64,000 bases of DNA, taken from assembly GCA_002404155.1 (NCBI GenBank), contig DHJC01000081.1, positions 4,520 to 68,519 of the forward strand, written 5' to 3'. The stretch comes from Chloroflexi bacterium UBA4730. GTDB taxonomy: Bacteria > Chloroflexota > Limnocylindria > P2-11E. Positions 1 to 64,000 of the stretch are shown here, in pieces. A program made the position numbers and the translations under genes. The notes beneath the pieces are model-generated. The model saw only the letters and a program-made list of their open reading frames with translations, did not search any database and was not told the origin of the DNA. How positions within the stretch are numbered: the stretch's first letter is position 1; the number at the start of each line of letters is the position of its first letter.

Positions 1-400
1 ATGGCGCGAACAGGGACGCGTCCAGCTCCCCCGCGATCGATGCGAGCAGGACGGCCTTCGGCGCGGTGACCGCGCGGCCGACGTCGGTGCGTGCGATCGG
101 CGCAGCCCTCGCGCGCAACCGCAGCGTGCGACGGCCGGTGGTGTCGTAGGTGAACGCGAACGTCGTCGTTACGTCGCCGGGAAGCACGCGGAGCGCGATC
201 CCGAGCTCCTGGCAGAGCGTCTCCAGGGCGTCGCGCTCCTTCGGTCCGGCACGCGTCACGAGCGTCACGGCCGCGCCGAGCTTGGCCGCGGTCGCCGCGC
301 CGTAGAGCGCGGAGCCGCCCAGCCGCCAGCGCCCGTCGGGGAACTCATCGCGTGCGGTGTGGCCGATGGCGAGGAACGGGATGCGCGCGGCCTTAGACAT
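1..400 (-). CDS. PfkB-family carbohydrate kinase, N-terminal part (gene runs off window start)
   Basis: Minus-strand translation from ATG at 400 gives MSKAARIPFLAIGHTARDEFPDG..LGGSALYGAATAAKLG..VTLVTRAG, a typical ribokinase/PfkB N-terminus. Start lies 2 nt downstream of the ychF stop. Confidence 0.55.
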   Translation of the reverse strand, partial: MSKAARIPFLAIGHTARDEFPDGRWRLGGSALYGAATAAKLGAAVTLVTRAGPKERDALETLCQELGIALRVLPGDVTTTFAFTYDTTGRRTLRLRARAAPIARTDVGRAVTAPKAVLLASIAGELDASLFAP

Positions 401-1499
401 TGAAAAGTACGTTGATCACGTCGCCGTCAGCGACTTGATAGGTCTTGCCCTCCGTGCGCAGCTGACCCTGCTTGCGCGCGTTCGCCTCGCTGCCGGCCTT
501 GAGCAGCTCGTCCCAGCGAATGACCTCCGCACGGATGAAGCCGCGCTCGAGGTCGGAGTGGATCGCGCCGGCCGCCTGCTGCGCGGTCGAGCCCTTGAAG
601 ATGGTCCACGCACGAACCTCGTCCTCGCCCGCGGTGAAGAACGAGGTCAGCCCGAGCAGGTCGTACGTCGCGTGGACGACCCGATCCAGTGGCGCCTCAG
701 CGAGCCCGAGCTCGGCGCGAAACGTGCTCGCCTCCTCGGCGGGCAGCTCCGCGATCTCCGCCTCGATCTTCGCGCACACGGCCACGACCGCGGTACCGCG
801 ATGCATCGTGGCCGCGGCGCGCAACGGCGCGAGCACGGCATCGGGAGAGGCGACGTCGCCCTCGTCCACGTTCACCACCACGAGCTGCGGCATGAGGGTG
901 AGGAACCGGTAACCGCGGATGAGCCGCTGCTCCTCCGGCTCGACCTCGAGATCGCGCAGCGGCGTCTCCGTCTCGAGCGCCGGCTTCGCGCGCTGAAGGA
1001 ACGCGAGCTCGCGCTCCTTCGCTTCGCGATCCGGCCCCTTCGCACTCCGCATCTCGCGCTCGAGCGAGTCGAGGCGCCGCTCGACGATCGCGTGGTCCGA
1101 GAACAGCAGCTCGAGGTCGAGCGTCGCCATGTCGCGCAACGGATCGACCGACCCCTCGGGGTGCGGCACCGACGGATCGGCGAACGCGCGAACGACGTGC
1201 ACGAGCGCGTCCGAGTTGCGAAGATCGCCCAGCTTCTTCGGGCTGATCCCCTCGCCCGGCGTAGCGCTCTTCGCGAGGCCCAGGTCGCGATACGTGATCT
1301 CGGCGAAGGTCGTCTTCTTCGGCTTGAACAGCGCGGAGAGCTTGTCGACGCGCCCGTCGGGGACCTTCGCGACGCCGATGTTCGTCTCGCCCTCGGCACC
1401 GGCGAACGCCCCGGTCGGCGCATGGCCACCGGTGAGGAGATTGAACAGCGTGGTCTTCCCGCCGTAGGCGAGCCCGGTGATGGTCGAGCTGAGATTCAC
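393..1499 (-). CDS. ychF: Ribosome-binding ATPase YchF (Obg-family GTPase)
   Basis: C-terminal 368 aa of ORF 393..2096 carry the G1 P-loop GLAYGGKTTLFNLLTG, the YchF core and a TGS C-terminus (GDVINVLFNV). GTG start at 1499 overlaps the murI stop (GTGA). The Arg-rich upstream part of the ORF is a GC artefact. Confidence 0.9.
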   Translation of the reverse strand: MNLSSTITGLAYGGKTTLFNLLTGGHAPTGAFAGAEGETNIGVAKVPDGRVDKLSALFKPKKTTFAEITYRDLGLAKSATPGEGISPKKLGDLRNSDALVHVVRAFADPSVPHPEGSVDPLRDMATLDLELLFSDHAIVERRLDSLEREMRSAKGPDREAKERELAFLQRAKPALETETPLRDLEVEPEEQRLIRGYRFLTLMPQLVVVNVDEGDVASPDAVLAPLRAAATMHRGTAVVAVCAKIEAEIAELPAEEASTFRAELGLAEAPLDRVVHATYDLLGLTSFFTAGEDEVRAWTIFKGSTAQQAAGAIHSDLERGFIRAEVIRWDELLKAGSEANARKQGQLRTEGKTYQVADGDVINVLFNV

Positions 1500-2320
1500 C
1501 CGAGTGAGGCCTGCTCGACCGCAGGCAGGTCCTCCCCGAAGATCGCGCGCGCGACCCCGCGGAACCGGTCCGTCGGCCCGGTCGCGAACACGCGATGCCC
1601 AGGCGCCCCGGTCGTCCGGACCAGCCGGTGCGAGAGCAACACTTCGCGCACCGCGAGGGCCGTCGTGGCCGCGGAGTCCACGACACGCACGCCCGGCCCG
1701 GCGACGCGCTCGATGACGCCTCGCAGCAGCGGGTAGTGCGTGCAGCCAAGCAGCAGCGTGTCCACGACCGGCTGCACGACGCCGCCCTCGGTGAGGAGCG
1801 GCTGCACGTAGCCGCGCACCGCCGCCTCGGCCTCGGCGCTGTCGGCCTTCCCACTTTCGACGAGCGGCACGAGGGCCGGACACGCCTGCTGGATGACGTC
1901 GGCCAGCGGATCGAGGTCGCGGAGGGCCCGCGCGTACGCGCCTGAGCGGACCGTGGCCGTCGTCGCGAGCACGCCGATCGATCGCCGAGCGGACGCCGAG
2001 ATCGCGGCGGCCGCGCCGGGCCGGACGACGCCGATGATCGGAACGCGCGACTCGTCGCGGACCACGTCGAGCGCGACGGACGTCGCCGTGTTGCACGCGA
2101 GGACGATCAATTTGCAGTCGCGCGCGCTGAACCAGCCGAGGGCCTCGCGAGTGAAAGCGACGATCTCATCCGCGGGTCGGGGTCCGTACGGCATGCGCGC
2201 CTCGTCCCCGAGATAGATGGTCGACTCGCCGGGAAGCTGGCGGCGCATCTCGCGCAACACCGTGAGCCCGCCGACGCCGGAGTCGAAGACCCCGATGGGC
2301 AGATCTGCGGCCTCGGTCAC
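1496..2320 (-). CDS. murI: Glutamate racemase
   Basis: 274-aa ORF with IGVFDSGVGGLTV, ACNTA and GCTHYP motifs. 4-nt overlaps with both neighbours. Confidence 0.9.
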   Translation of the reverse strand: MTEAADLPIGVFDSGVGGLTVLREMRRQLPGESTIYLGDEARMPYGPRPADEIVAFTREALGWFSARDCKLIVLACNTATSVALDVVRDESRVPIIGVVRPGAAAAISASARRSIGVLATTATVRSGAYARALRDLDPLADVIQQACPALVPLVESGKADSAEAEAAVRGYVQPLLTEGGVVQPVVDTLLLGCTHYPLLRGVIERVAGPGVRVVDSAATTALAVREVLLSHRLVRTTGAPGHRVFATGPTDRFRGVARAIFGEDLPAVEQASLG

Positions 2321-3426
2321 CGCTTCCGTTGCTGGCTGACGAGCGCGTTCGCGAGGTTCGCGACCGCCTGCGACACCGGCGCGTTCGCGTTCGAAAGGAC
2401 GAACGGAGCCTGCTTGTTGTTCGACTCGCTCACGAGCTTCGAGTCGGACGGGATCTCACCGACGACCGGCAGGTTGAGCGCGTGCTCCATGCCGCCCTTG
2501 GACAGGCCGGCGGTCAGGTCGGACTGGTTGACGACGAGCAGCAGCGGCTTCTGACCCTTGTAGCCGAGCGCCTCGAAGGTGTCGATGGCCGATCGCGTGT
2601 TCGCGATCGTGGAGCCCTGGTACGTGATGATGATCAGGATCACACTGGCTGCGTCGAGGATCGCGAGCGTATCCTCCGACAATCGAGCCGGCGTGTCGAC
2701 GATCACGTAGTCGTGGTTGCCGGCGAGCAGCCCAATCGCGTTCGTGAGCTCGCTCACGGCCACGAGATCGGCCTCTTCGGGCCGCGGCGGCGCGAGGAGC
2801 ACATCGATACCGCCGGGACCTTCCCAGATCGCCTCCGCCAGCGTGCCGCGCATGGCGGCGCCGGCCGGCAGATCCACGATCGAGCGCGTCGCCGGCGGAA
2901 CCGGCAGCAGGTGACGTACCGCACCGAACTGCATGACGCCATCGAACAGTGCGACCGACGCGCCGTTACGGCGCAGCACGCACGCGAGGTTGACCGCGAT
3001 GGTGGTCTTGCCGGTCCCGCCTTTCGGCGAATAGACGGCGATGATCTGGCCGCCGCCCTCGTGTTTCCCGCCTCTCGTGCCGCCAAGCGCCGACGCGAGC
3101 TCGTTCGCGCCGCCGGGCAGGACGAACACCGCGTCGATCCCCTGTTCGGGCCGCGGGTCCACGGGCCGCTGCGGCACCGTGACGACGACGATCCGCGTCC
3201 CCGGCGACGCCGCGCGGATCCGCTTCGCGACGTCGAATCCGGTGACCTTGCCCTGGAGGAGCGCGTCCACCAGGACCACGTCCGGCTTCTCTGTCTTGGC
3301 CTGGGTGATGCCGGCCTCAGCCTGGCCCTGCACGCCGGCGACCTCAACGTCCTTCTCGCGCGCGAGCATGCTCTTCAGGTGCTCCGCGACCTGGGGCAGG
3401 TCTTCGATGAGAAGGACTCGCTTCAC
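2317..3426 (-). CDS. Response-regulator receiver domain fused to ParA/MinD-like ATPase (CpaE/TadZ-like)
   Basis: N-terminal REC fold (MKRVLLIEDLP...PDVVLVD). C-terminal deviant Walker A IIAVYSPKGGTGKTTIAVNLA with ParA/MinD core. Stop overlaps murI start. Confidence 0.8.
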   Translation of the reverse strand: MKRVLLIEDLPQVAEHLKSMLAREKDVEVAGVQGQAEAGITQAKTEKPDVVLVDALLQGKVTGFDVAKRIRAASPGTRIVVVTVPQRPVDPRPEQGIDAVFVLPGGANELASALGGTRGGKHEGGGQIIAVYSPKGGTGKTTIAVNLACVLRRNGASVALFDGVMQFGAVRHLLPVPPATRSIVDLPAGAAMRGTLAEAIWEGPGGIDVLLAPPRPEEADLVAVSELTNAIGLLAGNHDYVIVDTPARLSEDTLAILDAASVILIIITYQGSTIANTRSAIDTFEALGYKGQKPLLLVVNQSDLTAGLSKGGMEHALNLPVVGEIPSDSKLVSESNNKQAPFVLSNANAPVSQAVANLANALVSQQRKR

Positions 3427-3437
3427 GTTCGGCGAGT

Positions 3438-4121
3438 CTAACGATGGCCCCGGCGCAACGTCGCGGCCGCAGCGATCGCGATGACCCCCATCGCCACGAC
3501 GAACGCGAGCCCGACCCTCAGGGTCACGCCGTACCAGTACGGATCGGGGTATACCGCGAGCAGGTTCGAGTCCGCGTCGAAGAGGAAGTTCCCCTGCGGG
3601 AACAAGACCTGGTGGAACAGGAGGAACAGCGGGTCGAACGCCACCGCCGCTCCGACCGCGACGACGGCGGCGCCCGCGCCGGCGGCGACGGCCGCGGCGC
3701 GGAGCAGGGCGAACGCCGCCCGCCGCCCACGCTGCGCGACCCGCGCGACGAGGAGGATCGCGGCGATCCCGCCGATCGCCGCGGCGACCTCGAACGCGAC
3801 GAACACCCGTCGCACGTCGGCCATGTGGGCGTACTCGTCCGCCGTGAAGAGGACGACCCCGGGCTCGCTTGGTGGGGCGTCCGCGCGGCCGCTGACGTAG
3901 GCGAGCCAGCGCTCGTGCAGGTCCAGCAGGCGCGGCAGCTCGACCGGCTCCGTCCTCGACACGCCGCGGTCATCGGCGATGTGGAACGTCGCAGGCGCGA
4001 AGCCCGTATCGCGCGCAAGCGCCTCGTACGTGCTCGGCCCGGCGAAGACGAGCGCGAGCGTCACGAGTCCCGCGACCGCGAGCGCAATCGCGAGCACCGC
4101 GATCTCCCAGCGCCGCGTCAC
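3438..4121 (-). CDS. Integral membrane protein (DUF1461/TIGR01906-like)
   Basis: Hydrophobic 227-aa product (IAVLAIALAVAGLVTLALVFAG...YWYGVTLRVGLAFVVAMGVIAIAAA). GTG start at 4121 overlaps the stop of the upstream epimerase (GTGA). Confidence 0.6.
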   Translation of the reverse strand: MTRRWEIAVLAIALAVAGLVTLALVFAGPSTYEALARDTGFAPATFHIADDRGVSRTEPVELPRLLDLHERWLAYVSGRADAPPSEPGVVLFTADEYAHMADVRRVFVAFEVAAAIGGIAAILLVARVAQRGRRAAFALLRAAAVAAGAGAAVVAVGAAVAFDPLFLLFHQVLFPQGNFLFDADSNLLAVYPDPYWYGVTLRVGLAFVVAMGVIAIAAAATLRRGHR

Positions 4122-5140
4122 GCGCGTCGAAGCACCCCGAGGCCAGGTCGCTCGCTGAACACGAATCGGCCACGCTCCACGGGCACCGCGATGAACGGAT
4201 CGTCGACGATGAGCAGGTTGCCGTCCAGGTCGGCCCACTCCACGGCGGGTGCGAGATGCGCGGCGGCGGCGATGGCGACGCTCGTCTCCGCGGCCCGGCA
4301 CCCGAGCATCACCTTCAGACCGAGCTCGTGCGCCCGCTGGATCATGGCTCGGCCCTCCGCGATGCCGCCACATTTCTGGAGCTTCACGTTGATCCCATCG
4401 CAGGCGCCGGCGAGCCGGTCGACATCAGCGAGGCGCACCGCCGCCTCGTCTGCGACGATCGGGAGCAGGCTGTGCTCCCGCACGTGACGAAGACCCTCGA
4501 GGTCCGCGGGCGCGACCGGCTGCTCGACGAACTCGAGGCCGAACGGCGCGATCCGCTCGATCCGGGCCGGCGCTTCCTCGGCCGTCCACGCCCCATTGGG
4601 GTCCACGCGGATCGCGCCATCGAAGACCCGCCGGATCCCGTCGAGGATCGCGACATCGTCCCCGTGTCCGAGCTTGACCTTGAGCACGCTGAATCCGGCT
4701 GCCTTGGCCGCAGTCGCTCGCTCGGCCATGAGCGCGGGCTCCGCGATCCCGATCGTGAACGATGTCGGCGGCGCCTCCGCCGGCGCCAGCCCGAGGAACG
4801 TGCGCAGCGGCTGGCCGGCCTCCTGCGCAGCCCGGTCGTGCCCGAGCACGTCGAGCGCGCACGCGGCAGCGCCGCCATGCGGGAATCGGGCATCGAGACG
4901 CGCACGGAGGGTCGCGAGATCGCGCGGATCCTCGGGCACGCAGTCGAACGCGCCGCGGACGTCCGCCTCCAACGACTCGCTCGTCTCCCCGAAGAACGGG
5001 TCCGCGGACGCTTCCCCGTAGGAGATGCGCCCGCCGTCGTCAAGCTCGACGAGCACGACACGCTTCTCCGTCCGGACGGCGCGCGAGATCGCGAACGGAA
5101 CGGCGAGATGCACGTCGACCGTGCGCACGGTGAACCTCAT
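4118..5140 (-). CDS. Enolase-superfamily dipeptide epimerase / N-acylamino-acid racemase (DgcA-like)
   Basis: 340-aa product from MRFTVRTVDVHLAVPF... with KVKLG, metal ligands and a catalytic-Lys region typical of MR/MLE-family L-Ala-D/L-Glu epimerases. ATG at 5140 overlaps the DUF1611 stop (ATGA). Confidence 0.8.
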   Translation of the reverse strand: MRFTVRTVDVHLAVPFAISRAVRTEKRVVLVELDDGGRISYGEASADPFFGETSESLEADVRGAFDCVPEDPRDLATLRARLDARFPHGGAAACALDVLGHDRAAQEAGQPLRTFLGLAPAEAPPTSFTIGIAEPALMAERATAAKAAGFSVLKVKLGHGDDVAILDGIRRVFDGAIRVDPNGAWTAEEAPARIERIAPFGLEFVEQPVAPADLEGLRHVREHSLLPIVADEAAVRLADVDRLAGACDGINVKLQKCGGIAEGRAMIQRAHELGLKVMLGCRAAETSVAIAAAAHLAPAVEWADLDGNLLIVDDPFIAVPVERGRFVFSERPGLGVLRRA

Positions 5141-6198
5141 CGGACCAGTCCCGCGGCCAATCGATCGGAGCCTGCCGCGCCTTCGCGGACCGGGTCGGCC
5201 GCCGGGAGGCCCGTCGCGGTCCCGGCCGCTTGGACCGCGCGCCTGGCCGCGCCCAGGTCGAGCGCGCTGGTGTTGAGCGCGATCCCGACGACGGGGACCC
5301 GCGTGCCCGCCGCGCGGCTCCAGGTGGCCGCATCCTCGTAGAGCCGCACGAGCTCGGGAAGCGGCTTCAGCGAGAGCCCGGGGAATCCTTTGACCTCCGC
5401 ACGCGACGCGTCGTGGCACAGGACCAACAGGTCCGGGGCGCTGCCGTGCAGCAGCCCGAGGGTCACGCCGGAGAAGCCGGGATGCGTGAGCGAGCCCTGG
5501 CCCTCGACGACGACCCAGTCGGCCCGCTCGGCCGCGTCGCAGACCATTTGCTCGGCGGCACCCGCGATGAAATCCGCGACCACCGCATCGATGGAGATGC
5601 CCTCGCCCGCGATCGCGATCCCGGTCTGACCGGTGGCGACGAACGCGGCGCGCTTCCCAGCGCGCTCCAGCGCGCGCACGAGCTCGAGGGCGACCGTCAT
5701 CTTCCCCACTGCGGCGTCGGAGCCCACCGTAAGCACCACGCACGTTGCCGCTCGCCGCTGACGATGGCCGCCGATCGGGAGATCCGCCGGCGGTTCGCGG
5801 AGCTCGCGGACCCGACCGCCGCCCCGCTGCGCGGCGTCGCGCAAGGCCGGGTCCGCCAGCACGCGCTCGTGCAGCCCATTCCAGACCTCGAGGCCCCTGC
5901 CCAGCGCGTCTGCGAGCAGCGGCCGGTATGAGTCGGCGATGCGGCCCCCTGGCGCGGCCGTGCCGATCAGCAGGACCGTGGCGCCGCGGGCGATCGCCTC
6001 GAGGATCGTGCCAACGACCGGCACGCCCCGGCCGACGCCGATCGCGTCCGCGCTATCCGTCCCGGCACGCGTCGAGTCGACGACGGCAACGACCGGATAC
6101 GGCGCGTACCGCAGGACCCCGATCGCCGTCTTCGCCGTCTGGGGCGTGAACAGGCCCTCGGCGAGGATCGCGACGCGGCGCGGGTCAGACACCGGCAT
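5137..6198 (-). CDS. DUF1611 protein (DgcN-like N-acetyltransferase family)
   Basis: 353 aa with the characteristic VLTVGSDAAVGKMTVALEL P-loop-like motif of DUF1611. Adjacent to an enolase-superfamily epimerase, as in dgcN-dgcA pairs. Confidence 0.75.
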   Translation of the reverse strand: MPVSDPRRVAILAEGLFTPQTAKTAIGVLRYAPYPVVAVVDSTRAGTDSADAIGVGRGVPVVGTILEAIARGATVLLIGTAAPGGRIADSYRPLLADALGRGLEVWNGLHERVLADPALRDAAQRGGGRVRELREPPADLPIGGHRQRRAATCVVLTVGSDAAVGKMTVALELVRALERAGKRAAFVATGQTGIAIAGEGISIDAVVADFIAGAAEQMVCDAAERADWVVVEGQGSLTHPGFSGVTLGLLHGSAPDLLVLCHDASRAEVKGFPGLSLKPLPELVRLYEDAATWSRAAGTRVPVVGIALNTSALDLGAARRAVQAAGTATGLPAADPVREGAAGSDRLAAGLVR

Positions 6199-7765
6199 CG
6201 CGGCCGAGACGAAGGAACCGCCCGGGCCGCTCGGCGAGCGTCTCGTCGCCGTGCGTTACGACCTCGCCGTTCACGATGACGTGATCGATGCCGGTCGGGT
6301 AGCGGTGCGGGTCGTCGTACGTGGCGGTGTCGATGATCCGGTCCGGATCGAACACCACGAGATCGGCCCAGGCGCCTTCGCGGACGACCCCGCGATCGCG
6401 CAGCTTCAGCCGCGAGGCGGTCAGCGACGTCATCTTCCGCACGGCGTCCTCGAGCGTGATGATGCCCGCATCGCGCGCGTAGTGACCGAGGATCCGCGGG
6501 AACGTACCGTACGAGCGCGGGTGCGGCTTCCCGAACGAGAGCGGTCCGTACGGCGCGTTCGCGCGCGAATCGCTGCCCGCGCACACCCAGGGCTTCGCCA
6601 TCACGTACCGGACGTCGGCCTCGTCCATCGAGTGGTGGATGATGTCGATCGCGCCGTCATGTTCGATGAGCGCATCGCAGGTCCATTCGAGCGGGTCCTT
6701 CGTCGCCGCCGCGGCGAGGGCGGCGACGCTCTTCCCGGACCAGTCCGGATGGTGCATCGCGCGAGCGATCACGATGTCTGGCCAGTTCCGCTCGGTCTCG
6801 GTGTACTCACCGCGGATCCGTTGCCGGACCGCCGGATCCAAGAGGCGCCCGCAGAGGGCCATCGAGCCGCCGGCGTGGGCCCACTTGGGGATCGTCACCG
6901 CGAGGCCGGTGGACGACGCCGTGTAGGGGTACTGGTCGGCGATCACGTCGACGCCGTCCGCCTGGGCTCGCTCGATCATCGCGGTCGATTCCTTCACCTT
7001 GCCCCAGTTGCGCTTCTGCGAGGCCTTGTGGTGCGAGAGCTGCACCCGGACCCCGCTCCGCCGGCCGATCTCGAGGTTCTCGTCGATGGCGGCGAAGAGC
7101 TCGTCGCCTTCGTTCCGGATATGGCTCGCGTACAGCCCGTCGCGTTCGCGAACGATCGTCGCGAGCGCGCCGATCTCAGCGCTGGTCCCGTACGCGCTCG
7201 GCGGATAGATCAGCCCGGTCGAGAGGCCGATCGCGCCATCCTCGAGGGATTTCGCGAGCAGCGCCTTCATCGCCGCGAGCTCGCCGCCCGTCGGCGGCCG
7301 GTCATCCGCGCCCATGACGCACATCCGCAGGGTGCCGTGGCCCACGAACGAGCAGAAGTTGATGGCGGTGCCGGACCGGTCGATCGCGTCCGCGTACTCG
7401 CCGAACGAGCTCCACGTGCGCTCGAGGTCGTAGCGTTTGATGTCGCGATCGAGCTCCTCCGCGGCCAGGCCCATGACCGGCGCGGACGCGCCGCCGCAGT
7501 TCCCGGCGACGACGCACGTGACGCCCTGATGCACCGTGCTCTCGAGCGCCGAGTTGATCAGGACGGATTCGTCCGAGTGCGAGTGGATGTCGATGAATCC
7601 CGGGCTGACGACCCGATCGCGCGCGTCGATCGTGCGGGCGCCGAAGCCGCTGCCGACCTCGCCGATCCCGACGATACGGCCGTCGCGGACGGCAACGTCC
7701 GCGCGGCGCCGCGCGGCGCCGGTGCCGTCGATGACCTGCCCGCCGCGGATGACCAGTTCGGTCAC
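6185..7765 (-). CDS. N-acyl-D-amino-acid deacylase (D-aminoacylase, amidohydrolase superfamily)
   Basis: 526 aa. N-terminus LVIRGGQVIDGTG...SPGFIDIHSHSD matches the HxH metal site, and overall length and motifs match D-aminoacylase. Confidence 0.85.
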   Translation of the reverse strand: MTELVIRGGQVIDGTGAARRRADVAVRDGRIVGIGEVGSGFGARTIDARDRVVSPGFIDIHSHSDESVLINSALESTVHQGVTCVVAGNCGGASAPVMGLAAEELDRDIKRYDLERTWSSFGEYADAIDRSGTAINFCSFVGHGTLRMCVMGADDRPPTGGELAAMKALLAKSLEDGAIGLSTGLIYPPSAYGTSAEIGALATIVRERDGLYASHIRNEGDELFAAIDENLEIGRRSGVRVQLSHHKASQKRNWGKVKESTAMIERAQADGVDVIADQYPYTASSTGLAVTIPKWAHAGGSMALCGRLLDPAVRQRIRGEYTETERNWPDIVIARAMHHPDWSGKSVAALAAAATKDPLEWTCDALIEHDGAIDIIHHSMDEADVRYVMAKPWVCAGSDSRANAPYGPLSFGKPHPRSYGTFPRILGHYARDAGIITLEDAVRKMTSLTASRLKLRDRGVVREGAWADLVVFDPDRIIDTATYDDPHRYPTGIDHVIVNGEVVTHGDETLAERPGRFLRLGRDAGV

Positions 7766-8940
7766 TTCGCGCGGGCGGGCGTGAACGCGGCCTTCGCCTG
7801 CTTCAGCAGCTCGGGGCGCCCGAGGAGGTCGATCGCGGTGAACGCCAGCGCTTTGGCCGCGACGTGCATCGTCTCGAGCGCGCGGGGCGTCCGCGCGGCG
7901 GCTGCGAACTCTCGCGAGTGCCAGGGCACGCGATCGTCGCTCACGGACAGGAACGGATGGATCGACGGGATGACCGAGCTGATGTTCCCCATGTCGGTCG
8001 AGCCGGAGGTCTCGCCCGCACGCCGCGACCCGAGCTCGCGGCCGAGCCCCCGCGCATTCTCGAAGAACGCCGTCGCCATCGGCTGGTTCGTCGTGACCAT
8101 GTCCATCGCTTCACCCCACTCGTAACGCAGCTCGCACCCGGTCGCCGTCGCCGCACCCTCGAAGCACGCGAGCACGCGTCTGCGCAGATCGCCGAGATAC
8201 GACGGATCGGCGGCACGCACGACGATCTTCGCCGCGGCGCGCTCGGGGATGATGTTCGACGCCTGGCCACCGTCGGTGATGATCCCGTGGATGCGCGAGT
8301 CGCTGCGCACGAGCTGGCGGAGCGCGGACATCGCGCCCCACCCGAGCATGAGCGCGTCGAGCGCGTTCACGCCGGCGTACGGCGACGCCGCGGCGTGCGC
8401 GGCCTTGCCGCGAAATTCGATCTGTAGCACCCGCAGCGCGACCATCAACGGATCGAGTACGTCGGCGTCGGCGGGATGGAACATCATCGCGGCGTCCACG
8501 CCGTCGAAGACGCCGGCGGCGTGTAGCCTCACTTTTCCGGCTCCGCCTTCCTCGGCGGGCGTGCCGATGAGACGGACGCAGCCCTTGAGCTCGGTCGTGA
8601 CGGCAGCGACCCCCAGATAGGCGCCGACCCCGCTCGTCGCGATGAGGTTGTGGCCGCAGCCGTGGCCGATCCCGGGCAGGGCGTCGTACTCGGAGCAGAT
8701 CGCGACCGTCGGGCCGCTGCCGTTCTTCGTCTCGGAGACGAACGCCGTCTCGACGCCGCCCGCGCCCCGCGTAATCGGCAGGCCCTGTTCGGCGATGTAG
8801 TCGGCGAGTGCCAACGACGCGAAGCGCTCCTCGTATCCGAGCTCGGGGTGATCGTGGATCGCGAGCGCGAGGCGGTCGAGCGCGGCGGCGGCCTGGTCGA
8901 TGCGCGCGGCGGCGCGCTGCTTCAGTGGCTGGAGATCCAT
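7762..8940 (-). CDS. M20-family amidohydrolase (N-acyl-L-amino-acid amidohydrolase / hippuricase-like)
   Basis: 392 aa from MDLQPLKQ.. with HDHPELGYEE, AICSEYDALPGIGHGCGHN and GTPAEEGGAGK motifs. ATG at 8940; stop overlaps the D-aminoacylase start. Confidence 0.8.
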   Translation of the reverse strand: MDLQPLKQRAAARIDQAAAALDRLALAIHDHPELGYEERFASLALADYIAEQGLPITRGAGGVETAFVSETKNGSGPTVAICSEYDALPGIGHGCGHNLIATSGVGAYLGVAAVTTELKGCVRLIGTPAEEGGAGKVRLHAAGVFDGVDAAMMFHPADADVLDPLMVALRVLQIEFRGKAAHAAASPYAGVNALDALMLGWGAMSALRQLVRSDSRIHGIITDGGQASNIIPERAAAKIVVRAADPSYLGDLRRRVLACFEGAATATGCELRYEWGEAMDMVTTNQPMATAFFENARGLGRELGSRRAGETSGSTDMGNISSVIPSIHPFLSVSDDRVPWHSREFAAAARTPRALETMHVAAKALAFTAIDLLGRPELLKQAKAAFTPARAK

Positions 8941-8965
8941 CGGCGCTGCGAGCGTATCGGAGAAG

Positions 8966-9172
8966 TCAGGCCCGCCGCGTCGAGAGCACGACCTCCGCAG
9001 CGACGAACGGCACGACGACGAAGACGAGGGTGAGCGGCGTGAGCCCATCGAGCACCCGCAGGAGTGCGACGAGCGCGAGGACGCACCCGACCATCGCCCC
9101 GCGGCGCAGCCCGCGAGCGACGGCCGCATCGCGCTTGGTGCCGCGGCTAGCCCTGCGCGTCGACGCCGACAC
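8966..9172 (-). CDS. Small hydrophobic (membrane) protein; start uncertain, frame open to ~9320
   Basis: GC3-rich open frame between rmuC and the M20 gene encodes ...LLAIAAAGVAIVAFTVATRDPDGPLSVGLVVAGAAITAGALAALALVSAS...MVGCVLALVALLRVLDGLTPLTLVFVVVPFVAAEVVL. The only canonical start is GTG at 9172. Confidence 0.25.
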   Translation of the reverse strand: MSASTRRASRGTKRDAAVARGLRRGAMVGCVLALVALLRVLDGLTPLTLVFVVVPFVAAEVVLSTRRA

Positions 9173-9318
9173 GAGCGCCAGTGCGGCGAGCGCGCCGGCG
9201 GTGATCGCGGCACCCGCGACGACCAGCCCGACGCTCAGCGGTCCATCGGGATCGCGCGTCGCGACGGTGAAGGCGACGATGGCGACCCCGGCTGCGGCGA
9301 TCGCGAGGAGCGTCCCGG

Positions 9319-10500
9319 TCAGCGGTCGTCCCCCCGGGCCACGAACGGGAGGCGCCGCAGGGTGCTCTCCTCCTCGCCGGTGAGCGGAAGCGTTCCCTGC
9401 TCCGCGCTCCCAAGCGGCCGTCCAACAGCTTCGATCGCGTCCGCGGTCCGATTGAGACCGTGCAGGGAGTCGGTGTGCTTCTTTGTCGCGTTGCGCAGGT
9501 GGTCACCGAGGGTGTCGTACGCCGAGCGGAACTTTTCCAGCTCGAGCGCCGCGCGCCGCAGTCCTTCCTGCAGCTCGCGCGACCGCTCCTCCATCGCGAG
9601 ACCGCGTAGTCCGAGCGAGACCATTTGCAGATACGCCACCAGCGTGTTCGGCGAGGTCGGAAGTACCCGACGCTCCGCGCAGTAATCGCTCAGGTCCGAT
9701 TCGGCGATCGCGGCTTCGTAATACACGCCTTCCGCGGGGAAGTACAAGAACGCGTAGTCGATGGTTCCTTCCGCGGGCGAGATGTACTTCGCGACCGCGT
9801 CGACGTGGCGCTTCACCTGCTGGATGAAGGCCCGCCGCCGCGCGGCGCGCTCCGCATCGTCACGTGCCGTGCTCATGGCATTGAACGACTCGATCGGGAA
9901 TTTCGCGTCGATCGGCACGAGGCGTCCCGCGAACCGCACCACCGCGTCGACGCGCGAGCCGTCGCGGTAGCCGTACTGGAGCTCGAACGCGCCGACCGGG
10001 AGGTTGTCCGCGAGCACGCGCTCGAGCATCACCTCGCCGAACCCGCCACGCAGCTTCGGCGCGCGGAAGAGGTCGTGCAGCGACCCGACGTCCTTCGCCA
10101 GCTCGCCGATCCGCGCGCTCTGCTCGCCCAGGGTCGCGAGCTTCACCCCGAGCTCGCCGAGGGTGCGCTGCGTCGAGCCGGACTGCGTGAGCAGCTGCTG
10201 CTCGGTGGCGCCGAGCGAACGTTGCACGTCGCTCCGCAGCTCGGCGAGGGACTGGGTGTTGGCGCCGCGAAGCTCGGCCATGGTCTGCTGAAGGAGCGCT
10301 ACGTCTGCGCGCATCCCCTGCTGCAGGAGCGCGAGCGGGGTATCCGCAGGGCGGCGCCGCGCCAGGACGACGGCGACGACGACCGCGGCGATGGCCGCGG
10401 CCGTGATCGCGGCGGCGAGGATCTCCACGCTCGAATCCTCCTTCCCTCGGCCGATCGGCAGCCCGCCCATGCTAGAACGAGTGTTCGATTGATACCACAA
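9319..10500 (-). CDS. rmuC: DNA recombination protein RmuC
   Basis: 393 aa with an N-terminal TM segment, a coiled-coil region and the RmuC nuclease-like C-terminus (FPIESFNA...VAYLQMVS). Confidence 0.85.
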   Translation of the reverse strand: MWYQSNTRSSMGGLPIGRGKEDSSVEILAAAITAAAIAAVVVAVVLARRRPADTPLALLQQGMRADVALLQQTMAELRGANTQSLAELRSDVQRSLGATEQQLLTQSGSTQRTLGELGVKLATLGEQSARIGELAKDVGSLHDLFRAPKLRGGFGEVMLERVLADNLPVGAFELQYGYRDGSRVDAVVRFAGRLVPIDAKFPIESFNAMSTARDDAERAARRRAFIQQVKRHVDAVAKYISPAEGTIDYAFLYFPAEGVYYEAAIAESDLSDYCAERRVLPTSPNTLVAYLQMVSLGLRGLAMEERSRELQEGLRRAALELEKFRSAYDTLGDHLRNATKKHTDSLHGLNRTADAIEAVGRPLGSAEQGTLPLTGEEESTLRRLPFVARGDDR

Positions 10501-10535
10501 TAGATATCAGACGCCATGTCACTAGGGTCCGCCGG

Positions 10536-11762
10536 GTGCCCGAGCCGCTGACCCGGACGAAGACTGCCCTTTACTCTGCGGGTTCGATCGGCGCGGGCGC
10601 ATTCTTCGCCTTCAACAACTTCGTCCTGCCGCAGCTCCTGAAGGCCGCTGGCGCGGGTGACCTGCTCATCGGGCTGCTGTCGAGCACACGGAGCATCGAG
10701 GGCGCCATCATCCAGCCGACCGTCGGCGCGCTCTCGGATCGCACACACGGCCGGTTCGGCCGGCGGCGGCCGTTCATCGCGCTCGGCATCCCGCTGTCAG
10801 CGGCATTCTTCCTCTTCGCCGCGACGCAGCACGACGTGCTCGGACTCACCGTCGGGATCTTCCTCTTCTCGATCTTCTTCAATGCCGCAGCCGACCCGTA
10901 CGTCGCGCTCCTCGCCGACATCACGACGCTCAGCGAGCGCGGGATCCTCCAGGGCGTCTCGACAGCGATCCAGCTAGCCAGCCAGGTGGCGTTCCTCCTG
11001 CTCATCTCCACTGCGGCCGGGACCGGCGGGATCCCGGCCTGGTCGTATCTGCTGGTCGCCGGGCTCATGGTCATCACCTTCGGGATCACGGTCGGAGGCG
11101 TCCGCGAGCCGGCGGTCGTCGACGTCACCGAGACCCGCGTGGGCCGCCGCCGCTACCTCGCCGAGCTCACCGAGCATCGGCAGGCGCTGCGCTACCTCGG
11201 CGCGATCTTCGTGTTCATGGTCGGCTTCAGCGCGGTGCTCCCCTACCTGACCCTGTTCATCACCGTCGATATCGGGGAGACCGAGCCGGTCGCGCTGGCC
11301 CTTGCCGCCGGAACGCTCCTCGTCACGGCAGTGGCCGCGGTCGCGTTCGGCACGCTCGCCGACCGCATCGGGACGAAACCGGTGCTCGTCGTCGGCTGGA
11401 TCCTGCTCGCGATCGCGGCATTCGGAGGGATCATCATCCAGCGGCTCCCCGAGACGATCGCGGTCGTGGTGCTGGCCGGCATCGGGAACGGCGCGGCCAC
11501 GGCCGCCGGGTGGCCGCTCCTTGCGGCCCTCGTGCCGCCCGAGAAGACCGGGGTGTTTGCCGGCCTCAAGGCGGCCGCCGAATCGGTGGCCATCCCGGCA
11601 TCAGTGGTCGTGGCCGCGGAGCTCTTCCTTCCCCGTTTCAGCTACCGGGGCGTTTTCGTGCTGCTCGCCGGCGCGATCCTCATCGCCCTGTTCATCCTCG
11701 TCCGTTTCGTCCGTCCGCCAGGCCGCGACGGCCCGCCCGCGACCGCGACAGCGATGTCGTGA
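10536..11762 (+). CDS. MFS transporter
   Basis: 408 aa with 12 predicted TM segments and an MFS-type GRFGRRRP loop after TM2. Confidence 0.85.
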   Translation: MPEPLTRTKTALYSAGSIGAGAFFAFNNFVLPQLLKAAGAGDLLIGLLSSTRSIEGAIIQPTVGALSDRTHGRFGRRRPFIALGIPLSAAFFLFAATQHDVLGLTVGIFLFSIFFNAAADPYVALLADITTLSERGILQGVSTAIQLASQVAFLLLISTAAGTGGIPAWSYLLVAGLMVITFGITVGGVREPAVVDVTETRVGRRRYLAELTEHRQALRYLGAIFVFMVGFSAVLPYLTLFITVDIGETEPVALALAAGTLLVTAVAAVAFGTLADRIGTKPVLVVGWILLAIAAFGGIIIQRLPETIAVVVLAGIGNGAATAAGWPLLAALVPPEKTGVFAGLKAAAESVAIPASVVVAAELFLPRFSYRGVFVLLAGAILIALFILVRFVRPPGRDGPPATATAMS

Positions 11763-11874
11763 TCCGCGACATCGATGTACGGGATCGCGCCCAGGTCTTT
11801 GCGGCCGGGTGCGTCCCTGGCTGCAACCAACTTTGGATGCGTCTTTTCGCAACGACAGTCTGGCCAGGCGATCG

Positions 11875-14838
11875 CTAGGCCACGACGCCCCGCACTTGCC
11901 GCGCGCTCCACGATTCGGTGCAGATGGCGTTGTAGGGACACTGGATGCAGGTGCGCGCTTCGGGCCGCTCCGGTTCCGCGGGGAACTGCCGCGCTCGGAT
12001 CTTCCCGGCGGTCGAGGTGATCACAGCGGCGATCGCGCCCATCGCGTCGGGCGTCGGCTTCACCTCACCGCGCTGTCCGGTCTCGAGGAACACCAGCGCG
12101 GTCTTCGCCGGCAACTCGCCGAAGGTCTTCTGGTAGGCGAGGGCGTAGACCGGGAGCTGCATGTTCTTCGCGGCTCGGCGCTGCGGGGTGTCTTCCTGGC
12201 CATCGAGAACGCTGCTCTTGTAGTCCGCGACCTCGACCCCATCGGCAGTCTTGTCGACGCGGTCCCATTGGCCGACGACTCGATCGTTCCCGAGCATGAA
12301 CGAGAACCGCTGCTCGACCAGCTCCGGCGCAGGTCTGCCCTGCTCATCCTCGAAGAAGCGGCGGAGCGCGACGAGCCCAGCCTCGAACCGCTCGCTCTCG
12401 TGTTCGGGCGAGATGAATCCCCCGCCGACCCACGATGAGCGAAAGGTTGCCTCAAGCTCGGAGAGCCCCAGATCGTGGCCCTCCTGCTTGCGGCGCAGGA
12501 AGTGTGCGACGGCGCGGTGAAGCGCCTTGCCGTAGACCATCGGCGGCGTGTCCAGCACCGGGATATTGAGTACGTGGGCGAACCGGTAGCGGAGCGGGCA
12601 GCGCCGGTAGTCGTCGATCTCGGTGTACGAGAGGGTCAGCACGTTGTCCGCACCGAGGCGCGGCAGCGGGCTATCGACCTCGGTCGGCGCGACGGCGAAT
12701 CGCTGCAGCTCGTCATACGCCGCAAGTCGCACGCTCCTCGCGGCCGGGCGGCGGCCGAGGGCCTCGCCGATGAACCGGCTTGGGCGGTGACCGCGGGTCC
12801 CGCCGTAGTCGGTCGCGCTGGTGAAGAAGAACGCGTCCTTCGCCCGCGTCATCGCGACGTAGGCGAGCCGGCGCTCCTCGGCGACGTGGCGGTCGCGGTC
12901 GCTTTGGGGCGTGCGGGCTAGGCCCTCGGGCAGGCGAAGATCCGGCAGCCGCAGGCTCCCCGGCAGCCGTTCCTCCGTCGCGACGACGAGGTACACGACG
13001 CCGAACTCGAGCCCCTTGGCCTTGTGGACGGAGAGGACGTTCACCGCCGACTCGGACTGCTCGAAATCGGCGGCGGCGGGATCGTCACCCGCCTCCCGAA
13101 GGAGCTGGAGGTGCGGCACGACGAACGACGCGCGGTCCGTGGGCAAGGCTTTGCCGGCGCTTTGAACGAGGCGGAGAAACTTCGCCACGTTGCGGCCCTG
13201 CTCCTCAGCGAGGGCGGAATCCGGATCGCGGTAGCGATCCAGCAGCTTCGATCGCTCAAGGAAGTCGAATAGCAGCTCCGCGGTCGTGCGCTCCGCGGCG
13301 CGCGCGGAGTACAGCTCGAGGTCGTCGATCAGCTTCTTCGCGGCGGCCACCGCGTCCGTGGAGAAGCCGGGGGCCTCATCGCGAGCGACCTCCTCGAACA
13401 GATCGCGGAGCGGCCGCTGCCGGCGGGTCTGGGCCTCGGCGAGCTTCGCCAGCTCGGCGGGCGGGAACGCGTACAGCGACGACGTCGCGAGGAAATAGAC
13501 GTGCGGCGAGTCCGAAGGCGAAGCGACGGCGGTCAGGAACGACACCAGCAGCCGGATCTCGTCGCGGTCGTAGAGCTGGCCCCCGCCCGAGAAGTGCGCC
13601 GGGAGGCCCCGGCGGGCAAGGGAGTTGAGGACGCGCGTGGCGTCGGAGTTGTTCCGGACGAGCACCGCGAAGTCGCCGAGCTTCCGCCCGGTCTTGATCG
13701 CCGCGTCGGCGATCCGGTCGGCGACGGCCTCGGCTTCCTCTGCCCCGCTCGCGAACTGAAGGTGGTCGACCTCGACGGCCTCGCCGGCCGGGCGGCCCTG
13801 CAGCTTCTTGTCGATGCCGAGGCGGTCCTCGAGCCGGTCGGGGTTGTTCCGGATGAGCGCGTAGGCCGCGTCCAGGAGCGCCTGGCCTGATCGGCGGTTC
13901 TCCACCAGGGTGACCACCTTGGCGTCGGGGTAGGCCGCCCGGAACGCATCGAAATTCGACAGCGTCGCGCCACGCCAGGCGAAGATCGACTGGTCGTCGT
14001 CGCCGACCACCGTGAGATTGCGGTGCGCCGCGACCAGGCGCTCGATCAGCTTGAACTGGGCGTCATTGGTGTCCTGGAACTCGTCGACCAGGACGTATCG
14101 GTAGCGCTCGGCGAGCCGGCGCGCGGCCCCGGGATGGTGCCGGAGGACGCGCAGGGAGAGGGCGATCTGGTCGCCGAAATCGATCACCCCGGCCCGCTCC
14201 TTCAGCGCCGTGTACGCGGCGTAGGTCGCCGCGAGCTCGGCCTGGGCCTCGGCTTCGTCGCGGGTGGCGTCGTCGCCGGCTTCGTCCACCATGTTCCTGG
14301 CGAAGGCCACGTAATCCTCAGGGGCGATGTCATCGTCGCGGGCGCGCCCGAAGAGGTCGAGGAGAGCGCGCACATGCCGGACCGGGTCCCCGGCCGGCCG
14401 GTAGCGCTTCAGGGGAAGGTCCGAGAACAGGTGCTCGCGGACGAAGATGACCTGTTCGGCCGGCGAGAGCACGCGCAGCTCGCCGGCCCGCCCGAGCTCG
14501 AGCGCGAACTCGCGGAAGACCTCGTCCCCGAACGAGTGGAACGTTCTGATCGCGGCGTCGTTGAGACCGAGCGGGGTGTAGAGGTCGACGCGCTCCTGCA
14601 TCGTCGCGGCGGCCTTCTCGGTGAACGTGAGGGCCAGGATCTGATGGGGCTTCGCCCGTCCGGACGCGATGAGGTGGACGATCCGCGCGGTGAGAACATG
14701 GGTCTTGCCGGTGCCGGCCCCGGCGACGATGAGCAGCGGACCTTCGCCGTGCTCGACCGCTTCGCGCTGCTCGGCCGTGAGGGCTCGGAGGATGTCCGGC
14801 CGCTCCTCGCCCAGCGGGAAGCTGAGCTGCTCGGTCAC
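11875..14838 (-). CDS. UvrD/PcrA-family ATP-dependent helicase fused to C-terminal PD-(D/E)XK (Cas4/AddB-like) nuclease with Cys cluster
   Basis: Walker [15 protein letters not shown], helicase motifs ([16 protein letters not shown]), and a C-terminal nuclease domain with ...[10 protein letters not shown]... GTG start at 14838 overlaps the trmFO stop (GTGA). Upstream ORF extension is an artefact. Confidence 0.85.
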
Positions 14839-16217
14839 GGGATGGCGGCGAGCGCGTCGGGCTGCGGGTCGGACTCGGCCATTGCGACCACGCTCGGTGC
14901 GACCAAATCCGGTCGCGAGGCGACGAAGCGCGCGAACGACGCCCGGGCCCGAGCCAGGTGGGCGCGGGCCCGCTCGCGTTTGTCCGCCCGGCGAAGCGGT
15001 TCGTCGAGCGGCGGGAAGAGTCCCCAGGTGGCGTTCATCGGGGCGAACTCGCGTTGCGGCGTCGTGACATACCGGACCAGCGCGCCGATCGCCGTGTCGT
15101 CCGGGAACACGACATCCCCCTCCCCGGCCACGCCCGCTGCGACGTTGAGGGCCGCGACCAGGCCGCTCATCGCCGACTCGAGGTAGCCCTCGACGCCGAC
15201 CAGCTGCCCCGCGAGGGAGGTCCGCGGCGCAAAGCGCAGCCGGTGCGACGGGCCGAGCAGAGCGGGCGAGTTCACGTACGTGTTGCGGTGCATGACCCCG
15301 AGCCGGGCGAACTCCGCGGTGGCCAGCCCCGGCAGGGAGCGGAAGATCCGGCGCTGCTCCGGCCAGCGGAGGTTCGTCTGGAACCCGACGAGGTTGTAGA
15401 GATCGCTCGCCGCGTCGTCCGGGCGGAGCTGCACCACGGCGTAGGGGCGCCTCCCGGTCTTCGGATCGACGAGCCCGAGCGGCTTCAGCGGACCGAACCG
15501 GAGCGTCTCGGGACCGCGGCGGGCGAGCTCCTCCACAGGCAGGCAGGCCTCGAACCACATCGTCTTCTCGAAATCGCGTAGCTCCACCTGCTCGGCGCCG
15601 ACGAGCGCGGCGACGAAGGCCTCGTAGGCCGGGCGGTCCAGCGGGATGTTCAGGTAGGCGTCGCCGCCCTTCCCGTAGCGCGACGCCCGGAAGAGGACGC
15701 TGTGGTCGAGGGACGCACCGACGACGATCGGAGCGGCCGCGTCGAAGAAGTGCAGGTGCTCCTGCCCGGTGAGCCGCTCGATGGCCAAGGCCAGGTCCGG
15801 CGACGTGAGCGGGCCGGTGGCGATGATCGTCGTTCGCGCAGGGTCGATCGCCGTGAGCTCGCCACCGACCCGCCGCACACCCGCATGGGCGAGCCCCGCC
15901 TCGACCGAGGACGCGAAGGCGTCGCGGTCGACGCTCAGATCCTGCCCCGATGGCACGCGGGCGCCATCGGCTGCGCGAAGGACGAGCGAGCCGAGCTGGC
16001 GCAGCTCCTCTTTCAGGAGGCCGGCGGCGACCTCGGGCACGTCGGACTTGAAGGAGTTCGTGCAGACGAGTTCGGCCGGCCGCGCGGTCCGGTGGGCCGG
16101 CGTGGTCTTGTTCGGCCGCATCTCGAGGAGTTCGACCGGGATGCCGCGCCGCGCGAGCTGCCAGGCCGCTTCGGACCCGGCCAGTCCTGCACCGACGACC
16201 AGAACGGATTCGCTCAT
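14835..16217 (-). CDS. trmFO: Methylenetetrahydrofolate--tRNA-(uracil-5-)-methyltransferase TrmFO
   Basis: 460 aa from [22 protein letters not shown] (FAD-binding GxGxxG). Full-length TrmFO/Gid homology. Confidence 0.9.
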
Positions 16218-16227
16218 CCGTTCTATC

Positions 16228-17688
16228 CTAGGTCCGGGCGTAGCGCTCCGCGAGCGCGACGAGCGTCCTGACCGACGGACCCTGCGGCCCCTTCGGCGAA
16301 TGCGACCGGTCGCGGTCGCTCCAGAAGGTCCCCGCGATGTCGAGGTGCGCCCACTCGGTGCCGTCCTCGACGGCGGCATCGAGGAACGCCGCGGCCTTGA
16401 TCGCGCCGCCCTCACGGCCGGCGCTGTTGGTCAGATCGGCGATGTCGCTCTTGATCTCGTCGCGGTACTCGTCGGTGAGCGGCATCGGCCACAACCGATC
16501 CCCCGCCTCGACGCCGACGCGACGGACCTCGTCGACGAAGGAGTCCGGCTTTCCGAACAGGCCGCTGAAGTGGTTCCCGAGCGCGACGGCGATCGCGCCG
16601 GTCAGCGTCGCGACGTCGACGACCCGCGTCGCGCCTTCGCGCTGCGCGTACGTGATGCCATCCACCAGGACAAGGCGGCCTTCGGCGTCGGTGTTGATGA
16701 CCTCGACGGTCTTGCCACTCATGCTCGTGAACACGTCGCCGGGCTTCGTCGCCCCACCGCCTGGCAGGTTCTCGGTGCACGGAGCGACCGCGATGACGTT
16801 GACCTTTGGCTTGAGCGCGGCGATCGCGGTCATCGCGGCGATGACCGAGGCCGCGCCGGTCATATCGGCCTTCATATGGTGCATGCCCTCGGCAGGCTTG
16901 ATCGAGATGCCGCCGGAGTCGAAGGTGATGCCTTTCCCGACCATCCCAAGGTCGAAGCCCTTGCCGCCGCGGCCGCGGTAGCGAAGAACGATGCACTGCG
17001 GCGGCTCGTGACTGCCCTGCGCGACCGAGAGGTAGCTGAACATCCCGAGGCTCTCGCATTTCTTGCGGTCGAGCACCTCGATGTCCAGGCCGGCCTCCTT
17101 CGCGAGCGCGCGAGCCTCCTGCGCGACGATCGTGGGCGTCATCTTGTTCGCGGGCTCGTTCGCCATGCGGCGGGCGAGGTTCACCGCCTGGCCGACGGCG
17201 TCGCCGCGTCGGATCGCATCGCGGACGTTCCCTTCGGCGACGATGCTCACGGTCGAAAGCGGCGGCAGCCGGCGCTCCTCAGGCTTGCTCCGGTGCGCTT
17301 CGGGCCGCCACATCGCGAAGTGGGCGCCCTCGACCGCGGCTTGAACGGCCCGCGCCTCGCCGATCGTCCCGTCGACGTAGATCGCGGCGGTCTTCGCGTC
17401 GGTCTTCCAGAGCGACTTGATGCCGGCGCTCGCGATGTTCCGGGCGCGCTCGGCGTCGTACTCGGCACGTTTTCCGGCGCCGACGACGACGACACGGCCT
17501 TCCTTGTCCCCGCCCACGTGGGTGAACACGTTGTAGAGGCTCGCGGCGCCGCGCTCTCCGGCAAGACGCTCCACGATCGCGCGCTTGCCGCGCGCGAGAG
17601 ACTTCGGTGCCTGCCTGTCGTCGAACAGCGGGACGATCGTGACGTCGGCCTGGGCCGCGTCGGCCGGGCGAACGGCGCGGAACTTCAT
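16228..17688 (-). CDS. pepA: Leucyl aminopeptidase (M17)
   Basis: 486 aa carrying the M17 signature NTDAEGRLVL and metal ligands. ATG overlaps the selB stop (ATGA). Confidence 0.9.
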   Translation of the reverse strand: MKFRAVRPADAAQADVTIVPLFDDRQAPKSLARGKRAIVERLAGERGAASLYNVFTHVGGDKEGRVVVVGAGKRAEYDAERARNIASAGIKSLWKTDAKTAAIYVDGTIGEARAVQAAVEGAHFAMWRPEAHRSKPEERRLPPLSTVSIVAEGNVRDAIRRGDAVGQAVNLARRMANEPANKMTPTIVAQEARALAKEAGLDIEVLDRKKCESLGMFSYLSVAQGSHEPPQCIVLRYRGRGGKGFDLGMVGKGITFDSGGISIKPAEGMHHMKADMTGAASVIAAMTAIAALKPKVNVIAVAPCTENLPGGGATKPGDVFTSMSGKTVEVINTDAEGRLVLVDGITYAQREGATRVVDVATLTGAIAVALGNHFSGLFGKPDSFVDEVRRVGVEAGDRLWPMPLTDEYRDEIKSDIADLTNSAGREGGAIKAAAFLDAAVEDGTEWAHLDIAGTFWSDRDRSHSPKGPQGPSVRTLVALAERYART

Positions 17689-19631
17689 TGCCTCTCCCCT
17701 TCGTGGCTGCGAGCGCCATGGATCGCGCGATGGAGCTGCTGGTGGCTGGTAGCGGGATCGTGGATGAGGACGCGATCATCGCCCACGCGTCGCGTCAGGC
17801 CATGATCGTCGAGGAATTGTAGCAACGGAAGGACGTGCTTCCGGCTCGATCCGGTGAGATCGCGTGCCTTCGCGACGGTCATCGGGCCATCCTGCAGTGC
17901 GTCGATGATCGCGTCGCCGAATCGTTCGACCGCGTCTGGCAGGAAGACGCCGTCCGTGCCGACCCGGATCAGGTCGCCGCGATCGGCGAGGGCCACCAGG
18001 ACCTCGAGATCGATCCCGTGGTCCCGCCGCAGCGTCACCGCGCTCGGCGGCTGGAGCGGGGCACGCGCCAATGCCGCGCGGGCGCCGGTCCAGCGGGCCT
18101 CTTGCTCCGCGGTGAGCGCCGGCGTGTGCGCTGGCAATGCGAGCGCGCTCCCGCGCTCCGCGATGCGGCCATCCGCGACGAGCCGCGCGACGAGCGCGGC
18201 ATAGCGCTTCGGCGGGAGGTCGAGCGCGCTGCGGACCTCCTCGCGCGACGCGCCGACGCGAAGCGGCGCCTTGCGATGGGCCATCGCGAGCGTGCGCTCG
18301 ACGCGCGTCGCGAGGGTCTCGAACGCCTCGCGCGAGATCGCCGCATCGGCGAGCGGGACGGCGCGGCCCTCGGCGACGAGGGCGGCATATGCGGCATCGC
18401 GCTCCGCCGCATCGAGGCCGCTGCGCTCCCCTGCCTCGGCCGGCGTTCGGGGCGGGTCGAACGAGGCGAGCAGCCGGTCCGCGGCCGAGGGCGCGCTCCG
18501 GCGTTCGAGCGCGGCAACCGCATCGGCTCGGGTGCGGGTCCGTTCGCCCGTCGTGTCCGCGATCACGCCGCCGCCGAGCGTCTCGGATGGCGACGGCCGC
18601 CGGACCACGAGCCGGTCGCCGACCGCGGCCGCGAGCGGCGTCACGAGACGCAGCTGCACCCACCCCGTTTCGCCGGGACCGATCGCGCGACCTTCCAGCA
18701 CCGAGACGCGGGCGATGGCCTCGGCGGTGCCGGCGTGCACCCGGACGGTGTCGTCGTGCTCGAGCGGCCCGCTCACCTCCGCCAGCACTGACAGCCGCAC
18801 ACCGAGCAGCGACGTGGGCCTGAGCGCGCCGGGCTGTACCAGGACCATGCCGCGCGCGAGCGCGTCCTTCTCGATGCCGGCGAGGTTCGCCGCCACGCGC
18901 GAGCCGGCCCGGGCGATCTCGATCGCCCGGCGGTGGGTCTGCAGCCCGCGAATGCGCCCGCGCAGCCCGCCCGGCACGACCTCGACCTCCTCGCCGACGC
19001 GGACCGATCCGTCGACCAGGGTGCCGGTCACGACGGTGCCGAACCCGGTCATCGTGAAGGCGCGATCGATCGGCAGGCGTGGCCGGCCGAGGTCCCGGCG
19101 CGGCGGGGCCGCGCCCAGTACGGACTCGAGCGATGCGAGCAGCTCGTCGAGCCCGCGGCGCGTCGTCGCCGACACCTCGAGGATCGGTGCGTCCGCGAGC
19201 GGGGTCCGTCCGAGCGCCGCGCGCACCTCGGCTCGCACGAGCGCGACCCATTCGTCATCGACCAGGTCACGTTTGCTCAGGGCGACCACGCCGCGGTCCA
19301 CTCCGAGGAGCTCGAGGATCGCGAGATGCTCGCGGGTCTGGGGCATCACGCCCTCGTCGGCCGCCACCACGAGCACCACCGCGTCGATGCCGCCGATCCC
19401 GGCGAGCATGTTGCGGATGAAATCCTGATGGCCGGGCACGTCGACGATGCCGACGTCCGCGCCGCCCGGCAAGGTCAGCCACGCGAAGCCGAGGTCGATG
19501 GTCATGCCCCGCTCTTGTTCCTCGCGAAGCCGGTCGGGGTCGATGCCGGTGAGCGCGCGGATGAGCGTGGACTTTCCGTGATCGACGTGGCCCGCCGTTC
19601 CGACGACACGGATCGGCGCATCGCCGGTCAT
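17685..19631 (-). CDS. selB: Selenocysteine-specific elongation factor SelB
   Basis: 648 aa. N-terminal EF-Tu-like GTPase (GHVDHGKSTL, DVPGH, SKRD) followed by C-terminal winged-helix SECIS-binding domains. Confidence 0.9.
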   Translation of the reverse strand: MTGDAPIRVVGTAGHVDHGKSTLIRALTGIDPDRLREEQERGMTIDLGFAWLTLPGGADVGIVDVPGHQDFIRNMLAGIGGIDAVVLVVAADEGVMPQTREHLAILELLGVDRGVVALSKRDLVDDEWVALVRAEVRAALGRTPLADAPILEVSATTRRGLDELLASLESVLGAAPPRRDLGRPRLPIDRAFTMTGFGTVVTGTLVDGSVRVGEEVEVVPGGLRGRIRGLQTHRRAIEIARAGSRVAANLAGIEKDALARGMVLVQPGALRPTSLLGVRLSVLAEVSGPLEHDDTVRVHAGTAEAIARVSVLEGRAIGPGETGWVQLRLVTPLAAAVGDRLVVRRPSPSETLGGGVIADTTGERTRTRADAVAALERRSAPSAADRLLASFDPPRTPAEAGERSGLDAAERDAAYAALVAEGRAVPLADAAISREAFETLATRVERTLAMAHRKAPLRVGASREEVRSALDLPPKRYAALVARLVADGRIAERGSALALPAHTPALTAEQEARWTGARAALARAPLQPPSAVTLRRDHGIDLEVLVALADRGDLIRVGTDGVFLPDAVERFGDAIIDALQDGPMTVAKARDLTGSSRKHVLPLLQFLDDHGLTRRVGDDRVLIHDPATSHQQLHRAIHGARSHEGERQ

Positions 19632-19723
19632 TGCACGCCGGGCGCCGGACCGCAGGTCGCGAACAGCGCCGGCACGACGACGAAGGCGAGCAGCAAAAGG
19701 CCGATGATCCAGAGGGCGAGCAC
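19628..19723 (-). CDS. Candidate 31-aa hydrophobic micro-ORF coupled to the selB start (speculative)
   Basis: GC3-rich frame between ridA and selB encodes VLALWIIGLLLLAFVVVPALFATCGPAPGVQ*. Its TGA overlaps the selB ATG (ATGA). Start codon (GTG) is not verified. Confidence 0.2.
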   Translation of the reverse strand: MLALWIIGLLLLAFVVVPALFATCGPAPGVQ

Positions 19724-19764
19724 GATCCCGGTGGCCCGCAGCGGGAGCGGCTGCCGGTGGTCCG

Positions 19765-20172
19765 CTACTTCACGCGGATCGCGACGCACTCGATCTCCAC
19801 CCGGAAGCCGCGCGGCAGTGACGCGACCCCGACGGTCGACCGGGCGGGCCGGTGCTCGCCGAACCGTCTCGCGTAGACCTCGTTCATCGCCGCGAAGTCC
19901 GCCATGTCGACGAGGAACACCGTCGTCTTCACCACGTGTGCGAGATCCGACCCGGCCGCGTCCAGCACCGCGGCGAGGTTGTCCAGCGTGCGCTCGGTCT
20001 CCGCCGCGACGTCGCCTCTTCGGTTCTCGCCCGTCGCGGGATCGATGGCACCTTGCCCGGCACAGAACACGAGCTCTCCGGCGACGATCGCCTGGCTGTA
20101 CGGCCCGATGGCCTTCGGTGCGCCGTCGGTCGCGATGCTGCGGATCTCGGTCGGCATATTCGGCCTTTCCAT
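19765..20172 (-). CDS. ridA: RidA/YjgF-family reactive intermediate deaminase
   Basis: 135 aa with typical RidA/YjgF sequence (APKAIGPYSQAI...TTVFL...RSTV). Confidence 0.85.
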   Translation of the reverse strand: MERPNMPTEIRSIATDGAPKAIGPYSQAIVAGELVFCAGQGAIDPATGENRRGDVAAETERTLDNLAAVLDAAGSDLAHVVKTTVFLVDMADFAAMNEVYARRFGEHRPARSTVGVASLPRGFRVEIECVAIRVK

Positions 20173-20174
20173 TC

Positions 20175-21536
20175 CTATGAGGTCCTTCCGCTACGGTCCA
20201 CGAGCGCGCCAATCACGGCGGCTACCAGCGGCTCGTCCTGCTCGGGCAGCACGCTCCGCAGGTCGAGCACGACGCGATCGTCGATGATCCGCGAGATCAC
20301 CGGCGGATCGGCCCTTCGCAGCGCGCCGACGGCGCGCGCCGCGGACGAGGCCGAAAGGGCAACGCCGCGCGACGGCTGGGTCTCCTCGGGCAGCGATCCC
20401 CCGCCGACGGTCGACCTGGTCTCGACCACCGCTGCGGGGATGCCGGCGGCCTCGAGCCGCGCCGCGAGCACCTTCGCGCGCTTCGCGAGCCGGGCGGGTG
20501 TCTCGGCGATCAGCCGCCACACCGGGAGCGTCTCGAGCGCGGTGCCGTCGCGGTAGGCCGCGACCGTCGCCACCAGCGCCGCGATGGTGAGCTTGTCCGG
20601 ACGGAGCGCGCGCATCAGCGGGTGCGTGCGCAGTTTCGCGATCGCCTCGGCACGGCCCGCGACGATGCCGGCCTGCGGCCCGCCGAGCAGCTTGTCCCCG
20701 CTGAAGGTCACCACGTCCGCGCCGTCGCGGATGGCCTCCTGAACGGTCTCCTCGCGTCCGAGACCGAATCGCGCCGTATCGAGCAGCGTGCCGCTCCCGA
20801 GGTCGTGGATGAACGCGACGCCGCGCTCGCGCGCGAGCGTCGAAAGATCCGGTGACGCGGCCTTCGCGACGAAGCCACGCAGCGTGAAGTTGCTCGCGTG
20901 CACGCGGAGAATGGCGCCCGTCTTCTCCGTGATGGCGTTCGCGTAGTCGCGCACATAGGTGCGGTTCGTGGTCCCGACCTCGACGAGCTTGGCGCCGGAC
21001 CGCGTGAGCACGTCGGGGATCCGGAAGCCGCCGCCGATCTCGACGAGCTCGCCGCGCGCGACGATGACCTCGCGCTTGCCCGCGAGTACTGCGAGCGCCA
21101 GCAGGACCGCCGCCGCGCCATTGTTTGCGACGACCGCGTCCTCGGCCCCCGTGACCTCCGCGATGAGGCGCGCGGCGTGGCCGTGCCGCTCGCCGCGCGC
21201 GCCGCGTTCGAGGTCGTACTCGACGCTCACCGTGCCGCTTGCGTCGCGGATCGCTACGAGCGCAGCGTCGGAGAGGGGGGCCCGGCCGAGATTCGTGTGG
21301 AGCACGACGCCGGTCGCGTTGATCACCCGCCGCAGCGTGGGCGCGTCGCCCTTCGCGATCCGGTCGCGGGCGAGCTTCGCGTAGGCGGCGGCATCGAGGA
21401 TCTCGCTGCCGGCCGTGCGGGCGGCCGCGAGGACCTCGCGCACCGCCGTCGTGAGGCGCCTCCGATCGGACAGGTCCTCCGGCGATGCGCGGAGCACGGC
21501 ATCGACCGACGGAACGCGACGTCGTGGATCGGTCAT
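20175..21536 (-). CDS. selA: L-seryl-tRNA(Sec) selenium transferase SelA
   Basis: 453 aa from MTDPRRRVPS.. with the PLP-Lys region FSGDKLLGGPQAG and the SelA N-terminal domain. ATG at 21536 overlaps the upstream stop (ATGA). Confidence 0.9.
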   Translation of the reverse strand: MTDPRRRVPSVDAVLRASPEDLSDRRRLTTAVREVLAAARTAGSEILDAAAYAKLARDRIAKGDAPTLRRVINATGVVLHTNLGRAPLSDAALVAIRDASGTVSVEYDLERGARGERHGHAARLIAEVTGAEDAVVANNGAAAVLLALAVLAGKREVIVARGELVEIGGGFRIPDVLTRSGAKLVEVGTTNRTYVRDYANAITEKTGAILRVHASNFTLRGFVAKAASPDLSTLARERGVAFIHDLGSGTLLDTARFGLGREETVQEAIRDGADVVTFSGDKLLGGPQAGIVAGRAEAIAKLRTHPLMRALRPDKLTIAALVATVAAYRDGTALETLPVWRLIAETPARLAKRAKVLAARLEAAGIPAAVVETRSTVGGGSLPEETQPSRGVALSASSAARAVGALRRADPPVISRIIDDRVVLDLRSVLPEQDEPLVAAVIGALVDRSGRTS

Positions 21537-22423
21537 GCGGTGAGCACCGCGAGCGCGCCTGGACGCACCTTGATCGCGACCTCGCTCGCGTGGATCACCT
21601 CGCCGTCGATCTCGACGGCGACGCGCCGGTCGAGCGCAATGTCGACGGTCCGCGCGCGGATGGCTTGGATCGTCGTGCCGTTGTGGTGCGTGCCGCGATA
21701 CAGCCGCGCGAGCGCGCCGAGGGTCGCGAGCTTTCCGAGCTCCGTGGCGATGGTGAGATCGAGCCACCCGTCATCCAGCGCGGACTTCGGCGCGGGCTGC
21801 ATCCCGCCGCCGAAGTAGCGGCCGTTCGACGCGACCACGATGAGGTGCCGCCCTTCGCGCGATTCGCCGTCGACGGTGATCCGCATCGCTAGCGCCTTGT
21901 ACAGGGCGATCGCGCCGAGCGCGCCGGCGAAATAGCCCAGCGTGGATCCAACGTAGCGCGAGCTGCCCTTCACGCCTTCCGCCACGACCCCGTCGATGCC
22001 TACGCCGGCGGCGTTCACAAAGACCCGTCCGTTGAGCTCACCGACGTCGATCACCCGGCGCCTGGCCTTCGCGAGGAAAGCCGGAACGTCGCGCAACCGC
22101 TTCGGATAGCCCAGGCTGCGCGCGAGGTCGTTCCCGGTGCCGAGCGGATAGAGGCCGAGCGCGGTCGTCGTGCCGACGAGCCCGTTCGCGATCTCGTTCG
22201 CGGTCCCGTCGCCGCCCGCGGCGATGACCGTCGCGTAGCCGTCATCCGACGCCTCCGCCGCCAGGCGCGCGGCCTCGGCCGGTGCCGGGGTGACGAGCAC
22301 CTCGATGTGCATGCCGGCGTCGCGGAACGTCTTCGCGAGGGTCGTCGCGAGGTTCCGCCCCCTTCCGTGCCCGGCCTCGGGGTTGAGGATCGCGATCGCG
22401 CTCGCCGCGCCGTTTTGGCTCAT
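21533..22423 (-). CDS. Diacylglycerol-kinase-family lipid kinase (YegS/DagK-like)
   Basis: 296 aa with DAGK_cat motifs (AILNPEAGHG, AAGGDGT, PLGTGND). Confidence 0.85.
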   Translation of the reverse strand: MSQNGAASAIAILNPEAGHGRGRNLATTLAKTFRDAGMHIEVLVTPAPAEAARLAAEASDDGYATVIAAGGDGTANEIANGLVGTTTALGLYPLGTGNDLARSLGYPKRLRDVPAFLAKARRRVIDVGELNGRVFVNAAGVGIDGVVAEGVKGSSRYVGSTLGYFAGALGAIALYKALAMRITVDGESREGRHLIVVASNGRYFGGGMQPAPKSALDDGWLDLTIATELGKLATLGALARLYRGTHHNGTTIQAIRARTVDIALDRRVAVEIDGEVIHASEVAIKVRPGALAVLTA

Positions 22424-22902
22424 TGCAGTGCCGCGCGGATCGCCTGCTGCTCCTCATCCGACAGCGCGTGCTTCGAGCGTCCATTCGTGACCTGTTTCGC
22501 GAAGATCCGCGTTTCGGCCCGCCCGTGGAGACTCGATACGACGATGCCGGTACCGCCCTGGTCCAGCAGCGCGATGGCGAACGACTGGTCCCCGCCGCTG
22601 TCCTGGAACGGGTTGAAGCGGACCACGCCGACCTTCTGCAGCGCGAGCCGGGATGACGCTTCGAGCTCACGCTCGAGCGCGTTGAGCGCGTCGACCCGGG
22701 ACGCGAGCTGCTCGATCCGAGTCGCCTGGCCGGCCAGGACCTCATCAAGGCCCGTCGTCCCGTTGTCGCTGAGGATCCGCCGCAGGCGGCTCCGCAGGCG
22801 GGCCTCAGAGCGCTGGAGGAAGGCGAGCCAGGCAGCCAACCCCACCACCGCGAGCACGAGCGCGATCACGGCGCCTGACAGCACGGACGGCTCGAGCGGC
22901 AT
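22420..22902 (-). CDS. DUF4446-family protein (N-terminal TM helix)
   Basis: 160 aa from MPLEPSVLSGAVIALVLAVVGLAAWLAFL..., then a coiled-coil and a conserved C-terminal region. Stop overlaps the lipid kinase start. Confidence 0.6.
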   Translation of the reverse strand: MPLEPSVLSGAVIALVLAVVGLAAWLAFLQRSEARLRSRLRRILSDNGTTGLDEVLAGQATRIEQLASRVDALNALERELEASSRLALQKVGVVRFNPFQDSGGDQSFAIALLDQGGTGIVVSSLHGRAETRIFAKQVTNGRSKHALSDEEQQAIRAALQ

Positions 22903-22942
22903 GCCGCAGATACGGTAGCCGTTCCCGTATCCTTGGCCTCTC

Positions 22943-23257
22943 ATGGCGAAGAGACAGCGACGGAGCACGCGCGAGCGCCGCGCCAGTGCGGGGAGCGCGC
23001 GGCCGGCGGAGCACGACCGTCCGGTGACGACCACGAGCGCGACGCGTCGCTCGTACAGCGGGTCGCAGCGACCGGGGTCGCCGGTCCGTGCGGGTGCGGC
23101 ACGCGCCGTCGGTGAGCCCTCCGCGGTCCTCGAGCGCGAAGCCGTACGGGAGCGAACCTACGTGACTCGGGACTTCCGCCGCATCGGCATGGTCGTCGCG
23201 ATCATGGTGGCCCTGCTCATCGTGAGCGACGTCGCGGTGAACGCCCTCCTGCCCTAG
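22943..23257 (+). CDS. Hypothetical small tail-anchored membrane protein
   Basis: 104-aa ORF with a basic N-terminus and a C-terminal TM segment RIGMVVAIMVALLIVSDVAVNALLP. No recognisable family; coding status uncertain. Confidence 0.25.
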   Translation: MAKRQRRSTRERRASAGSARPAEHDRPVTTTSATRRSYSGSQRPGSPVRAGAARAVGEPSAVLEREAVRERTYVTRDFRRIGMVVAIMVALLIVSDVAVNALLP

Positions 23258-23328
23258 CCAGAGCGATCAGGCCAGGCGGTTCCCCCGACCAGGAGCATCC
23301 GCGTCCTAAACTCAGACCTCCACGCGAC

Positions 23329-23401
23329 GGACCCGTGGCTCAGCGGTTAGAGCACTCGGTTCACATCCGAGGGGTCGCTGGTTCGAATCCAGCCGGGTCC
23401 A
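23329..23401 (+). tRNA. tRNA-Val (anticodon CAC)
   Basis: GGACCCG/CGGGTCC acceptor stem, GCTC-AGCGGTTAG-AGC D arm, CTCGG-TTCACAT-CCGAG anticodon arm, GCTGG-TTCGAAT-CCAGC T arm, discriminator A. CCA not encoded. Confidence 0.85.
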
Positions 23402-24760
23402 CGGAAGGTACCCCTCGGCTTGCCGCGTAGCGGCCCTTCCCGTCGCGAGTCGCGGTCAGGTAGGTGCGCACAGTAGGCGCCGCGATCGCTGCGATCATCC
23501 GCCGCAACTCGGGCCGGATGACGAGCTCCATCCCGTCGTCGGCGAACCGGATCTCGGTCACCAGCGCGTCGATGATCGCCCGGCGCGTCTCGCGGGTCAT
23601 GTCGGGCCACGCGTCGACGACCGCCAGGTAGCGTGCGACGTCGCCGACCGTCGCGTTAATTGCCGGTGCCGTCGCGTCGAGAACCGTCCGGGCCTCGCGT
23701 TTCTCGGTCGCGTAGTCGTCGTCGCTCAGGTCCCCGAGGAGGTACAGCCGGCGCGCACGCTCGAGCCGCGCCTCGGCTACGCGACGCCGCCGCGCTCCGT
23801 CGTCGGCCGCTGGCTTCACCCGGACGAACGCGGCAAGGCGCGTCCGACGATCAGCGTCGAGATGCCACGTCCGCAGCCACGCGACGAACTCCGCCTCGAG
23901 GACCGCCTCGCTGCGTTGGAACGGCGTGCCACAGCCCGGGCGCGAATGCAGCAGCCGGTGATCGATGACGCCATCCGGCCGCGCCGAGCGACGACCCCAG
24001 AGCGGCTGCCCACACGTCGCGTGGCGAGCGCGGGACGTGAAGAGGTAGAGCCCGCGCTCGGCAGGCGTGCCGCGGCGGCCGCGGCGCTCGCGGCGCAGGC
24101 GCTGGATCGCGTCCCAGGTCCGTCGGTCGACGAGCGCGGGCGCGATGCCGGTGCGCTCCTCGCCCTTGCGGCGGGTCACGCCGATGGCAATCGGGTTCTT
24201 GAGGACCTCGAAGACGACGGTCGCGTCGAATGGCCGACCGCGCACCCGATGCGACGGATCGCGGCCTCGTCGTCAACGAGCGCGATCGCCGTTGCGGTCG
24301 CGTCCGACCAGCGGTAGCCCCACGGGAGCGTGCCGCCAGGTAGCCCGAGGCGCGCGAACCTCGCGGCGTAGCCGTCGCGGATCCGGTCGGTGAGGTCGCG
24401 CGAGTACTGCGCGTTGAGCACGTGGAGGATGCCCTTCTGCAGCGCGCCGCGGCGATCGTCGGACCAGATGCCCTCGCGGGCGTAATAGATCCGCGCGCCA
24501 GCGGCGCGGAGCGTGGCCTCGTACGTGAACGCGTCGGCTTCGTTGCGGGCGAACCGCGACGTGTCGTACACGACCAGGACGCTGAACCGGTGCTCACGCG
24601 CGTCGGTGACCATCCGCTGGAAGTCCGATCGCTTGAGTGTGCCGGTGCCGGAGATGAGGTCGGAGTACTCGGCGATGATCTCGAGGTGCAGTTCCGTGGC
24701 GGCGCGCGGGGCAGTCCCGGTGCGGCCGCTCTCGGCGTACGCGATCTTATGAGCGCGCCG
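23402..24760 (-). pseudogene. Large serine recombinase (phage/ICE integrase), frameshifted; reads into tRNA-Val 3' end
   Basis: ORF 24176..25102 carries the resolvase catalytic region (VLVVYDTSRFARN). ORF 23361..24245, in another frame, carries the recombinase domain (VVFEVLKNPIAIGV...) and zinc-ribbon region. The frames overlap by about 70 nt, so there is at least one frameshift. The N-terminal Ser-motif region is also degenerate (IAYAESGRTG). Confidence 0.7.
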
Positions 24761-25203
24761 GCCGCCCCGCTTGCTCCCGACCTCGAACAGGCCCTGAAGC
24801 GCCTGAAGCTCCGCGCGGTGCGGCAGCTCGCACCGGAGGTGCTGCAGACGGCGAAGGTCCAGCGCTGGGCTCCGGAGGAGCTGCTGCGTACGCTGGTCGA
24901 GGCCGAGATCGCCGCGCGCGACCAGGCCAACGAGCGGGCCCCGCTGCGCGTCGCGGCCTTCCCGGTGCGCAAGACCCTCGACGAGTTCAAGGTCCAAGAG
25001 AGCGCGGTGCCGCAGCCGACCTTCGCGTATCTCGCCTCGCTCGAGTGGATCCGGGGGGAGGTCGCGCCGCGTACCGCGCTGATCCGCGACCAGCTGCGGC
25101 AACGACCGGTGGCCTGCTCACGACCTCCGCTGCAGCGACGCTCCGCGTGAAGCCCGACCGCTATCCGCCGGACCGGCCGGCCAGGCGCGTCGGGTAGGGC
25201 TAC

Positions 25204-26136
25204 GTGCAGCTCGCTACGTTCGTCGTGCCTACGACGGGGATGGTCGCGACCGGGGCGGTCGAGAGCGGCACCGTCCGTCTCATCGGCCCAGGTTCGCTCG
25301 GTGATCGTCTTCGGGCCCAGCTGGCGCTGAAGCCCGCGCCGGATGCGCCGGTCTACCCACTGAATGCGCTGCGGCTTTTGGCACCCGTGCCGGAACCTCC
25401 CAGCGTGCGCGACTTCTACGCCTTTGAGCAGCACGTCCGTGCCGCTCGCAAGCTACGCGGTCTGGAGATGTCCCCGACTTTCTACGAACTGCCAGTGTTC
25501 TATTTCAGCAATCCGGCAGCGATCTTCGGGCCGGACGCTGTCATCCCTATGGCACCCGGCACCCAGGAACTGGACTTCGAGCTGGAAATCGGACTGGTCA
25601 TCGGACGGGGCGGACGGAACATCCCGGTCGAGCGCGCATGGGAGCACGTGCTCGGCCTGACGATCATGAACGATTGGAGCGCACGCGACCTCCAGCGGCA
25701 GGAGATGAAGCTCAACCTGGGCCCGGCCAAGGGCAAAGACTTCGCCACCTCGATCGGGCCTTGGCTGGTGACACTGGACGAGCTGCGCGATCGGCTGGAG
25801 AAGGACCGTCATGACCTCACAATGGTCGCCCGCGTTAACCGGCGCGAGTTGTCCCGTGGCAACGTCAAGGACGCGTACTGGAGCTTTCCGCAGATGATCG
25901 CGCACGCCTCGCGAGGGGCGACGCTCCGGCCAGGCGACTTGATCGGCAGCGGTACGGTCGGCACGGGCTGCATTCTCGAGCGGCGTCCGGAGAACACGGG
26001 AGGCTGGCTCAAGCCTGGCGACGAGGTCGAGTGCGAGATCGAGCGTCTGGGCATCCTGCGCAACCGCATTGCTGCGCCAGACGAAAGCTATCACCTATTG
26101 CCTGACCCGAATGCACCGGACACGGTCGCCGACTGA
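25204..26136 (+). CDS. Fumarylacetoacetate hydrolase (FAH) family protein
   Basis: 310 aa with FAH-fold motifs (GKDFATSIGPW, metal-binding E/D residues). Confidence 0.85.
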   Translation: MQLATFVVPTTGMVATGAVESGTVRLIGPGSLGDRLRAQLALKPAPDAPVYPLNALRLLAPVPEPPSVRDFYAFEQHVRAARKLRGLEMSPTFYELPVFYFSNPAAIFGPDAVIPMAPGTQELDFELEIGLVIGRGGRNIPVERAWEHVLGLTIMNDWSARDLQRQEMKLNLGPAKGKDFATSIGPWLVTLDELRDRLEKDRHDLTMVARVNRRELSRGNVKDAYWSFPQMIAHASRGATLRPGDLIGSGTVGTGCILERRPENTGGWLKPGDEVECEIERLGILRNRIAAPDESYHLLPDPNAPDTVAD

Positions 26137-26587
26137 CCGGGAGTGGGCCGCGTAGAGGAACCGACCGTGCGAGTGTGGTCAACGGTCGACGGCACGCCCG
26201 CCGGAAGATCACCTGATTCTCGCCGGCACCTTGGCCCCGCTCCTCATTCACTGCAGGCCTCTTGAAGGAACCGGGTCGGCGGTCGGGTCCTCTCGGGCGA
26301 GCGATAAAACCCCGGGCCGCAGCCGGGTAACCCCACGAAAGTCTCGGAAAGGGCCGCGCTGACGCTCGGCAACCCCCCGGGGAAACCCCGCAACCTATGC
26401 CCGGTAGGGGCGGGTCGCGCTGGCAACCCTAGCGATCGATCCCTGCGACCCTGCCCGCGGCACGGGGAACCCCGCGCTCGTGCCAGTCGACGAGGGCCGG
26501 CTCGTGTCGGCGACGCCGCGGCCGGGATGGCTCGACTACATCGAGCGAACCGGCGTCCTCAGCGTGGGCGCGCCGGTTTTGGTCGGG

Positions 26588-26633
26588 AGGCGTCGGCGGG
26601 AATCGAACCCGCGATGAGGGTTTTGCAGACCGT
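26588..26633 (-). repeat. tRNA-Cys-like 3' fragment (anticodon arm CUGCAAA, T arm GCGGG-TTCGATT-CCCGC, acceptor 3' strand, U73) lacking a 5' half: att-type scar
   Basis: Seen directly on the minus strand inside a 680-bp non-coding gap. No complementary 5' acceptor strand nearby. Flanked at 26640–26700 by a motif also present at 61120–61170. Confidence 0.35.
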
Positions 26634-26820
26634 CTCTTCAGCGACGTAGCTGCTTCGATCACCTTACTGAGTCAGATGAGCAAATGGTTTGCCACACCAG
26701 TGTCGCCGGTGCGCTCGCCGAGCCCCAGAACGCTGCCGCCATGAACGGTCGAGGGAATCGATTCGTACGAGGATCCTGCACTAGGCATCGTCACGCACGA
26801 CGGTGCGCCCTCGGCGCAAC

Positions 26821-27414
26821 TCAGCTCAATGTGGGGAGCCAGCTCGATCGTCGCGATTCGTACGCGGCAATCGAGTCGACGTGGGTGAGGCTCAGCTCGA
26901 TCTCGTCCTGTCCGGCGAGCAACCGCGCCTGCCAGGAGTCAGCCAGTGGGAACGGCGCGCTGTACCGAAGCGCGGCGACGGTGACCTCGCGCGCCTCCAC
27001 GCTCACGGAGATTTCGAGGGTCGGGTCGGCCTCGACCGCCGCGAGCAACTGCGCCACGTCCAGCTCCGGCAGCTCGGCGAGCACCAGTCCGATGCCGAGG
27101 CCATTCGAACGGAAGATGTCCGCGAAGCTCGGGGCGATGATCGCGCCGAACCCCCAGTCCGCGAGGGCCCAGGCGGCGTGCTCGCGCGAGCTGCCGCAGC
27201 CGAAGTTCGCTCCGGCGACCAGGATCTTCGCCCCGCGAAAGCGGGCGTCGTTCAGCACGAACGCGGGATCGGCGCGCCACGCCTCGAACAGCCCGGCGCC
27301 GTAGCCGGTGCGTTCGATGCGCTTCAGCCAGTCGCTCGGGATGATCTGATCGGTATCCACGTCGCGCCGATCGAGCGGAAGGGCTCGGCCGGTGACCTGC
27401 CGCACCGGGTTCAC
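26821..27414 (-). CDS. leuD: 3-isopropylmalate dehydratase small subunit
   Basis: 197 aa from [26 protein letters not shown]... GTG at 27414 overlaps the leuC stop (GTGA). Confidence 0.9.
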
Positions 27415-28814
27415 GAGAGGTCCGCCGGCGCCGCGAAGTGACCCGCGATCGCCGTGGCCGCCGCGACCGCCGGCGAGACGAGATGCGTTCGCGCTCCGGG
27501 TCCCTGGCGGCCCTCGAAGTTGCGGTTCGATGTCGACGCGATGCGTTCGCCGGACTTCGCGACGTCGTCGTTCATCCCGAGGCACATCGAACAGCCGGCG
27601 ATGCGCCACTCGAACCCCGCATCGCGAAAGATCCGATCGAGGCCCTCGGCCTCGGCCTGCGCCTTCACCGCCATGGATCCTGGGACCGCGAGCGCGCGGA
27701 TGCCCCGGCGCACGCGCCGGCCACGCAGGACCGCCGCCGCGGCCCGGAAGTCCTCGATCCGGCCGTTCGTGCAGGACCCGAGGAACACCGTATCGACCGC
27801 GATGTCGCGCATCGCGGTCCCCGGCCGCAGATCCATGTACGCGAGCGCCCGCCGTGCACTGTCGCGCGATGCGTCATCCGCGAGGGTCTCGGGATCAGGG
27901 ACGCGATCGTCGATCGCGACGGACTGGGCCGGGTTGGTCCCCCACGTGACATATGGACGCAGGAGCCGCGCGTCGATCCGGACCTCGCGGTCGTACCGGG
28001 CATCGGCATCGGTCGGCAGCCCGCGCCAATGATCGAGCGCCCGCTCCCAGGCTGCGCCCGTCGGTGCGTGCGGGCGGCCCTCCAGGTACGCGAACGTGAC
28101 CGCGTCGGGGGCGATCATGCCGGCACGCGCACCGGCCTCGATGGACATGTTGCAGACGGTCATCCGCCCTTCCATCGAGAGGGCCCGGATCGCCTCGCCC
28201 CCGTACTCGACGAGATGCCCGATCCCGCCGTGCACGCCGATCCGGGCGATGATCCCAAGGATGAGATCCTTCGCCGTCACGTCGGCGGGCGCTGGACCGT
28301 CGAGGCTAACCGCCATCGTCTTCGGCCGCGGCCGCGCGATCGTCTGGGTGGCGAGGACGTGCTCGACGTCGCTCGTGCCGATGCCGAACGCGATCGCACC
28401 AAATGCGCCGTGCGTCGAGGTGTGGCTGTCGCCGCAGACGATGACCATTCCCGGCTGGGTGAGCCCGAGCTGCGGCCCGATGACGTGGACGATGCCCTGA
28501 CCCGGATCGCCCATCGGGAACAGGCGGATGCCGAACGCGGCGCAGTTGTGTGCGAGCGTGGCGATCTGCCGGGCCGAGTCGGGATCGGCGATCGCGCGAT
28601 CCGCCACGGTCGGCGTGTTGTGATCCATCGTCGCGACCGTCAGCTCCGGTCGGCGCACCCGGCGGCCCGCGAGTCGCAGGCCCTCGAACGCCTGCGGTGA
28701 GGTCACCTCGTGCACGAGGTGGAGATCGACGTACAGGAGGTCCGGTCCGCCGGCGGCGCGGTGGACGACGTGCGCCTCCCAGACCTTCTCGGCGAGCGGA
28801 CGGCCGGTCGTCAC
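27411..28814 (-). CDS. leuC: 3-isopropylmalate dehydratase large subunit
   Basis: 467 aa from [15 protein letters not shown]... with aconitase-family motifs ([12 protein letters not shown], Fe-S Cys). GTG at 28814 overlaps the ilvA stop. The 780-aa track ORF is over-extended. Confidence 0.9.
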
Positions 28815-30048
28815 GCGAGCGGCTGCACGTCGAGCAACTGCTCGGCCGGGAAACCCGAGCGGCGCACGAGCGCGAGGACCTCCTCGGCATGCGCGGTATC
28901 GCGGGTGTCCACGATGACGTCGAGGCCGACGCGTCCGAGCGTCGTGTACGGCCCGAGCCGATCGATCCCGACGTGAAGGATGTTGATGTGCTCGCCACCG
29001 AGGATGCCAGTGAGCTCGTGCAGCTGTCCGGGCCGGTCGTCGAGCCACGTCCGGAACGCGAGGTACCGGCCGGCGCTCGCGAGTCCTTGCTGCAGGACCT
29101 TGCCGAGCAGGTTCGGGTCGATGTTGCCTCCACTGACCACGACGCCGAGGCGCTTGCCCGCGAGATCGCCCGGCGCGTCGAGGACCGCGGCCAGGCCCGC
29201 GGCGCCGGCGGCCTCGGCAAGCAGCTTGTGTCGCTCGAGGAGCAGGACGATCGCGCGCGCGATGGCCTCGTCCGTCACGATCCGCATCGTCACGCCGTGG
29301 GCCCGGGCGATCGCTACGGTGCGCGCCGCCGGCTCGCGAACAGCGATGCCGTCCGCGATCGTCGCCGCACCGCCGCGGGTCGGCGAGCCGGTGGCGAGGG
29401 TATCCGCGAACGCGCGAGCGCCGGCGGCTTGCACCCCGATGAGCCGCGCGCCGGACCGGGCCTCTGCGATCGCCAGCGCGGTGCCGGCAAGGAGGCCACC
29501 GCCACCCACCGGCACGACGATCGCGTCGAGGTCGGGAAGGTCCTCGAGCATCTCTCGCGCGACGGTCCCCTGCCCCGCGATCACCGTCGGATCGTCGAAC
29601 GCGTGGATGTAGACCGCGCCACGCTGCGCCGCGAGCTCCCGCGCGGCCGCGAACGCTTCGTCGTAGCCGTCGCCCGTCACGACGACGTCCGCGCCAGCGC
29701 GCTGGATCGCGGTCAGCTTCGCGAGCGGCACGCCGCGCGGAAGGACCACGCACACCCGGATCGCGAGCATCGCCGCGGCCACCGCTACGCCCTGCCCGTG
29801 ATTGCCGGCGGATGCCGTCACCACGCCGCGGGCCCGTTCCACGCCGTCGAGGGCGAGGAGGCGCGCCATCGCGCCACGCAGCTTGAACGCACCGGTCCGC
29901 TGGAGATTCTCGAGCTTGAGGTGGACCTCGCAGCCTGCCAGCGCCGAGAAGTCCGGCGAGTGCACGAACGGCGTCCGCTCGACACGGCCGGCGATCGCCG
30001 CGGCGGCAGCGGCCACGCTGGTCGCGGCAACCGGCGCGGCAGCGACGC

Positions 30049-30052
<4 letters not shown>
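28811..30052 (-). CDS. ilvA: Threonine ammonia-lyase (biosynthetic threonine dehydratase) with C-terminal ACT-like domain
   Basis: 413 aa with the PLP-Lys motif [15 protein letters not shown], a GxGGGG loop and a C-terminal regulatory domain. Confidence 0.9.
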
Positions 30053-33470
<3,418 letters not shown>

Positions 33471-33517
33471 CTAGACGACCGCGCGCAGAGCCGTGTCGAT
33501 GACCCGGACGCGCCGGC

Positions 33518-33712
33518 TCATATCCACATCGGCAGGTCGGAATCAGGGTGGCGGTAGGCCTCGACACAGATCGTCATGAGCTGGATGTCGCTGAGCTCTT
33601 CGGGGACGAAGCCATAGCGCGTGACGAGCGCATGGGCCTGGCCGAGCTGTTCGTCACCGAAGCGCATGCCCAGGCGCGCGAGCCTTTCGCGGAATAGCTC
33701 CTTGAGGTCCAC
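33518..33712 (-). CDS. Hypothetical 64-aa protein between ilvC and leuA
   Basis: GTG start shares one nucleotide with the ilvC TAG stop. GC3-rich codons. No recognisable domain ([46 protein letters not shown]...). Confidence 0.35.
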   Translation of the reverse strand: MDLKELFRERLARLGMRFGDEQLGQAHALVTRYGFVPEELSDIQLMTICVEAYRHPDSDLPMWI

Positions 33713-34761
33713 TACACGACCTCCGCGGGCTCGCGCTGTTGCGTGGCGGCCGCGGCCTCCGGACCGAATTCGCGCTTCGGGAGCCAGGGCATCATCGCTC
33801 GCAGCGAGCGGCCGACACGCTCGATCTGCGAGTCCCGCTCCTTCGCGCGCGTCGCGAGCAGCTCGGGCGCGCCGTTTCGGGCTTCGGCGATCCAGCGCTT
33901 CGCGAAGCTGCCGTCACGGACCTCCGCGAGGATGTCGCGCATCGTCTGACGCACTCGCTCGTCGATGACCCGCTTTCCCGACACGTAGTCCCCGTACTCC
34001 GCCGTGTCGCTCACCGAGTAGCGCATGTACGAGAGCCCGCCTTCATACATCAGGTCGACGATGAGCTTCATCTCGTTCAGGCACTCGAAGTACGCGATCT
34101 CGGGTTGATAGCCGGCGTCGACGAGGGTCTCGAAGCCGGCCTTCACCAGCTCGGAGATGCCGCCGCAGAGCACCGCCTGCTCACCGAACAGGTCCGTCTC
34201 GACCTCCTCGGCGAACGTCGTCTCGATGACGCCCGCCCGCGTCGAGCCGACGGCGCGGGCGTACGCGAGGGCGGTGCGCTTCGCGTGACCGCTGGCGTCC
34301 TGATGCACCGCGACGAGCGCCGGCACGCCCTTGCCTTCGACGAACAGCTCGCGCATCCGGTGCCCCGGGGCCTTCGGCGCGATGAGCACGACGTCGATGT
34401 CCGGTGAGGCCTCGATCTCCTTGAAGTGCACGGAGAACGCGTGCGCGACCACGATCGTCTTGCCGCGGCCGAGCGACGACGCGATGGTCTCGTACACCGC
34501 GCGGTGTTTCGGATCCGGGACGAGGATGACCACGATGTCGGCGTTGCGCGCCGCGTCGGCGACCTCGCGCACATCGAAGCCGTCACGCTCCGCGACCGCC
34601 CAGCTCTTGCTGCCGGCGGCAAGGCCGATCACGACCTCGCACCCGCTGTCGCGAAGGTTCTGGGCGTGGGCGTGGCCTTGGCTCCCGTACCCGATGACCG
34701 CGATGGTCTTTCCCGCGAGCGCTCGGGGGTCCGCGTCGTTGTCGTAGTAGATCGTGGCCAT
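33712..34761 (-). CDS. ilvC: Ketol-acid reductoisomerase
   Basis: 349 aa with the NADP-binding [17 protein letters not shown] motif and class-I KARI length. Confidence 0.95.
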
Positions 34762-34781
34762 CTGCTGCCTCCTCAGTTACT

Positions 34782-35027
34782 TCAGGCTGCGTCGTCGCGC
34801 AGCCGCGCGGTGCGCACATCGACAAGGGTGCTGAACTGCTTGAGCGCAAGCGCCGCTTCCTGCGGCACGGCGCCGGCGCGGATGCGGACCGACCAGCGGC
34901 CATCGCCCGCGATGTCGGCGCAGAAGGACCTGACGCCGAGGCCCCGTCGGCGCACGACCGAGAGGACGCGCTCGATTGCACCCGGGACCGCGTCGACGGT
35001 GAGCTCGAAGGTGTGCTGCGGGTCCAT
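34782..35027 (-). CDS. ilvN: Acetolactate synthase small (regulatory) subunit, short ACT-only form
   Basis: 81 aa from MDPQHTFELTVDAVPGAIERVLSVVRRRG..., an ACT fold. ATG shares one nucleotide with the ilvB TGA. Shorter than the usual ~165-aa IlvN. Confidence 0.65.
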   Translation of the reverse strand: MDPQHTFELTVDAVPGAIERVLSVVRRRGLGVRSFCADIAGDGRWSVRIRAGAVPQEAALALKQFSTLVDVRTARLRDDAA

Positions 35028-36736
35028 CAGCGCGCCGGCTCCTCGATGAGGTCCGCGTTCGCGCCGCCCGGCGGCACGATCGGCCACACATTGGCCTCGC
35101 GCTCGATGCGGATGTCGAGCACCACCGGCCCCGGATGCGCCTTCGCTCGCGAGAGCGCCGGGCCGAGCTCGCTGCGCCGCTCGACGCGAAGACCGAGCAC
35201 GTCGTACGCGTCGGCCAGCTTCACGTAATCCGGGCTGCTGATCGGCGTCTGCGAGATCCGGCCGTCGTGGAAGAGCTGCTGCCACTGGCGGACCATGCCG
35301 AGGTACCCGTTGTTGAGGATCGCGAGCTTCACCGGCGTGCTCTCTTGCACGGCCGTCCCGAGCTCGTGGATCGTCATCTGGGCCCCGCCGTCGCCGGCGA
35401 TCGCCCAGACCTCCGATGACGGGCGACCCAGCTGCGCGCCGATCGCGGCCGGGAGGGCGTAGCCCATGGCCCCGAGGCCGCCGGACGTGAGGAAGCGGTC
35501 GGGGTGCGTGAGCCGGAGATGCTGTGCCGCCCACATTTGGTGCTGGCCGACATCCGCGACGAAATACGCGTCGTCGCTCGCCGTCTCGCGGATGGCGCGC
35601 ACGACGACCCGCGGCGGGAGCTCGACCCGATCCTCGTACGCCGCGAGGCGCGGTCGGGTGCGCTCCGCCGTCGCGCGGGCGCGCCACTCGGGACGGGAGA
35701 CGGGCTCGAGGCGCGCCGCGAGCGCGAACAGCACGGCCGCGGCGTCGGCGACGATGCCGATCGCGGTCGGGACGTTCTTTCCGATCTGGGTCGGGTCGAT
35801 GTCCGCATGGATGATCTGGGCCCCGGCCGCGAAGGCGCTGATCTTCCCGGTCACTCGATCATCGAACCGAAGGCCCACTCCGAGGAGCACATCCGCCTCG
35901 TTCACCATCCGGTTGGCGTTCGCGCTGCCGTGCATCCCAAGCATCCCGGACGCGAGCGGATGATCCTCGGGCAGCGCCCCGATCCCGAGCAGCGTCGTGA
36001 CCACCGGCGCGTCGATCCGTTCGGCGAGGGCCCGGAGCTCGGCGTGCGCTCGGGCGAGCCGGACCCCGTGGCCCGCGACGATCACCGGACGCTTCGCGCG
36101 AGCGAGGAGGGTCGCCGCGCGGTCGAGCTCCCGTGGATCGGCCCCGGACGGAGCCCGAACCTCGGGGGGTGGTGTCGACCGCGCGGCGAGCATGCGGATC
36201 TGGATGTCTTTGGGAATGTCGACGACGACCGGGCCGGGACGGCCCGCGCGGGCGACCGCGAACGCGCGATGGATCGTCGGCTCGATCTCGTCGACGCGGC
36301 GGACGAGATACGAATGCTTCGTGATCGGGCCGGTCAGGCCGATGACGTCGGTCTCCTGGAACGCGTCGCGGCCCATGAGCGGCATGGAGACCTGGCCCGT
36401 GATCGCGACCACAGCAACGCTGTCCATGTACGCGCAGGCGAGTCCCGTGACGAGGTTCGTCGCGCCTGGACCCGAGGTCGCCACGCACACCCCGACGCGC
36501 CCGGTCGCGCGCGCGTAGCCGTCGGCCATGTGGGCGGCGCCCTGCTCGTGTCGGACGAGCACGTGGTGGATGCGCGGGTGATCGGGCAACGCGTCGTAGA
36601 GCGGGAGGCACGCGCCGCCGGGATAGCCGAATACGACATCCGCGCCCGCATACTCCAGCGCGCGCCACACGAGATCGGCGCCGCGGTGTGCGACGGCATC
36701 CGCCTCGGGCATCGCCGTCTTCGCCAGTGTCGCCAT
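35027..36736 (-). CDS. ilvB: Acetolactate synthase large subunit
   Basis: 569 aa, ThDP enzyme with the GDG...NN motif (IAGDGGAQMTIHELGTAVQESTPVKLAILNN) and an FAD-binding middle domain. Confidence 0.9.
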   Translation of the reverse strand: MATLAKTAMPEADAVAHRGADLVWRALEYAGADVVFGYPGGACLPLYDALPDHPRIHHVLVRHEQGAAHMADGYARATGRVGVCVATSGPGATNLVTGLACAYMDSVAVVAITGQVSMPLMGRDAFQETDVIGLTGPITKHSYLVRRVDEIEPTIHRAFAVARAGRPGPVVVDIPKDIQIRMLAARSTPPPEVRAPSGADPRELDRAATLLARAKRPVIVAGHGVRLARAHAELRALAERIDAPVVTTLLGIGALPEDHPLASGMLGMHGSANANRMVNEADVLLGVGLRFDDRVTGKISAFAAGAQIIHADIDPTQIGKNVPTAIGIVADAAAVLFALAARLEPVSRPEWRARATAERTRPRLAAYEDRVELPPRVVVRAIRETASDDAYFVADVGQHQMWAAQHLRLTHPDRFLTSGGLGAMGYALPAAIGAQLGRPSSEVWAIAGDGGAQMTIHELGTAVQESTPVKLAILNNGYLGMVRQWQQLFHDGRISQTPISSPDYVKLADAYDVLGLRVERRSELGPALSRAKAHPGPVVLDIRIEREANVWPIVPPGGANADLIEEPAR

Positions 36737-36764
36737 CGCGGTCGCCTCCTTCTCTCAAGCTGGA

Positions 36765-36800
36765 AATGAAGGAGCCTCCCGTTGCCGGGAGGCCTTCGCT
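36765..36800 (-). terminator. Attenuator terminator hairpin upstream of ilvB (GAAGGCCUCCCGG-CAAC-GGGAGGCUCCUUC + AUUUCC)
   Basis: Perfect 8–12-bp GC-rich stem 30 nt upstream of the ilvB RBS AGAAGGAGG. Its 5' half is complementary to the leader-distal CUGGGAGGC segment. Confidence 0.6.
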
Positions 36801-36823
36801 CGTCAGGTGCGTGGTGTGTGCCG

Positions 36824-36898
36824 CTAGCCTCCCAGCCGTCTCCCGTCGCCCTCAATAAGGACGATGCCGATAAGCGAAACGACGACGAGGCGGCGCAT
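36824..36898 (-). CDS. ilvB attenuator leader peptide MRRLVVVSLIGIVLIEGDGRRLGG (24 aa)
   Basis: ATG at 36898, TAG at 36824. 12 of 24 residues are Val/Leu/Ile. Followed by an antiterminator segment (CUGGGAGGC) and the terminator hairpin. Confidence 0.6.
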   Translation of the reverse strand: MRRLVVVSLIGIVLIEGDGRRLGG

Positions 36899-36987
36899 CT
36901 GAACGGACCATGACGGACGCGCGCAGGCTGCGTCAACGGCCCACCGAAAGTCGGTGCACGTTGCACAGCCATGACGGCCAAGACCGA

Positions 36988-37683
36988 TCACGACGCGAGC
37001 TGGTCGAGAGCGGTCTGGCCCAACACGGCGAGGTACAGCGTCATGCGCTGGTCGGCGTCCTCGAGGTCAGCGCCCGTGAGCTCGCCGATCCGCTTCAGGC
37101 GCTGTCGCACGGTGTTCCGGTGCAGGAACAGCGCCCGGGCCACGCCGTTCACGCTGCCGTGGGCGCGCAGGAACTCCTCCAGGGTGCGCAGCTCGTCGCG
37201 CTGCGCGCGTTCGGCGAGCGGGCCGAGGATCGCTTTACAGAAGCTGCGGATCTCTTCTGTCGGCCGGCCGAGCACGAAGCAGTACGGGCCAAGGTCGCCG
37301 AACGCGGTGATGCGGCCATGGCCATACAGCGCGCGGCCCAGTCGTACCGCCTGTTCCGCATGCAGCGCCACGAGGCGCAGCGGGTGCTGGCGGTCGCGCG
37401 GTCCGCCAACCCCCACGGACAGCGTCGTGTCGCCGAGGCGCTCGCCGACCGTGGTTCGCAGCGCCTCGGCCGCGACGCGGGGATCGCTTTCCGCGGAGAG
37501 CCGCTGGACCGCGATGATCGTCGGGCCGCGCGTGCCGATGAGCCGGGCGTCCGGCGGGAGCGCAGCAAGGACCGCACGTTGCAGCAGGCGCATGCCGCTC
37601 GACGGCGCGCCCTGGAACGCCAGCGCGTACGTCCGCGATGCCGCGGTCTCCAGCGGCGTCGCTCGCTCCGGCCGCGGGTCCAT
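36988..37683 (-). CDS. PucR/CdaR-family transcriptional regulator (C-terminal PucR HTH)
   Basis: 231 aa with the C-terminal LRTLEEFLRAHGSVNGVARALFLHRNTVRQRLKRIGELTG motif. Confidence 0.75.
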   Translation of the reverse strand: MDPRPERATPLETAASRTYALAFQGAPSSGMRLLQRAVLAALPPDARLIGTRGPTIIAVQRLSAESDPRVAAEALRTTVGERLGDTTLSVGVGGPRDRQHPLRLVALHAEQAVRLGRALYGHGRITAFGDLGPYCFVLGRPTEEIRSFCKAILGPLAERAQRDELRTLEEFLRAHGSVNGVARALFLHRNTVRQRLKRIGELTGADLEDADQRMTLYLAVLGQTALDQLAS

Positions 37684-37707
37684 CGCCGCGCTCCTTTCTC
37701 CGCCTGG

Positions 37708-37740
37708 AAACGAAAAGACCTCCCGTTCCTGGGAGGTCCT
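37708..37740 (-). terminator. Attenuator terminator hairpin upstream of the PucR-family regulator
   Basis: 8-bp GC stem GACCUCCC/GGGAGGUC followed by a U-rich tract. Leader-distal GCUGGGAGG can pair with its 5' half as an antiterminator. Confidence 0.55.
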
Positions 37741-37766
37741 CTGCGGTGTCGGTCTCGGTGGTCGCG

Positions 37767-37853
37767 CTACGCGGTGTTGGCGTTCCTCCCAGCATCGTTC
37801 AAGCCCCCGATAAGGAGCTCAATCACGATGATGTGAAGGACGACGGACCGCAT
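37767..37853 (-). CDS. Second BCAA-rich leader peptide MRSVVLHIIVIELLIGGLNDAGRNANTA (28 aa) upstream of the PucR regulator
   Basis: ATG at 37853, TAG at 37767. Run of VVLHIIVIELLI. Downstream terminator GACCUCCCAGGAACGGGAGGUC + UUUUCGUUUCC at ~37708–37740. Near-duplicate of the ilvB leader region. Confidence 0.6.
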   Translation of the reverse strand: MRSVVLHIIVIELLIGGLNDAGRNANTA

Positions 37854-37938
37854 CGCCAGAACGGTACCACCGCTTGCCTGCTCGGCCAAGCCTCGATCCA
37901 CGACGCGGTCCGGGATCGATACCCGACCGGGGGCGGCG

Positions 37939-38580
37939 CTAGTAGGTCCGGCCACGCTGCCGCGCGATGTCGAAGCTGGCCGTTCTGGCGACCGCCATGA
38001 CCGCCATGACCCCGGCCTGCACAGGGTCACTGACGATGAGATCCGCCGCCTTCGGCGCCGAACCGGCCATATTCAGGCTCACCACCAGAATGCCGTGCCG
38101 CCGGACCTCTTCGACCGCGGCGGTGATCTCGCCGCCCATCAGCGCGCCCGCGAGCACGAGGGCCACGGCCCGCGGCAGTCGCGCGACCGCGCGGACCGCC
38201 GCCGCGAGGGTCTGCTCCCCCACGATCGGGATCGTGTCGATGCTGATCTTCTCGCCGCGGATGTTGTGGCGGTCGGCCTCCGAGATCGCGCCGAGGGCCA
38301 CCTGGCCGACCTGGGCCCCGCCGCCCACAACGATGATCCGCTTGCCGTAGACCTCGGCCATCGTGGGCACGATCTCGACCTGCGCGAGTACATCGAGTGC
38401 CCGGAGATCGGCGACCAGTCGGTCGATGTCCGCGCCGGACGGTAGGTCGATCTCGACATGGACCCGGGCGCGCTCGCCGCGCTCGGGGATCTCGATCCCG
38501 GTGATGTTCCCGCTGTGGGCAAGGATGACAGTCGTGATCGCGTGGAGCGTGCCCGGCCGGTCCACGCCTTCGCACACGAG
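37939..38580 (-). CDS. ACT-domain protein with C-terminal Rossmann-like (CoA-binding/DRTGG-like) domain
   Basis: N-terminal ACT segment VCEGVDRPGTLHAITTVILAHSGNITGIEI...; C-terminal RIIVVGGGAQVGQVALGAI... Start taken as GTG at 38580; upstream ORF part is Arg-rich artefact. Confidence 0.55.
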   Translation of the reverse strand, partial: LVCEGVDRPGTLHAITTVILAHSGNITGIEIPERGERARVHVEIDLPSGADIDRLVADLRALDVLAQVEIVPTMAEVYGKRIIVVGGGAQVGQVALGAISEADRHNIRGEKISIDTIPIVGEQTLAAAVRAVARLPRAVALVLAGALMGGEITAAVEEVRRHGILVVSLNMAGSAPKAADLIVSDPVQAGVMAVMAVARTASFDIARQRGRTY

Positions 38581-38759
38581 CGCGACGCAGCTCGGCGCGG
38601 TGGCGCCGGGTCGCTCAGCCTGCGGCAATCGACGTAGTAAGCACCTCGACACCGGCCGTCGCAAGCCCCGTGCACGGTGCACACCGCGACGATGGACCCG
38701 GGGCCGAGGATCGTCGATGACGCGCGTTGGGCACGTGCTCCCATCGATAGACTCGACGC

Positions 38760-39578
38760 GTGCCCATCTGCGCGATCCTCTTCGACCTCGACAACACCCT
38801 GCTGCTCGAGGACGAGGCGACGGAGGACGCACTCCGACAGACGTGCGCGCTCGCGGCACGGCGGGCCGGCGTCGACGCGCGGCCCGTCCAGGTAGCGGCA
38901 CAGGAGGCCGCGGACGCGCTGTTCCGCGCTTCGCCGACCTTCGCCTACGCCGACGCGATGGGAATCTGGTGGGGCGAAGCCCTCTGGGGCGATTTTGCCG
39001 GCGACCAGAAGGGCCTCGTCGCGCTGCGAGCCTTCGTACCCGGCTTCCGCCGCGAGGTCTGGAGCCGCGCGCTCTCAGCCGCGGCCGTCACCGACGAAGC
39101 GCTCGTCGACGAGCTGGCGGCGGCGTACCCCGCCTTGCGCCGCGCGCTCCGCCCGATCGACCCCGAGGCGGACGCCACGCTCGACGACCTCGGCCGCGAT
39201 CACCGGCTCGCACTGGTGACCAACGGCGCGCCCGACCTACAGCGCGAAAAGCTCGCAGGGACCACGCTCGCCGGGCACTTCGCCGCGATCGTAATCTCGG
39301 CCGAGGTCGGCGCCGGGAAGCCCGACCCGCGGATCTTCCGTGCCGCGCTGGATGCGCTCGACGTCGCGAGCACGGATGCGGTGATGGTCGGCGACAGCCT
39401 GGAGCGAGACATCGCCGGTGCCCGGCGCGCGGGGCTGCGCAGCGTCTGGCTCGACCGCGCGGGCGGCGGCGCGAGCGGCGGCCCGGTCGTCCCTGACGCC
39501 CGGATCCAAACGCTCGGCGAGCTGCGCACATCGTTGATCGGCCTCGAGCGCGTCGACGCGTTCCCGCAGCCGGCGTGA
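38760..39578 (+). CDS. HAD-superfamily hydrolase (subfamily IA)
   Basis: Motif I AILFDLDNTLL, motif II LVTNG, motif III K...GDS.ERDI. Confidence 0.8.
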   Translation: MPICAILFDLDNTLLLEDEATEDALRQTCALAARRAGVDARPVQVAAQEAADALFRASPTFAYADAMGIWWGEALWGDFAGDQKGLVALRAFVPGFRREVWSRALSAAAVTDEALVDELAAAYPALRRALRPIDPEADATLDDLGRDHRLALVTNGAPDLQREKLAGTTLAGHFAAIVISAEVGAGKPDPRIFRAALDALDVASTDAVMVGDSLERDIAGARRAGLRSVWLDRAGGGASGGPVVPDARIQTLGELRTSLIGLERVDAFPQPA

Positions 39579-40771
39579 AGGGCGCGCTGCCGCGCGGCTT
39601 CCGCGACATCCTGCCCACCGAAGCACGTGAGCTCCAGGCGATCGAGCGCACGCTCATGAGCGCCTTCGCGCAGTACGGGTACGTGCCGTTGGAGCCGCCG
39701 ACCGTGGAGTTCGCAGAGAGCGCGGTCACGGTCGACGAGCGGCGGACGCTGCGGTTCCTCGATCGGGACGGCCGGCTCCTCGCCCTCCGCCCGGACGTGA
39801 CGACTGCGGTGGCGCGGGTGGTCGCGCAGCGCTACCGGCAGGCCGACGCCACGCTGCGGCTCGCGTACTTCGCGCCGATCTTCCGTGAAGAGGCCTCGAT
39901 GCGCGGATCCGAACGCGAGTACGACCAGGCGGGCGTCGAGCTCATCGGCGACCCAACGCTGCGCGCGGATGCCGAGGTGATCGCGCTCCTCGCCGACGCG
40001 CTCGCGCGGTGCGGGCTGCTCGCGGCGGACATCGACATCGGCCACGTCGGCTTCGTCGATGGCTTCATCGCGGAGCTGCCGGCCGACGCGCGCGATGCGG
40101 CCGGCGCCGCCGCGCGTTCGGGCGACCTGGTCGGCACCGTCTCGCTCGCGCGCGCCGCCGGGATGAGAGCGGTCCGGATCGCGGCGCTCGAGCGCGGCCT
40201 CCGGCATCGCTCGACCGATCTCGCCGCTCTCCGCGCCGACGCGCCCGCCGCGTCGCAGCGCGCCCTGGACACGCTCGATACGCTCCGGCCGCTCCTCGAG
40301 GCGGCCGGCGTCGGCGGGGCCATCCGGTTCGATCTCGGATTCATCCCGGCGCTCCCCTATTACACCGGCGTCGTGTTCCAGGTCACCGTCCCGGATCTCG
40401 GATTCCCCATCGCCACCGGCGGACGGTACGACGGGCTCCTCGCCCGGTTCGGCGCCGATCGCGCGGCCACCGGCTTCGGTATCGCGGTCCCGCATCTGCA
40501 CCAGGCCCTCGTGACGGCCGGTTGGCAGGCGCCGGCGGGATCGCCACTGCTCGTGCTCGCGCCGGATGACGGCGACGATGCGGCCACCCTCAGCGTCGCC
40601 GCGGCCCTGCGCGCCGCGGGGATCGCGGTCGCGATCGGGGACGTCGCCGAGAGCGCGGGGCAGGACGTCCGCCGCGCGCGGGTGATCGACGAGGCGCACC
40701 TCGAATACGAAGGCGTCGTGCGCGCGCTCGACGCGGTCATCGCAGTATTGACCGCTGGCGAGCCCCGGTGA
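39575..40771 (+). CDS. hisZ: ATP phosphoribosyltransferase regulatory subunit HisZ
   Basis: 398 aa HisRS-like catalytic core without an anticodon-binding domain (LPRGFRDILP..., motif 2/3 remnants). 4-nt overlap with short-form hisG. Confidence 0.85.
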   Translation: MKGALPRGFRDILPTEARELQAIERTLMSAFAQYGYVPLEPPTVEFAESAVTVDERRTLRFLDRDGRLLALRPDVTTAVARVVAQRYRQADATLRLAYFAPIFREEASMRGSEREYDQAGVELIGDPTLRADAEVIALLADALARCGLLAADIDIGHVGFVDGFIAELPADARDAAGAAARSGDLVGTVSLARAAGMRAVRIAALERGLRHRSTDLAALRADAPAASQRALDTLDTLRPLLEAAGVGGAIRFDLGFIPALPYYTGVVFQVTVPDLGFPIATGGRYDGLLARFGADRAATGFGIAVPHLHQALVTAGWQAPAGSPLLVLAPDDGDDAATLSVAAALRAAGIAVAIGDVAESAGQDVRRARVIDEAHLEYEGVVRALDAVIAVLTAGEPR

Positions 40772-41409
40772 GGCCGCTCCGCATCGCCCTGGCCCAGGGC
40801 ACATTGTTGGCCGACACCCGCGTCGCGCTCGCCGCAGCAGGCTTCGCGACCGACGCCCTCGCCGACGGCGGCCGCCGCCTCGTCGTCCCGGGCGCGGATG
40901 TCGAGTACGTGCTCGCCCGTCCGAGCGACGTGCCGACCCACGTCGCTCACGGTGCCGCGGACGTCGGCATCGTCGGGAAGGACGTGCTGCTCGAGAGCGA
41001 CGCCGAGGTCCTCGAGCTCGTTGATCTCAAGTACGGGCGGTGCCGCTTCGTCGTCGCGGCGCCCACGGACTTCATCGATCGCTCCCTGGACGAGTACCGG
41101 CACCTCGGCTCGCTCGAGGTCGCGACGAAGTACCCACGCGTCGCCGAACGACACTTCCAAGGCCGCGGGATCCAGGTCGAGATCATCAAGCTGAGCGGGT
41201 CGGTGGAGCTTGCCCCGCAGGTCGGCCTCGCCGATTGGATCGTCGACCTCGTGAGCACCGGTCGGACCCTGAAGGAGAACGGCCTCGCGATCATCGAGGA
41301 GATCGCGGTCTGCACCGCGCGGCTCATCGCGAACCGGGTGAGCTACGCGCGCGATCGCGAGCGCATCGCCGCGCTCGCGTCCAAGCTCGAAGCGTGGGCT
41401 GCGCGATGA
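40768..41409 (+). CDS. hisG: ATP phosphoribosyltransferase, short form
   Basis: 213 aa HisG_S with a PRPP-binding loop (DLVSTGRTLKENGL). Confidence 0.9.
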   Translation: MRPLRIALAQGTLLADTRVALAAAGFATDALADGGRRLVVPGADVEYVLARPSDVPTHVAHGAADVGIVGKDVLLESDAEVLELVDLKYGRCRFVVAAPTDFIDRSLDEYRHLGSLEVATKYPRVAERHFQGRGIQVEIIKLSGSVELAPQVGLADWIVDLVSTGRTLKENGLAIIEEIAVCTARLIANRVSYARDRERIAALASKLEAWAAR

Positions 41410-42659
41410 GCGGCCAAATCAGCCGGATCGGCGACCTCGCGGCGTTTCGCCGGGACGTGACGCGCCGTCGCGCGACCGCCGTCTTCGACGCGGCGGTGCT
41501 CCGGGCGACGCGACGAACGATCGCGGACGTCCGCCGGCGCCGCGATACCGCTGTCCTCACGAACGTGCGCCGGTTCGACCACGCCGGAGCGCGGGCCGGT
41601 GATCTCTGGATCGACGCGCGAACCCTTCGGTCCGCGGCCCGACGGTGCCCGCCCGAGCTGCGATCGGCGCTCGATCGCTCGTACGAGGCGATCCTCGCAT
41701 TCCACCGCAAGCAGCGGCCGACGCCGATCGCGCATCGCGGCGCCGCGTTCCGCGAGGTGCTCGTGCCACGGCCGCTCGCGCGGGTCGGGGGGTGCGTCCC
41801 ACGTGGCACGGTCGGGTATCCCTCGACCGCGCTGATGATCGGCGTGCCCGCTCGGGTTGCGGGTGTCGGCGACCTCGTGCTCGTGTCGCCGATGCCCGCC
41901 GACGGCAGCGTGGATCCGGCGCTCGCCTACGCGGCGACGAAGATCGGCGCGCGCGGTCTCTACCGCGCCGGCGGAGCGGCCGCGGTCGCGGCGCTCGCCT
42001 ACGGCACCCGGACGCTCGAGCGCGTCGACAAGATCGTCGGGCCCGGCAACGCGTACACCACCGCCGCGAAGTGGCTGGTCTCGGCCGACGTCGGGATCGA
42101 CGCGCTTCAGGGGCCGAGCGAGCTCGTGGTCATCGCATCGAAGGACGCGGATCCCGCGGCGATCGTCCTCGATCTCGAGGCTCAGGCCGAGCACGGCGGC
42201 CGGCCGTTCGCCGCGCTGCTCAGCGACGACGAGGGGATCCTCGCCGTGGTGCGTGCCGTCGTCTCCCGTCTCGACCGTGGCGATCGCGCGATCGGCCTGT
42301 ACCGCGTGCCGTCGCTCGCCGCGGCCGTGGAGGCTGCGGCGTTCGCGGCGCCGGAGCACCTCCACCTCGCGGGGACCCGCGCTGCGCGGCTCGTCGGGCG
42401 GACCCGCAACGCCGGCGCGGTCTTCGTCGGCACCCGGACGGCCGTGGCCTTCGGCGACTACGTCGCCGGCTCGAATCACTGCCTGCCGACGGGCGGCACG
42501 GCGCGGTGGGCATCGCCGCTACGGGTCGAGGACTTCGTCCATTGGACGACGGTGGTGACCGCGGGTCCGGACGTCGCCGCGGCCGCACGCGCCGGTGCGG
42601 CGATCGCGAAACACGAGGGGATGGACTTCCACGCGGCCTCGATGGAGCTGCGCGGCTAG
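41406..42659 (+). CDS. hisD: Histidinol dehydrogenase
   Basis: 417 aa from MSGQISRIGDL..; ATG overlaps the hisG stop. Conserved Zn/NAD residues (GPGNAYTTAAK, HCLPTGGTAR). Confidence 0.9.
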   Translation: MSGQISRIGDLAAFRRDVTRRRATAVFDAAVLRATRRTIADVRRRRDTAVLTNVRRFDHAGARAGDLWIDARTLRSAARRCPPELRSALDRSYEAILAFHRKQRPTPIAHRGAAFREVLVPRPLARVGGCVPRGTVGYPSTALMIGVPARVAGVGDLVLVSPMPADGSVDPALAYAATKIGARGLYRAGGAAAVAALAYGTRTLERVDKIVGPGNAYTTAAKWLVSADVGIDALQGPSELVVIASKDADPAAIVLDLEAQAEHGGRPFAALLSDDEGILAVVRAVVSRLDRGDRAIGLYRVPSLAAAVEAAAFAAPEHLHLAGTRAARLVGRTRNAGAVFVGTRTAVAFGDYVAGSNHCLPTGGTARWASPLRVEDFVHWTTVVTAGPDVAAAARAGAAIAKHEGMDFHAASMELRG

Positions 42660-42677
42660 CGATCATCGCCGCAGCGC

Positions 42678-43781
42678 GTGTGGCAGGCTATGAAGGTGAG
42701 CGACCGGCTTCCCCGCCCGCGACCTGATCTCGCGACGTTCCAGGCGTACCGCACCCAGCAGATGGCCGCCGACGTCAGGGTGCACGCCAACGAATGGGCC
42801 GAGCCGAATCCGGTCAGCGCCTACCTGAGTGCGGCCGAGCTTGACGACATCCTCCTCAACCGCTACCCGACCGCGCTCGCGAGCGCGGAGCTGCGCGAGG
42901 CGCTCGCCCGGCGCCTCGGCGTCAGGCCCGATCAGCTGATCTTCGGGAACGGCAGCAACGAGGTGCTCCTCAGCACGTTCCTCGTCTTCGGCGGGCACGG
43001 CCGCAGCACCTTGCTCTTCCAGCCGACCTACTCGATGCACGCCCGGCTGGCGCAGATCGCCGGCGGGACCGTCGCCGAGGAGCACATCGGTCTTCCGTAT
43101 CTGCTGACCGAGCAGCGCGCGCTCGCCGCGCTGGATCGGGTGCGGCCGCAGATCGTGTGCTTCACGACGCCAAACAATCCGACCGGCAACTTGATCGACG
43201 ACGCGGTCATCCTGGCGGCGGCGGAGCGGTACCCGGAGATGCTGGTCTTGGTTGACGAGGCGTACAGCGACTTCGCGGGCAACACGATCATCCCGGCGAT
43301 ACCGGGGCATCCGAACATCGTTGTCACGAAGACGTTCTCAAAGGTCCGCGCGGCGGCGGGCCTGCGGCTCGGCGTGCTCATCATTCACCCGCGCGTCGCG
43401 GAGATCTTCCGCGCGGTACAGCTGCCGTACAACGTCAGCCCGCTCACCACCGTCGTCGGCGGTCGGATCGCGCAGCGCGAGGACGATGAGCGACGGCGGA
43501 TCGCGCAGTGCGCCACGGAACGCGACCGCGTGTACGCCGCGCTGCGGCGCGCCGCCGGAGTGGAGGCCTTCCCGTCGGTCACCAACTTCATCCTGTTCCG
43601 GCTCGCCGATCGCACGCCCGCGGAGGTGCACGCGAAGTTCCTCGCGCACAGCATCCTGCTGCGCGACGTCTCGTCATGGCCGGGCTGCGCCGGCTGCCTC
43701 CGGGTGTCCATCGGCACGCCGGCCGAGAACGACCGGGTCATCGCGGCGATCGACACGGTCTTCTCCGCGGTGCGAGCGTGA
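42678..43781 (+). CDS. hisC: Histidinol-phosphate aminotransferase
   Basis: 367 aa class-II aminotransferase with PLP-Lys in TFSKVRAAAGLRLG. Confidence 0.9.
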   Translation: MWQAMKVSDRLPRPRPDLATFQAYRTQQMAADVRVHANEWAEPNPVSAYLSAAELDDILLNRYPTALASAELREALARRLGVRPDQLIFGNGSNEVLLSTFLVFGGHGRSTLLFQPTYSMHARLAQIAGGTVAEEHIGLPYLLTEQRALAALDRVRPQIVCFTTPNNPTGNLIDDAVILAAAERYPEMLVLVDEAYSDFAGNTIIPAIPGHPNIVVTKTFSKVRAAAGLRLGVLIIHPRVAEIFRAVQLPYNVSPLTTVVGGRIAQREDDERRRIAQCATERDRVYAALRRAAGVEAFPSVTNFILFRLADRTPAEVHAKFLAHSILLRDVSSWPGCAGCLRVSIGTPAENDRVIAAIDTVFSAVRA

Positions 43782-44380
43782 CCGCCGCGCGCGCGGGCTC
43801 GCGATCGCGGAAGACGAAAGAGACCGACGTCGCGGTCACGCTGAAGCTCGACGCGACGGGCCAGGCCCGCGTCTCGACGGGCATCCCGTTCATGGATCAC
43901 ATGCTCGAGCTCATGGCGGTCCATGGGCTCATCGATCTGACCGTGAAGGCCAGCGGGGATCTGCCGGTCGACCAGCACCACACCGTCGAGGATCTCGGGC
44001 TCGTGCTCGGTCGCGCGCTCGATGAAGCACTCGGCGATCGCGGCGGCATCGTCCGGTTCGCGTCGATCACCCTGCCGATGGACGAATGCCTCGTGAACGT
44101 GGCTGTCGATCTCGGCGGCCGCCCGGCATTCGCCTACGACCTCAAGCCGTCGGAGCGGATCGTCGGCAGCTTCGACACGACGCTGATGCCGCACTTCCTC
44201 GAGTCGCTCGCCCAGACCGGCCGGCTCACGCTGCACGTCACCCAGCTCCGTGGCGGCAATCCGCATCACCTGCTCGAGGCGACGATGAAAGCGCTCGGCC
44301 GAGTCATCGACGCCGCCGCCCGGCGGGATCCGCGACGCGCGGGCAAGGTCCCATCCAGCAAGGGCCGCGTGGGTGCGTAA
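43778..44380 (+). CDS. hisB: Imidazoleglycerol-phosphate dehydratase
   Basis: 200 aa from GTG overlapping the hisC stop. IGPD motifs (KETDVAV, MDHMLELMAVHG, HHTVEDLGL). Confidence 0.9.
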   Translation: MTAARAGSRSRKTKETDVAVTLKLDATGQARVSTGIPFMDHMLELMAVHGLIDLTVKASGDLPVDQHHTVEDLGLVLGRALDEALGDRGGIVRFASITLPMDECLVNVAVDLGGRPAFAYDLKPSERIVGSFDTTLMPHFLESLAQTGRLTLHVTQLRGGNPHHLLEATMKALGRVIDAAARRDPRRAGKVPSSKGRVGA

Positions 44381-44383
44381 GGG

Positions 44384-45010
44384 ATGATCGCGATCGTCGA
44401 CTACGGCGTCGGCAATCTCGCGAGCGTTCGGAAGGCCTTCGCCGCCGTCGGCGCGCGGGCCGAGCTGGTCAGCGACCCTGCCCGCCTGCGCGACGCGACG
44501 GCGGTCGTGCTGCCCGGGGTCGGGAACTTCGGCCACTGCTCCCGGGAGTTCCACCGCTTCGGCTTCGCGCCCGAGCTGCGCGGCGCCCGCGAGCGCGGTG
44601 TCCCGATCCTCGGCATCTGCGTCGGTATGCAGCTCCTGTTCGAGGGGAGCGATGAGGACCGCGGCGAACCCGGTCTCGGCTTCTACCGCGGATCCGTCGT
44701 CAGGCTGACCGGTGTGCCGCGCGTCCCCCAGATCGGCTGGAACGCCGTGAGGAAGATCGGCGATCACCCGTGGCTTCGCGACGTCGCGGACGGCGATCAC
44801 TTCTACTTCGTGCACAGCTACGCCGCGGAGACTGCCGAGGACGTCGTGCTCGGGACGGTGGACTACGGCGGGGAACGCCTCGCGATCGTGGGAGGTGACG
44901 GTCTCCTCGGGGTGCAGTTCCACCCGGAGAAGTCGGGGGCCAACGGCCTGCGGCTGCTGCGGGCCTTCGCCACCGCGGACGCGGCTGTGGTCACGAGCGG
45001 ACACCGCTGA
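44384..45010 (+). CDS. hisH: Imidazole glycerol phosphate synthase, glutamine amidotransferase subunit
   Basis: 208 aa class-I GATase with the catalytic triad context GICVGMQ and HSY. Confidence 0.9.
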   Translation: MIAIVDYGVGNLASVRKAFAAVGARAELVSDPARLRDATAVVLPGVGNFGHCSREFHRFGFAPELRGARERGVPILGICVGMQLLFEGSDEDRGEPGLGFYRGSVVRLTGVPRVPQIGWNAVRKIGDHPWLRDVADGDHFYFVHSYAAETAEDVVLGTVDYGGERLAIVGGDGLLGVQFHPEKSGANGLRLLRAFATADAAVVTSGHR

Positions 45011-45783
45011 TGCTCACCAAGCGCATCATCCCGTGCCTCGACGTGATGGACGGCCGGGTCGTGAAGGGCATCAACTTCGCCGACCTGCGCGACGCCGGCG
45101 ATCCGGTCGAGCTCGCCAGGCGCTACGACCGCGACGGTGGTGACGAGCTCGTGTTCCTGGACATCACCGCTTCGGCCGAACGGCGGCGCACGGTCGTCGA
45201 TCTCGCGGCGCGGGTCGCGGACGGGCTGTTCATCCCATTCACCGTCGGGGGTGGGATCGGCTCCGCGGACCTCGCGGGCGAGATCCTCCGCGCGGGCGCC
45301 GACAAAGTCGCCGTCAACAGCGCCGCGGTCCGCGACCCCGGGCTCATCTCCGAGATCGCCGGCCGCTATGGCTCGCAGGCGACCGTGCTCTCCATCGACG
45401 CACGGCGGAGCGGAGACCACTGGGAGGTGGTCATCGACGGCGGCCGGACCGCCGTCGGCCGCGACGCGATCGAGTGGGCGAAGGACGCGGTGTCCCGCGG
45501 CGCGGGAGAGATCCTCCTCAACAGCATCGATCGCGACGGCACGAAGCTCGGCTTCGACCTCGCGCTCACCGCAGCCGTCGCGGAGGCGGTCGCGGTGCCG
45601 GTCATCGCCTCCGGCGGCGCGTCGTCGGCGCAGGACTACGTCGATCTCTTCCAGCGGACGCAGGCGGACGCGGGCCTCGCGGCATCGATCTTCCATTACA
45701 GCGAGCTCAGTGTGGGCGGCGTGAAGGAGGTCCTTGCGGCCGCGGGTGTCCCAGTGCGTCCGCGCGAGCGGGCCTTCGCATGA
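45010..45783 (+). CDS. hisF: Imidazole glycerol phosphate synthase, cyclase subunit
   Basis: 257 aa TIM barrel (RIIPCLDV, ...GGGI...). It follows hisH directly, with no hisA/priA between them. Confidence 0.9.
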
Positions 45784-46394
45784 ACATCGCGGATGTGCGC
45801 TTCGACGAGCGCGGCCTCGTTCCGGCGATCGTGCAGGATGCGGGCACCGGCACGGTGCTCATGCTCGCGTGGATGGATCGCGAGTCGATCGAGGCGACCG
45901 GGCGGACCGGCGAGGTCCACTTCCACAGCCGCTCGCGCGACGCCCTCTGGTGGAAGGGCGAGACGAGCGGCAACACGCTCCACGCCGTCGAGCTGCGGAC
46001 GGACTGCGACGGGGACGCCATCCTCGTCCGCGCGCACCCGAAGGGGCCGGTGTGCCACACCGGCAAGGCGACGTGCTGGGGGGACGATCCGGCGCCGCCG
46101 CTCGCGCGGACCCTCTCCGAGCTCGCCGCGCTCCTGCGGGAGCGCAAGCGCGAGCTCCCCGAGCGCTCGTACAGCGCGGAGCTGTTCCGGAAGGGACGCG
46201 GGGCGATCGCCCAGAAGGTCGGCGAAGAGGCGCTGGAACTCGCACTCGCGGCCGTCGCGGAGTCGCCGGAGCGAGCGCTCTCGGAATTCACCGATGTCGT
46301 GTACGCGCTGCTGGTCCTAGCGACGGAGCTCGGGATCGGGGCTGACGATGTCGTGCGGTCGCTCGCGGAGAAGAAACGGGCCGCAGCCCAATGA
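45780..46394 (+). CDS. hisI: Bifunctional phosphoribosyl-AMP cyclohydrolase / phosphoribosyl-ATP pyrophosphatase
   Basis: 204 aa. N-terminal HisI (LVPAIVQD, CHTGK.TCW) and C-terminal HisE (ELPERSYSAELF...). ATG overlaps the hisF stop. Confidence 0.85.
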   Translation: MNIADVRFDERGLVPAIVQDAGTGTVLMLAWMDRESIEATGRTGEVHFHSRSRDALWWKGETSGNTLHAVELRTDCDGDAILVRAHPKGPVCHTGKATCWGDDPAPPLARTLSELAALLRERKRELPERSYSAELFRKGRGAIAQKVGEEALELALAAVAESPERALSEFTDVVYALLVLATELGIGADDVVRSLAEKKRAAAQ

Positions 46395-46545
46395 CCGGAT
46401 CGCCGCGCGTCGTGAAACTCGGCATCCTCGGCGGCGACGGAATCGGTCCGAGGTCGTCGAGGCGGCAGTGGTGGTGCTCGAATCCGCTGCGCCTCGGCCA
46501 GCAGGACGCGCGGCTCAACGGTGTCGTACGAGCGCTCTGATATAA
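46391..46545 (+). pseudogene. 3-isopropylmalate dehydrogenase (leuB-family) 5' fragment, frameshifted and truncated
   Basis: ATG overlaps the hisIE stop (ATGA). MTGSPRVVKLGILGGDGIGP then a 1-nt frameshift to EVVEAAVVVLESAA; homology ends ~46490. The IS21 end lies immediately downstream. Confidence 0.6.
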
Positions 46546-46765
46546 AGGAGACCCTCCGACAGCGACTAGTGGTGGTTGGCTTGATCGCCGCGCACTGTCA
46601 ACGGCGGCCGAAAAGTGACCCACCCTCGGCGGCCGAAAAGTGACCCACCCAAGCCGGGTGTCGTGGTACCCCGCGCGTCGATCCGTCGCCGCTGCGTCGC
46701 TCTGAGCGGCCCGTTTTCCGGTCCGTGGCGCTCGGACGCGTTCCGCGTGGCGCTGGCGACGGATC

Positions 46766-47545
46766 TCAGCGCAGCTGCGCGTTCTCGTCGGGCCGCAGGC
46801 GGGCGCCAGCGAGCTCCTTGCCGCGCAGTCGATAGCTGTCGCCCTTGAGCGAGAGGATCTCGGCGTGGTGCACCAGGCGATCGATCATCGCCGTGGCCAC
46901 GACGTCGTCGCCGAACACCTCGCCCCAGGCCGAGAACGGCTTGTTGCTCGTCATCACCAGCGAGGCCCGCTCATAGCGGCTCGAGACGAGGAGGAACATC
47001 AGGGTGGCGGCCGCGGGATCGAAGGGCACGTACCCGACCTCATCGACGATGACCAGCGGGACCCGGCCGAGCCGCCGCAGCTCCTCGGCGAGCTGTCCGA
47101 GGCGCTGGGCGTCGAGGAGCCGGGCGACCCACTCCGTCGCGGTGGCGAAGGCGACCCGGTGCCCGGCGAGGCAGGCCCGGATCCCAAGCGCGATCGCGAG
47201 GTGGGTCTTCCCGGTGCCGGGCGGGCCGAGCAGCACGACGTTCTCTTTCCCGAGGAGGAAGTCGAGCTGGGCGAGGTGCAGCGCGACCTCTTTCTTCACG
47301 CTCCGCTGGAAGCTCCAGTCGAACTCCTCGAGGGTCTTGCGGCTGGGGAAGCGCGCCGATCGGATCCGCGCGTCGCCGCCGTGGGCCTCGCGCGAGCTGG
47401 TCTCGCTCGCCAGGAGCGCCTCGGCGAAGCGCTCGTATGTCCACTCCTCGGCTCGGGCCCGCTCGGCGAGCTTCGGGAGGGCCCGGGCCGCGGCCGGGGC
47501 CTTGAGCGACCGGAAGCGGTGGGCGAGCTCGGCGGTCTGGGTCAT
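46766..47545 (-). CDS. istB: IS21-family helper ATPase IstB
   Basis: 259 aa with Walker A LLGPPGTGKTHLAIAL and Walker B LVIVDEVGY. Confidence 0.9.
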   Translation of the reverse strand: MTQTAELAHRFRSLKAPAAARALPKLAERARAEEWTYERFAEALLASETSSREAHGGDARIRSARFPSRKTLEEFDWSFQRSVKKEVALHLAQLDFLLGKENVVLLGPPGTGKTHLAIALGIRACLAGHRVAFATATEWVARLLDAQRLGQLAEELRRLGRVPLVIVDEVGYVPFDPAAATLMFLLVSSRYERASLVMTSNKPFSAWGEVFGDDVVATAMIDRLVHHAEILSLKGDSYRLRGKELAGARLRPDENAQLR

Positions 47546-47895
47546 CCGGGGATGAGCGCGTCATATCGCGCAAGGGCCCGCACCTCGACCAGCGGCGGCG
47601 CCGCGCGCCGCTCGCTCAAGATCCGCGCGTGCGCGGGCGCGGTGATCGTGCGATAGCGGGCGAAGGTCCGGAGGTGCCGCGCGACGAGCTCACCGGTGTC
47701 GAGCGCGACGGCAGCGACCTCGCGCGACGAGACGTGCAGCTCGACCCGCCGACCGACGCAGGTTGGATCGAGCGAATAGTCATTGGTGTCGACGCGCGCG
47801 TACGGCTGCGGCGGCACGCGCAGGACCGAGCGCCGGTCGAGGTCCGGGAGCGGCGCGGGCAGCGGCCGGAGCTGCTCGGATGCGTTCCAGGTCAC
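47542..47895 (-). pseudogene. IS21 transposase IstA, C-terminal fragment only
   Basis: A 117-aa ORF overlaps the istB start by 4 nt, as in IS21 istA-istB. Only the IstA C-terminal region is present (~117 of ~400–500 aa). Confidence 0.65.
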
Positions 47896-48169
47896 GCCGG
47901 TTGAGCACGCGATCCACGAGATAACCCTTCTCGACGTCGCGCGCCTTGCACTCTGCCGCGTTCATTGGGCGCAGGACGATGCGGAACGAGCCCACTCGGA
48001 CCCGCAGCCAGGTCCCCTTTCCCTCCAGCGATACGACATCGAGGTTATCGGGCCATGGCTCGGCGCTGAGCTCCTCCATCACAACGCGCTTGATCTCTGC
48101 ACCGACCGGCGTCTTGAGCAGCTTGGCCAAATCCTTCTGCGCAGATGAACTGAGGTCGACTCGGGCCAT
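47780..48169 (-). CDS. RelE/ParE-family type II toxin (3' end fused to or disrupted by the IS21 junction)
   Basis: Toxin core ...GTWLRVRVGSFRIVLRPMNAAECKARDVEKGYLVDRVLNRRDLE. The Ala/Pro-rich tail after ~residue 97 reads into IS sequence. Confidence 0.7.
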   Translation of the reverse strand: MARVDLSSSAQKDLAKLLKTPVGAEIKRVVMEELSAEPWPDNLDVVSLEGKGTWLRVRVGSFRIVLRPMNAAECKARDVEKGYLVDRVLNRRDLERIRAAPAAARAAPGPRPALGPARAAAAVRARRHQ

Positions 48170-48178
48170 TGGGCGTCG

Positions 48179-48490
48179 TTAGCGGCCGCGCTTGGCGGCT
48201 CGTTTCGCCAACTTGCGCGGCCGCGGTTGCGCGTTGAAGAAGGCGCCGGCCTCGATCGTCCGTCCAGCCCGGCTTTCCCGGTCAGCCACCGCTCGACTGC
48301 GCACGAACTCGGGCAGGTGCGCGAGCGCCCAGTCCTCCAGCGCCGACGCCGTGCTCGCCGCATCGAGGGGCACCAGCACAGCCACCGGGTGGCCGGACCG
48401 GGTGATGACCGCTGGACGGCGGGTATCTACCACCCCCGCGACGACCGCACTGGCGCTGCGCCCCAGTTCCTTCACGTTCACCACGCTCAT
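48179..48490 (-). CDS. Phd/YefM-family antitoxin
   Basis: MSVVNVKELGRSASAVVAGVVDTRRPAVITRSGHPVAVLVPLD, the classic Phd/YefM N-terminus. Palindrome GGTACGTACC...GGTACGTA lies just upstream (48500–48540). Confidence 0.8.
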   Translation of the reverse strand: MSVVNVKELGRSASAVVAGVVDTRRPAVITRSGHPVAVLVPLDAASTASALEDWALAHLPEFVRSRAVADRESRAGRTIEAGAFFNAQPRPRKLAKRAAKRGR

Positions 48491-48826
48491 CTCGGCACCT
48501 CCGTCTCGATACGTACCATAGTACATACTCAGGTACGTACCGTCTCGCGGGCCATTCATGGCGGCCCAGGATCCAATGCCCGACTACTGGCTTCGCCAAA
48601 TCCACCGAGACTCGCCATTCCCGCCTTGCCATTTCGGTGCGGCAGTCTTCGCTTCATGCTGCGGCCTGTCCGGTCGCGACCTCCTTTCGAGGTTTCAACG
48701 TGACGCTTCGACGTCGGGGTCTCCCCCTTCGCCGGCCACTTGCTACGGGGCTTCCTGGTCGTTAGCCCGGCGGGACTCACACCCGCCGGTGATCGAGCCC
48801 TTCACAGGGCACACGTGGATTCAGGC

Positions 48827-49501
48827 TTAGAGGTCGAGGGCCTCTGCCAATCCAACCGCGATCATCGCCATGTCTTGTGTGAAGAACTGGCTCGGCCTTG
48901 GCCGGCTCTGCCGCTGATCGAAACGAATCGTGGCGTTGGGCAAGAACGTCGAGAGCACGCAAACGGCTTTGCTCCCGTCGGAGAGAACCGGAAACCCTTG
49001 GCCGCCTCGATTGGGGCTGGTTGTAGTTCTCACGCAGATCGCGCCTCCGACAACGCGGTTGTAGTCGTCGCGGCTGACGACGACGCGCCGTTTTGTTTGT
49101 GGCGGGATACCCGCTGGCGGACCCGCGTAGTAGATCTGGGACCAGTGGGGGTAGTTGATCGGTCCGGGGACCGCGGACGGTGCATGTGGAGGTGTCCCTG
49201 TCAGCCTGGGTATCGCGAGCACATCGCGTACGAAATCCTCAACGGGTCGCAGCTGCACCGCAGTGAGGTTGCCGATCGCGTTTAGGAGCGTGGCCTTGGG
49301 AGTAGCGAAGAGCGGACCGGCGAAGGCGCCCGTGGCAGGAATCGCGATCCGTCCGGTCCCGGCCTCGTCATAAACGAGCGCGCCGCTGACGTCCTGGGTG
49401 TCTGCGTCATTCCACTGATCGTTGGTGAGGAGCAGGTATCCAACAGCACCAGACGCGGCCGGAGATACGAAGAAATAGATCGTTCCTCGCCGAATGGCCA
49501 C
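48827..49501 (-). CDS. Tandem-duplicated MazF/PemK-like toxin (two Kid-fold repeats in one 224-aa polypeptide)
   Basis: Residues ~5–100 (RRGTIYFFVSP...LLTNDQWN...) and ~120–224 (SQIYYAGPP...KRRVVVSRDDYN...GAICVRTTTSP...QFFTQDMAMIAVGLAEALDL) each resemble a complete MazF/PemK domain. Confidence 0.6.
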   Translation of the reverse strand: MAIRRGTIYFFVSPAASGAVGYLLLTNDQWNDADTQDVSGALVYDEAGTGRIAIPATGAFAGPLFATPKATLLNAIGNLTAVQLRPVEDFVRDVLAIPRLTGTPPHAPSAVPGPINYPHWSQIYYAGPPAGIPPQTKRRVVVSRDDYNRVVGGAICVRTTTSPNRGGQGFPVLSDGSKAVCVLSTFLPNATIRFDQRQSRPRPSQFFTQDMAMIAVGLAEALDL

Positions 49502-49507
49502 GCGCCG

Positions 49508-49765
49508 CTAGACGCCGCCCGCTTCGATGGTCCACTGCGTGGTCTGGAGCACATCCTCGTGCAGGTCGTCGTCGCCGGCCCACGCTGCGTACAGCGAAGC
49601 CCGCTCCTGTTGGCGGTGCTGGAGAAGGCGGAACTCGATGCCGTCCCGGGCAAGCTCAGACACCACCGTGCCGATCGGCGCTTCAGCGGCGAAGCCAAGC
49701 GCCCGCTGCTGGGCGCGCGCGGTCCTGAAGACTTCCTCTGCGATGCGGACTTGGCGACCGGGCAT
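49508..49765 (-). CDS. Putative cognate antitoxin of the tandem MazF (unknown family)
   Basis: 85-aa ORF (MPGRQVRIAEEVFRTARAQQRALGFAAEAP...) ending 7 nt upstream of the toxin start. Acidic C-terminus. Confidence 0.4.
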   Translation of the reverse strand: MPGRQVRIAEEVFRTARAQQRALGFAAEAPIGTVVSELARDGIEFRLLQHRQQERASLYAAWAGDDDLHEDVLQTTQWTIEAGGV

Positions 49766-49931
49766 CTTGCTTGCCTCCTGTAACAAATCGTGTGACTAAC
49801 CTGCACCAGATACTGCCACACCCGTGCCACTGCCGCAACGGCCAAATTAGGGCCCTTTTCTCGAGAGATCGACTCCGACCCGTGCGCTGTGAGCGTGCGC
49901 CAGGGCCTTGACCGTGGACCAAAGTCAGGCG

Positions 49932-50024
49932 CTCGCCTCGAGCCAGTGTCGGTGCTCGGCTGCTGTTAGGGCGTCAACTCGGAGGCGTGTCGCGCTGACC
50001 CGAATCCAGCCGGGTCCACGGAAG
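49932..50024. repeat. att-like repeat copy A: ~70-nt arm plus a 24-nt copy of the tRNA-Val 3' end (cgaatccagccgggtccacggaag)
   Basis: Positions 50001..50024 are identical to tRNA-Val 23384..23407. The arm (ctcgagccagtgtcggtgctcggctgctgttagggcgtcaactcggaggcgtg..gctgaccc) recurs at 51221..51288 and partly at 60981..61017. Confidence 0.6.
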
Positions 50025-50137
50025 TCAGAGCATGAGAGAACCGACCGCTCGTCTGATCGTGAAGCGAACCTCATCTCGAACTCGGCGAGGCGTAAAGCGA
50101 GCGCGGTGCTGAATCCTTGCTCCGCCGGCCCAGAGAG

Positions 50138-50683
50138 TCACCCGTCCTGGTCGACCGCGTCCATGTCCTCATCGTCCGCCGAGTCTGGCCGGGTCCGCCC
50201 GTACTGATCCGGTAGCACACCCCAGCCGAAGATCGGGACGATCTCGTGGGGCATCCGGCCATACTCCTCGATTGGATCAGCGTCGCCGCGAAGCACGGTG
50301 CAGCGGTGCTCCCAGCCATCGCCGAAATCGAACAAGTACTCGAACGAATCCCCCACCCCGAGCTCCGCTGCCCCGAGGGTCATCCTGCTCTCGTCAATCT
50401 CGTTCTCGTCGTCTCTGAACTCATCCGTATCAGCCATCCCGATCACACGGCCGTCTGAGAGGCGGAACTCGTGCAGGTGCGAACGGTCCCAGCGTGCGAA
50501 TGCGCGGTCGATCGCCGTCGCGAGCTCCGCGAACGTGTGGGTAGTGCTTGCGAGCAAGTCCCGGCCAGGCGGAGGCGAGAGTGATGCGCCACCCCTGGCC
50601 ACGAGCGCGACACGCAGGATGATCCAGCGCCGAGCGATCGGCGCTCGCGCGGTGATTCTCACTGCGCGCCTGCGCGCTGGCAT
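50138..50683 (-). CDS. pRiA4b ORF-3-like family protein
   Basis: Contains the family-typical DFGDGWEH motif. ATG shares one nucleotide with the hicA stop. Confidence 0.7.
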   Translation of the reverse strand: MPARRRAVRITARAPIARRWIILRVALVARGGASLSPPPGRDLLASTTHTFAELATAIDRAFARWDRSHLHEFRLSDGRVIGMADTDEFRDDENEIDESRMTLGAAELGVGDSFEYLFDFGDGWEHRCTVLRGDADPIEEYGRMPHEIVPIFGWGVLPDQYGRTRPDSADDEDMDAVDQDG

Positions 50684-50892
50684 CAGCGCGCCTTCCGTCC
50701 GCTGTCGGACCAACTCCAGAACTCGTCCCGAGAGACCTCGAGGTCGCGCATGAGGCGACTCAGGGCCTGCGGCCAGAACCCCTGGGACGGATGGCAGTGG
50801 ACGGCGACCTTCTTTCCGGATCGATTCGTGACCATGAGCTGCGGAGAGCCTTCACCTCGCAGGTCTGTTCCGAAGAACTTCAGGAGGTTCAC
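50683..50892 (-). CDS. hicA: HicA-family toxin (start may be a non-ATG codon slightly upstream)
   Basis: LKFFGTDLRGEGSPQLMVTNRSGKKVAVHCHPSQGFWPQALSRLMRDLEVSRDEF matches the HicA pattern (GF..R..GSH..., V.VP.H..L..GTL..IL...G.S.EEF). Confidence 0.65.
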   Translation of the reverse strand: MNLLKFFGTDLRGEGSPQLMVTNRSGKKVAVHCHPSQGFWPQALSRLMRDLEVSRDEFWSWSDSGRKAR

Positions 50893-50942
50893 CAGCTCCC
50901 GATACTTGAGCTCGGGGAGCGATGGCAGCTATGCGCCTCGGC

Positions 50943-51140
50943 TCAGAGTCGGATCAGCTCGACGTGTCGATCGGTCGCCCGCCGCGGCTCCTCCAGCAAG
51001 TCGGGGTAACGCGCCAGGAGCGCGCGAAGGTTGTCCTTTGCGTCCGCCTCAGTGGAGCCCTGTGCGGTGGCCCTCACCTCGGGAGCGAAGGCGATCCAGC
51101 CGTTCTCGCCCGCCCGCTCGGTCGTTATCGCGAGTTCCAC
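50943..51140 (-). CDS. hicB: HicB-family antitoxin
   Basis: MELAITTERAGENGWIAFAPEVRATAQGSTEADAKDNLRALL..., an RNase-H-like HicB N-domain, immediately upstream of hicA. Confidence 0.65.
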   Translation of the reverse strand: MELAITTERAGENGWIAFAPEVRATAQGSTEADAKDNLRALLARYPDLLEEPRRATDRHVELIRL

Positions 51141-51220
51141 GCATTCCTCCTAGGCCGGCGCTTGCTCAACACAGGATATCGCCGCGCCTCGCCCTCCTAC
51201 CTCCGACTTGGCTCTACGCG

Positions 51221-51288
51221 CTCTTCGAGCCAGTGCCGATGTTCGGCCGCTGTTAGAGCGTCAACCCGGAGGCGTGATGCGCTGACCC
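51221..51288. repeat. att-arm repeat copy B (no tRNA core); overlaps the 3' end of the PHP gene
   Basis: About 85% identical to the copy A arm over ~70 nt. Diverges where copy A has the tRNA-derived core. Confidence 0.5.
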
Positions 51289-52640
51289 GACCGCCGCCAG
51301 AGCGGACTGGTGAGGGCCTGCAGTTCGCCGCGATCGTCCGAAAGCTGCGCGCGCACGTAGGCCGCATCGCGCGGGACCGTGTAGCTCTCGGTCCATTCGT
51401 CCACGCCGGTAACAGCCGACGCCGCGATGGAGCCGACGTCCGTGATGAGCAGCATCGCCGCGCCTTGTCCGCCGCGCACGCTGACGCGCACCCCGTCCCC
51501 GCCGGGCTCGAGGTACAGCTGCGGCCCCGCGGGCGACGCCGAGACGAACGTCCGCGCCCCGCGGAGCGCGTCCAGGATCGTGTGCCGATCGAGCCGAGGG
51601 CCGGCAGCCACCCAGGTCGTCGGCGTACCGAGACGCTGCGCGTGTCGCGGGTCGGGATCGTGAGCACGCAGCAGGTGCGTATCGCTGCCGCCGACCGCGG
51701 CGAGCCGTGCCCCTGCACGGAGGCGCGCCTCCCAAAAGCCGACGGCGATCGAGTTCAGGCCCCACGGCCCATTCCAGACCTCCACCGCGTGGATCGATCG
51801 CACTGTCGGGTACTCCCAGGGCGGACCGAACGGCTTCGGATGGTTCACGCTGACGAACGCGCCCGCGGCCGCCGCTTCGGCCATCGCCCGTTCGACCGCA
51901 GACGACTCGGGGGTCCTGAATTCCCACCACCGATCGGTCCCCCAGGCGTTCCAGTGCCCGCCGTAGGTCGTGACCTCGACGCCGGGCACGACGACGGGAG
52001 CACCGTTTCCGCCCGATCCGTACTCCGCGTGGTGCTGGATGTTGTTGTGGTCGGTCACGCCGAGGAACTCAAGGCCCGCCTCCGTGGCCGCATGCAGCAT
52101 CTCGCTCGGCCACGAATCACCGTCCGAGTAGCGGGTGTGGCAGTGCAGATCACCGCGCCACCAACCGGCCCGCGCGGCGGGGAGCTCGGGTCGCCGCGGG
52201 ATCCCCGTTCGCACGAGATCGTTCGGTGGAGCCGCAATCCCGAGGTCGCAACGTACCTCGACGCGCCAGTCGCAACCGCGCGGGCCGACCTTGTACAGGC
52301 CAAGAAGGACGTTCCAGGTCCCGGCGAGGATCGGGCCGGGAGCGTAGGGCGGGGTCGCCCAGTCCTCTCCGATGACGAGCTCGAGCTTGTTGCTCCCGCT
52401 CCACCCGCGGAAGCCGACACTCCCAGTACCGGTCCCTCGCGGATCGAAGATCCCGATATCGAGCGTGTTGCCGCCGAACAGCGCCGGGTCCGAGTCGATC
52501 TGATCGGTGTACTCGTAGCGGATGTGGAGCTGACGATGACCCGGCCCGATCTCGAACGGCACGAGCGAGTACCGCTTCTCGTCCACCGCGGTGAAGCGCC
52601 CGTTGAGGACGAGATCCGGCGCGCGGAGCGCCTCGGTCAA
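51261..52640 (-). CDS. PHP-domain metallophosphoesterase/hydrolase
   Basis: 459 aa with a PHP signature (GDLHCHTRYSDG, ...TDHN..., GGSDTH). Start (TTG) overlaps the ABC ATPase stop by 4 nt. Confidence 0.8.
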   Translation of the reverse strand: MTEALRAPDLVLNGRFTAVDEKRYSLVPFEIGPGHRQLHIRYEYTDQIDSDPALFGGNTLDIGIFDPRGTGTGSVGFRGWSGSNKLELVIGEDWATPPYAPGPILAGTWNVLLGLYKVGPRGCDWRVEVRCDLGIAAPPNDLVRTGIPRRPELPAARAGWWRGDLHCHTRYSDGDSWPSEMLHAATEAGLEFLGVTDHNNIQHHAEYGSGGNGAPVVVPGVEVTTYGGHWNAWGTDRWWEFRTPESSAVERAMAEAAAAGAFVSVNHPKPFGPPWEYPTVRSIHAVEVWNGPWGLNSIAVGFWEARLRAGARLAAVGGSDTHLLRAHDPDPRHAQRLGTPTTWVAAGPRLDRHTILDALRGARTFVSASPAGPQLYLEPGGDGVRVSVRGGQGAAMLLITDVGSIAASAVTGVDEWTESYTVPRDAAYVRAQLSDDRGELQALTSPLWRRSGQRITPPG

Positions 52641-53695
52641 TGGAACGCGCTGCCGCTCGATCGGTCGAAGAGCCGGATCGCGCCCGGCTCGACCGCAAGG
52701 TGCACCGTGCTCCCGGGCTGTGGGCGGACCGCGGGCGCCGCGCGGACCTTCAACGCCTTCTCGCCAACGCGGACGTCGACGATGACCTCGCTTCCGAGCG
52801 GCTCGACGGCGACGACCTCGGCCGCCTGGCCCGCGGTTCCGATCGCGATGGCCTCCGGGCGCAGACCGACCGTGAGCTCGCGGGCCGAGTGGTCACGCGT
52901 AAGCGGCGCGGGCAGCCGCCATCCGTCCGCGGCGACAAGCGTGTCGCCGTCGCGCGTCACCTCGAGGAGATTCATCGGCGGGCTACCGATGAATTCGGCG
53001 ACGAAGAGATTCGCCGGATGGTCGTAGACATCGTCCGGTGTCCCGATCTGCTGCAGCTCGCCGGCGCTGAGGATCGCGATCCGGTTCGCGAGACTCATCG
53101 CTTCCGCCTGATCGTGGGTCACGAAGACCATCGTCGTCTCGAGCTGGCGCTGGAGCGTCTTGAGCTCGGTCCGCGTGTGCACCCTGAGCTTGGCGTCCAG
53201 GTTCGAGAGCGGCTCGTCCATGAGGAAGACCCGGGGCTCGCGGACGATCGCGCGCGCGAGCGCGACCCGCTGCTGCTCGCCGCCCGAAAGCTGCGCGGGC
53301 CGTCGCGGGAGCAGATGTGCGATGCCCAGCATGTCCGCGACGTGGTCGACCCGCTTGTCCTGCTCGGCCCGGCTCATCTTGCGGAGCTTCAACGGGTAGC
53401 GGATGTTCTCGCGCGCCGAAAGATGCGGGTACAACGCGTAGCTTTGGAAGACCAACGCGACATCGCGGTCCTTCGGCTCCCGGCCGACCACGCTCGTCCC
53501 GGCGATCCGGATGTCGCCCCGGTCCGGCTCCTCGAGGCCGGCGAGCATCCGCAACGCGGTCGTCTTCCCGCACCCCGAGGGGCCGAGGAGCACGAGCAGC
53601 TCCCCATCCGCGATGTCCAGGGAGAGGCCGCGCACGGCAGGCGCGCCCTGCGCGGCGAACTGTTTCCAGACGTCCTCGTATTCAACCCGAGCCAC
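52637..53695 (-). CDS. Sugar ABC transporter ATP-binding protein (MalK/UgpC-like)
   Basis: Walker A GPSGCGKTT, signature LSGGEQQRV, Walker B FLMDEPLS, C-terminal TOBE domain. GTG start shares one nucleotide with the permease TAG. Confidence 0.9.
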   Translation of the reverse strand: MARVEYEDVWKQFAAQGAPAVRGLSLDIADGELLVLLGPSGCGKTTALRMLAGLEEPDRGDIRIAGTSVVGREPKDRDVALVFQSYALYPHLSARENIRYPLKLRKMSRAEQDKRVDHVADMLGIAHLLPRRPAQLSGGEQQRVALARAIVREPRVFLMDEPLSNLDAKLRVHTRTELKTLQRQLETTMVFVTHDQAEAMSLANRIAILSAGELQQIGTPDDVYDHPANLFVAEFIGSPPMNLLEVTRDGDTLVAADGWRLPAPLTRDHSARELTVGLRPEAIAIGTAGQAAEVVAVEPLGSEVIVDVRVGEKALKVRAAPAVRPQPGSTVHLAVEPGAIRLFDRSSGSAFH

Positions 53696-54573
53696 TAGAG
53701 ACCCCTCGTGCTGCTCATGAGCCCGCGGACCATGAGCCGCCGCGCACCAATGAAAACGGCCATGACCGGGATGAGATACAGGATCGCCATGGCCGCGATG
53801 ACGCCGTACTGCACCTCGGTGTAGCCGCCCTGATTGCGCATCGCTTCGTAGAACGCGAGCGGCACGGTCTTCATGCTCTGCTGATCCACCAGGATGATGA
53901 CCATGAGCACCTCGGCCCACGCGCTGAGGAACGATAGCCCGGCCGCGATCCCGAGACCGGGTCGCGCCAGCGGCAGGACGATCTCGATGAGCGCGCGCAG
54001 CTTCGTTCGCCCGTCGAGCCACGACGCTTCCTCGAGCTGTCGCGGCACCGAGTCGAAGAACCCCTTCATGAGCCAGACGAGGAATGGCAGCTCGATGGTC
54101 GCGTGGATGAGGATCAGGCCGAGGTAGCTGTTCCGGAGGCCGAGCTGCCGCGCGAGCCCGTAGATCGGAACCATGGTCGCCGACAGCGGCATCGTCTGCA
54201 GCAGCAGGACCGCGTAGGTGATCCAGTCCTTGCGCCGCAGCTCGATGCGCGAGAGCGAGTACCCGGCAAACGACACCGTCACGACGACGAGCAGCATCGT
54301 CGCGACCGAGACGAACACGCTGTTGCCGAGCGCGATCCCGAAATCGTGCTCGGTGAAGATGCGGATGAAGTTGTTGAACGTCGGCGCGGACGGCCAGTGG
54401 ATGTACGCAGTCGCGTTCTCGTCGAACGCGGCGCCGAACAGCCACAGGAACGGCGCGAGGAAGAACGCGCTGACCGCGACGAACGCGAGATGGATGAGCA
54501 GCCACTCGAGCGGGTGCGCCCGTGGGCGCCGGGGCGCGTTGGTGCGGACCATCGAGCGAGCTGCCGCGGTCAT
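53695..54573 (-). CDS. Carbohydrate ABC transporter permease (MalG-like)
   Basis: 292 aa, 6 TM, with the EAA-type loop EEASWLDGRTKLRALIEIVLPLARPG. ATG overlaps the upstream permease stop (ATGA). Confidence 0.85.
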   Translation of the reverse strand: MTAAARSMVRTNAPRRPRAHPLEWLLIHLAFVAVSAFFLAPFLWLFGAAFDENATAYIHWPSAPTFNNFIRIFTEHDFGIALGNSVFVSVATMLLVVVTVSFAGYSLSRIELRRKDWITYAVLLLQTMPLSATMVPIYGLARQLGLRNSYLGLILIHATIELPFLVWLMKGFFDSVPRQLEEASWLDGRTKLRALIEIVLPLARPGLGIAAGLSFLSAWAEVLMVIILVDQQSMKTVPLAFYEAMRNQGGYTEVQYGVIAAMAILYLIPVMAVFIGARRLMVRGLMSSTRGL

Positions 54574-55502
54574 GCCCGGGCCCTCGACCAGCGAAGGTAG
54601 AACACGGCGAAGCTGAGGTTGAGGGCGAGCATGGCCACCGCGATGGTCGATCCGTATCCGACCTCGTGGGCCTGGAACGCCTCGTGATAGGCGTACAACG
54701 CGATGACCTCGGTCTGGAAGGAGGGGCCGCCGTTCGTGAGCACCTGGATGACGATGAACGTCCCGAACGTGGACATGGTGATCGAGAGGAGCGTCAACGC
54801 CACGATCGGCCGGAGCATCGGCAAGGTGTGATCCCAGAAGCGGCGCCAGGCGTTCGCGCCGTCCACGCGCGCCGCCTCGTAGACGTCGCCGGGCACGGTG
54901 CGTAACGCGCCGAGGAAGATGAGCATCGTGAACGCCGTGCCTCGCCAGACGTTCGCGATGATCACGGCGAGCATCGGGGCCTGGCCGAACCAGTTCACCG
55001 GCCCGAGTCCGAACAGTCCGAGCGCCACGTTCAACGATCCGTAATAGAAGTCGAACATCGCGACCCAGAGGAATCCCGCGATGAGGGTGGGGTCGACCCA
55101 CGCCAGCAGCACAGCCGCGTACACGAAGTTCGCCGCACGGAAGCCGCGATGCTGCGCGTGATCGATGAGCAACGCCAAGCCGAGGCCGAGGATGAACTGC
55201 CCGATGATCGCGGACCCGACGACGAACACGATCGAGTTGACGATGACCCGCGCGAAGTCCGGGTCGCCGAACAGCCGCGTGTAGTTGTCCAGCCCGACAA
55301 AGCGCGGGTTCGCCGCATCGATCCCGACGAGCGCCCGGTTGGTGAAGCTCGAGCCGAGCGCCCAGAGGGCCGGCCCGACGAAGAAGAGTGCGAGGAGCAG
55401 CGCCGCGGGGGTAAGCCCGGCGAAGTACAGCCGGTTCCGCTTGAACGTGCGCCCAAGGCCGATGGAGCGGGGGCCGATGGCCCCCGCTCCGGCGACCGTC
55501 AC
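54570..55502 (-). CDS. Carbohydrate ABC transporter permease (MalF-like)
   Basis: 310 aa, 6 TM, with the EAA loop YEAARVDGANAWRRFWDHTLPMLRP. Confidence 0.85.
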   Translation of the reverse strand: MTVAGAGAIGPRSIGLGRTFKRNRLYFAGLTPAALLLALFFVGPALWALGSSFTNRALVGIDAANPRFVGLDNYTRLFGDPDFARVIVNSIVFVVGSAIIGQFILGLGLALLIDHAQHRGFRAANFVYAAVLLAWVDPTLIAGFLWVAMFDFYYGSLNVALGLFGLGPVNWFGQAPMLAVIIANVWRGTAFTMLIFLGALRTVPGDVYEAARVDGANAWRRFWDHTLPMLRPIVALTLLSITMSTFGTFIVIQVLTNGGPSFQTEVIALYAYHEAFQAHEVGYGSTIAVAMLALNLSFAVFYLRWSRARA

Positions 55503-56863
55503 GACTGGGTGGTGACCTTGTCCGCGCCGACGGCCTGCTTGAGGTCATCGGTGTACCGCTGGGCGCCCTCGGTCGCCGAGACCTCGCCGGCCGCGACGCG
55601 CGCGGTCGCCTTCTGGATCGCCTGCTGGACCTTCGGGTACGCTGCGTCGACCGGCGTGAACTTCGCCTTCGTCAGCGCCTCGGTCGACGCGACCAGGTAC
55701 GGGTCGGCCTTGAACTCGGCAACGTTGGCCGAATCGGTCCGTGCGACGGGGTGCGGGTCCTCGATGTTGAGCTTGGCGACGATGTCCTTCGTGTTGACGG
55801 CCTTGATGAACTCCCAGGCGCCCTGCTTGTTCTTGCTCTTCGCGGTGATGTACCAGCAGGTCCCGGGACCCCCGACCGTGAACGACGGCCCGCCGCTCTC
55901 GGTGGGGTGGAGGTTGTAGCCAACGTTCGCTTGGGTCGCGGCCTTGTCCTTGGCCGCCCATCCGCCGTAGACCCAACCGCCCTCGAAGAGCAGCGCGAGC
56001 TGGCCGTTCCCGATCTTCTCGCGCATCGCTGTCCAGGGCTTGGTCGCGGTGAGGATGTCCTTTGGGCTGAGGCCGTCGCCGTAGGCCTTCGCGTAGTAGG
56101 CCATGACCTTGCGCGTGGCCGGGCTGTCCCCGATCCACTTCCCGCCTTGGTCCTGGAGCTGGCCACCATAGGCCCACAGGAGCGGGACGAACGCATGATC
56201 GGCGGTGCCGCCGGAACCGGCGGGACCCGCGTAGAGCGCGTACGGGAGCACGTTGGGCAGATTCGCCTTCTTGACGGCCGCGGCGGCGTCGAGGATCCCC
56301 TGGACGTTCGCCGGCTTCCAATCGGCGGGCAGCCCCGCCTTCTGCAGGTCGTCCTTCCGGTAGTACAGCCACCGCATGTCAAGGCCGTACGGGATGGCCC
56401 AGACCTTTCCCTTGTAGCTCACGCCATTCTTGACGGAATCCGGGTAGTACTGCCATTCGTCCCACTGCTTGACGTAGTCGTCCAGCGGTTCGATGTAGCC
56501 CGCATCCGCAAGCTCGCCGATCAGGTTGCCGCCGACGTGGGTGACATCGGGCACATCGCTACCGTCGAGCCGCAGCAGCAGCTTCGTGTAGTAGTCGTCG
56601 CTGTTGATCTTCTGGAGATCGATCGTCACGGCGAGGCCCGAGAACTGCGCCTTCAGCGCGGCCGCCGCCTGCTCGACGTACTTCGGCTTGAACCCTGCTT
56701 CATCGGGGTAGGACACCGTGATCGTCCCGGAGATCTTGCCCCCGGTCGCCGCAGCACCACCACCGGTCGTCGCCGGTCCGCACGCCACGACGACACCGGT
56801 CGCCGCGGCGATCTGTAGGAAACGTCGACGCGAGACCGCCATCCGCTCGAGGTCGCTCATCAT
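55499..56863 (-). CDS. ABC transporter extracellular sugar-binding lipoprotein (Tat signal)
   Basis: SRRRFLQIAAATGVVVACG twin-arginine/lipobox signal followed by an SBP_bac_1 fold. Start taken at MMSDLER (56863). Confidence 0.85.
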   Translation of the reverse strand: MMSDLERMAVSRRRFLQIAAATGVVVACGPATTGGGAAATGGKISGTITVSYPDEAGFKPKYVEQAAAALKAQFSGLAVTIDLQKINSDDYYTKLLLRLDGSDVPDVTHVGGNLIGELADAGYIEPLDDYVKQWDEWQYYPDSVKNGVSYKGKVWAIPYGLDMRWLYYRKDDLQKAGLPADWKPANVQGILDAAAAVKKANLPNVLPYALYAGPAGSGGTADHAFVPLLWAYGGQLQDQGGKWIGDSPATRKVMAYYAKAYGDGLSPKDILTATKPWTAMREKIGNGQLALLFEGGWVYGGWAAKDKAATQANVGYNLHPTESGGPSFTVGGPGTCWYITAKSKNKQGAWEFIKAVNTKDIVAKLNIEDPHPVARTDSANVAEFKADPYLVASTEALTKAKFTPVDAAYPKVQQAIQKATARVAAGEVSATEGAQRYTDDLKQAVGADKVTTQS

Positions 56864-56946
56864 TTTCCTCCAAGGCCGCGTTCGCTCAGGCCGTGAACCC
56901 GGCACGGGCCGAACGATAATCCCGGGTTGGCGCTAGTGTCCTGTCG

Positions 56947-58230
56947 ATGTCGCCCGACACCCAGAAGATCGCGGCGGCGGCACGCCGCGCCCTCAGCGAC
57001 AACCGGCAGTCGGGAACATCGGGCTGGGACGGGAAGCGCTACGACTTCGTCTGCCCGTCCGGGACGACCTATCCCTTCCAGTGGCTGTGGGACAGCGCGT
57101 TCCACGCGATCGCGCTATCGCATGTCGATCCCGCTCTGGCGAAGCAGGAGCTGCGGTGTCTATTGCAAGGTGCGCAGCCGGACGGGTTCATCCCGCACAT
57201 GCTCCTGTGGGAGAAGAACGCGCACGAGGCGGCGCTCCGCGAGTACTCCATCACCTTGCTGCACCCGTACTTCACCTCGATCACCCAGCCGCCGGTGCTC
57301 GCGCGCGCGATCGAGCGGGTCTACGAGGCCTCCGGTGACGTCGGGTTCCTTCGCGACGTCCTGCCGCCGACGCTCCGGTTCTTCCGCTGGTTGAAGGCGC
57401 AGCGCGACCCGGATGACGACGCGCTCATCGCCACGATCCAGCCGGATGAGTCGGGGCTCGACGCGAGCCCGAAGTACGACGCTGCCATGGGTGTGCCGTG
57501 GGACCCGCCCGAGGCGACTCTCCCCGCGCTGACCCGCTCCATGGACCGGCTCTTCGCGGAGTACGAGCCTCTGCGCGGCGATCCGGCGCGGATCCTCTCG
57601 CTCGATCGGTTCGTGTGGGAGGACGTCATGGTGAACACGATCTACGCCGACGGTCTCCGCCGGCTCGGGCCGCTCTGCCGCGCCGCCGGCTACCCCGAGG
57701 CCGAGGCGCGCGAGTTCGAGGATCGCGCGACGCGCGTCCGGTCGGCGCTCGAGACGAAGTGCTGGGACGAGAAGGCCGGCGTGTTTTGGGATCTCTCGGG
57801 GTGGCGCGAGGAACCGGCCCGCACGCTCACCTTCTCGTCCCTGTTCCCGCTCGTGCTCGCCGACCTCGACCCGCGAAAGGCCGCCCGGCTCATCGACGAG
57901 CACCTGTTGAACGAGCGCGAATTCTGGCTCCCCTACCCGATCCCAAGCACCGCGGCATCCGAGCCGACCTTCGACCCGGGGTGGCGAACGAAGACGACCT
58001 GGCGTGGTCCGACCTGGGTCGCGATCAACTGGTACCTCTACTGGGGCCTGCGTGAACACGGCAGAGCGGACATCGCCACCGAGCTCGCGCGGCGGACGTT
58101 CGAGATGGTCGAGCGCGCTGGCATGCGCGAATTCTTCGACCCGCGCACCGGCGCCGGCGAGGGAGCATCGAGCTTCGGCATGTCGACGCTCGTCCTCGAT
58201 CTCATCGCGGCAGAGCACCTTCCGTCGTGA
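56947..58230 (+). CDS. GH63/GDE_C-like (alpha/alpha)6-barrel glycoside hydrolase (glucosyl-/mannosylglycerate hydrolase-like)
   Basis: 427 aa with YPFQWLWDSAFHAI and TTWRGPTWVAINWYLYWGL motifs typical of GH63/trehalase-like catalytic domains. Divergent from the sugar ABC operon. Confidence 0.75.
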   Translation: MSPDTQKIAAAARRALSDNRQSGTSGWDGKRYDFVCPSGTTYPFQWLWDSAFHAIALSHVDPALAKQELRCLLQGAQPDGFIPHMLLWEKNAHEAALREYSITLLHPYFTSITQPPVLARAIERVYEASGDVGFLRDVLPPTLRFFRWLKAQRDPDDDALIATIQPDESGLDASPKYDAAMGVPWDPPEATLPALTRSMDRLFAEYEPLRGDPARILSLDRFVWEDVMVNTIYADGLRRLGPLCRAAGYPEAEAREFEDRATRVRSALETKCWDEKAGVFWDLSGWREEPARTLTFSSLFPLVLADLDPRKAARLIDEHLLNEREFWLPYPIPSTAASEPTFDPGWRTKTTWRGPTWVAINWYLYWGLREHGRADIATELARRTFEMVERAGMREFFDPRTGAGEGASSFGMSTLVLDLIAAEHLPS

Positions 58231-58637
58231 CAGCGCGGACGGCAGCCGCCCGAGACCCGGCGCCATCGTTCTCGACGACGTTCGCGGAGGTGCGCTGATG
58301 CTCGGCCGGCTGCGTCACAGCTCGCACCTGCGGATCCACCCCGCGACGTGGCTGCAGGGCGGTCGCGCCAGCACGGGCACAGGCCCCGGTCCTGCTCCAG
58401 GCCGGTCGTGGGCTGGTTGATCTTGACGACACCTGCCTGGATCCGGTCGTCGTGTCGACACTCATGCCGCGCGCGGCGGCCCGTTCCGCGCGGTCGAGGA
58501 TCGTCGCCTCCTCGTCGAGCGTGGAGTGCTCGGTCTCATCGGTTCGTGTCACGATCCAACCTCCGGTGATCGCAACTCTCGCAGCCTCCTCCCCGAACGC
58601 TTAGCGGGGCTCGATGGGCCCGGGGTGGCCGCTCGTC

Positions 58638-59177
58638 TTACGGCTCGTACGTGTGCATCGACTCGATGCCGAACGCGCGGTTGAAGCGCGCCCGGTAGTT
58701 CTCCATGGCGATGGAGCCGGCGAGCTCGACGATCTGGGCGTCGGTGAAGTGAGCCCGCACGGCGTTGAAGACGGCGTCGGTCACGTCGGCCGGCGTCGCG
58801 CTCATCGCTTCGGCCAGGGCGAGCGCCGCCCGCTCGGGCTCGTCGAAGAGCCCGCTGTCGCGCCACCCGCCTACCGCGGCGATCTTCTCCGCGGAGGCGC
58901 CACCCCGGCTGCTCCCGGCAGCGTTCGTGTCCATTCAGAAGGGGCAGCGGACCATCTGCGCCGCGCGCAGCTGCACGAGCCCGCGGAGCTGGGCGCTGAG
59001 CTTCCCGCTCTTCGCGGGGGCCGCCCCGAGCGCCCGGCTCGCCTCGAGGATCGGCGGACAGTGGGCCTGGATGCCCACAGAGTCGAGGGTCCGGCCGAAG
59101 GTCTTCGCCGATTGCTCCAGGATCGGCCGCACCTCGGGCGGCGCTTCGTCGGTGGTCAGCGGACGGAGGCGCGGCAT
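58638..59177 (-). CDS. AhpD/carboxymuconolactone-decarboxylase-family selenoprotein candidate (in-frame UGA at 58935–58937; CPFU replaces the family CxxC)
   Basis: ORF 58935..59285 (true start ATG 59177 with RBS AGGGAGA) and ORF 58638..58934 are the same frame, separated only by TGA: ...[21 protein letters not shown]...[22 protein letters not shown]... The CMD-family consensus here is AQINGCAYCIDMH. A GCUGC-CGGGA-GCAGC hairpin lies 12 nt after the UGA. selA and selB are in the same window. Confidence 0.65.
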
Positions 59178-59282
59178 CTTTGCTTCTCCCTTTCGCCGAA
59201 GTGGTCGATGGGAGCGTAGACCGCGAAGGCGCCGCCCGCCCCGCTGTACAGCAGCACGCACGTCCAGACCTCCAATCCGACA

Positions 59283-59584
59283 CATGGCCGAGCGCCGATG
59301 AGCTGCGCCAGATCTACTCGACCAAGGGCCTCGATGGCGCTGAGGGAACGATCGCGTACTGCCGCATCGGCGAACGAAGCTCGCACACCTGGTTCGTCCT
59401 GAAGTACGTCCTCGGTCAGGAGAAGATCCGGAACTACGACGGGAGCTGGATCGAGTACGGCAGCCCCATCGTCGCGCCGATCGAGAAAGGGACGTGCCGG
59501 GTGAGCCTCCTTGAGCACGTCACGCGTTCCGGCGCGTGCCACCGGCATGGCTCTTGGCTGGAGGTGACGGTTACGATGCACTGA
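59283..59584 (+). pseudogene. Rhodanese (SseA-like sulfurtransferase) C-terminal fragment
   Basis: Only the last ~95 aa are present (...[25 protein letters not shown]...[13 protein letters not shown]...). The fragment begins exactly at the selenoprotein gene start; no in-frame N-terminal domain. Confidence 0.5.
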
Positions 59585-59742
59585 TGCAGCGCCGGCATCG
59601 CGATTGGCCACGCGGGCGGGTCACGCCGCGTCTCCGCCGCCTGTGCGATCGTGGCGCGCGCTGCGTCGGCGGTCTCAGCGCCTGTTCGAGGTAGTCGCGA
59701 CCTGATCCCGCGTCCCTCGACTATGGCGCTGGAGCTTTTGGA

Positions 59743-60459
59743 ATGTTCGCATCCGCTGCCACCCCGATCGTACGCCGCGCCGACCCGTACCACGACACCG
59801 ACATCATCGACGCGCGCGCCCCGCGGTTCAACCAGACCATCGTCGCGACCGTCTCGCTCCTCGCCGTCGGGCTCGGCTGGTGGCCGCTGCTCGGCGTCCT
59901 TGCGGCCCAGCTCGCCCTCGGGCTGCGCTTCGGCCGCCGCTACTGCGTGCCCTGCGTGCTGTACTTCGAGCTCGTGCAGCCGCGGTTCGGCGAAGGACCA
60001 CTCGAGGACTCCCGGCCGCCACGGTTCGCGAATCTCCTCGGCGCGATCTTCCTTGGCGCCGCGACACTCGCCTACGCGCTGGGATCAACCGCGATCGGTG
60101 CCACCCTGGGCCTCATCGTCGCGGCGCTCGCGACCCTCGCGGCGACCACCGGCCGCTGCGTCGGCTGCGAGCTGTACAAGATCGACGCGCGCATCCGCGG
60201 GATCCGCTCGCACGTGCTCGATCGGATCGACCCCGGCGATCTGGACACCACCGTCGCCAGGGCGATCGTCGAGTTCACCCATCCGCTCTGCACCGAGTGC
60301 CAGAGGCTCGCTCGCGATCTCGAGGGGCGCGGGGAGCGGGTCCTCACGATCGACGTGTCCCGTCGGCCCGAGCTCGCCCGGAAGTACGGCATCGCGGTCG
60401 TGCCGGTCGCGGTCCGTATCGAAGGCGATGGGCGGGTCGTGGAGCGCATCGCCGGCTAG
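59743..60459 (+). CDS. Membrane-domain (DUF4395-like, CxxC-containing) protein fused to C-terminal thioredoxin-fold domain
   Basis: N-terminal hydrophobic region with CVPC and CVGC. C-terminal IVEFTHPLCTECQRLARDLEG...IAVVPVAVRIEGDGRVVERIAG, thioredoxin-like with CxxC. Confidence 0.7.
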   Translation: MFASAATPIVRRADPYHDTDIIDARAPRFNQTIVATVSLLAVGLGWWPLLGVLAAQLALGLRFGRRYCVPCVLYFELVQPRFGEGPLEDSRPPRFANLLGAIFLGAATLAYALGSTAIGATLGLIVAALATLAATTGRCVGCELYKIDARIRGIRSHVLDRIDPGDLDTTVARAIVEFTHPLCTECQRLARDLEGRGERVLTIDVSRRPELARKYGIAVVPVAVRIEGDGRVVERIAG

Positions 60460-60464
60460 CTGAG

Positions 60465-60860
60465 GTCTCCATAGATCTGGGACACACGCCACCGGTCTAG
60501 CCAGTCCAGCGGCGCGAGGCCTCCGAGGGCGATGTGCGGACGCTCGGCGTTGTAGTCGGCGACGAAGAGCGCGACGGCAAGGTCGCGCTCGGCTTCGGCA
60601 TGGAACGTCTGGCTGAACAGGCACTCGCCGCTCCTCGGGCGTCAGCGTCGCCTCGTCGAGCTGTGTCTGCCGAAAGCCGGCCCCGAGACGCCTTAGGAAC
60701 TTCTTGATCTTCCGGAGGTCCATACGGACACCGCGAAGACGCGCGACGAGTTGAAGGTCGCTGCTGAGTAGTTCCTCCGTCTCCCACTCGTCCGCGATGC
60801 GCTTGCCGGAAGCATCGCCGAGCTCATTCAAACGGCCGAGGAACGTCCTGCCGGAGCTCG
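60465..60860 (-). pseudogene. DDE (rve/IS481–IS3-type) transposase remnant with large internal deletion
   Basis: C-terminal ...FHAEAERDLAVALFVADYNAERPHIALGGLAPLDWL... and a separate N-terminal HTH-like piece (...LSSDLQLVARLRGVRMDLRKIKKFLRRLGAG...) in different frames. Catalytic core missing. Confidence 0.5.
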
Positions 60861-60980
60861 GCGGGCTTCGGCGTCGGTCATGCGAGGTTGTGAATAGACG
60901 AACGTTCTCGACGCTGACTATGTCGGTCGGCCCGGTGGGCAGCGTCGAGTTGGGACTGCAGCTTCTCGGAGTTGCTTCAC

Positions 60981-61190
60981 GCGCTGACCTCGAGCCAGCG
61001 GGCGTGCTCGGCGGCGGATAGTTCATCGACGACAGCGCAGGGGTCTGTCGCACCGGCCCGAATCCAGCCGGGCCACGGAAGTTAGGGCAACGTCCCATCA
61101 CGGAAGTTAGGGCAACGTCCCATCGCTGACTGTGAGTCATCTGAGCAATGGTTTGCCAGACCATTGCTCTACCAGCTGAGCTACCTCGGC
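60981..61190. repeat. Composite att scar: partial arm repeat, tRNA-Val 3'-end-like core (61059–61081, 1-nt deletion), 25-bp tandem direct repeat (61074–61098, 61099–61123), and a tRNA 5' fragment on the minus strand (61142–61190)
   Basis: cgaatccagccggg-ccacggaag matches tRNA-Val 23384–23407. cacggaagttagggcaacgtcccat occurs twice in tandem. Minus strand GCCGAGGTAGCTCAGCTGGTAGAGCA-ATGGT-CTGGCAA-ACCAT has acceptor, D and anticodon arms but no T arm. Confidence 0.55.
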
Positions 61191-61233
61191 GAGTGTCGGC
61201 CGCAATTTCAGAAGTCGCGTCGAGAGCCGCCAG

Positions 61234-62403
61234 CTACAGGTCGGCTCCCAGCTCGCGAGGCGGAAGGACGCGCACGAAGTATTCGCGACCGAGCATCTCG
61301 TGGAGCATCGATTGAGGGAAGAGCTCGGGCTGGATCGGGAATTGCGTGCGGTGGGCCGCGATCGCGCGGATCTTCTGGTCCACGTGCGCGGACACATCGA
61401 TGGCGGTCGTCGGCTGCTCCCCCGGCCAGTCGGCACGCTCCACGTCGGCCGGATCAGTCAGCGACGCTGCGGGACCACGTCCAGTGAACAGGGTCGGCGC
61501 CGCAGGTGAGAAGACCAGGCACGTCACCGCGTCGACGGCGATCACATGAGCGGAGCGTGGCTGCTCGTACACGAGCGCAAGCTCGCCGAAGAACTCGCCC
61601 GGACCGAGATGTCGCAGCGTGCGAAGCTCGCCCGGTGTGGGCTCCTCAGCCACCTGCGCCGCTCCCGAGACGATGAGGAACAGGCTCTTTCCGACCTCGC
61701 CCTGCTCGACGATGTACGTCCCGGCCGGGAACCAGCGGACCTCGATGAAGTCCCCGGCGTAGCGCAGCGTCGTCGATTCCTCGGCGAACAGGGACAGCGA
61801 CCGAACGAACTCCGGACCGCCGCGAAACCGGGCCTCGAGCGAGACGAGCCATCGCGCGAGCCGGTCGAGCATGAGCAGTCGACTGCGAGCGAAGTGGCTG
61901 TGGTACAGACGCGCCGCTCCGTGGGGTCGCCCGTACGTGTCCGTCCCGTCATATGCGAGCGTGAACGCTCGCCTCGTAGCCGCGCTGATGGTCACGTGAT
62001 CCGGATGGCCGTACGCACCGTCCTCGCCGAACGTGATGACGACGTTGGGCTGGAAGTCCCCGATGGCGTCGGCGACCGAGCGGACGAGCACATCGAAGTC
62101 GGCCTCCTGGAGCCGGCCATCGATGTAGTCATGGCAGACGACGTGCTGGACGCCCAGGATCGCGCACGCTCGTCGCAGCTCCTGTTCGCGGACGGAACCG
62201 AGCGTGTGGCGGGTGGCGGCACGCGCATCGCGGATCTGACCCGCTTGGCCACGGGTCGCGGACAGCACCATGGCCTCGGCACCTCGGGCGGCATACTTCG
62301 CCAAGGTCCCTCCGGCGACGAACACCTCGTCGTCAGGATGGGCGAAGACCCCGAGGATGCGCATCCGGTCCGTCGACGCGTCGCCGTTCGGCGCCAAAGC
62401 CAT
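61234..62403 (-). CDS. PIG-L/LmbE-family N-acetylglucosaminyl deacetylase with an embedded cyclic-nucleotide-binding (CAP-type) domain
   Basis: N-terminus ILGVFAHPDDEVFVAGGTLAKY...HPDH (PIG-L metal site). Residues ~220–320 resemble a CAP-family cNMP-binding domain (GTYIVEQGEVGKSLFLIVSGAAQV...GPGEFFGELALV). C-terminal LmbE segment (KIRAIAAHRTQF). Confidence 0.75.
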   Translation of the reverse strand: MALAPNGDASTDRMRILGVFAHPDDEVFVAGGTLAKYAARGAEAMVLSATRGQAGQIRDARAATRHTLGSVREQELRRACAILGVQHVVCHDYIDGRLQEADFDVLVRSVADAIGDFQPNVVITFGEDGAYGHPDHVTISAATRRAFTLAYDGTDTYGRPHGAARLYHSHFARSRLLMLDRLARWLVSLEARFRGGPEFVRSLSLFAEESTTLRYAGDFIEVRWFPAGTYIVEQGEVGKSLFLIVSGAAQVAEEPTPGELRTLRHLGPGEFFGELALVYEQPRSAHVIAVDAVTCLVFSPAAPTLFTGRGPAASLTDPADVERADWPGEQPTTAIDVSAHVDQKIRAIAAHRTQFPIQPELFPQSMLHEMLGREYFVRVLPPRELGADL

Positions 62404-62630
62404 CGCGCCGGTACGTTAGCAGTCGGTGCTCGCGCGAAGCGTGCCACTACTTGAATGCCGTCGGTAGCCCTCCAGCAGGCGCCGTCGGATGGCGCCCGCA
62501 CATTCCAGTACGTGAGCGACGGAAGCCCCTGACCCGCACGCCGACTGCTGGGATAACGGCCTTCGCTTTTCGCGTACTCCGCGAGCACCACCGAGCAACG
62601 GCTTCCCTTGGGTCGCGTAACGCGACGACC

Positions 62631-62819
62631 TCAGCCGCTGCCGGCGCGCTGTTCCGGCTGATCGTCCTCGACCCGGCACATCACATATGGCCAGCGAGAG
62701 TCGAGGTCGTATTCCTCGAGGCGACGGCAGCCGAGGCAGGTTTCGACGTCGACGGCCATCCCGCGGATTGGGCAGTACACGAGCGCGTCCTCGTCGATCA
62801 GGTGCTTCGCTTTGCTCAT
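62631..62819 (-). CDS. Hypothetical small Cys-rich protein (possible zinc ribbon)
   Basis: MSKAKHLIDEDALVYCPIRGMAVDVETCLGCRRLEEYDLDSRWPYVMCRVEDDQPEQ...; four Cys. Coding status uncertain. Confidence 0.25.
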   Translation of the reverse strand: MSKAKHLIDEDALVYCPIRGMAVDVETCLGCRRLEEYDLDSRWPYVMCRVEDDQPEQRAGSG

Positions 62820-63017
62820 GGCGGCCGCATCTGCGACCGAACGATGGCGACGCCCGACCACCCCGGCGAGCGCCATTCGGCCCGATCCCATGGGGCCGAA
62901 CGGCTACTCGATGAGGCCGTGCTGGAGGCGTGGTCCTTACCCGGTGTCCTGGGGTCGTCGACGGCCCCGGAGAGCCTCCGCGGGCGGATCGCTTCCGCCG
63001 AATCCCGGCCAAACGCC

Positions 63018-64000
63018 CTACCCGCGCGCGGCGAGCGCCTCGTCGATCGCATGCGCGGCGCGCTTGCCTGCGCCCGCGGCGAGGATCACGGTCGCGGCGC
63101 CCGTGACGGCGTCGCCGCCCGCGAAGACGAGCGGCTTCGGCGTGCGCCCGGTCTCCTCGTCGGCGACGAGGCAGCCTTCCTTCGTCGTGAGGAGTCCGGA
63201 GGTCGTCCGGGTGAGGAGCGGGTTCGGGGTCGTCCCGATCGCGAGGACGACGTTGTCCAGCGGGATCGTGACCTCTTCGCCAGGGATCGGGACCGGGCGC
63301 GCACGACCGGACCGGTCGGGCTCGCCGAGCTGCATCTTTTGGCAGCGCAGTCCGGTGACCCAACCATCGGCGCTCCCCACGACCTCGAGCGGGCTCGTGA
63401 GCCAGTGGAACCGGACACCCTCCTCGATCGCGTGGCCGTACTCCTCGACGCGAGCGCTCATCTCCTTCTCGCTGCGCCGGTAGACGATCATCGCCTCCTC
63501 GGCGCCCATCCGGAGTGCGGTCCGCGCGGCGTCCATCGCGGTGTTCCCCGCCCCGATCACGGCGACGCGCTTCCCCACGTTCACAGGGGTGTCCGTCTCG
63601 GGGAAGTCGTAGGCACGCATGAGGTTCACTCGGGTGAGGAACTCGTTCGCCGACATGACCCCGTTGAGGTCCTCGCCGGAGATGCCGAGGAACTGCGGCA
63701 GCCCCGCGCCGGTGCCGACGAACACGACGGTGTAGCCGAGCCGGCTGAAGAGGTCGTCCAGCGGGAGCGTCTTGCCGATGACGACATTGCAGACGATCTC
63801 GACGCCGAGGCCCTTGAGCACGCCGATCTCCCAGTCGAGGATCGCCTTGGGCAGCCGGAACTCGGGGATGCCGTAGCGGAGCACGCCGCCGGGCGCGTGG
63901 AGCGCCTCGTAGACCGTGACGGGGTAGCCCAGCCGGGCGAGCTCGCCGGCGCAGACGAGCCCGGACGGCCCCGAGCCGATGACCGCGATCTTCTTCGGGC
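63018..64000 (-). CDS. Glutamate synthase small subunit (GltD)-like FAD/NAD(P)-binding oxidoreductase, C-terminal part (gene continues past window end)
   Basis: Two dinucleotide-binding motifs (VVFVGTGAG, VAVIGAGNTAMDAART) and a C-terminal GltD-like region. ORF open to the window edge. Confidence 0.8.
   Translation of the reverse strand, partial: PKKIAVIGSGPSGLVCAGELARLGYPVTVYEALHAPGGVLRYGIPEFRLPKAILDWEIGVLKGLGVEIVCNVVIGKTLPLDDLFSRLGYTVVFVGTGAGLPQFLGISGEDLNGVMSANEFLTRVNLMRAYDFPETDTPVNVGKRVAVIGAGNTAMDAARTALRMGAEEAMIVYRRSEKEMSARVEEYGHAIEEGVRFHWLTSPLEVVGSADGWVTGLRCQKMQLGEPDRSGRARPVPIPGEEVTIPLDNVVLAIGTTPNPLLTRTTSGLLTTKEGCLVADEETGRTPKPLVFAGGDAVTGAATVILAAGAGKRAAHAIDEALAARG

Follow-up and report, generated by a model that had tools for sequence, protein, structure and literature searches.

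Peptidoglycan D-glutamate is a large necromass pool of nitrogen and carbon and, to our knowledge, few organisms are able to use it. The closest described system is the DgcN-DgcA catabolic pathway (EC 2.3.1.312 and EC 5.1.1.25), reportedly described by Yu et al. (ISME J, 2023) in Pseudoalteromonas sp. CF6-2 and said to occur in marine Proteobacteria and haloarchaea. DgcN is reported in that work to act on D-Glu, the structure 7XRJ is that of a DgcN, and we know of no dedicated entry or exit enzyme for this route. Another described system is the N-succinylamino-acid racemase pathway of Geobacillus kaustophilus (reportedly Sakai et al., Biochemistry 2006), in which a D-amino acid is said to be acylated, its N-acyl form racemised and the product deacylated by an L-specific M20 enzyme, the net D-to-L conversion being irreversible. 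A third group comprises the murein-peptide recycling systems, E. coli YcjG/MpaA, B. subtilis YkfB/YkfC and Bacteroides BT1313/BT1314. BT1313 acts beside an NlpC/P60 endopeptidase (PMC4600125) and works without a DUF1611 protein.

Here, we describe a cluster of five genes in the window (the whole stretch of 64,000 nucleotides that was analysed, from a soil Chloroflexota genome), including a DUF1611 gene and an epimerase gene. In our judgement the chances are about even that this cluster would serve as a cytoplasmic salvage route from peptidoglycan-derived D-Glu to L-Glu with a conserved core of three genes; it is a plausible but modest extension of the known DgcN/DgcA pathway.

Layout of the gene string

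A GC3 frame plot and the translations placed five co-directional minus-strand genes at 8940..3438, and independent gene calls for identical proteins in public assemblies agree on their lengths. The cluster and its nearest neighbours are as follows.

8966..9271, minus strand: conserved ORF for a small membrane protein, flanked by rmuC and the M20 gene; start uncertain
7762..8940, minus strand: M20D-type amidohydrolase, 392 aa (PF01546 and PF07687)
6185..7765, minus strand: D-aminoacylase-like amidohydrolase, 526 aa (PF07969, Amidohydro_3)
5137..6198, minus strand: DUF1611 protein, 353 aa (PF17396, DUF1611_N, and PF07755, DUF1611_C)
4118..5140, minus strand: enolase-superfamily (MR_MLE) epimerase, 340 aa (PF13378 and PF02746)
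3438..4121, minus strand: Lit/DUF1461-family membrane protein, 227 aa (PF07314)
2317..3426, minus strand: receiver domain plus ParA/MinD (CpaE/Ssd-like) ATPase (REC-ParA); context gene
1496..2320, minus strand: glutamate racemase murI (TIGR00067); context gene

An earlier reading made from the letters alone (the sequence-only reading) had assigned the cluster genes to their families correctly, and the Pfam matches of all five exceed the gathering score. The frame plot and translations confirmed the overlaps of 4 to 14 nt that it gave: 4 nt between the M20 and D-aminoacylase genes (GTGA), 14 nt between the D-aminoacylase and DUF1611 genes, 4 nt between the DUF1611 and epimerase genes (ATGA) and 4 nt between the epimerase and Lit-like genes (GTGA). 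The small ORF on the other side of the M20 gene shares 67% identity with a 109-aa gene at L083:5829-6158 and is found in all lineage relatives.

The same reading had spoken of a five-gene unit and taken the overlaps to imply co-translation. However, overlaps are not peculiar to these genes. The REC-ParA gene begins 11 nt past the Lit stop, murI overlaps both the REC-ParA gene upstream and ychF downstream, each time by GTGA, so that the string continues through all three, and a rough gene map gives nine further places in the window where genes of the same strand overlap. Signals of a promoter or terminator delimiting a unit were not found at the cluster, and it is the overlaps alone that suggest its co-transcription. 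As for murI (219 bits with TIGR00067 against a cut-off of 147), it does lie on the same strand about 1 kb away (1.1 kb beyond the Lit stop, with the REC-ParA gene in between), but this proximity, which had been counted as support, carries little weight because the housekeeping string REC-ParA/murI/ychF is syntenic in all close relatives. Indeed, close relatives share the order of the whole rmuC-to-ftsH string of around 15 genes. We regard the Lit-like gene, the REC-ParA gene, murI and ychF as neighbours in a long, compact, co-directional string, whose role in the pathway is putative at most. No transporter genes were found within the cluster.

The DUF1611-epimerase pair

The DUF1611 protein has the DUF1611_N plus DUF1611_C architecture (9e-21 with PF17396 and 1e-70 with PF07755), is 39% identical to 7XRJ and keeps 48 of the 51 columns conserved in at least 93% of the family; the changes W91Y and D132E are conservative. 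The P-loop Cys, present in 88 of 93 family sequences, is replaced by Ala162 in the window protein and by Ala in all nine lineage relatives. This substitution is confined to the lineage and counts against the salvage route. With the DgcN model NF041892 the window protein scores 274 bits, under the equivalog cut-off of 480, whereas the bona fide DgcN 7XRJ, used as a control, reaches 490 bits even as a shortened sequence. The window protein is a distant DgcN homologue, and both homology and gene linkage point to a role as D-Glu N-acetyltransferase.

The epimerase scores 205 bits with the DgcA model NF042940, for which the equivalog cut-off is 400, and this best match does not discriminate because BT1313, a proven dipeptide epimerase, scores 225 bits there. 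The models of L-Ala-D/L-Glu epimerases give 150 bits (NF011708, YcjG, cut-off 343) and 104 bits (NF041118, cut-off 500). The best solved relative of the window epimerase is BT1313 itself (3IJI, 213 bits), which was crystallised with L-Ala-D-Glu; the characterised DgcA groups with 4GFI (363 bits) and YcjG (264 bits). A neighbour-joining tree separates the window epimerase from the DgcA/YcjG clade and places it in the second main group, with DUF1611-linked Chloroflexota epimerases and BT1313. Hence, of the proposal that the two genes are a DgcN/DgcA pair, the homology and the arrangement stand, but both proteins lie far below the equivalog cut-offs and the epimerase belongs to another clade.

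The active site carries the complete catalytic set of the MLE subgroup, K154 and K156 (KxK), D180, E206, D231 and K253, as well as Arg23 of the 20s loop and the DxD motif (D304 and D306). The 20s-loop Arg is common to the Glu-specific YcjG, BT1313 and DgcA and missing from the non-Glu enzyme 3JVA, and DxD is shared by DgcA, YcjG and BT1313. We take the roles of the Glu-binding Arg and of DxD from the structure literature on YkfB, where DxD is reported to bind the amino terminus of the dipeptide. The active-site comparison with DgcA that had been suggested as a check finds the catalytic residues, metal ligands, DxD and Arg kept, but the same residues occur in dipeptide epimerases, and no sequence marker dividing N-acetyl-D-Glu racemases from L-Ala-D-Glu epimerases was found when DgcA, YcjG and BT1313 were compared. 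Judged by sequence, the window enzyme belongs to the L-Ala-D/L-Glu epimerase/DgcA family, within which the two activities are inseparable.

Could the epimerase instead act on the murein dipeptide? It would then be an L-Ala-D/L-Glu epimerase, with the M20 enzyme hydrolysing L-Ala-L-Glu, the D-aminoacylase hydrolysing other peptides that end in D-amino acids and the DUF1611 protein serving peptide recycling in some other way. The closeness to BT1313 and the retained DxD motif speak for this dipeptide route, as do the nearest solved relatives of the M20 protein (HmrA and an Xaa-Arg dipeptidase), the PGAP name 'dipeptide epimerase' given to relatives, the old SEED name for DUF1611, 'protein often near L-alanine-DL-glutamate epimerase (cell wall recycling)', and the Natrialba locus, where the D-aminoacylase occurs with NlpC/P60, epimerase, lysA and dacB genes and DUF1611 is absent. 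Nevertheless, it leaves functionless the most strongly linked gene, DUF1611, one family member of which is a proven D-Glu N-acetyltransferase. Besides the ATGA overlap, DUF1611 and epimerase genes are adjacent in around 48 of 80 diverse genome loci, in both gene orders (in Actinomycetota, Chloroflexota, Planctomycetota and others), a pairing that matches dgcN-dgcA in Tritonibacter mobilis, Pseudoalteromonas sp. CF6-2, Vibrio, Pantoea and Klebsiella. Moreover, BT1313 is periplasmic (TAT signal) while the window epimerase is cytoplasmic. Since DxD is present in bona fide DgcA as well, which lies 264 bits from YcjG, the likeness to dipeptide epimerases does not exclude a DgcA-type activity, and we hold the dipeptide route to be rather unlikely.

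The D-aminoacylase and the recurrent trio

The D-aminoacylase, which lacks a signal peptide, shares 42% identity with both the N-acyl-D-Glu deacylase Bb3285 (3GIP, 324 bits) and the A. faecalis D-aminoacylase. All its metal and catalytic residues are shared with 3GIP and 1M7J: H61 and H63 (HxH), the bridging C90, H215, H245 and D399. In Bb3285, Arg295 is the determinant of D-Glu specificity (PMC12149444). In the window protein an Arg-rich insertion of about 40 aa (289-327) replaces this position, and the D-Glu preference is putative for that reason. The insertion is common to a large D-aminoacylase subfamily, and by sequence the window protein falls in this large, uncharacterised subfamily of around 526 aa. 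We propose that it would release D-Glu from N-acyl- or peptidyl-D-Glu.

A D-aminoacylase near DUF1611-epimerase was missing from 79 of the 80 genome loci. Starting from the D-aminoacylase, the picture is different: its nearest homologues outside the lineage (39-48% identity) adjoin DUF1611 and/or epimerase genes in Natrinema, Haladaptatus, Croceicoccus and Natrialba, which lends independent support to the link to the pair made in the sequence-only reading. The order is D-aminoacylase-DUF1611-epimerase in Natrinema and D-aminoacylase-epimerase-DUF1611-epimerase, flanked by a peptide ABC transporter, in three Haladaptatus species. The arrangement is looser in Croceicoccus, where DUF1611, an epimerase and a peptide MFS transporter are found close to the D-aminoacylase, and in CF6-2, where a full-length homologue (30% identity) and an M14 carboxypeptidase lie close upstream of dgcR-dgcN-dgcA; these looser versions adjoin peptide transporters and peptidoglycan peptidases. 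In two soil contigs a DgcA/YcjG-like epimerase is directly paired with a D-aminoacylase homologue.

The M20 and Lit-like genes behave differently from this trio. Within the lineage, the order D-aminoacylase-DUF1611-epimerase-Lit is constant (D-aminoacylases 67-91% identical), whereas in some relatives the M20 gene is present, in others a methyltransferase gene lies between it and the D-aminoacylase, and in others again it is missing; no M20 gene was found near DUF1611 or D-aminoacylase loci elsewhere. The M20 protein scores 204 bits with TIGR01891, the N-acyl-L-amino-acid amidohydrolase subfamily (cut-off 154), and among solved structures HmrA (3RAM, 225 bits) comes closest, followed by the Xaa-Arg dipeptidase (8XZC, 223 bits), so that it is a candidate L-specific deacylase or dipeptidase and an optional member of the cluster. 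The Lit-like gene invariably follows the epimerase in lineage relatives and was found at none of the 80 other DUF1611 loci. Its product has 4-5 hydrophobic segments by hydropathy and scores 56 bits with PF07314 (gathering score 24), covering model positions 70-176 alone; with 25 bits on the Lit equivalog NF051877 (cut-off 400) and 42 on TIGR01906 (cut-off 75), it classes as a family member and not as a Lit orthologue, and it probably has no role in the cluster. The proposed five-gene unit is therefore not a stable one; the recurrent part is D-aminoacylase, DUF1611 and epimerase.

One may go further and regard the DUF1611-epimerase pair as the sole functional unit. The D-aminoacylase, M20 and Lit-like genes would then have nothing to do with it and would have stayed beside it through inheritance of the gene order in a compact genome. 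The conserved rmuC-ftsH string, the frequency of overlapping junctions up to murI and ychF, the gain and loss of M20 across relatives and the Limnocylindrales loci (44-46% DUF1611 identity), which contain the pair or a lone DUF1611 without D-aminoacylase, M20 or Lit, are all in line with this explanation. We nonetheless consider it unlikely, because the D-aminoacylase adjoins DUF1611 and/or the epimerase in Halobacteria, Alphaproteobacteria and Gammaproteobacteria (30-48% identity), and such adjacency on replicons of 0.4-1 Mb is hard to ascribe to inherited synteny or chance.

Proposed salvage route and known systems

How would the salvage route proceed? The D-aminoacylase-like enzyme would free D-Glu from N-acyl-D-Glu or from a dipeptide such as L-Ala-D-Glu, and the DUF1611 protein, by homology and gene linkage, would N-acetylate it with acetyl-CoA. 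The epimerase, translationally coupled to DUF1611, may then invert N-acetyl-D-Glu to N-acetyl-L-Glu in the manner of DgcA, from which, in this genome, M20 would most likely strip the acetyl group to yield L-Glu. Because relatives can lack M20, a housekeeping deacetylase can do this final step.

The sequence-only reading had suggested that the genes could form a complete reversible module. This is not the most economical interpretation, since a D-aminoacylase that accepted N-acetyl-D-Glu, as Bb3285 does, would undo the DgcN step and create a futile cycle with DUF1611. Two versions of such reversibility deserve attention. In the first, the epimerase would invert N-acetyl-L-Glu, a product of arginine synthesis or of DUF1611, and the D-aminoacylase would deacylate the result to D-Glu; expressed together with murI, this would provide the cell wall with a MurI-independent supply or buffer. 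In the second, the module would be a two-way acetyl-mediated converter of D-Glu and L-Glu that sets the cell-wall D-Glu pool as a MurI-independent source or sink, and would not be purely catabolic; the lineage-specific loss of the DUF1611 P-loop Cys could in that case be the mark of an altered substrate or stereochemistry. Both draw on the D- and L-specific deacylases that flank the acetyltransferase-racemase pair and on the presence of murI in the same overlap string, and the first also on the fact that a racemase and a D-acylase form the enzyme pair used in industry to produce D-amino acids (PMC12149444). On the other hand, the recurring contexts are catabolic (peptide transporters, TonB receptors, NlpC/P60, M14 and S9 peptidases, lysA), murI is present and intact, which makes a reverse route redundant, and DgcN is reported to act on D-Glu, as relayed in passages of PMC11747546 and PMC12363236. 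We judge the reverse supply of D-Glu to be highly improbable and the two-way converter quite improbable.

Should the trio function as a unit, the enzyme through which bound D-Glu enters the pathway would be known, M20 being a candidate for the final deacetylase, and the large uncharacterised subfamily of around 526-aa D-aminoacylases would gain its first physiological role. The pathway would then reach the abundant soil Chloroflexota (Limnocylindria), and the adjacent pair alone would carry it to Actinomycetota and Planctomycetota. The gain is incremental, a known pathway being refined and no new kind of system added.

The Geobacillus kaustophilus pathway shares with the window the logic of acylation, racemisation by an enolase-superfamily enzyme and M20 deacylation, but employs a GNAT with succinyl-CoA and a racemase of the NSAR/OSBS family instead of AEE/DgcA, and has no D-aminoacylase. 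With the murein-peptide recycling systems the window has in common the epimerase family, catalytic residues, DxD, Glu-binding Arg and the theme of peptidoglycan salvage, BT1313 being the closest solved relative; in those systems, however, the partner of the epimerase is an NlpC/P60 or M14 endopeptidase or amidase and DUF1611 is absent, whereas the window lacks such a peptidase and couples its epimerase translationally to DUF1611. Bb3285 (3GIP/3GIQ) and the D-aminoacylases (EC 3.5.1.81-83) resemble the window enzyme in identity, in fold family and in the metal and catalytic residues, the bridging Cys among them, and Bb3285 differs in having the Arg295 loop where the uncharacterised subfamily has its insertion. 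Finally, DgcN-DgcA consists of the same two families, adjacent and co-directional, with family motifs and the Glu-type Arg kept in the window, and in CF6-2, too, a D-aminoacylase-like amidohydrolase lies upstream, along with a peptidase. Unlike it, the window pair shows 36-39% (DUF1611) and 28-33% (epimerase) identity, under both equivalog cut-offs, with the epimerase in a different clade and the P-loop Cys changed to Ala, and lacks a dgcR regulator or transporter; codon overlap ties its D-aminoacylase directly to the pair, with an M20 gene as a further addition.

Gene anatomy and extent of the string

Because the window is about 70% G+C, reading frames were picked by third-position G+C and then checked via translation. 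The sequence-only reading had proposed a five-gene cluster at 3438-8940 with overlaps of 4 to 14 nt. The frame plot, the translations and Pfam confirmed it as five minus-strand genes whose junctions overlap by 4, 14, 4 and 4 nt.

Genes of the cluster and its continuation (the products of the first five score above the Pfam gathering score)
8940..7762, minus strand, M20 amidohydrolase
7765..6185, minus strand, Amidohydro_3 (D-aminoacylase-like) protein
6198..5137, minus strand, DUF1611 protein
5140..4118, minus strand, enolase-superfamily epimerase
4121..3438, minus strand, PF07314 membrane protein ('Lit' in Pfam, formerly DUF1461)
3426..2317, minus strand, receiver-domain and ParA/MinD-like (REC-ParA) gene
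2320..1496, minus strand, murI, after the REC-ParA gene

Independent gene calling in public assemblies carrying an identical epimerase (for example MAG GCA_003454595.1) reproduced the gene lengths. Only 11 nt separate the Lit stop from the REC-ParA start, GTGA overlaps join REC-ParA to murI and murI to ychF, and a rough map of the whole window contains nine further overlapping same-strand junctions. What the overlaps reveal is a compact gene string, eight genes long or more, and not a five-gene unit. A consensus scan of positions 1..11000 gave no promoter-like sites and terminator-like sites at chance level, a result that is uninformative at this GC content of 70%.

Downstream of the cluster, all relatives retain the REC-ParA (CpaE/Ssd-like) gene, murI and ychF (393..3426, minus strand, joined by GTGA overlaps in the window), a hint that the REC-ParA protein is connected with cell division or the cell wall. 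At the other end, a conserved ORF for a small membrane protein (about 8966..9271, minus strand) separates rmuC from the M20 gene. All lineage relatives have it, one of them with a called gene of 109 aa at 67% identity, and the ORF listing gives 68 aa from a GTG at 9172.

The DUF1611 protein and the epimerase

The only strong NCBIfam match of the DUF1611 protein is DgcN, the D-Glu N-acetyltransferase, with 274 bits where the equivalog cut-off stands at 480. Its closest solved structures are 2OBN (236 bits) and then 7XRJ (191 bits). The latter was confirmed as a genuine DgcN: on the DgcN model it reaches 490 bits even in truncated form, and it shares 99% identity with a protein of Tritonibacter mobilis, the gene for which precedes dgcA and a class-IV aminotransferase gene. 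Out of 51 columns conserved at 93% or more in 94 family members, including 15 true DgcN, the window protein retains 48. One of the three exceptions stands out. It concerns the Cys of the P-loop-like motif GTDC[AS]VGKM, which 88 of 93 DUF1611 family sequences possess, true DgcN included; at this position (residue 162 of the protein encoded at 5137..6198, minus strand) the window and all nine lineage relatives have Ala in place of Cys (GSDAAVGKM or GTDAAVGKM). We considered whether this change tracks linkage to a D-aminoacylase and rejected the idea, since haloarchaeal and Croceicoccus DUF1611 proteins with that linkage retain the Cys.

The best NCBIfam match of the epimerase is DgcA, the N-acetyl-D-Glu racemase (205 bits, cut-off 400), and on the E. 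coli-type L-Ala-D/L-Glu epimerase model it reaches 150 bits (cut-off 343). Its closest solved structure, 3IJI (213 bits), is Bacteroides thetaiotaomicron BT1313, a characterised L-Ala-D/L-Glu epimerase (PMC4600125). We rejected the best match as proof that the epimerase is DgcA because the dipeptide epimerase BT1313 itself scores higher on the DgcA model (225 bits). True DgcA matches E. coli YcjG, for which dipeptide epimerase activity is proven, with 264 bits and BT1313 with 149 bits, so that YcjG is much the nearer of the two. These two controls weaken any identity call made from sequence alone. A DxD motif was also discarded as a marker of dipeptide versus N-acetyl substrates, since DgcA has it too. 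Neighbour joining placed DgcA, 4GFI and YcjG together in one group and the window epimerase in the other, within a clade of DUF1611-linked Chloroflexota epimerases; BT1313 and a dipeptide epimerase of Enterococcus belong to this second group too.

All catalytic and metal-binding residues of the epimerase are present, as is the 20s-loop Arg common to all Glu-specific members; judged by these residues, a glutamate side chain is very probably what marks the residue that the enzyme inverts. The sequence is compatible with either acetyl or L-alanyl as the N-substituent. A pure dipeptide route is a rival explanation, in keeping with the resemblance to BT1313; it leaves the DUF1611 protein unexplained. 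The epimerase gene stands directly beside DUF1611 in about 48 of the 80 diverse genome loci that a DUF1611 profile search brought up, in the order epimerase then DUF1611 in Actinomycetota and DUF1611 then epimerase in Chloroflexota, Planctomycetota and others. Free-standing dipeptide epimerases also occur, as in Bacteroides, where an NlpC/P60 gene is followed by a TAT-exported epimerase without DUF1611. On enterobacterial plasmids, dgcN-dgcA is coupled to a peptide ABC transporter and peptidases.

The claim of a DgcN/DgcA-type pair stands in part: family homology, adjacency and the intact catalytic residues of the epimerase speak for it, and the equivalog cut-offs (274/480 and 205/400) and the DgcA clade speak against it. 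Because both the score thresholds and the clade placement came out negative, the two window proteins are strictly to be classed as non-members of both equivalog families, and they may work like DgcN and DgcA.

Other DUF1611 neighbours that recur in other phyla (RNase Z, pyrR/pyrB/pyrC, PspA, cysS and others) were set aside as uninformative lineage synteny. Gemmatimonadales (L001-L031) supply the closest DUF1611 genes of the species-level genome collection (about 50% identity); these have no adjacent epimerase, and a PspA-like gene and an AI-2E-type permease gene lie upstream and cysS downstream. On plasmid p1 of Burkholderia sp. FERM BP-3421 (L171, 4772-9378), DUF1611 has two ATP-grasp genes and a phytanoyl-CoA dioxygenase gene as its flanking genes and no epimerase, so the family has at least one quite different context, possibly secondary metabolism.

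Conservation of the cluster and recurrence of the D-aminoacylase linkage

How much of the cluster belongs together? One rival explanation is that the extra genes are merely syntenic neighbours. Close relatives (epimerases 82-84% identical) carry the whole rmuC-to-ftsH region, and their agreement is therefore inherited synteny. A D-aminoacylase profile scan of metagenomes yielded intermediate relatives at 67-71% identity, all with the order D-aminoacylase-DUF1611-epimerase-Lit-REC-ParA-murI. What precedes the D-aminoacylase varies: M20 directly (the window and metagenome loci L083 and L087), M20 and then a SAM methyltransferase (L081, L088, L091), or the methyltransferase without M20 (L090, L093). 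This methyltransferase is of the class-I SAM type (L081:6542-7351; also L088, L090, L091 and L093); the window has none.

The five-gene unit is absent from the 80 diverse DUF1611 genome loci and from 73 D-aminoacylase metagenome loci (38-47% identity); it is seen only in the window's own lineage, and M20 varies even there. A Lit-like gene is missing from all 80 other DUF1611 loci; a weak M20 match occurs in one of them, and a D-aminoacylase, on the opposite strand, in one. Plasmid M20 homologues are never near a DUF1611 or D-aminoacylase locus. Among Limnocylindrales with DUF1611 44-46% identical, two loci (L078, L080) have DUF1611 and the epimerase and a third (L058) has DUF1611 behind an amino-acid ABC transporter, the rest of the cluster being missing in each. 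M20 and Lit are therefore lineage-specific additions, and M20 is dispensable. The M20 protein passes the cut-off of TIGR01891, a subfamily that includes N-acyl-L-amino-acid amidohydrolases, and its closest solved relatives are peptidases. The proposal of a five-gene module next to murI thus finds no support as a unit: M20 is variable, M20 and Lit are lineage-specific and the string of overlaps runs on to ychF.

The D-aminoacylase is 42% identical to the N-acyl-D-glutamate deacylase Bb3285, and likewise to the Alcaligenes D-aminoacylase, and has the HxH pair, the metal-bridging Cys, both further His and the catalytic Asp. An insertion of about 40 residues lies exactly at the position of Bb3285 Arg295, which is said to give D-Glu specificity; the enzyme for hydrophobic substrates has Leu298 at that point (PMC12149444). 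A large subfamily of proteins of about 526 aa, cytoplasmic as well as secreted, shares the insertion. Among soil and peat metagenome contigs (L097-L166), most of the approximately 40%-identical homologues have a signal peptide, and these lack the HxH pair and bridging Cys (FIDMLGQSE and GEG instead) and keep the insertion; they resemble the Cys-less 'cluster B' D-acylases (PMC12149444).

The nearest subfamily members were located by searching annotated plasmids and chromids. Natrinema caseinilyticum has D-aminoacylase, DUF1611 and dipeptide epimerase genes in the order of the window. Haladaptatus caseinilyticus, H. pallidirubidus and H. halobius have D-aminoacylase, epimerase, DUF1611 and epimerase adjoining a peptide ABC transporter, the H. 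caseinilyticus D-aminoacylase being 43% identical across its full length including the insertion. On the Haladaptatus plasmids (L176, L179, L182) the two epimerases are distinct paralogues, one on either side of DUF1611; one could serve a dipeptide and the other N-acetyl-D-Glu. Croceicoccus marinus carries genes for an epimerase, a peptide MFS transporter, a TonB receptor, DUF1611, a hypothetical protein, a serine hydrolase and a D-aminoacylase homologue. The best plasmid match (48% identity), in Natrialba magadii, lies in a clearly stem-peptide catabolic set without DUF1611 (dacB, lysA, NlpC/P60, epimerase, serine hydrolase, D-aminoacylase). In Pseudoalteromonas sp. CF6-2, the defining strain for Dgc, the genes immediately upstream of dgcR-dgcN-dgcA encode a TonB receptor, a 523-aa amidohydrolase (30% identical to the window D-aminoacylase over 490 residues, E = 2e-69), an M14 carboxypeptidase and an NhaC-family transporter. 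Two soil contigs have a DgcA/YcjG-like epimerase immediately upstream of a secreted D-aminoacylase homologue. The window proteins are 28-48% identical to their partners in these contexts; the linkage is not a single block that was recently transferred. It is a minority pattern among DUF1611 loci, yet it turns up repeatedly: in Chloroflexota, Halobacteria and Alphaproteobacteria, and in a looser form in Gammaproteobacteria.

A candidate salvage route and known systems

Taken together, the arrangement of the genes, their families, the intact catalytic residues and the recurrent linkage, all observed here, best fit a salvage route for D-Glu bound in peptidoglycan debris, for which we infer all substrates. 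The amidohydrolase would free D-Glu from N-acyl- or L-aminoacyl-D-Glu (Bb3285 reportedly hydrolyses L-Met-D-Glu in addition to N-acetyl-D-Glu), DUF1611 would acetylate it, the epimerase would invert the resulting N-acetyl-D-Glu, and an L-specific amidohydrolase, here probably the M20 protein, would give L-Glu. The main internal objection is that a futile cycle would arise if the amidohydrolase takes N-acetyl-D-Glu. A rival to salvage is reverse or two-way operation of the same enzymes, which would supply D-Glu.

The core of the cluster consists of the families of the DgcN-DgcA pathway (EC 2.3.1.312 and 5.1.1.25; PMC11747546, PMC12363236). Our literature search found no paper linking a D-aminoacylase to DgcN-DgcA, and the D-aminoacylase-DUF1611-epimerase trio is the useful result of this analysis. 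In its logic, the salvage route proposed here would parallel the succinyl-transferase / NSAR / M20 route of Geobacillus.

What the first reader, a model, noticed from the sequence alone, without database searches (positions are those of the whole stretch)
23329..25102. tRNA-Val(CAC) with an adjacent frameshifted large serine recombinase whose reading frame runs into the tRNA 3' end
Integrase-next-to-tRNA is the hallmark of an integrated element. Here the recombinase is split across two frames that overlap by ~70 nt (a frameshift between the catalytic and recombinase domains), and its N-terminal Ser region is degenerate, so the element looks fossilised. The 24-nt tRNA 3' segment cgaatccagccgggtccacggaag is repeated at 50001–50024 and, with one deletion, at 61059–61081. 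Each copy is preceded by a related ~70-nt arm (a partial copy of which is also at 51221–51288), typical of attR/attP remnants. The repeats would bracket 26–38 kb that include the ilv/leu/his operons. A mobile island carrying those would be extraordinary. Serial integrations followed by decay and rearrangement is the more likely explanation.
Basis: seen in the sequence. Interest (0 to 1): 0.6.

Follow-up and report, generated by a model that had tools for sequence, protein, structure and literature searches.

The report
Decayed serine-integrase prophage remnants at tRNA-Val
A tRNA-Val gene in a soil Chloroflexota (Limnocylindria) genome carries the wreck of a mobile element whose serine integrase gene is built to read across its own attachment site; the repeated "tRNA end + arm" pieces further along are the detached tail ends of several such integrase genes, and the amino-acid operons lying between them are ordinary host DNA caught up in later rearrangements.

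Summary
tRNA-Val(CAC) lies at 23329-23402. A large serine recombinase (LSR) pseudogene at 23361-24745 (minus strand) reads into it. The 24-nt tRNA end recurs exactly at 50001-50024 and, with one deletion, at 61059-61081. Each copy follows a related arm, and a third arm lies at 51213-51290.

Intact homologues (~505 aa, 62-71% identical) have two kinds of C-terminus. Those next to a tRNA end in tRNA-antisense residues (..GPGWIRTSDPSDVNRVL*). Those on contigs without a tRNA read through the same core into ..VDxLTAAEHxRWLExxA*, the peptide the arms encode. So the LSR gene spans attP. Integration detaches its last ~25 codons to the far end of the element, and the arms are those detached ends. One complete 11-kb element (L007) shows this layout. 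attP sites are palindromic around a CC in the tRNA T-stem.

The window holds one dead attL and at least three more LSR 3' ends, among IS21, another IS fragment, a group II intron fragment and toxin-antitoxin genes.

The ilv/leu/his block is host core DNA. Its codon usage matches the host, its right edge is a gene cut by IS21, and a 96.6%-identical strain has a different junction there.

Verdict: an ordinary fossil of a rarely described kind, a tRNA-targeting LSR whose gene spans attP.

The parts
23329..23402 (+). tRNA-Val(CAC), intact. Its last ~17 nt (from the CC of the T stem) plus the trailer CGGAAG are predicted to come from the element (attL).
   Evidence: ARAGORN; Rfam 70.9 bits. The same tRNA follows DUF4446 in 8 Limnocylindria relatives.
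23384..23407 (+). 24-nt core shared with copy A and, with 1 nt less, copy C. It contains the predicted crossover dinucleotide CC at 23389-23390.
   Evidence: Dyad-symmetry centre of the family's attP sites.
23361..24745 (-). Large serine recombinase pseudogene. Degenerate catalytic N-terminus, ~24-codon deletion with frame change at ~24251, probable 1-nt indel at 23408-23418, C-terminus read from tRNA antisense.
   Evidence: Pfam Resolvase 2.7e-17 and Recombinase 1.4e-4. 62-71% identity to intact 502-521 aa homologues.
24749..25060 (+). IstB (IS21-family helper) N-terminal fragment that replaces the recombinase start and promoter.
   Evidence: Pfam IstB_IS21 positions 2-90 of 238, E 1.3e-10. 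Only 28% identical to the istB at 46.8 kb.
25204..26136 (+). FAA-hydrolase gene with atypical composition; probably cargo or a relocated gene.
   Evidence: GC 0.652 and GC3 0.79, against 0.71 and 0.86-0.90 for the host core. Homologues at 99% and 86%, then 63%. The 86% relative shares only the gene itself, with different flanks.
26821..46395 (.). Host core block: leuD, leuC, ilvD, leuA, ilvC, ilvB, PucR, HAD, hisZGDC..HA, hisIE. Not part of the element.
   Evidence: Pfam. Codon-usage distance to the left core 0.007. HisIE has a dense series of homologues at 84-97% identity. The his-Iso_dh-panC order is conserved in relatives L056/L057, with no tRNA-Val within 10 kb and no recombinase among the called genes.
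46396..46540 (+). Truncated and frameshifted isopropylmalate/isocitrate-dehydrogenase-like gene start; a rearrangement breakpoint.
   Evidence: Read from the sequence. The full 355-aa Iso_dh follows hisIE in L056.
46596..47961 (-). IS21-family remnant: right end with the repeated ggcggccgaaaagtgacccaccc, an intact istB, and only the C-terminal part of istA.
   Evidence: Pfam IstB 7e-76 and Mu-transpos_C_2 6.9e-18. The break with strain L054 falls exactly at 46595/46596.
47962..49786 (-). Mobile debris: a relE-like gene (assigned by reading the translation; no family search) with a phd antitoxin gene, a group II intron fragment (48654-48788), and two genes of unknown function.
   Evidence: Pfam PhdYeFM. 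Rfam RF02003 91.6 bits. GC3 0.795.
49925..50000 (-). Arm A: the last 24 codons plus stop of an LSR gene (..VSATRLRVDALTAAEHRHWLEASA*).
   Evidence: tblastn with P0001 and P0006 tails, E 5e-5. Frame and codon analysis.
50001..50090 (-). Core A (50001-50024) followed by a possible remnant of the preceding LSR tail (..RFAS..LSCSD-FRGPGWIR). Read as an attP-like hybrid junction of a tandem array.
   Evidence: Exact 24-mer. In-frame read-through. The upstream similarity is weak (P0007, E 0.55).
51213..51290 (-). Arm B: LSR tail codons (..RLRVDALTAAEHRHWLE) with the stop lost and no tRNA core, fused to the 3' end of the PHP/CehA-like gene 51261-52640.
   Evidence: 88% identity to arm A over 66 nt, with 7 synonymous and 0 non-synonymous differences. 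tblastn E 0.025.
60479..60640 (-). C-terminal fragment of an rve-type (DDE) transposase, assigned by reading the motif (..YNAERPHIALGG..); the Pfam attempt failed on stop codons. It sits at the second breakpoint against strain L054.
   Evidence: Translation. Junction comparison.
60977..61058 (-). Arm C: LSR tail codons (..AVVDELSAAEHARWLEVSA*).
   Evidence: tblastn E 0.004-0.007. Codon analysis.
61059..61123 (+). Core C (61059-81, 1-nt deletion) and a 25-nt tandem duplication cacggaagttagggcaacgtcccat (61074-98 and 61099-123).

Best explanation
What it is. The locus is the decayed left junction (attL) of a temperate-phage or plasmid-like integrative element that uses a large serine recombinase (LSR) specific for the 3' part of tRNA-Val(CAC).

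How the family works.
- The LSR gene spans attP. The last ~35-40 codons run through a 15-24 bp copy of the tRNA 3' end and on into a tail ending ..VDxLTAAEHxRWLExxA*.
- attP is an imperfect palindrome centred on a CC, the first two bases of the 3' strand of the T stem (TTCGAAT|CC|AGC).
- Recombination with the tRNA at that CC rebuilds an intact tRNA from element DNA.
- It leaves the LSR gene ending in tRNA-antisense codons at attL.
- It carries the last ~25 codons (the 'arm') plus the displaced tRNA end to the other end of the element (attR). Excision would restore the full-length gene.

What is in this window.
- The attL-side LSR is dead.
- Arms A, B and C come from at least three further LSR genes of the same family. 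They are most likely left by repeated (tandem) integrations at this tRNA.
- Deletions followed, together with IS21, a second IS and a group II intron, and at least one recent inversion.
- The ilv/leu/his operons are host core genes that ended up between att remnants through these rearrangements. They are not cargo.

Shown: the two C-terminal isoforms, attP-form and integrated-form loci, one complete element with attL and attR, purifying selection on the arm peptide, attP dyad symmetry, the core nature of the his block, and the strain polymorphism.

Inferred: the exact crossover base, the tandem order of events, and any functional effect of the tail swap.
For: 1. Two C-terminal forms among intact homologues. 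P0002-4, 7, 8, 11 and 13 end ..WIRTSD(P/L)xDVNR(V/A)(L/H)*. P0001 and P0006 end ..LTAAEHARWLEA(T/I)A*, and P0009 and P0016 end with related tails.

2. Context matches the form. L001, L002 and L058 (attP form) have no tRNA. L003, L007 and L042-L047 have the LSR 3' end overlapping tRNA-Val(CAC). L004 and L005 overlap tRNA-Leu(TAG). The distant L059 overlaps tRNA-Val(TAC).

3. Complete element L007. A 15-nt direct repeat lies at 546 and 11583. The copy at 546 is followed by codons for SVANTTVLRVDSMTAALCASWSVAI*, which resembles the attP-form tail of P0009. The element is ~11 kb.

4. The arms behave as coding sequence. Differences fall 72/25/22 on codon positions 3/1/2. A vs B has 7 synonymous and 0 non-synonymous changes. 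Spacer length compensates for the two reading frames used through the core.

5. The AlphaFold2 model of P0001 predicts the tail as a strand (487-491) plus a helix (493-506) at pLDDT ~87, after a disordered core-encoded linker. The fold matches SPbeta, PhiC31 and Bxb1 integrases.

6. attP dyad symmetry is centred on the same CC: 16/20 in L007 and 14/20 in L058 (0 of 300 shuffles reach this), 13/20 in L002.

7. L047 shows a similar decayed array of three tail-core copies at a tRNA-Val.

8. Element type. L058 has a terminase and a DNA methyltransferase, L042 a Replic_Relax protein, L003 a primase/helicase.

9. Host nature of the block and rearrangement.
Against: - No attR with a demonstrably native flank is present in the window, so the order and number of integrations are inferred.
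- Copy B lacks the tRNA core. Its junction with the CehA-like gene does not fit a clean crossover at CC.
- The similarity of the flanks right of cores A and C to LSR tails is weak (E 0.55).
- The native gene order downstream of tRNA-Val in this species is unknown. Each of five relatives has different genes there.
- The inversion relative to strain L054 rests on 100 nt of contig beyond the junction.
- Nothing about recombination activity or the role of the tail has been tested.
Confidence: 0.8

Rival explanations
1. One large island (26.6 kb to copy A, or 37.7 kb to copy C), bounded by attL and attR, is or was mobile and carries the ilv/leu/his operons as cargo.
For: attL, A and C are direct repeats in the same orientation, and the operons lie physically between them.
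Against: - The block has host codon usage (distance 0.007).
- HisIE has hundreds of homologues at 84-97% identity. The his-Iso_dh-panC order is conserved in relatives, with no tRNA-Val within 10 kb and no recombinase among the called genes.
- The block ends in a gene truncated by IS21 on one side, and in an IS21 fragment with tRNA debris on the other.
- A 96.6%-identical strain joins 46595 to 60478 in inverted orientation.
- Intact relatives are ~11 kb (L007), or belong to a ~30-kb phage-like contig (L058) carrying phage or plasmid genes.
Confidence: 0.03
2. Copies A, B and C do not come from tandem integration at this tRNA-Val. They come from elements integrated elsewhere (secondary sites such as the 3' end of the CehA-like gene, or unintegrated copies nested in other mobile DNA) and were brought near by IS-mediated rearrangement.
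For: - B is fused to a non-tRNA sequence.
- A and B lie in a segment that is inverted between strains.
- A and C read as continuous tail-core-arm, i.e. an attP-like configuration.
Against: - Cores A and C carry the full tRNA-Val 3' end. Tandem arrays generate exactly such attP-like hybrid junctions.
- L047 shows the same pattern directly at a tRNA-Val.
- Everything lies within 38 kb of the tRNA.
Confidence: 0.15
3. The repeats are native duplicated host sequence (for example relics of duplicated tRNA-Val genes) unrelated to the recombinase.
For: The 24-mer is tRNA sequence. The trailer CGGAAG also follows tRNA-Val in the recombinase-free relatives L011 and L015.
Against: - The arms encode the C-terminal peptide of attP-form LSRs found on unrelated contigs.
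- They show a coding substitution pattern in that frame.
- Relatives have one tRNA-Val at this locus and no arms.
Confidence: 0.01

Closest known systems
[quoted passage not shown] 2011, PMC3218068), and phage phiRSM1 (serine recombinase, tRNA-Ser)
   Same: A serine recombinase integrates into the 3' part of a tRNA gene. The elements are small and plasmid- or phage-like with replication genes (Replic_Relax in L042, primase/helicase in L003). One subfamily here also targets tRNA-Leu (L004, L005).
   Different: The hosts are Chloroflexota (Limnocylindria) and the main target is tRNA-Val(CAC). Whether the Mycobacterium enzymes are homologous, or share the gene-spans-attP layout, was not tested. 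That paper calls serine-recombinase integration into tRNA genes rare.
Phage large serine integrases (PhiC31, Bxb1, SPbeta SprA, A118/LI, TP901-1, phiRv1)
   Same: Resolvase catalytic domain, recombinase domain, Cys/His zinc module and coiled coil, in ~500 aa. The whole-length fold matches (Foldseek E 1e-17 to 1e-15). attP is an imperfect palindrome around a central dinucleotide.
   Different: Only 13-17% identity over the Foldseek alignments. The target is a tRNA gene. attP and attB share 15-24 bp rather than a few bp. attP lies inside the integrase's own 3' coding region, so integration changes the protein's C-terminus. There are no close relatives in 50,697 deposited phage records or in PLSDB.
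tRNA-targeting genomic islands and prophages with tyrosine integrases (P4-like, pSAM2/SLP1-type AICEs)
   Same: The integrase gene sits next to the tRNA. The element supplies a copy of the tRNA 3' end so the gene stays intact. A displaced tRNA 3' fragment marks the far end. Tandem accretion and decay occur at tRNA hot spots.
   Different: The enzyme family and chemistry are unrelated. The predicted crossover is at a CC in the T stem within a short palindromic site, not a tyrosine-type site with arm-binding sequences.
Genes that span attP: integration-dependent immunity of mycobacteriophage BPs and relatives (PMC4557955); SSV1-type archaeal integrases (from my own knowledge)
   Same: attP lies inside a coding region, so integration changes the C-terminus of the encoded protein and excision restores it.
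   Different: In BPs the gene is the repressor and the integrase is a tyrosine recombinase. In SSV1 the split gene is a tyrosine integrase. Here it is a serine integrase that loses a predicted strand-helix tail. No regulatory consequence has been shown.

Membership tests
Large serine recombinase (serine integrase) | N-terminal resolvase-type catalytic domain with the nucleophilic serine (Y-x-R-x-S-T-x-x-Q) | tested here: inconclusive
   The domain is present (Pfam Resolvase 2.7e-17, positions 26-140 of 145). In the window copy the serine motif is degenerate (IAYAESGRTG). Intact homologues have YIRESTVAQ. The family meets the feature; the window copy is a pseudogene.
Large serine recombinase (serine integrase) | Recombinase domain followed by a zinc-ribbon and coiled-coil C-terminal region, ~450-700 aa in total | tested here: met
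   Pfam Recombinase matches in the window copy and in homologues. Conserved C/H residues are present. The AlphaFold2 model of P0001 aligns over 513-585 columns to SPbeta, PhiC31 and Bxb1 integrases (E 1e-17 to 1e-14). Pfam Zn_ribbon_recom itself is not detected in the close family.
Large serine recombinase (serine integrase) | Short attP/attB sites with imperfect dyad symmetry around a non-palindromic central dinucleotide | tested here: met
   attP of L007 (reconstructed) scores 16/20 and attP of L058 scores 14/20, each centred on CC, with 0 of 300 shuffles reaching this. L002 scores 13/20 and L001 12/20 at the same CC. Cleavage at that CC is not demonstrated.
Integrated element at a tRNA gene (genomic island / prophage) | Integrase adjacent to an intact tRNA, with a direct repeat of the tRNA 3' end at the other boundary | tested here: met
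   Window: the 24-nt repeat at 23384 and 50001, and a 23-nt copy at 61059. Complete relative L007: a 15-nt repeat 11 kb apart, with the LSR at the tRNA end.
Integrated element at a tRNA gene (genomic island / prophage) | Sporadic presence: relatives have the same tRNA without the element | tested here: met
   Eight Limnocylindria relatives have DUF4446 followed by tRNA-Val. In the five with 2-9.5 kb of sequence downstream of the tRNA, no LSR was found (tblastn). Three have an encoded CCA end instead of CGGAAG.
   Codon usage equals the host core. HisIE shows a dense series of homologues at 84-97% identity. The his operon sits in a different, recombinase-free context in relatives. The junction is polymorphic in a close strain.
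AICE (actinomycete integrative and conjugative element) | Integration module plus replication module plus an FtsK/TraB-type transfer gene | tested here: inconclusive
   Replication-type genes are found next to LSRs in L042 and L003. No FtsK/TraB-like gene was identified. L058 is phage-like instead, with a terminase. The hosts are not actinomycetes.

The most novel reading that the evidence does not exclude
The integration event itself acts as a switch on the integrase. The free element makes a full-length LSR with a conserved, structured C-terminal strand-helix tail (..VDxLTAAEHxRWLE..). The prophage can only make a tail-swapped enzyme ending in tRNA-antisense residues. The swap would change the enzyme's stability, activity or directionality. 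For example, it could stop further attP x attB activity, or alter the coiled-coil control of attL x attR excision. This would be a serine-integrase counterpart of integration-dependent immunity. The layout extends to distantly related tRNA-targeting LSRs: the tRNA-Leu subfamily at 41% identity and a tRNA-Val(TAC) enzyme at ~27%.
Probability: 0.25. Interest if true: 0.7.

Novelty: new variant of a known kind. Interest (0 to 1): 0.42.

Why it matters
For this window, the finding settles a tempting but wrong reading. The branched-chain amino-acid and histidine operons are not travelling on a mobile island. They are core genes stranded between the wreckage of several integrations and IS-driven rearrangements at a tRNA hot spot.

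Beyond the window, the finding exposes a family of serine integrases that breaks two usual rules for such enzymes:
- they target tRNA genes, using 15-24 bp of identity;
- they carry attP inside their own coding sequence, so the enzyme made before integration differs from the one made after.

The literature found here calls serine-recombinase integration into tRNA genes rare. No close relative exists among deposited phages or plasmids.

If the tail swap affects activity or directionality, it would be a new, self-contained control principle for serine integrases, which are widely used as genome-engineering tools. Their tRNA attB sites are also conserved, ready-made landing pads in uncultured Chloroflexota.

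Tried and rejected
1. I first suspected the arm peptide belonged to the CehA/PHP gene family, because arm B overlaps that gene's 3' end. Rejected: the conserved frame is the LSR-tail frame, and P0001 and P0006 carry the peptide.

2. I tested whether the IstB fragment at 24.75 kb and the IS21 at 46.6 kb are the same IS, flanking the block as a composite transposon. Rejected: only 28% protein identity and no DNA similarity.

3. I tested whether the rve fragment at 60479-60640 and the istA C-terminal piece at 47542-47961 are two halves of one istA split by an insertion. Rejected: they overlap in the protein region they cover, and the rve motif is of the IS3/IS481 type.

4. A search of IMG/VR viral contigs with the LSR alignment found nothing. 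The phage and plasmid collections gave only distant hits or none.

5. I looked for attR copies within 10 kb of the LSR in L003, L004, L042, L045 and L046. None was found, so those elements are longer than the fetched flank or decayed.

6. The FAA hydrolase did not work as a synteny anchor, because its relatives have unrelated contexts.

7. A possible repeat links the tRNA-like hairpin at 61143-61185 to 26665-26715. It was seen by eye but is not significant by blastn-short and is left as a note.

8. The origin of copy B remains unresolved. It could be a secondary-site integration or a deletion.
Full report
**Observation**

The window is 70% G+C. It comes from a member of Candidatus Limnocylindria (Chloroflexota). 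The neighbours of the tRNA are pepA, selB, ridA, selA, a diacylglycerol kinase and a DUF4446 gene. They are 74-92% identical in protein, and in the same order, in 11 Limnocylindria or Chloroflexota MAG contigs.

- ARAGORN and Rfam find one intact tRNA, tRNA-Val(CAC), at 23329-23402.
- Directly downstream, on the opposite strand, lie two overlapping ORFs. ORF 23361-24245 matches Pfam Recombinase. ORF 24176-25102 matches Resolvase, but only positions 26-140 of 145.
- The 24-mer cgaatccagccgggtccacggaag (23384-23407) recurs exactly at 50001-50024, with none expected in shuffles. It recurs with one deleted base at 61059-61081.
- The sequences just left of these copies are related. 49938-50003 and 51225-51290 are 88% identical. 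The arm at 60980-61058 is more diverged.

**The key result: the integrase gene spans attP**

A search with the reconstructed recombinase found intact homologues of 502-521 aa at 62-71% identity, and more distant ones down to ~25%. Their alignment shows two kinds of C-terminus.

- *Integrated form.* P0002, 3, 4 and 7 end ..GPGWIRTSDPSDVNRVL*, with variants in P0008, 11 and 13. This is the antisense translation of the tRNA-Val T arm and D arm.
- *attP form.* P0001 and P0006 read through the same tRNA-like core and end ..(I/V)R(I/V)DxLTAAEHARWLEA(T/I)A*. That is the peptide encoded on the minus strand by the three arms of the window:
  - arm A: ..GPGWIRVSATRLRVDALTAAEHRHWLEASA*
  - arm C: ..AVVDELSAAEHARWLEVSA*
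  - arm B..RLRVDALTAAEHRHWLE.., with the stop lost

The contexts agree with the forms.

- The P0001 and P0006 contigs (L001, L002) carry no tRNA. In them the gene runs continuously through ..ttccgtggacccggctggattcgggtcagcgcc...
- Every other member examined has its 3' end overlapping a tRNA on the opposite strand. This is tRNA-Val(CAC) in L003, L007 and L042-L047, and tRNA-Leu(TAG) in the 43%-identical L004/L005. In L059, a ~27%-identical enzyme with a Zn_ribbon_recom domain overlaps tRNA-Val(TAC).
- The tRNA-Leu subfamily also has an attP-form member. P0016 ends ..RDSRPRLRLFVDQDTLAERERWLAWAGAA*. It sits on a 29.7-kb contig of unidirectional small ORFs with a large terminase and a DNA methyltransferase and no tRNA, which looks like a free phage genome.

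So the LSR gene spans attP, and integration moves its last ~25 codons to the far end of the element.

**A complete example**

Locus L007 (GCA_041477805.1) holds an LSR that is 45% identical and reads into tRNA-Val (..GRCWIRTSDLCDVNAAL*). The 15 nt GTGGGCGATGCTGGA of the tRNA end recur 11.05 kb upstream. There they are followed by codons for SVANTTVLRVDSMTAALCASWSVAI*. This resembles the attP-form tail of the related P0009 (..CWNHVSTSVLRVDSATAVLRRTWVAAA*). That is attL plus attR of one intact element, built as predicted.

Locus L047 shows the decayed version. It has a tRNA-Val with an LSR tail remnant and, upstream, two more tail-core-arm copies. One of them is still attached to an LSR body. 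This matches the pattern in the window.

**The arms evolved as coding sequence**

I compared five arms (A, B, C, L001, L002) over 15 aligned codons.

- Differences fall 72, 25 and 22 times on codon positions 3, 1 and 2.
- A and B differ by seven synonymous and no non-synonymous changes.

The family reads the core in two frames (VDPAGF in P0001 and P0006; GPGWIR in the others and in arms A-C). The spacer between the core and the conserved tail differs by one base (15 vs 14 nt), so both frames reach the same tail frame.

The arms therefore come from distinct, once-functional LSR genes. They are not a local duplication of dead DNA.

AlphaFold2 on P0001 gave a mean pLDDT of 79.8 with a 15-sequence alignment. 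It predicts the core-encoded residues 472-484 as disordered. It predicts the tail as a strand (487-491) plus a helix (493-506) with pLDDT ~87. The model aligns over its whole length to SPbeta, PhiC31 and Bxb1 integrases.

**Attachment sites**

The attP sites are imperfect palindromes centred on one CC.

| Site | Dyad matches | Shuffle control |
|---|---|---|
| reconstructed L007 attP | 16/20 | 0 of 300 reach it |
| L058 attP | 14/20 | 0 of 300 reach it |
| L002 attP | 13/20 | p 0.04 |
| L001 attP | 12/20 | not significant (58 of 300 shuffles reach it) |
| window copy A | 11/20 | not significant (113 of 300 shuffles reach it) |

In the tRNA-Val sites that CC is the first two bases of the 3' strand of the T stem (TTCGAAT|CC|AGC). 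I infer it is the crossover dinucleotide. This is not shown.

The identity between attP and the tRNA is 15 bp in L007 and 23-24 bp in the window's subfamily. That is long for a serine integrase.

The trailer CGGAAG after the tRNA differs among relatives. L008, L012 and L013 have an encoded CCA instead. L011 and L015 share CGGAAG without having an LSR. It is either the native trailer of a sub-clade, mimicked by attP, or a scar of earlier integrations.

**State of the window copy**

The attL-side LSR is dead.

- About 24 codons are missing and the frame changes at ~24251.
- The catalytic motif is degenerate.
- A further 1-nt indel near 23408-23418 is needed to join its P0002-like tail (RDGKGRYAASRG) to FRGPGWIRTSDPSDVNRVL*.
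- The start and promoter are replaced by the first ~100 codons of an IS21-family istB.
- The same state is present at 99% identity in an independent ENA contig (L006).

To the right of core A the frame stays open through ..RFASRSDERSVLSCSD-FRGPGWIR. This faintly resembles LSR tails such as ..GRFAKTPRGLSCGPGWIR. Copy A is therefore best read as an attP-like hybrid junction of a tandem array: the arm of a newer element joined to the tail of an older element's LSR.

Copy B has an arm but no tRNA core, and is fused to the 3' end of a PHP/CehA-like gene. Its origin is unresolved.

**Are the operons cargo? No.**

The physical order from left to right is as follows.

| Coordinates | Feature |
|---|---|
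| 23.3-24.7 kb | tRNA-Val and the LSR pseudogene |
| 24.7-25.1 kb | IstB fragment |
| 25.2-26.1 kb | FAA-hydrolase gene |
| 26.6-26.7 kb | tRNA debris |
| 26.8-46.4 kb | leuDC, ilvD, leuA, ilvC, ilvB, PucR, HAD, hisZGDC(B)HA-IE |
| 46.4-46.54 kb | Iso_dh gene cut after ~48 codons |
| 46.6-47.96 kb | IS21 right end, istB, partial istA |
| 47.96-49.8 kb | a relE-like gene and phd, group II intron fragment, two unknown genes |
| 49.9-50.1 kb | copy A |
| 50.1-51.1 kb | PRiA4-ORF3 and HicB-like genes |
| 51.2-51.3 kb | copy B |
| 51.3-60.5 kb | CehA-like gene, ABC transporter, MGH1 hydrolase, DUF4395 |
| 60.48-60.64 kb | rve transposase fragment |
| 60.98-61.12 kb | copy C |

These assignments rest.

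Four lines of evidence make the 26.8-46.4 kb block host core DNA.

1. *Codon usage.* The block is indistinguishable from the left-hand core (Jensen-Shannon distance 0.007, GC3 0.895). The FAA hydrolase (GC 0.652) and the 46-51 kb zone (GC3 0.795) are atypical.
2. *Homologue density.* HisIE has a dense series of homologues at 84-97% identity. The FAA hydrolase drops from 86% to 63%.
3. *Synteny.* In relatives L056/L057 the his operon is followed by a full Iso_dh, then panC and further genes. No tRNA-Val lies within 10 kb and no recombinase is among the called genes.
4. *Strain polymorphism.* Contig L054 is 96.6% identical to 42125-46595. It continues after 46595 with 29 nt and then window 60478 down to 60377 in reverse, at 99% identity. 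The breakpoints fall exactly at the IS21 tip and inside the DUF4395 terminator hairpin, which is intact in L054 and broken in the window. The 13.9-kb segment holding copies A and B therefore has opposite orientation in two close strains.

The bracketing of the operons by direct repeats is a product of rearrangement. What lay downstream of tRNA-Val originally cannot be recovered. Five relatives each have different genes there.

**Comparison with what is known**

- Ghinet et al. (PMC3218068) describe Mycobacterium AICEs whose serine recombinases integrate into a tRNA-Leu gene. [quoted passage not shown]
- Surveys of mycobacterial prophages find tRNA attB sites only for tyrosine integrases, and short common cores for serine integrases (PMC10654092).
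- A coding region that spans attP is known for the repressor of BPs-type mycobacteriophages, as integration-dependent immunity (PMC4557955). From my own knowledge it is also known for SSV1-type tyrosine integrases.
- My literature searches found no description of a serine integrase whose own gene spans attP. The library is incomplete, so this is absence of evidence only.
- No close relative exists in 50,697 phage records or in PLSDB.

**Verdict**

As an object in this genome it is an ordinary fossil. Its value is as the entry point to an uncharacterised family of tRNA-targeting serine integrases whose C-terminus is swapped on integration. I rate interest 0.42, and classify it as a new variant of a known kind.

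Noticed in passing
window 46595/46596 and 60478/60479; L054 4465-4593: A 96.6%-identical strain contig (JGI Ga0683577_0066555) joins the truncated Iso_dh region to the reverse complement of 60478->60377. This implies a ~13.9-kb inversion between close strains. One breakpoint is at the IS21 tip. The other is inside the DUF4395 terminator hairpin (CTGAGGTC-TCCATA-GACCTCAG, intact only in L054).
   Followed up: partly
window 48654-48788 (-): A group II intron D1-D4 fragment (Rfam RF02003, 91.6 bits) with no adjacent reverse-transcriptase ORF noticed. It is another piece of mobile debris.
   Followed up: no
window 61099-61190 (-): The 5' two-thirds of a tRNA-like gene (GCCGAGGTAGCTCAGCTGGTAGAGCAATGGTCTGGCAAACCATTG, anticodon loop CTGGCAA; Rfam 30.5 bits). 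The T arm is replaced by sequence that includes the 25-nt tandem duplication next to copy C. It also forms a 10-bp hairpin (61143-61169).
   Followed up: partly
window 26588-26651 (-) and 26665-26715: A decayed tRNA-Cys(GCA)-like 3' two-thirds (22 bits, below the Rfam threshold) lies between the FAA hydrolase and leuD. Next to it is a stretch resembling the 61143-61185 hairpin (TGGT.TGGCAAACCATT(T)GCTCA..TGACTCA). This may mark another old att or rearrangement site.
   Followed up: partly
window 25204-26136 (+): The FAA-hydrolase gene has atypical composition (GC 0.652). Its 86%-identical relative (L053) shares only the gene itself, with unrelated genes on both sides. It is likely accessory or relocated.
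   Followed up: partly
window 46396-46540 (+): The isopropylmalate/isocitrate-dehydrogenase-like gene that follows hisIE in relatives is reduced here to ~48 frameshifted codons, and also in strain L054. panC-panB, which follow it in L056, are absent from the window.
   Followed up: partly
L006 5916-5936 (same species, ENA contig): In this 99%-identical strain the tRNA-Val T stem carries a compensatory pair change (GTTGG/CCAAC instead of GCTGG/CCAGC). The change also alters the recombinase tail peptide read from it (VDPVGFEPTTPRM).
   Followed up: no
L047 130-330, 5580-5780, 6420-6600: An independent soil contig has a tRNA-Val with an LSR tail remnant plus two further tail-core-arm copies. It is a decayed tandem array like the one in the window.
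   Followed up: yes
L007 546-11597: A complete ~11-kb element of the family carries NhaA-type and Na/Ca-exchanger-type transporter genes and a DUF4259 gene near its attR end, besides about ten ORFs without any family match.
   Followed up: partly
window 30951-30974: A perfect 24-nt palindrome lies inside the ilvD coding region (self-BLAST).
   Followed up: no
window 17685-21770 (-): selB and selA (selenocysteine machinery) lie just upstream of the tRNA-Val locus, but no tRNA-Sec was detected anywhere in the window.
   Followed up: no

What the first reader, a model, noticed from the sequence alone, without database searches (positions are those of the whole stretch)
36760..37860. Duplicated Val/Ile/Leu-rich leader-peptide attenuators: one before ilvB, a near-copy before a PucR-family regulator
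Directly read on the minus strand: MRRLVVVSLIGIVLIEGDGRRLGG (36898→36824) and MRSVVLHIIVIELLIGGLNDAGRNANTA (37853→37767). Each is followed by a segment (C)UGGGAGG complementary to the 5' half of a strong hairpin (GCCUCCCGG-CAAC-GGGAGGC / GACCUCCCAGG-AAC-GGGAGGUC) that ends in a U-rich tract, just upstream of the RBS of ilvB and of the PucR regulator. This is the classical ribosome-mediated attenuation layout. The two leader regions are clearly paralogous at the DNA level (shared ctggaaa.gaa..ag.cctcccgtt.c.gggagg.cct, ctcccagc, ataagga). Putting a transcription factor under branched-chain-amino-acid attenuation is unusual. It suggests a feed-forward circuit in which BCAA starvation de-attenuates both the biosynthetic operon and a regulator. 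An ACT-domain protein gene sits just upstream.
Basis: seen in the sequence. Interest (0 to 1): 0.7.

Follow-up and report, generated by a model that had tools for sequence, protein, structure and literature searches.

The report
Amino-acid-sensing leaders controlling a regulator family
Two related leader-peptide attenuators rich in valine, isoleucine and leucine codons really are there, one before the ilvB operon and one before a small PucR-type regulator, and almost every member of that regulator family in Limnocylindria (Chloroflexota) carries such a leader, so the wiring is old and conserved.

Summary
Both short ORFs, both CCUCCC-loop-GGGAGG hairpins with U-rich tails, and the upstream complementary GGGAGG sit at the stated coordinates. 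The neighbouring genes are biosynthetic ilvB, a 231-aa PucR-type protein (GGDEF-like domain plus HTH) and an ACT+DUF5612 protein.

The window comes from a Ca. Limnocylindria bacterium (Chloroflexota). In 78 related genome loci the same layout precedes ilvB and at least 70 of 72 PucR homologues, down to 44% identity. The layout is a promoter, a probably leaderless sORF, an internal hairpin, GGGAGG at the sORF end, a spacer of about 42 nt, and a terminator.

Several results support classical ribosome-mediated attenuation:
- The terminator stem shows compensatory changes.
- The antiterminator flanks covary.
- Codon position 2 is conserved at the V/I/L codons.
- Both window leaders use rare codons.
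- Leader composition matches the downstream pathway elsewhere (Leu-leuA, His-hisZ-like, Met-thrC-like).

One PucR clade has a Cys-rich leader instead.

A palindrome, GTGCA-N3-TGCAC, lies about 17 nt upstream of the -35 of the ilvB-type leader promoters. In some PucR promoters it lies inside the promoter spacer. The PucR protein is its likely binder, but that is inferred. The feed-forward reading is therefore plausible, not shown. I rate this a new variant of a known kind.

The parts
37884..37889 (-). -35-like TTGGCC of the PucR-leader promoter
   Evidence: Conserved as cTTGGCc-N17-tGGTACCGT-N7-ATG in clade-A relatives. Inferred promoter; no transcript data.
37861..37869 (-). Extended -10-like TGGTACCGT; the sORF ATG follows 7 nt later with no Shine-Dalgarno, so the leader ORF is probably leaderless
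   Evidence: Sequence conservation only.
37767..37853 (-). PucR leader sORF MRSVVLHIIVIELLIGGLNDAGRNANTA* (11 V/I/L; rare codons CTT x2, ATT, TTG)
   Evidence: Conserved as MRSVVL(H/G)IIVIELLIGG.NDAGR...TA in L002-L012. Changed codons at V/I/L positions stay V/I/L/M in 28 of 37 cases.
37799..37822 (-). P1 hairpin inside the sORF (UUGAGCUCCU-UAUC-GGGGGCUUGA), a possible pause hairpin
   Evidence: A hairpin at this position occurs in 128 leaders with 93 distinct sequences, mean z -2.29.
37785..37792 (-). Region 2, CUGGGAGG: 5' strand of the antiterminator
   Evidence: Pairs with CCUCCCAG of region 3. Duplex energy -17.8 kcal/mol. Flank covariation.
37716..37739 (-). Terminator hairpin (regions 3 and 4): GGACCUCCC-AGGAAC-GGGAGGUCU
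   Evidence: -17.4 kcal/mol. Compensatory pairs across 128 homologous elements.
37706..37715 (-). U-rich tail UUUCGUUUCC (with the two stem-closing U: UCUUUUCGUUUCC)
36988..37683 (-). PucR-type regulator, 231 aa: GGDEF-like domain plus HTH_30, with no N-terminal sensor domain
   Evidence: Pfam. AF2 model and Foldseek give best hits to the Rv2242/MabR C-terminal fragment 9f80 (E 2.3e-6) and to 3onq. 236 homologues, named Limnocylindria/Chloroflexota.
36954..36966 (.). Palindrome GTGCAACGTGCAC, 17 nt upstream of the -35 of the ilvB-leader promoter (centre near -60): candidate operator
   Evidence: Present at 172-185 nt upstream of the terminator in 31 of 36 ilvB/TPP-type attenuators. The binding protein is inferred.
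36931..36936 (-). -35 TTGACG of the ilvB-leader promoter (-10-like TCATGG/CATGGT at 36907-36913; ATG 8-9 nt later)
36824..36898 (-). ilvB leader sORF MRRLVVVSLIGIVLIEGDGRRLGG* (rare codons GTT, CTT x2, ATT)
   Evidence: Conserved as M(Q/R)RLVVVVLIGIVLIEGDGRRLGG. 48 of 58 changed codons at V/I/L positions stay V/I/L/M.
36846..36864 (-). P1 hairpin inside the ilvB leader sORF (UCGUCCUU-AUU-GAGGGCGA)
36826..36835 (-). Region 2, CUGGGAGGCU, overlapping the stop codon: antiterminator 5' strand
   Evidence: Duplex with region 3 is -24.6 kcal/mol. Covariation.
36773..36794 (-). Terminator hairpin GGCCUCCCGG-CAAC-GGGAGGCU, followed by CCUUCAUUUC (36763-36772)
   Evidence: (-19.4 kcal/mol).
35027..36736 (-). 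ilvB, first gene of ilvB-ilvN-ilvC-(64-aa ORF)-leuA-ilvD
38670..38682 (.). Second exact palindrome GTGCACCGTGCAC, 5 nt upstream of a -35-like TTGCGA in front of the ACT+DUF5612 gene
   Evidence: The same promoter with the palindrome is conserved in L007; a degenerate copy (GTGCACCTTGAC, one half-site changed) lies at the same place in L011. Function inferred.
37939..38628 (-). ACT+DUF5612 protein gene. The ORF is open to 38901, but relatives align only from residue 85-92, so the likely start is TTG 38628.

Best explanation
Both elements are ribosome-mediated transcription attenuators of one lineage-specific family.

Each has its own promoter, and the sORF starts 7-9 nt after the -10 with no SD, so it is probably leaderless. 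With charged Val/Ile/Leu-tRNA plentiful, the ribosome runs to the stop codon, which lies 1-15 nt after GGGAGG (region 2), and masks it. CCUCCC (region 3) then pairs with the downstream GGGAGG (region 4), and RNA polymerase terminates at the U-rich tract. When BCAA-tRNAs are scarce, the ribosome stalls on the V/I/L codons, several of which are rare. Region 2 stays free and pairs with region 3 as soon as region 3 is made, so transcription reads through.

One attenuator gates ilvBNC-leuA-ilvD. The other gates a minimal PucR-type DNA-binding protein that lacks the sensor domain of its larger relatives. For this regulator the attenuator is the sensor.

Inferred next step: the regulator binds GTGCA-N3-TGCAC upstream of the -35 of the ilvB-leader promoter, and of the ACT+DUF5612 gene, and raises initiation. 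BCAA starvation would then act twice on ilv, through more initiation and less termination.

Shown: sequence anatomy, conservation, covariation and thermodynamic feasibility. Inferred: translation of the sORFs, termination in vivo, the identity of the palindrome-binding protein, and the sign of its effect.
For: Anatomy.

Conservation. The sORF plus hairpin precede PucR homologues in all clades from 44 to 75% identity. The automated scan found them in 68 of 72 cases, and two more are seen. They also precede ilvB or a divergent TPP enzyme.

Structure. The terminator has 4 of 9 pairs with compensatory changes, for example G-C 100 / A-U 21 and C-G 119 / U-A 7. For the antiterminator, the two bases 5' of region 2 pair with the first two loop bases in 84/95 and 70/95 unique combinations, against 72.5 +/- 2.4 and 58.9 +/- 2.9 in permutations (0 of 2000 reach the observed value). 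C goes with G in 27 of 28 cases, and U goes with A 38 times and G 19 times. GGGAGG is read in a different frame in the PucR-A leaders (A-G-R) than in the others (L-G-G), so it is conserved as RNA. The spacer is 32-49 nt, with a mode of 41-43.

Folding. The constrained folds switch as the model predicts.

Coding signal. At V/I/L codons, position 2 has entropy 0.08-0.42, against 0.77-0.97 at position 1. The rare codons CTT (6% of Leu), ATT (3% of Ile) and GTT (3% of Val) are used in both leaders.

Sensor logic elsewhere. In elements of the same family, leader composition matches the downstream gene: Leu-rich before leuA, His before a hisZ-like gene, Met-rich before a thrC-like gene followed by a ThiS-family ORF, and V/I/A/F-rich before ilvE.

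Regulator. HTH_30 plus a GGDEF-like domain, matching the C-terminal fragment of MabR/Rv2242.

Operator. 51 of 63 palindromes in 646 kb of loci sit at fixed offsets upstream of attenuators. The palindrome lies inside the -35/-10 spacer of clade-C PucR promoters. It is absent from an ilvBNC leader that has no adjacent pucR. There are two exact copies in the window, both promoter-proximal and flanking pucR.

The same mechanism has experimental support for Mtb ilvB1 (PMC13236596).
Against: - There are no transcript, ribosome or binding data for this uncultured lineage.
- The ilvB terminator has a poor U-tract.
- At equilibrium the full-length leaders still favour the terminator even with a stalled ribosome, so the switch must be kinetic.
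- In Streptomyces coelicolor, replacing the candidate regulatory codons of a similar ilvB leader had no effect (PMC1262725).
- The near-invariance of the three hexamers is not explained by the model and could reflect another partner.
- PucR-A promoters themselves carry no palindrome.
- Near-identical palindromes also precede thrC-like and hisZ-like leaders that have no adjacent pucR, so the binder could be another regulator.
- The element set was gathered with a motif regex, which inflates the apparent invariance.
Confidence: 0.7

Rival explanations
1. The attenuators work as described, but the PucR-type protein does not feed forward onto ilv. It represses instead (negative feedback or an overshoot brake), regulates unrelated genes, or another factor binds the GTGCA-N3-TGCAC sites.
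For: Palindromes of nearly the same sequence lie before thrC-like and hisZ-like leaders with no pucR in the fetched DNA and before one TPP-enzyme leader with no adjacent pucR (L169). PucR-A promoters have no site. In clade B/C promoters the site lies in the spacer, a repressor-type position. Known PucR-family members include both activators and repressors (own knowledge; MabR, PMC11617747).
Against: The site geometry at ilvB/TPP promoters (17 nt upstream of a good -35, paired with a weak -10) is typical of activation. pucR is adjacent to these operons in 19 loci with canonical ilvB and in many more with the TPP-enzyme operon. The palindrome is missing where pucR is not adjacent (L156, L185).
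Confidence: 0.2
2. Read-out is not classical stalling-dependent antitermination. The invariant GGGAGG/CCUCCC/GGGAGG hexamers would be recognised by a protein or by the 16S rRNA 3' end, or the effect would be on translation or Rho-dependent polarity, with the V/I/L-rich peptide playing a lesser role.
For: The hexamers are almost invariant while the neighbouring pairs covary. They look like SD and anti-SD sequences. The S. coelicolor ilvB leader did not behave as a classical attenuator (PMC1262725). The ilvB U-tract is weak.
Against: Each downstream gene has its own separate SD after the U-rich tract. The stop codon always lies within a ribosome footprint of region 2. Leader amino-acid composition tracks the pathway of the downstream gene. 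The CCUCUC/GAGAGG variant keeps the pairing.
Confidence: 0.08
3. The hairpins are ordinary terminators or a dispersed repeat, and the sORFs are chance ORFs in GC-rich DNA.
For: GC-rich genomes have many spurious ORFs. The hairpin is a perfect palindrome that could end transcription of the upstream genes.
Against: There are only two copies in 64 kb, both directly in front of start codons. The sORF frame, length, stop position and V/I/L codon pattern are conserved across about 70 loci, with position-2 conservation. Conserved promoters lie upstream of each sORF.
Confidence: 0.02

Closest known systems
Mycobacterium tuberculosis ilvB1NC leader attenuator (PMC13236596); Corynebacterium glutamicum ilvBNC attenuator/uORF (PMC11857589, PMC10272879); predicted actinobacterial ilvB leaders (PMC1262725)
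   Same: A BCAA-rich uORF, an antiterminator/terminator choice set by where the ribosome sits, and a Rho-independent terminator before ilvB-ilvN-ilvC. The window's ilvB leader is functionally the same kind of element.
   Different: No sequence or Rfam relationship was detected. The phylum is different (Chloroflexota). The layout is stereotyped GGGAGG/CCUCCC/GGGAGG with an extra internal hairpin and a probably leaderless sORF. A second copy controls a regulator gene.
Enterobacterial leader-peptide attenuators (trp, leu, ilvGMEDA, ilvBN, pheA, his, thr); own knowledge
   Same: The same logic: regulatory codons and competing 2:3 and 3:4 helices. The pheA attenuator even shares the GGGAGG..GGCCUCCC..GGGAGGCC hexamers.
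   Different: Those leaders have an SD-led sORF and control enzymes. Here a whole family of transcription-factor genes carries them.
Bacillus subtilis anti-TRAP (rtpA), controlled by a tRNA-Trp T-box and a leader peptide; yeast GCN4 controlled by uORFs (own knowledge)
   Same: The amount of a regulatory protein is set by a cis-acting sensor of tRNA charging or translation. The protein then adjusts amino-acid biosynthesis genes.
   Different: The sensors differ (T-box RNA; reinitiation at uORFs) and so do the regulators. This is an analogy only, with no homology.
PucR-family regulators, e.g. MabR/Rv2242 (PMC11617747; PDB 9f80), BAD_0249 (3onq), B. subtilis PucR, E. coli CdaR
   Same: A GGDEF-like domain followed by the PucR-type HTH.
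   Different: The window protein is only 231 aa (about 200 aa in many relatives). It lacks the N-terminal sensor domain, which is globin-like in MabR. None of the known members is reported with a leader-peptide attenuator (one search found no such paper).
Polycysteine leaderless sORF attenuators of mycobacteria (bioRxiv 10.1101/834739); Cys-leader genes before PF00480 (ROK) proteins (Lyubetsky et al. 2014, known to me only from the reference list in PMC4833913)
   Same: Leaderless short ORFs whose codon content senses one amino acid. The Cys-rich leader of PucR clade D resembles this. The 2014 title suggests a precedent for a putative regulator behind a Cys leader.
   Different: Per the 2005 survey, the mycobacterial cys leaders contain no conserved terminator hairpin (PMC1262725). 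The protein family differs, and the 2014 paper was not read.

Membership tests
Classical ribosome-mediated (leader-peptide) transcription attenuator | Short ORF with a run of codons for the end-product amino acids | tested here: met
   11 V/I/L in each window sORF. The pattern is conserved with codon-position-2 constraint. Rare codons are used.
Classical ribosome-mediated (leader-peptide) transcription attenuator | Mutually exclusive antiterminator (2:3) and terminator (3:4) helices | tested here: met
   Energies and constrained folds. Compensatory changes in 3:4. Flank covariation in 2:3. The covariation controls do not remove phylogenetic relatedness.
Classical ribosome-mediated (leader-peptide) transcription attenuator | Intrinsic terminator with a U-tract immediately upstream of the regulated gene | tested here: met
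   PucR leader: a 9-bp GC-rich stem plus UCUUUUCGUUUCC. ilvB leader: the stem is found by the scan, but the tail has only 5 U in 10.
Classical ribosome-mediated (leader-peptide) transcription attenuator | Stop codon placed so that a terminating ribosome masks region 2 | tested here: met
   The stop lies 1 nt (ilvB) and 15 nt (PucR) after GGGAGG, and 1-15 nt in all classes.
Classical ribosome-mediated (leader-peptide) transcription attenuator | The sORF is translated, and read-through rises on amino-acid limitation | not testable with these tools
   Needs Ribo-seq, Term-seq or reporters. The organism is uncultured.
PucR family of transcription factors | C-terminal PucR-type helix-turn-helix (PF13556) | tested here: met
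   E 1.7e-22, 79.4 bits against a cut-off of 27.
PucR family of transcription factors | GGDEF-like middle domain (PF17853) | tested here: met
   24.6 bits against a cut-off of 24.5. In the AF2 model residues 16-135 have pLDDT about 90 and a GGDEF fold, with hits to 9f80 and 3onq.
PucR family of transcription factors | N-terminal sensor/effector domain of full-length members | tested here: not met
   The protein starts about 15 residues before the GGDEF-like domain, and no other domain is found. It is a truncated architecture of the family.
Described RNA families (Rfam 15 leaders, T-boxes, riboswitches) | Match to a curated covariance model | tested here: not met
   No relevant hit up to E = 10 in 30000-42000.

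The most novel reading that the evidence does not exclude
A subfamily of sensor-less PucR-type transcription factors uses leader-peptide attenuators as its input device. Paralogues are tuned to different amino acids: V/I/L in most clades and Cys in one. All carry a nearly invariant HTH. Their likely sites (GTGCA-N3-TGCAC/T) precede ilvB, TPP-enzyme, thrC-like and hisZ-like operons, each of which has its own attenuator. This would be a bacterial counterpart of GCN4-type general amino-acid control. tRNA-charging status would be converted by translation-coupled attenuation into the dose of a trans-acting activator, layered on cis attenuation of each operon.
Probability: 0.35. Interest if true: 0.85.

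Novelty: new variant of a known kind. Interest (0 to 1): 0.7.

Why it matters
Leader-peptide attenuation is textbook cis-regulation of enzyme operons. Here it is the conserved and apparently only upstream control of a whole family of transcription-factor genes, in an abundant but uncultured soil and freshwater class.

If the regulator acts on the palindromes found at the ilv promoters, starvation for an amino acid is read twice, through initiation and through termination. It can also spread to other loci.

The stereotyped element gives a simple search key for mapping amino-acid regulons in Limnocylindria genomes. It also predicts which amino acid each operon or regulator responds to. The finding suggests how a transcription factor can lose its ligand domain and take an RNA-level sensor instead.

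Tried and rejected
- Rfam scan of 30000-42000 at E <= 10 gave only three chance hits: sR45, HTT-AS1, asX3.
- The sigma-70 consensus scan found no promoter in 36600-39000, because the candidate -10 boxes deviate from TATAAT. Promoters were instead inferred from conservation.
- RNAalifold on the MAFFT alignment recovered only the terminator. The internal P1 hairpin is out of register between classes, so it was assessed per sequence instead.
- The covariance-model search of the window at E <= 10 gave 340 rows of noise below 19 bits.
- The literature search for leader peptide + attenuation + PucR returned no paper.
- The 64-aa ORF of the ilv operon has no Pfam, NCBIfam or meaningful PDB match.
- I considered that CCUCCC...GGGAGG might be the lineage's general terminator. 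This was rejected because only two copies occur in 64 kb.
- I considered that the PucR leader might be a decaying local duplicate. This was rejected because of its conservation across all clades.
- The enterobacterial pheA attenuators picked up by the metagenome scan are unrelated look-alikes.
Full report
**1. What is in the window**

On the minus strand the gene order is as follows:
- ACT+DUF5612 protein gene (37939-38628; the ORF is open to 38901)
- leader 2
- PucR-type protein (36988-37683; 231 aa; PF13556 HTH at 1.7e-22; PF17853 GGDEF-like domain)
- leader 1
- ilvB (35027-36736; TIGR00118, 694 bits), then ilvN
- ilvC (33712-34761)
- a 64-aa ORF (33518-33712)
- leuA
- ilvD

Each is followed by CUGGGAGG and then, about 40 nt later, by a GC-rich hairpin CCUCCC-loop-GGGAGG and a U-rich tail. 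A separate Shine-Dalgarno and the start codon follow 33-38 nt after that. The window is 70% G+C. The PucR protein is 100% identical to a protein from a Chloroflexi genome assembly, and its homologues are named Ca. Limnocylindria.

**2. Is it more than chance?**

- The exact hairpin motif occurs only at these two sites in 64 kb.
- A covariance model built from 128 related elements scores 98 and 88 bits here, and 18.9 bits at best elsewhere in the window. These two sites were part of the training set.
- The two leaders fold better than shuffles, with z of -2.07 and -2.32.
- Their best local alignment scores 42, against 18.6 +/- 2.5 for shuffles.
- Global identity is only about 53%. They are paralogous members of one family rather than near-copies.
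- No Rfam family matches.

**3. Conservation**

A profile of 23 PucR homologues retrieved 78 genome loci, almost all Limnocylindria or Chloroflexota genome assemblies. PucR is directly followed by canonical ilvBNC in 19 loci. In many others it is followed by an operon made of a divergent TPP enzyme, ilvC, a citramalate/isopropylmalate-synthase-like gene and ilvD.

A scan for the hairpin plus a U-rich tail found it upstream of PucR homologues in every clade from 44 to 75% identity. The automated pass found 68 of 72. L035 and L048 also have it. L067 is unclear. L076, a 31%-identity match from another phylum, lacks it, as do L077 and L078 (also from other phyla), which were too short for that tally. 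The hairpin is also upstream of ilvB or the TPP enzyme.

The leader peptide follows the protein clade:
- Clade A: MRSVVLHIIVIELLIGG.NDAGR...TA
- Clade 2: MRRVSLPIVIAELLLTRSGRTLGGGS
- Clade B: M.LHIVPMLVVVLPILG.DASRSGGSV
- Clade C: (V)FQPIIVVVPVALLIG...TLGGE.T
- Clade D: MLYRCCAMAMPEAHCTCVCAMGDHGLGGGS, which is Cys-rich and not V/I/L-rich

The coupling of this regulator family to a leader-peptide element is therefore ancestral, not a local accident. The element set was collected with a motif regex. Variants that escaped it differ by single bases, for example GGGGGG, CCUUCC, or CCUCUC paired with GAGAGG.

**4. Anatomy common to all classes (alignment A3)**

- Promoter. The -35 is TTGACG or TTGACC (TTGGCC in clade A), followed by 17 nt and a -10-like hexamer. 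Clade A has an extended TGGTACCGT. The start codon lies 7-9 nt further on with no SD, so the sORFs are probably leaderless. This is an inference.
- Regulatory codons.
- Internal hairpin P1. Its sequence differs between classes (93 distinct sequences), but it is present throughout, with mean z of -2.29.
- Region 2, GGGAGG. It is read as L-G-G in most classes but as A-G-R in clade A, so it is conserved as RNA.
- Stop codon, 1-15 nt later.
- Spacer of 32-49 nt, with a mode of 41-43.
- Terminator.

**5. Evidence for the switch**

RNAalifold predicts the terminator, with compensatory changes at 4 of 9 pairs: G-C 100 / A-U 21 / G-U 7; G-C 105 / A-U 16; C-G 119 / U-A 7.

For the antiterminator, the two bases 5' of region 2 pair with the first two loop bases in 84/95 and 70/95 distinct combinations. 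Permutation gives 72.5 +/- 2.4 and 58.9 +/- 2.9, and 0 of 2000 permutations reach the observed values. C goes with G in 27 of 28 cases. U goes with A 38 times, G 19 times and C 3 times. Relatedness of the sequences inflates such statistics, so I treat them as supportive rather than as proof.

Constrained folding of the two window leaders gives these results:
- A ribosome at the stop codon leaves the terminator in place.
- A ribosome stalled with codon 5 or 8 in the A site, with the transcript ending before region 4, gives the 2:3 helix.
- The isolated 2:3 duplexes are -24.6 kcal/mol (ilvB) and -17.8 kcal/mol (PucR). The terminators are -19.4 and -17.4 kcal/mol.
- At equilibrium the full-length RNA still prefers the terminator, so the decision must be kinetic, as in known attenuators.

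**6. Evidence that the codons matter**

At V/I/L codons, position 2 (U) is nearly fixed, with entropy 0.08-0.42, while position 1 varies (0.77-0.97). Changed codons stay V/I/L/M in 48/58 (ilvB), 28/37 (PucR-A) and 64/66 (TPP class) cases.

Both window leaders use codons that are rare in six neighbouring genes: CTT (6% of Leu), ATT (3% of Ile), GTT (3% of Val) and TTG (2% of Leu).

A metagenome scan for the three-hexamer pattern found unrelated enterobacterial pheA attenuators. It also found the same element in front of these genes:
- leuA, with the Leu-rich leader ..YLDLLGLFLLSLLRPLGG..
- a hisZ-like gene, with the leader MRRLHHAHSS..
- ilvE
- an aminotransferase
- a threonine-synthase-family gene, with a Met/Pro-rich leader

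In the genome loci the threonine-synthase-family gene is preceded by MAQRISMSMPMAPMAGPATRLGG* and followed by a ThiS-family ORF. The match between leader composition and pathway is what a working sensor predicts. It lets one read the PucR leaders as BCAA sensors, and as Cys sensors in clade D.

**7. The regulator**

The AF2 model is confident for residues 16-135 (pLDDT about 90, GGDEF fold) and poor for the C-terminal helices. The best PDB matches are the C-terminal fragment of MabR/Rv2242 (9f80, E 2.3e-6) and BAD_0249 (3onq). MabR carries an additional N-terminal globin-like domain (PMC11617747). The window protein has none, and many relatives are only about 200 aa. A sensor-less DNA-binding protein behind an amino-acid-sensing leader suggests that the leader is its sensor. 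This is an inference.

**8. A candidate operator**

GTGCA-N3-TGCAC lies 17 nt upstream of the -35 of the ilvB-leader promoter. In the window it is at 36954-36966, centred near -60. It is found at 172-185 nt upstream of the terminator in 31 of 36 ilvB/TPP-type attenuators. In all, 51 of the 63 palindromes in 646 kb of loci sit at such fixed offsets.

- In clade-C PucR promoters a GTGCG-N3-CGCAC lies inside the -35/-10 spacer, and clade B has a half-conserved copy there. That pattern fits activation of target promoters together with autorepression.
- The window has only two exact copies. The second, at 38670-38682, lies 5 nt upstream of a -35-like TTGCGA in front of the ACT+DUF5612 gene. With one mismatch allowed the count is 4, against 1.46 +/- 1.11 expected.
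- An ilvBNC leader without an adjacent pucR has no palindrome (L156 and L185).

Against a simple one-regulator-one-operon picture, GTGCA-N3-TGCAT also precedes thrC-like and hisZ-like leaders, and PucR-A promoters have no site. Which protein binds the palindrome, and with what effect, remains inferred.

**9. Mechanism proposed**

BCAA sufficiency lets ribosomes reach the stop codons and mask region 2, so both transcripts terminate. BCAA-tRNA shortage stalls ribosomes on the V/I/L codons. Region 2 then pairs with region 3, and polymerase reads into pucR and, independently, into ilvBNC-leuA-ilvD.

The extra regulator would then raise initiation at palindrome-bearing promoters, which would make a coherent feed-forward loop.

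Transcripts reading out of pucR would enter the ilvB leader without a leaderless 5' end. They should therefore end at its terminator, which would double as the pucR terminator. This is an inference.

**10. Comparison with known systems and novelty**

The ilvB leader is an ordinary kind of element in a new phylum. The Mtb ilvB1 attenuator is the best-studied analogue (PMC13236596), and actinobacterial and corynebacterial versions are known (PMC1262725, PMC11857589, PMC10272879).

The new points are:
- a transcription-factor family that is systematically placed behind leader-peptide attenuators, with paralogues carrying leaders of different amino-acid bias;
- the stereotyped, probably leaderless architecture with three near-invariant hexamers;
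- the palindrome linking the regulator to attenuator-controlled operons.

Functional analogies are T-box-controlled anti-TRAP and uORF-controlled GCN4 (own knowledge). A possible precedent for a putative regulator behind a Cys leader is known to me only by title (reference 2 in PMC4833913). No paper combining leader peptide, attenuation and PucR was found. I rate the finding a new variant of a known kind.

**11. Caveats**

- Everything here is computational.
- The lineage is uncultured.
- Promoters, leaderless translation, termination and DNA binding are all inferred.
- The S. coelicolor counter-example (PMC1262725) shows that an attenuator-like ilvB leader need not work classically.

Noticed in passing
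window 33518-33712 (-); L004 5796-5987; L010 5796-5987 and 9894-10058: A conserved 64-73-aa ORF with no Pfam, NCBIfam or meaningful PDB match sits between ilvC and leuA in nearly all loci. A paralogue (about 52% identity) lies between the PucR attenuator and pucR in L004-L012, L022 and L024, but not in the window. It may be a partner of the regulator.
   Followed up: partly
window 38628-38760: The ACT+DUF5612 gene probably starts at TTG 38628, not at 38901. Its upstream region has an exact GTGCACCGTGCAC palindrome, a -35-like TTGCGA and a -10-like TTACTA. It is divergent from a HAD-like gene starting near 38760 (+). The same promoter block recurs in L007, with a degenerate copy (GTGCACCTTGAC) in L011.
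   Followed up: partly
L028 5833-5975, L033 5845-5987 and about 20 other loci: PucR clade D, divergent from an isopropylmalate/isocitrate dehydrogenase gene, has a Cys-rich leader with 4-5 Cys and 3-4 Met (MLYRCCAMAMPEAHCTCVCAMGDHGLGGGS) in place of a V/I/L-rich one. The terminator architecture is the same.
   Followed up: partly
L033 9605-11280; L028 9585-9727; L154, L193: A Met-rich leader (MAQRISMSMPMAPMAGPATRLGG, or MRFALIPPMPIAPMPG..) precedes a threonine-synthase-family gene (TIGR00260, 235 bits). That gene is followed by a ThiS-family ORF, which recalls thiocarboxylate-dependent homocysteine synthesis.
   Followed up: partly
L166 (leuA), L157/L158 (hisZ-like), L112 (ilvE), L100 (class I/II aminotransferase): The same attenuator architecture occurs in metagenome contigs before other amino-acid genes. 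The leaders are biased towards Leu, His, V/I/A/F and Pro/Ile/Leu respectively.
   Followed up: partly
L005 5490-5633 and 5846-5990: Two attenuators lie in tandem upstream of one pucR gene, with the small conserved ORF between them.
   Followed up: no
L079-L081, L088, L091 and others: Enterobacterial pheA attenuators match the search pattern GGGAGG-N30-50-GGCCTCCC-N2-12-GGGAGGCC. This is a coincidental or convergent use of the same hexamers.
   Followed up: no
alignment A3, all classes: The GGGAGG / CCUCCC / GGGAGG hexamers are nearly invariant while flanking pairs and P1 covary. The only paired variant seen is CCUCUC/GAGAGG. The sequences resemble SD and anti-SD. This is unexplained.
   Followed up: partly
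window 38896-38939 (+): A weak Rfam hit to the archaeal snoRNA sR45 (23.4 bits, gathering score 40, E 0.099), most likely chance in GC-rich DNA.
   Followed up: no
L045 6883-12615; L019 9641-12490: A second type of BCAA operon in relatives consists of a divergent TPP enzyme (20-24% identical to ilvB, with no ilvN), ilvC, a citramalate/isopropylmalate-synthase-like gene and ilvD. It has its own V/I/L leader and palindrome.
   Followed up: partly
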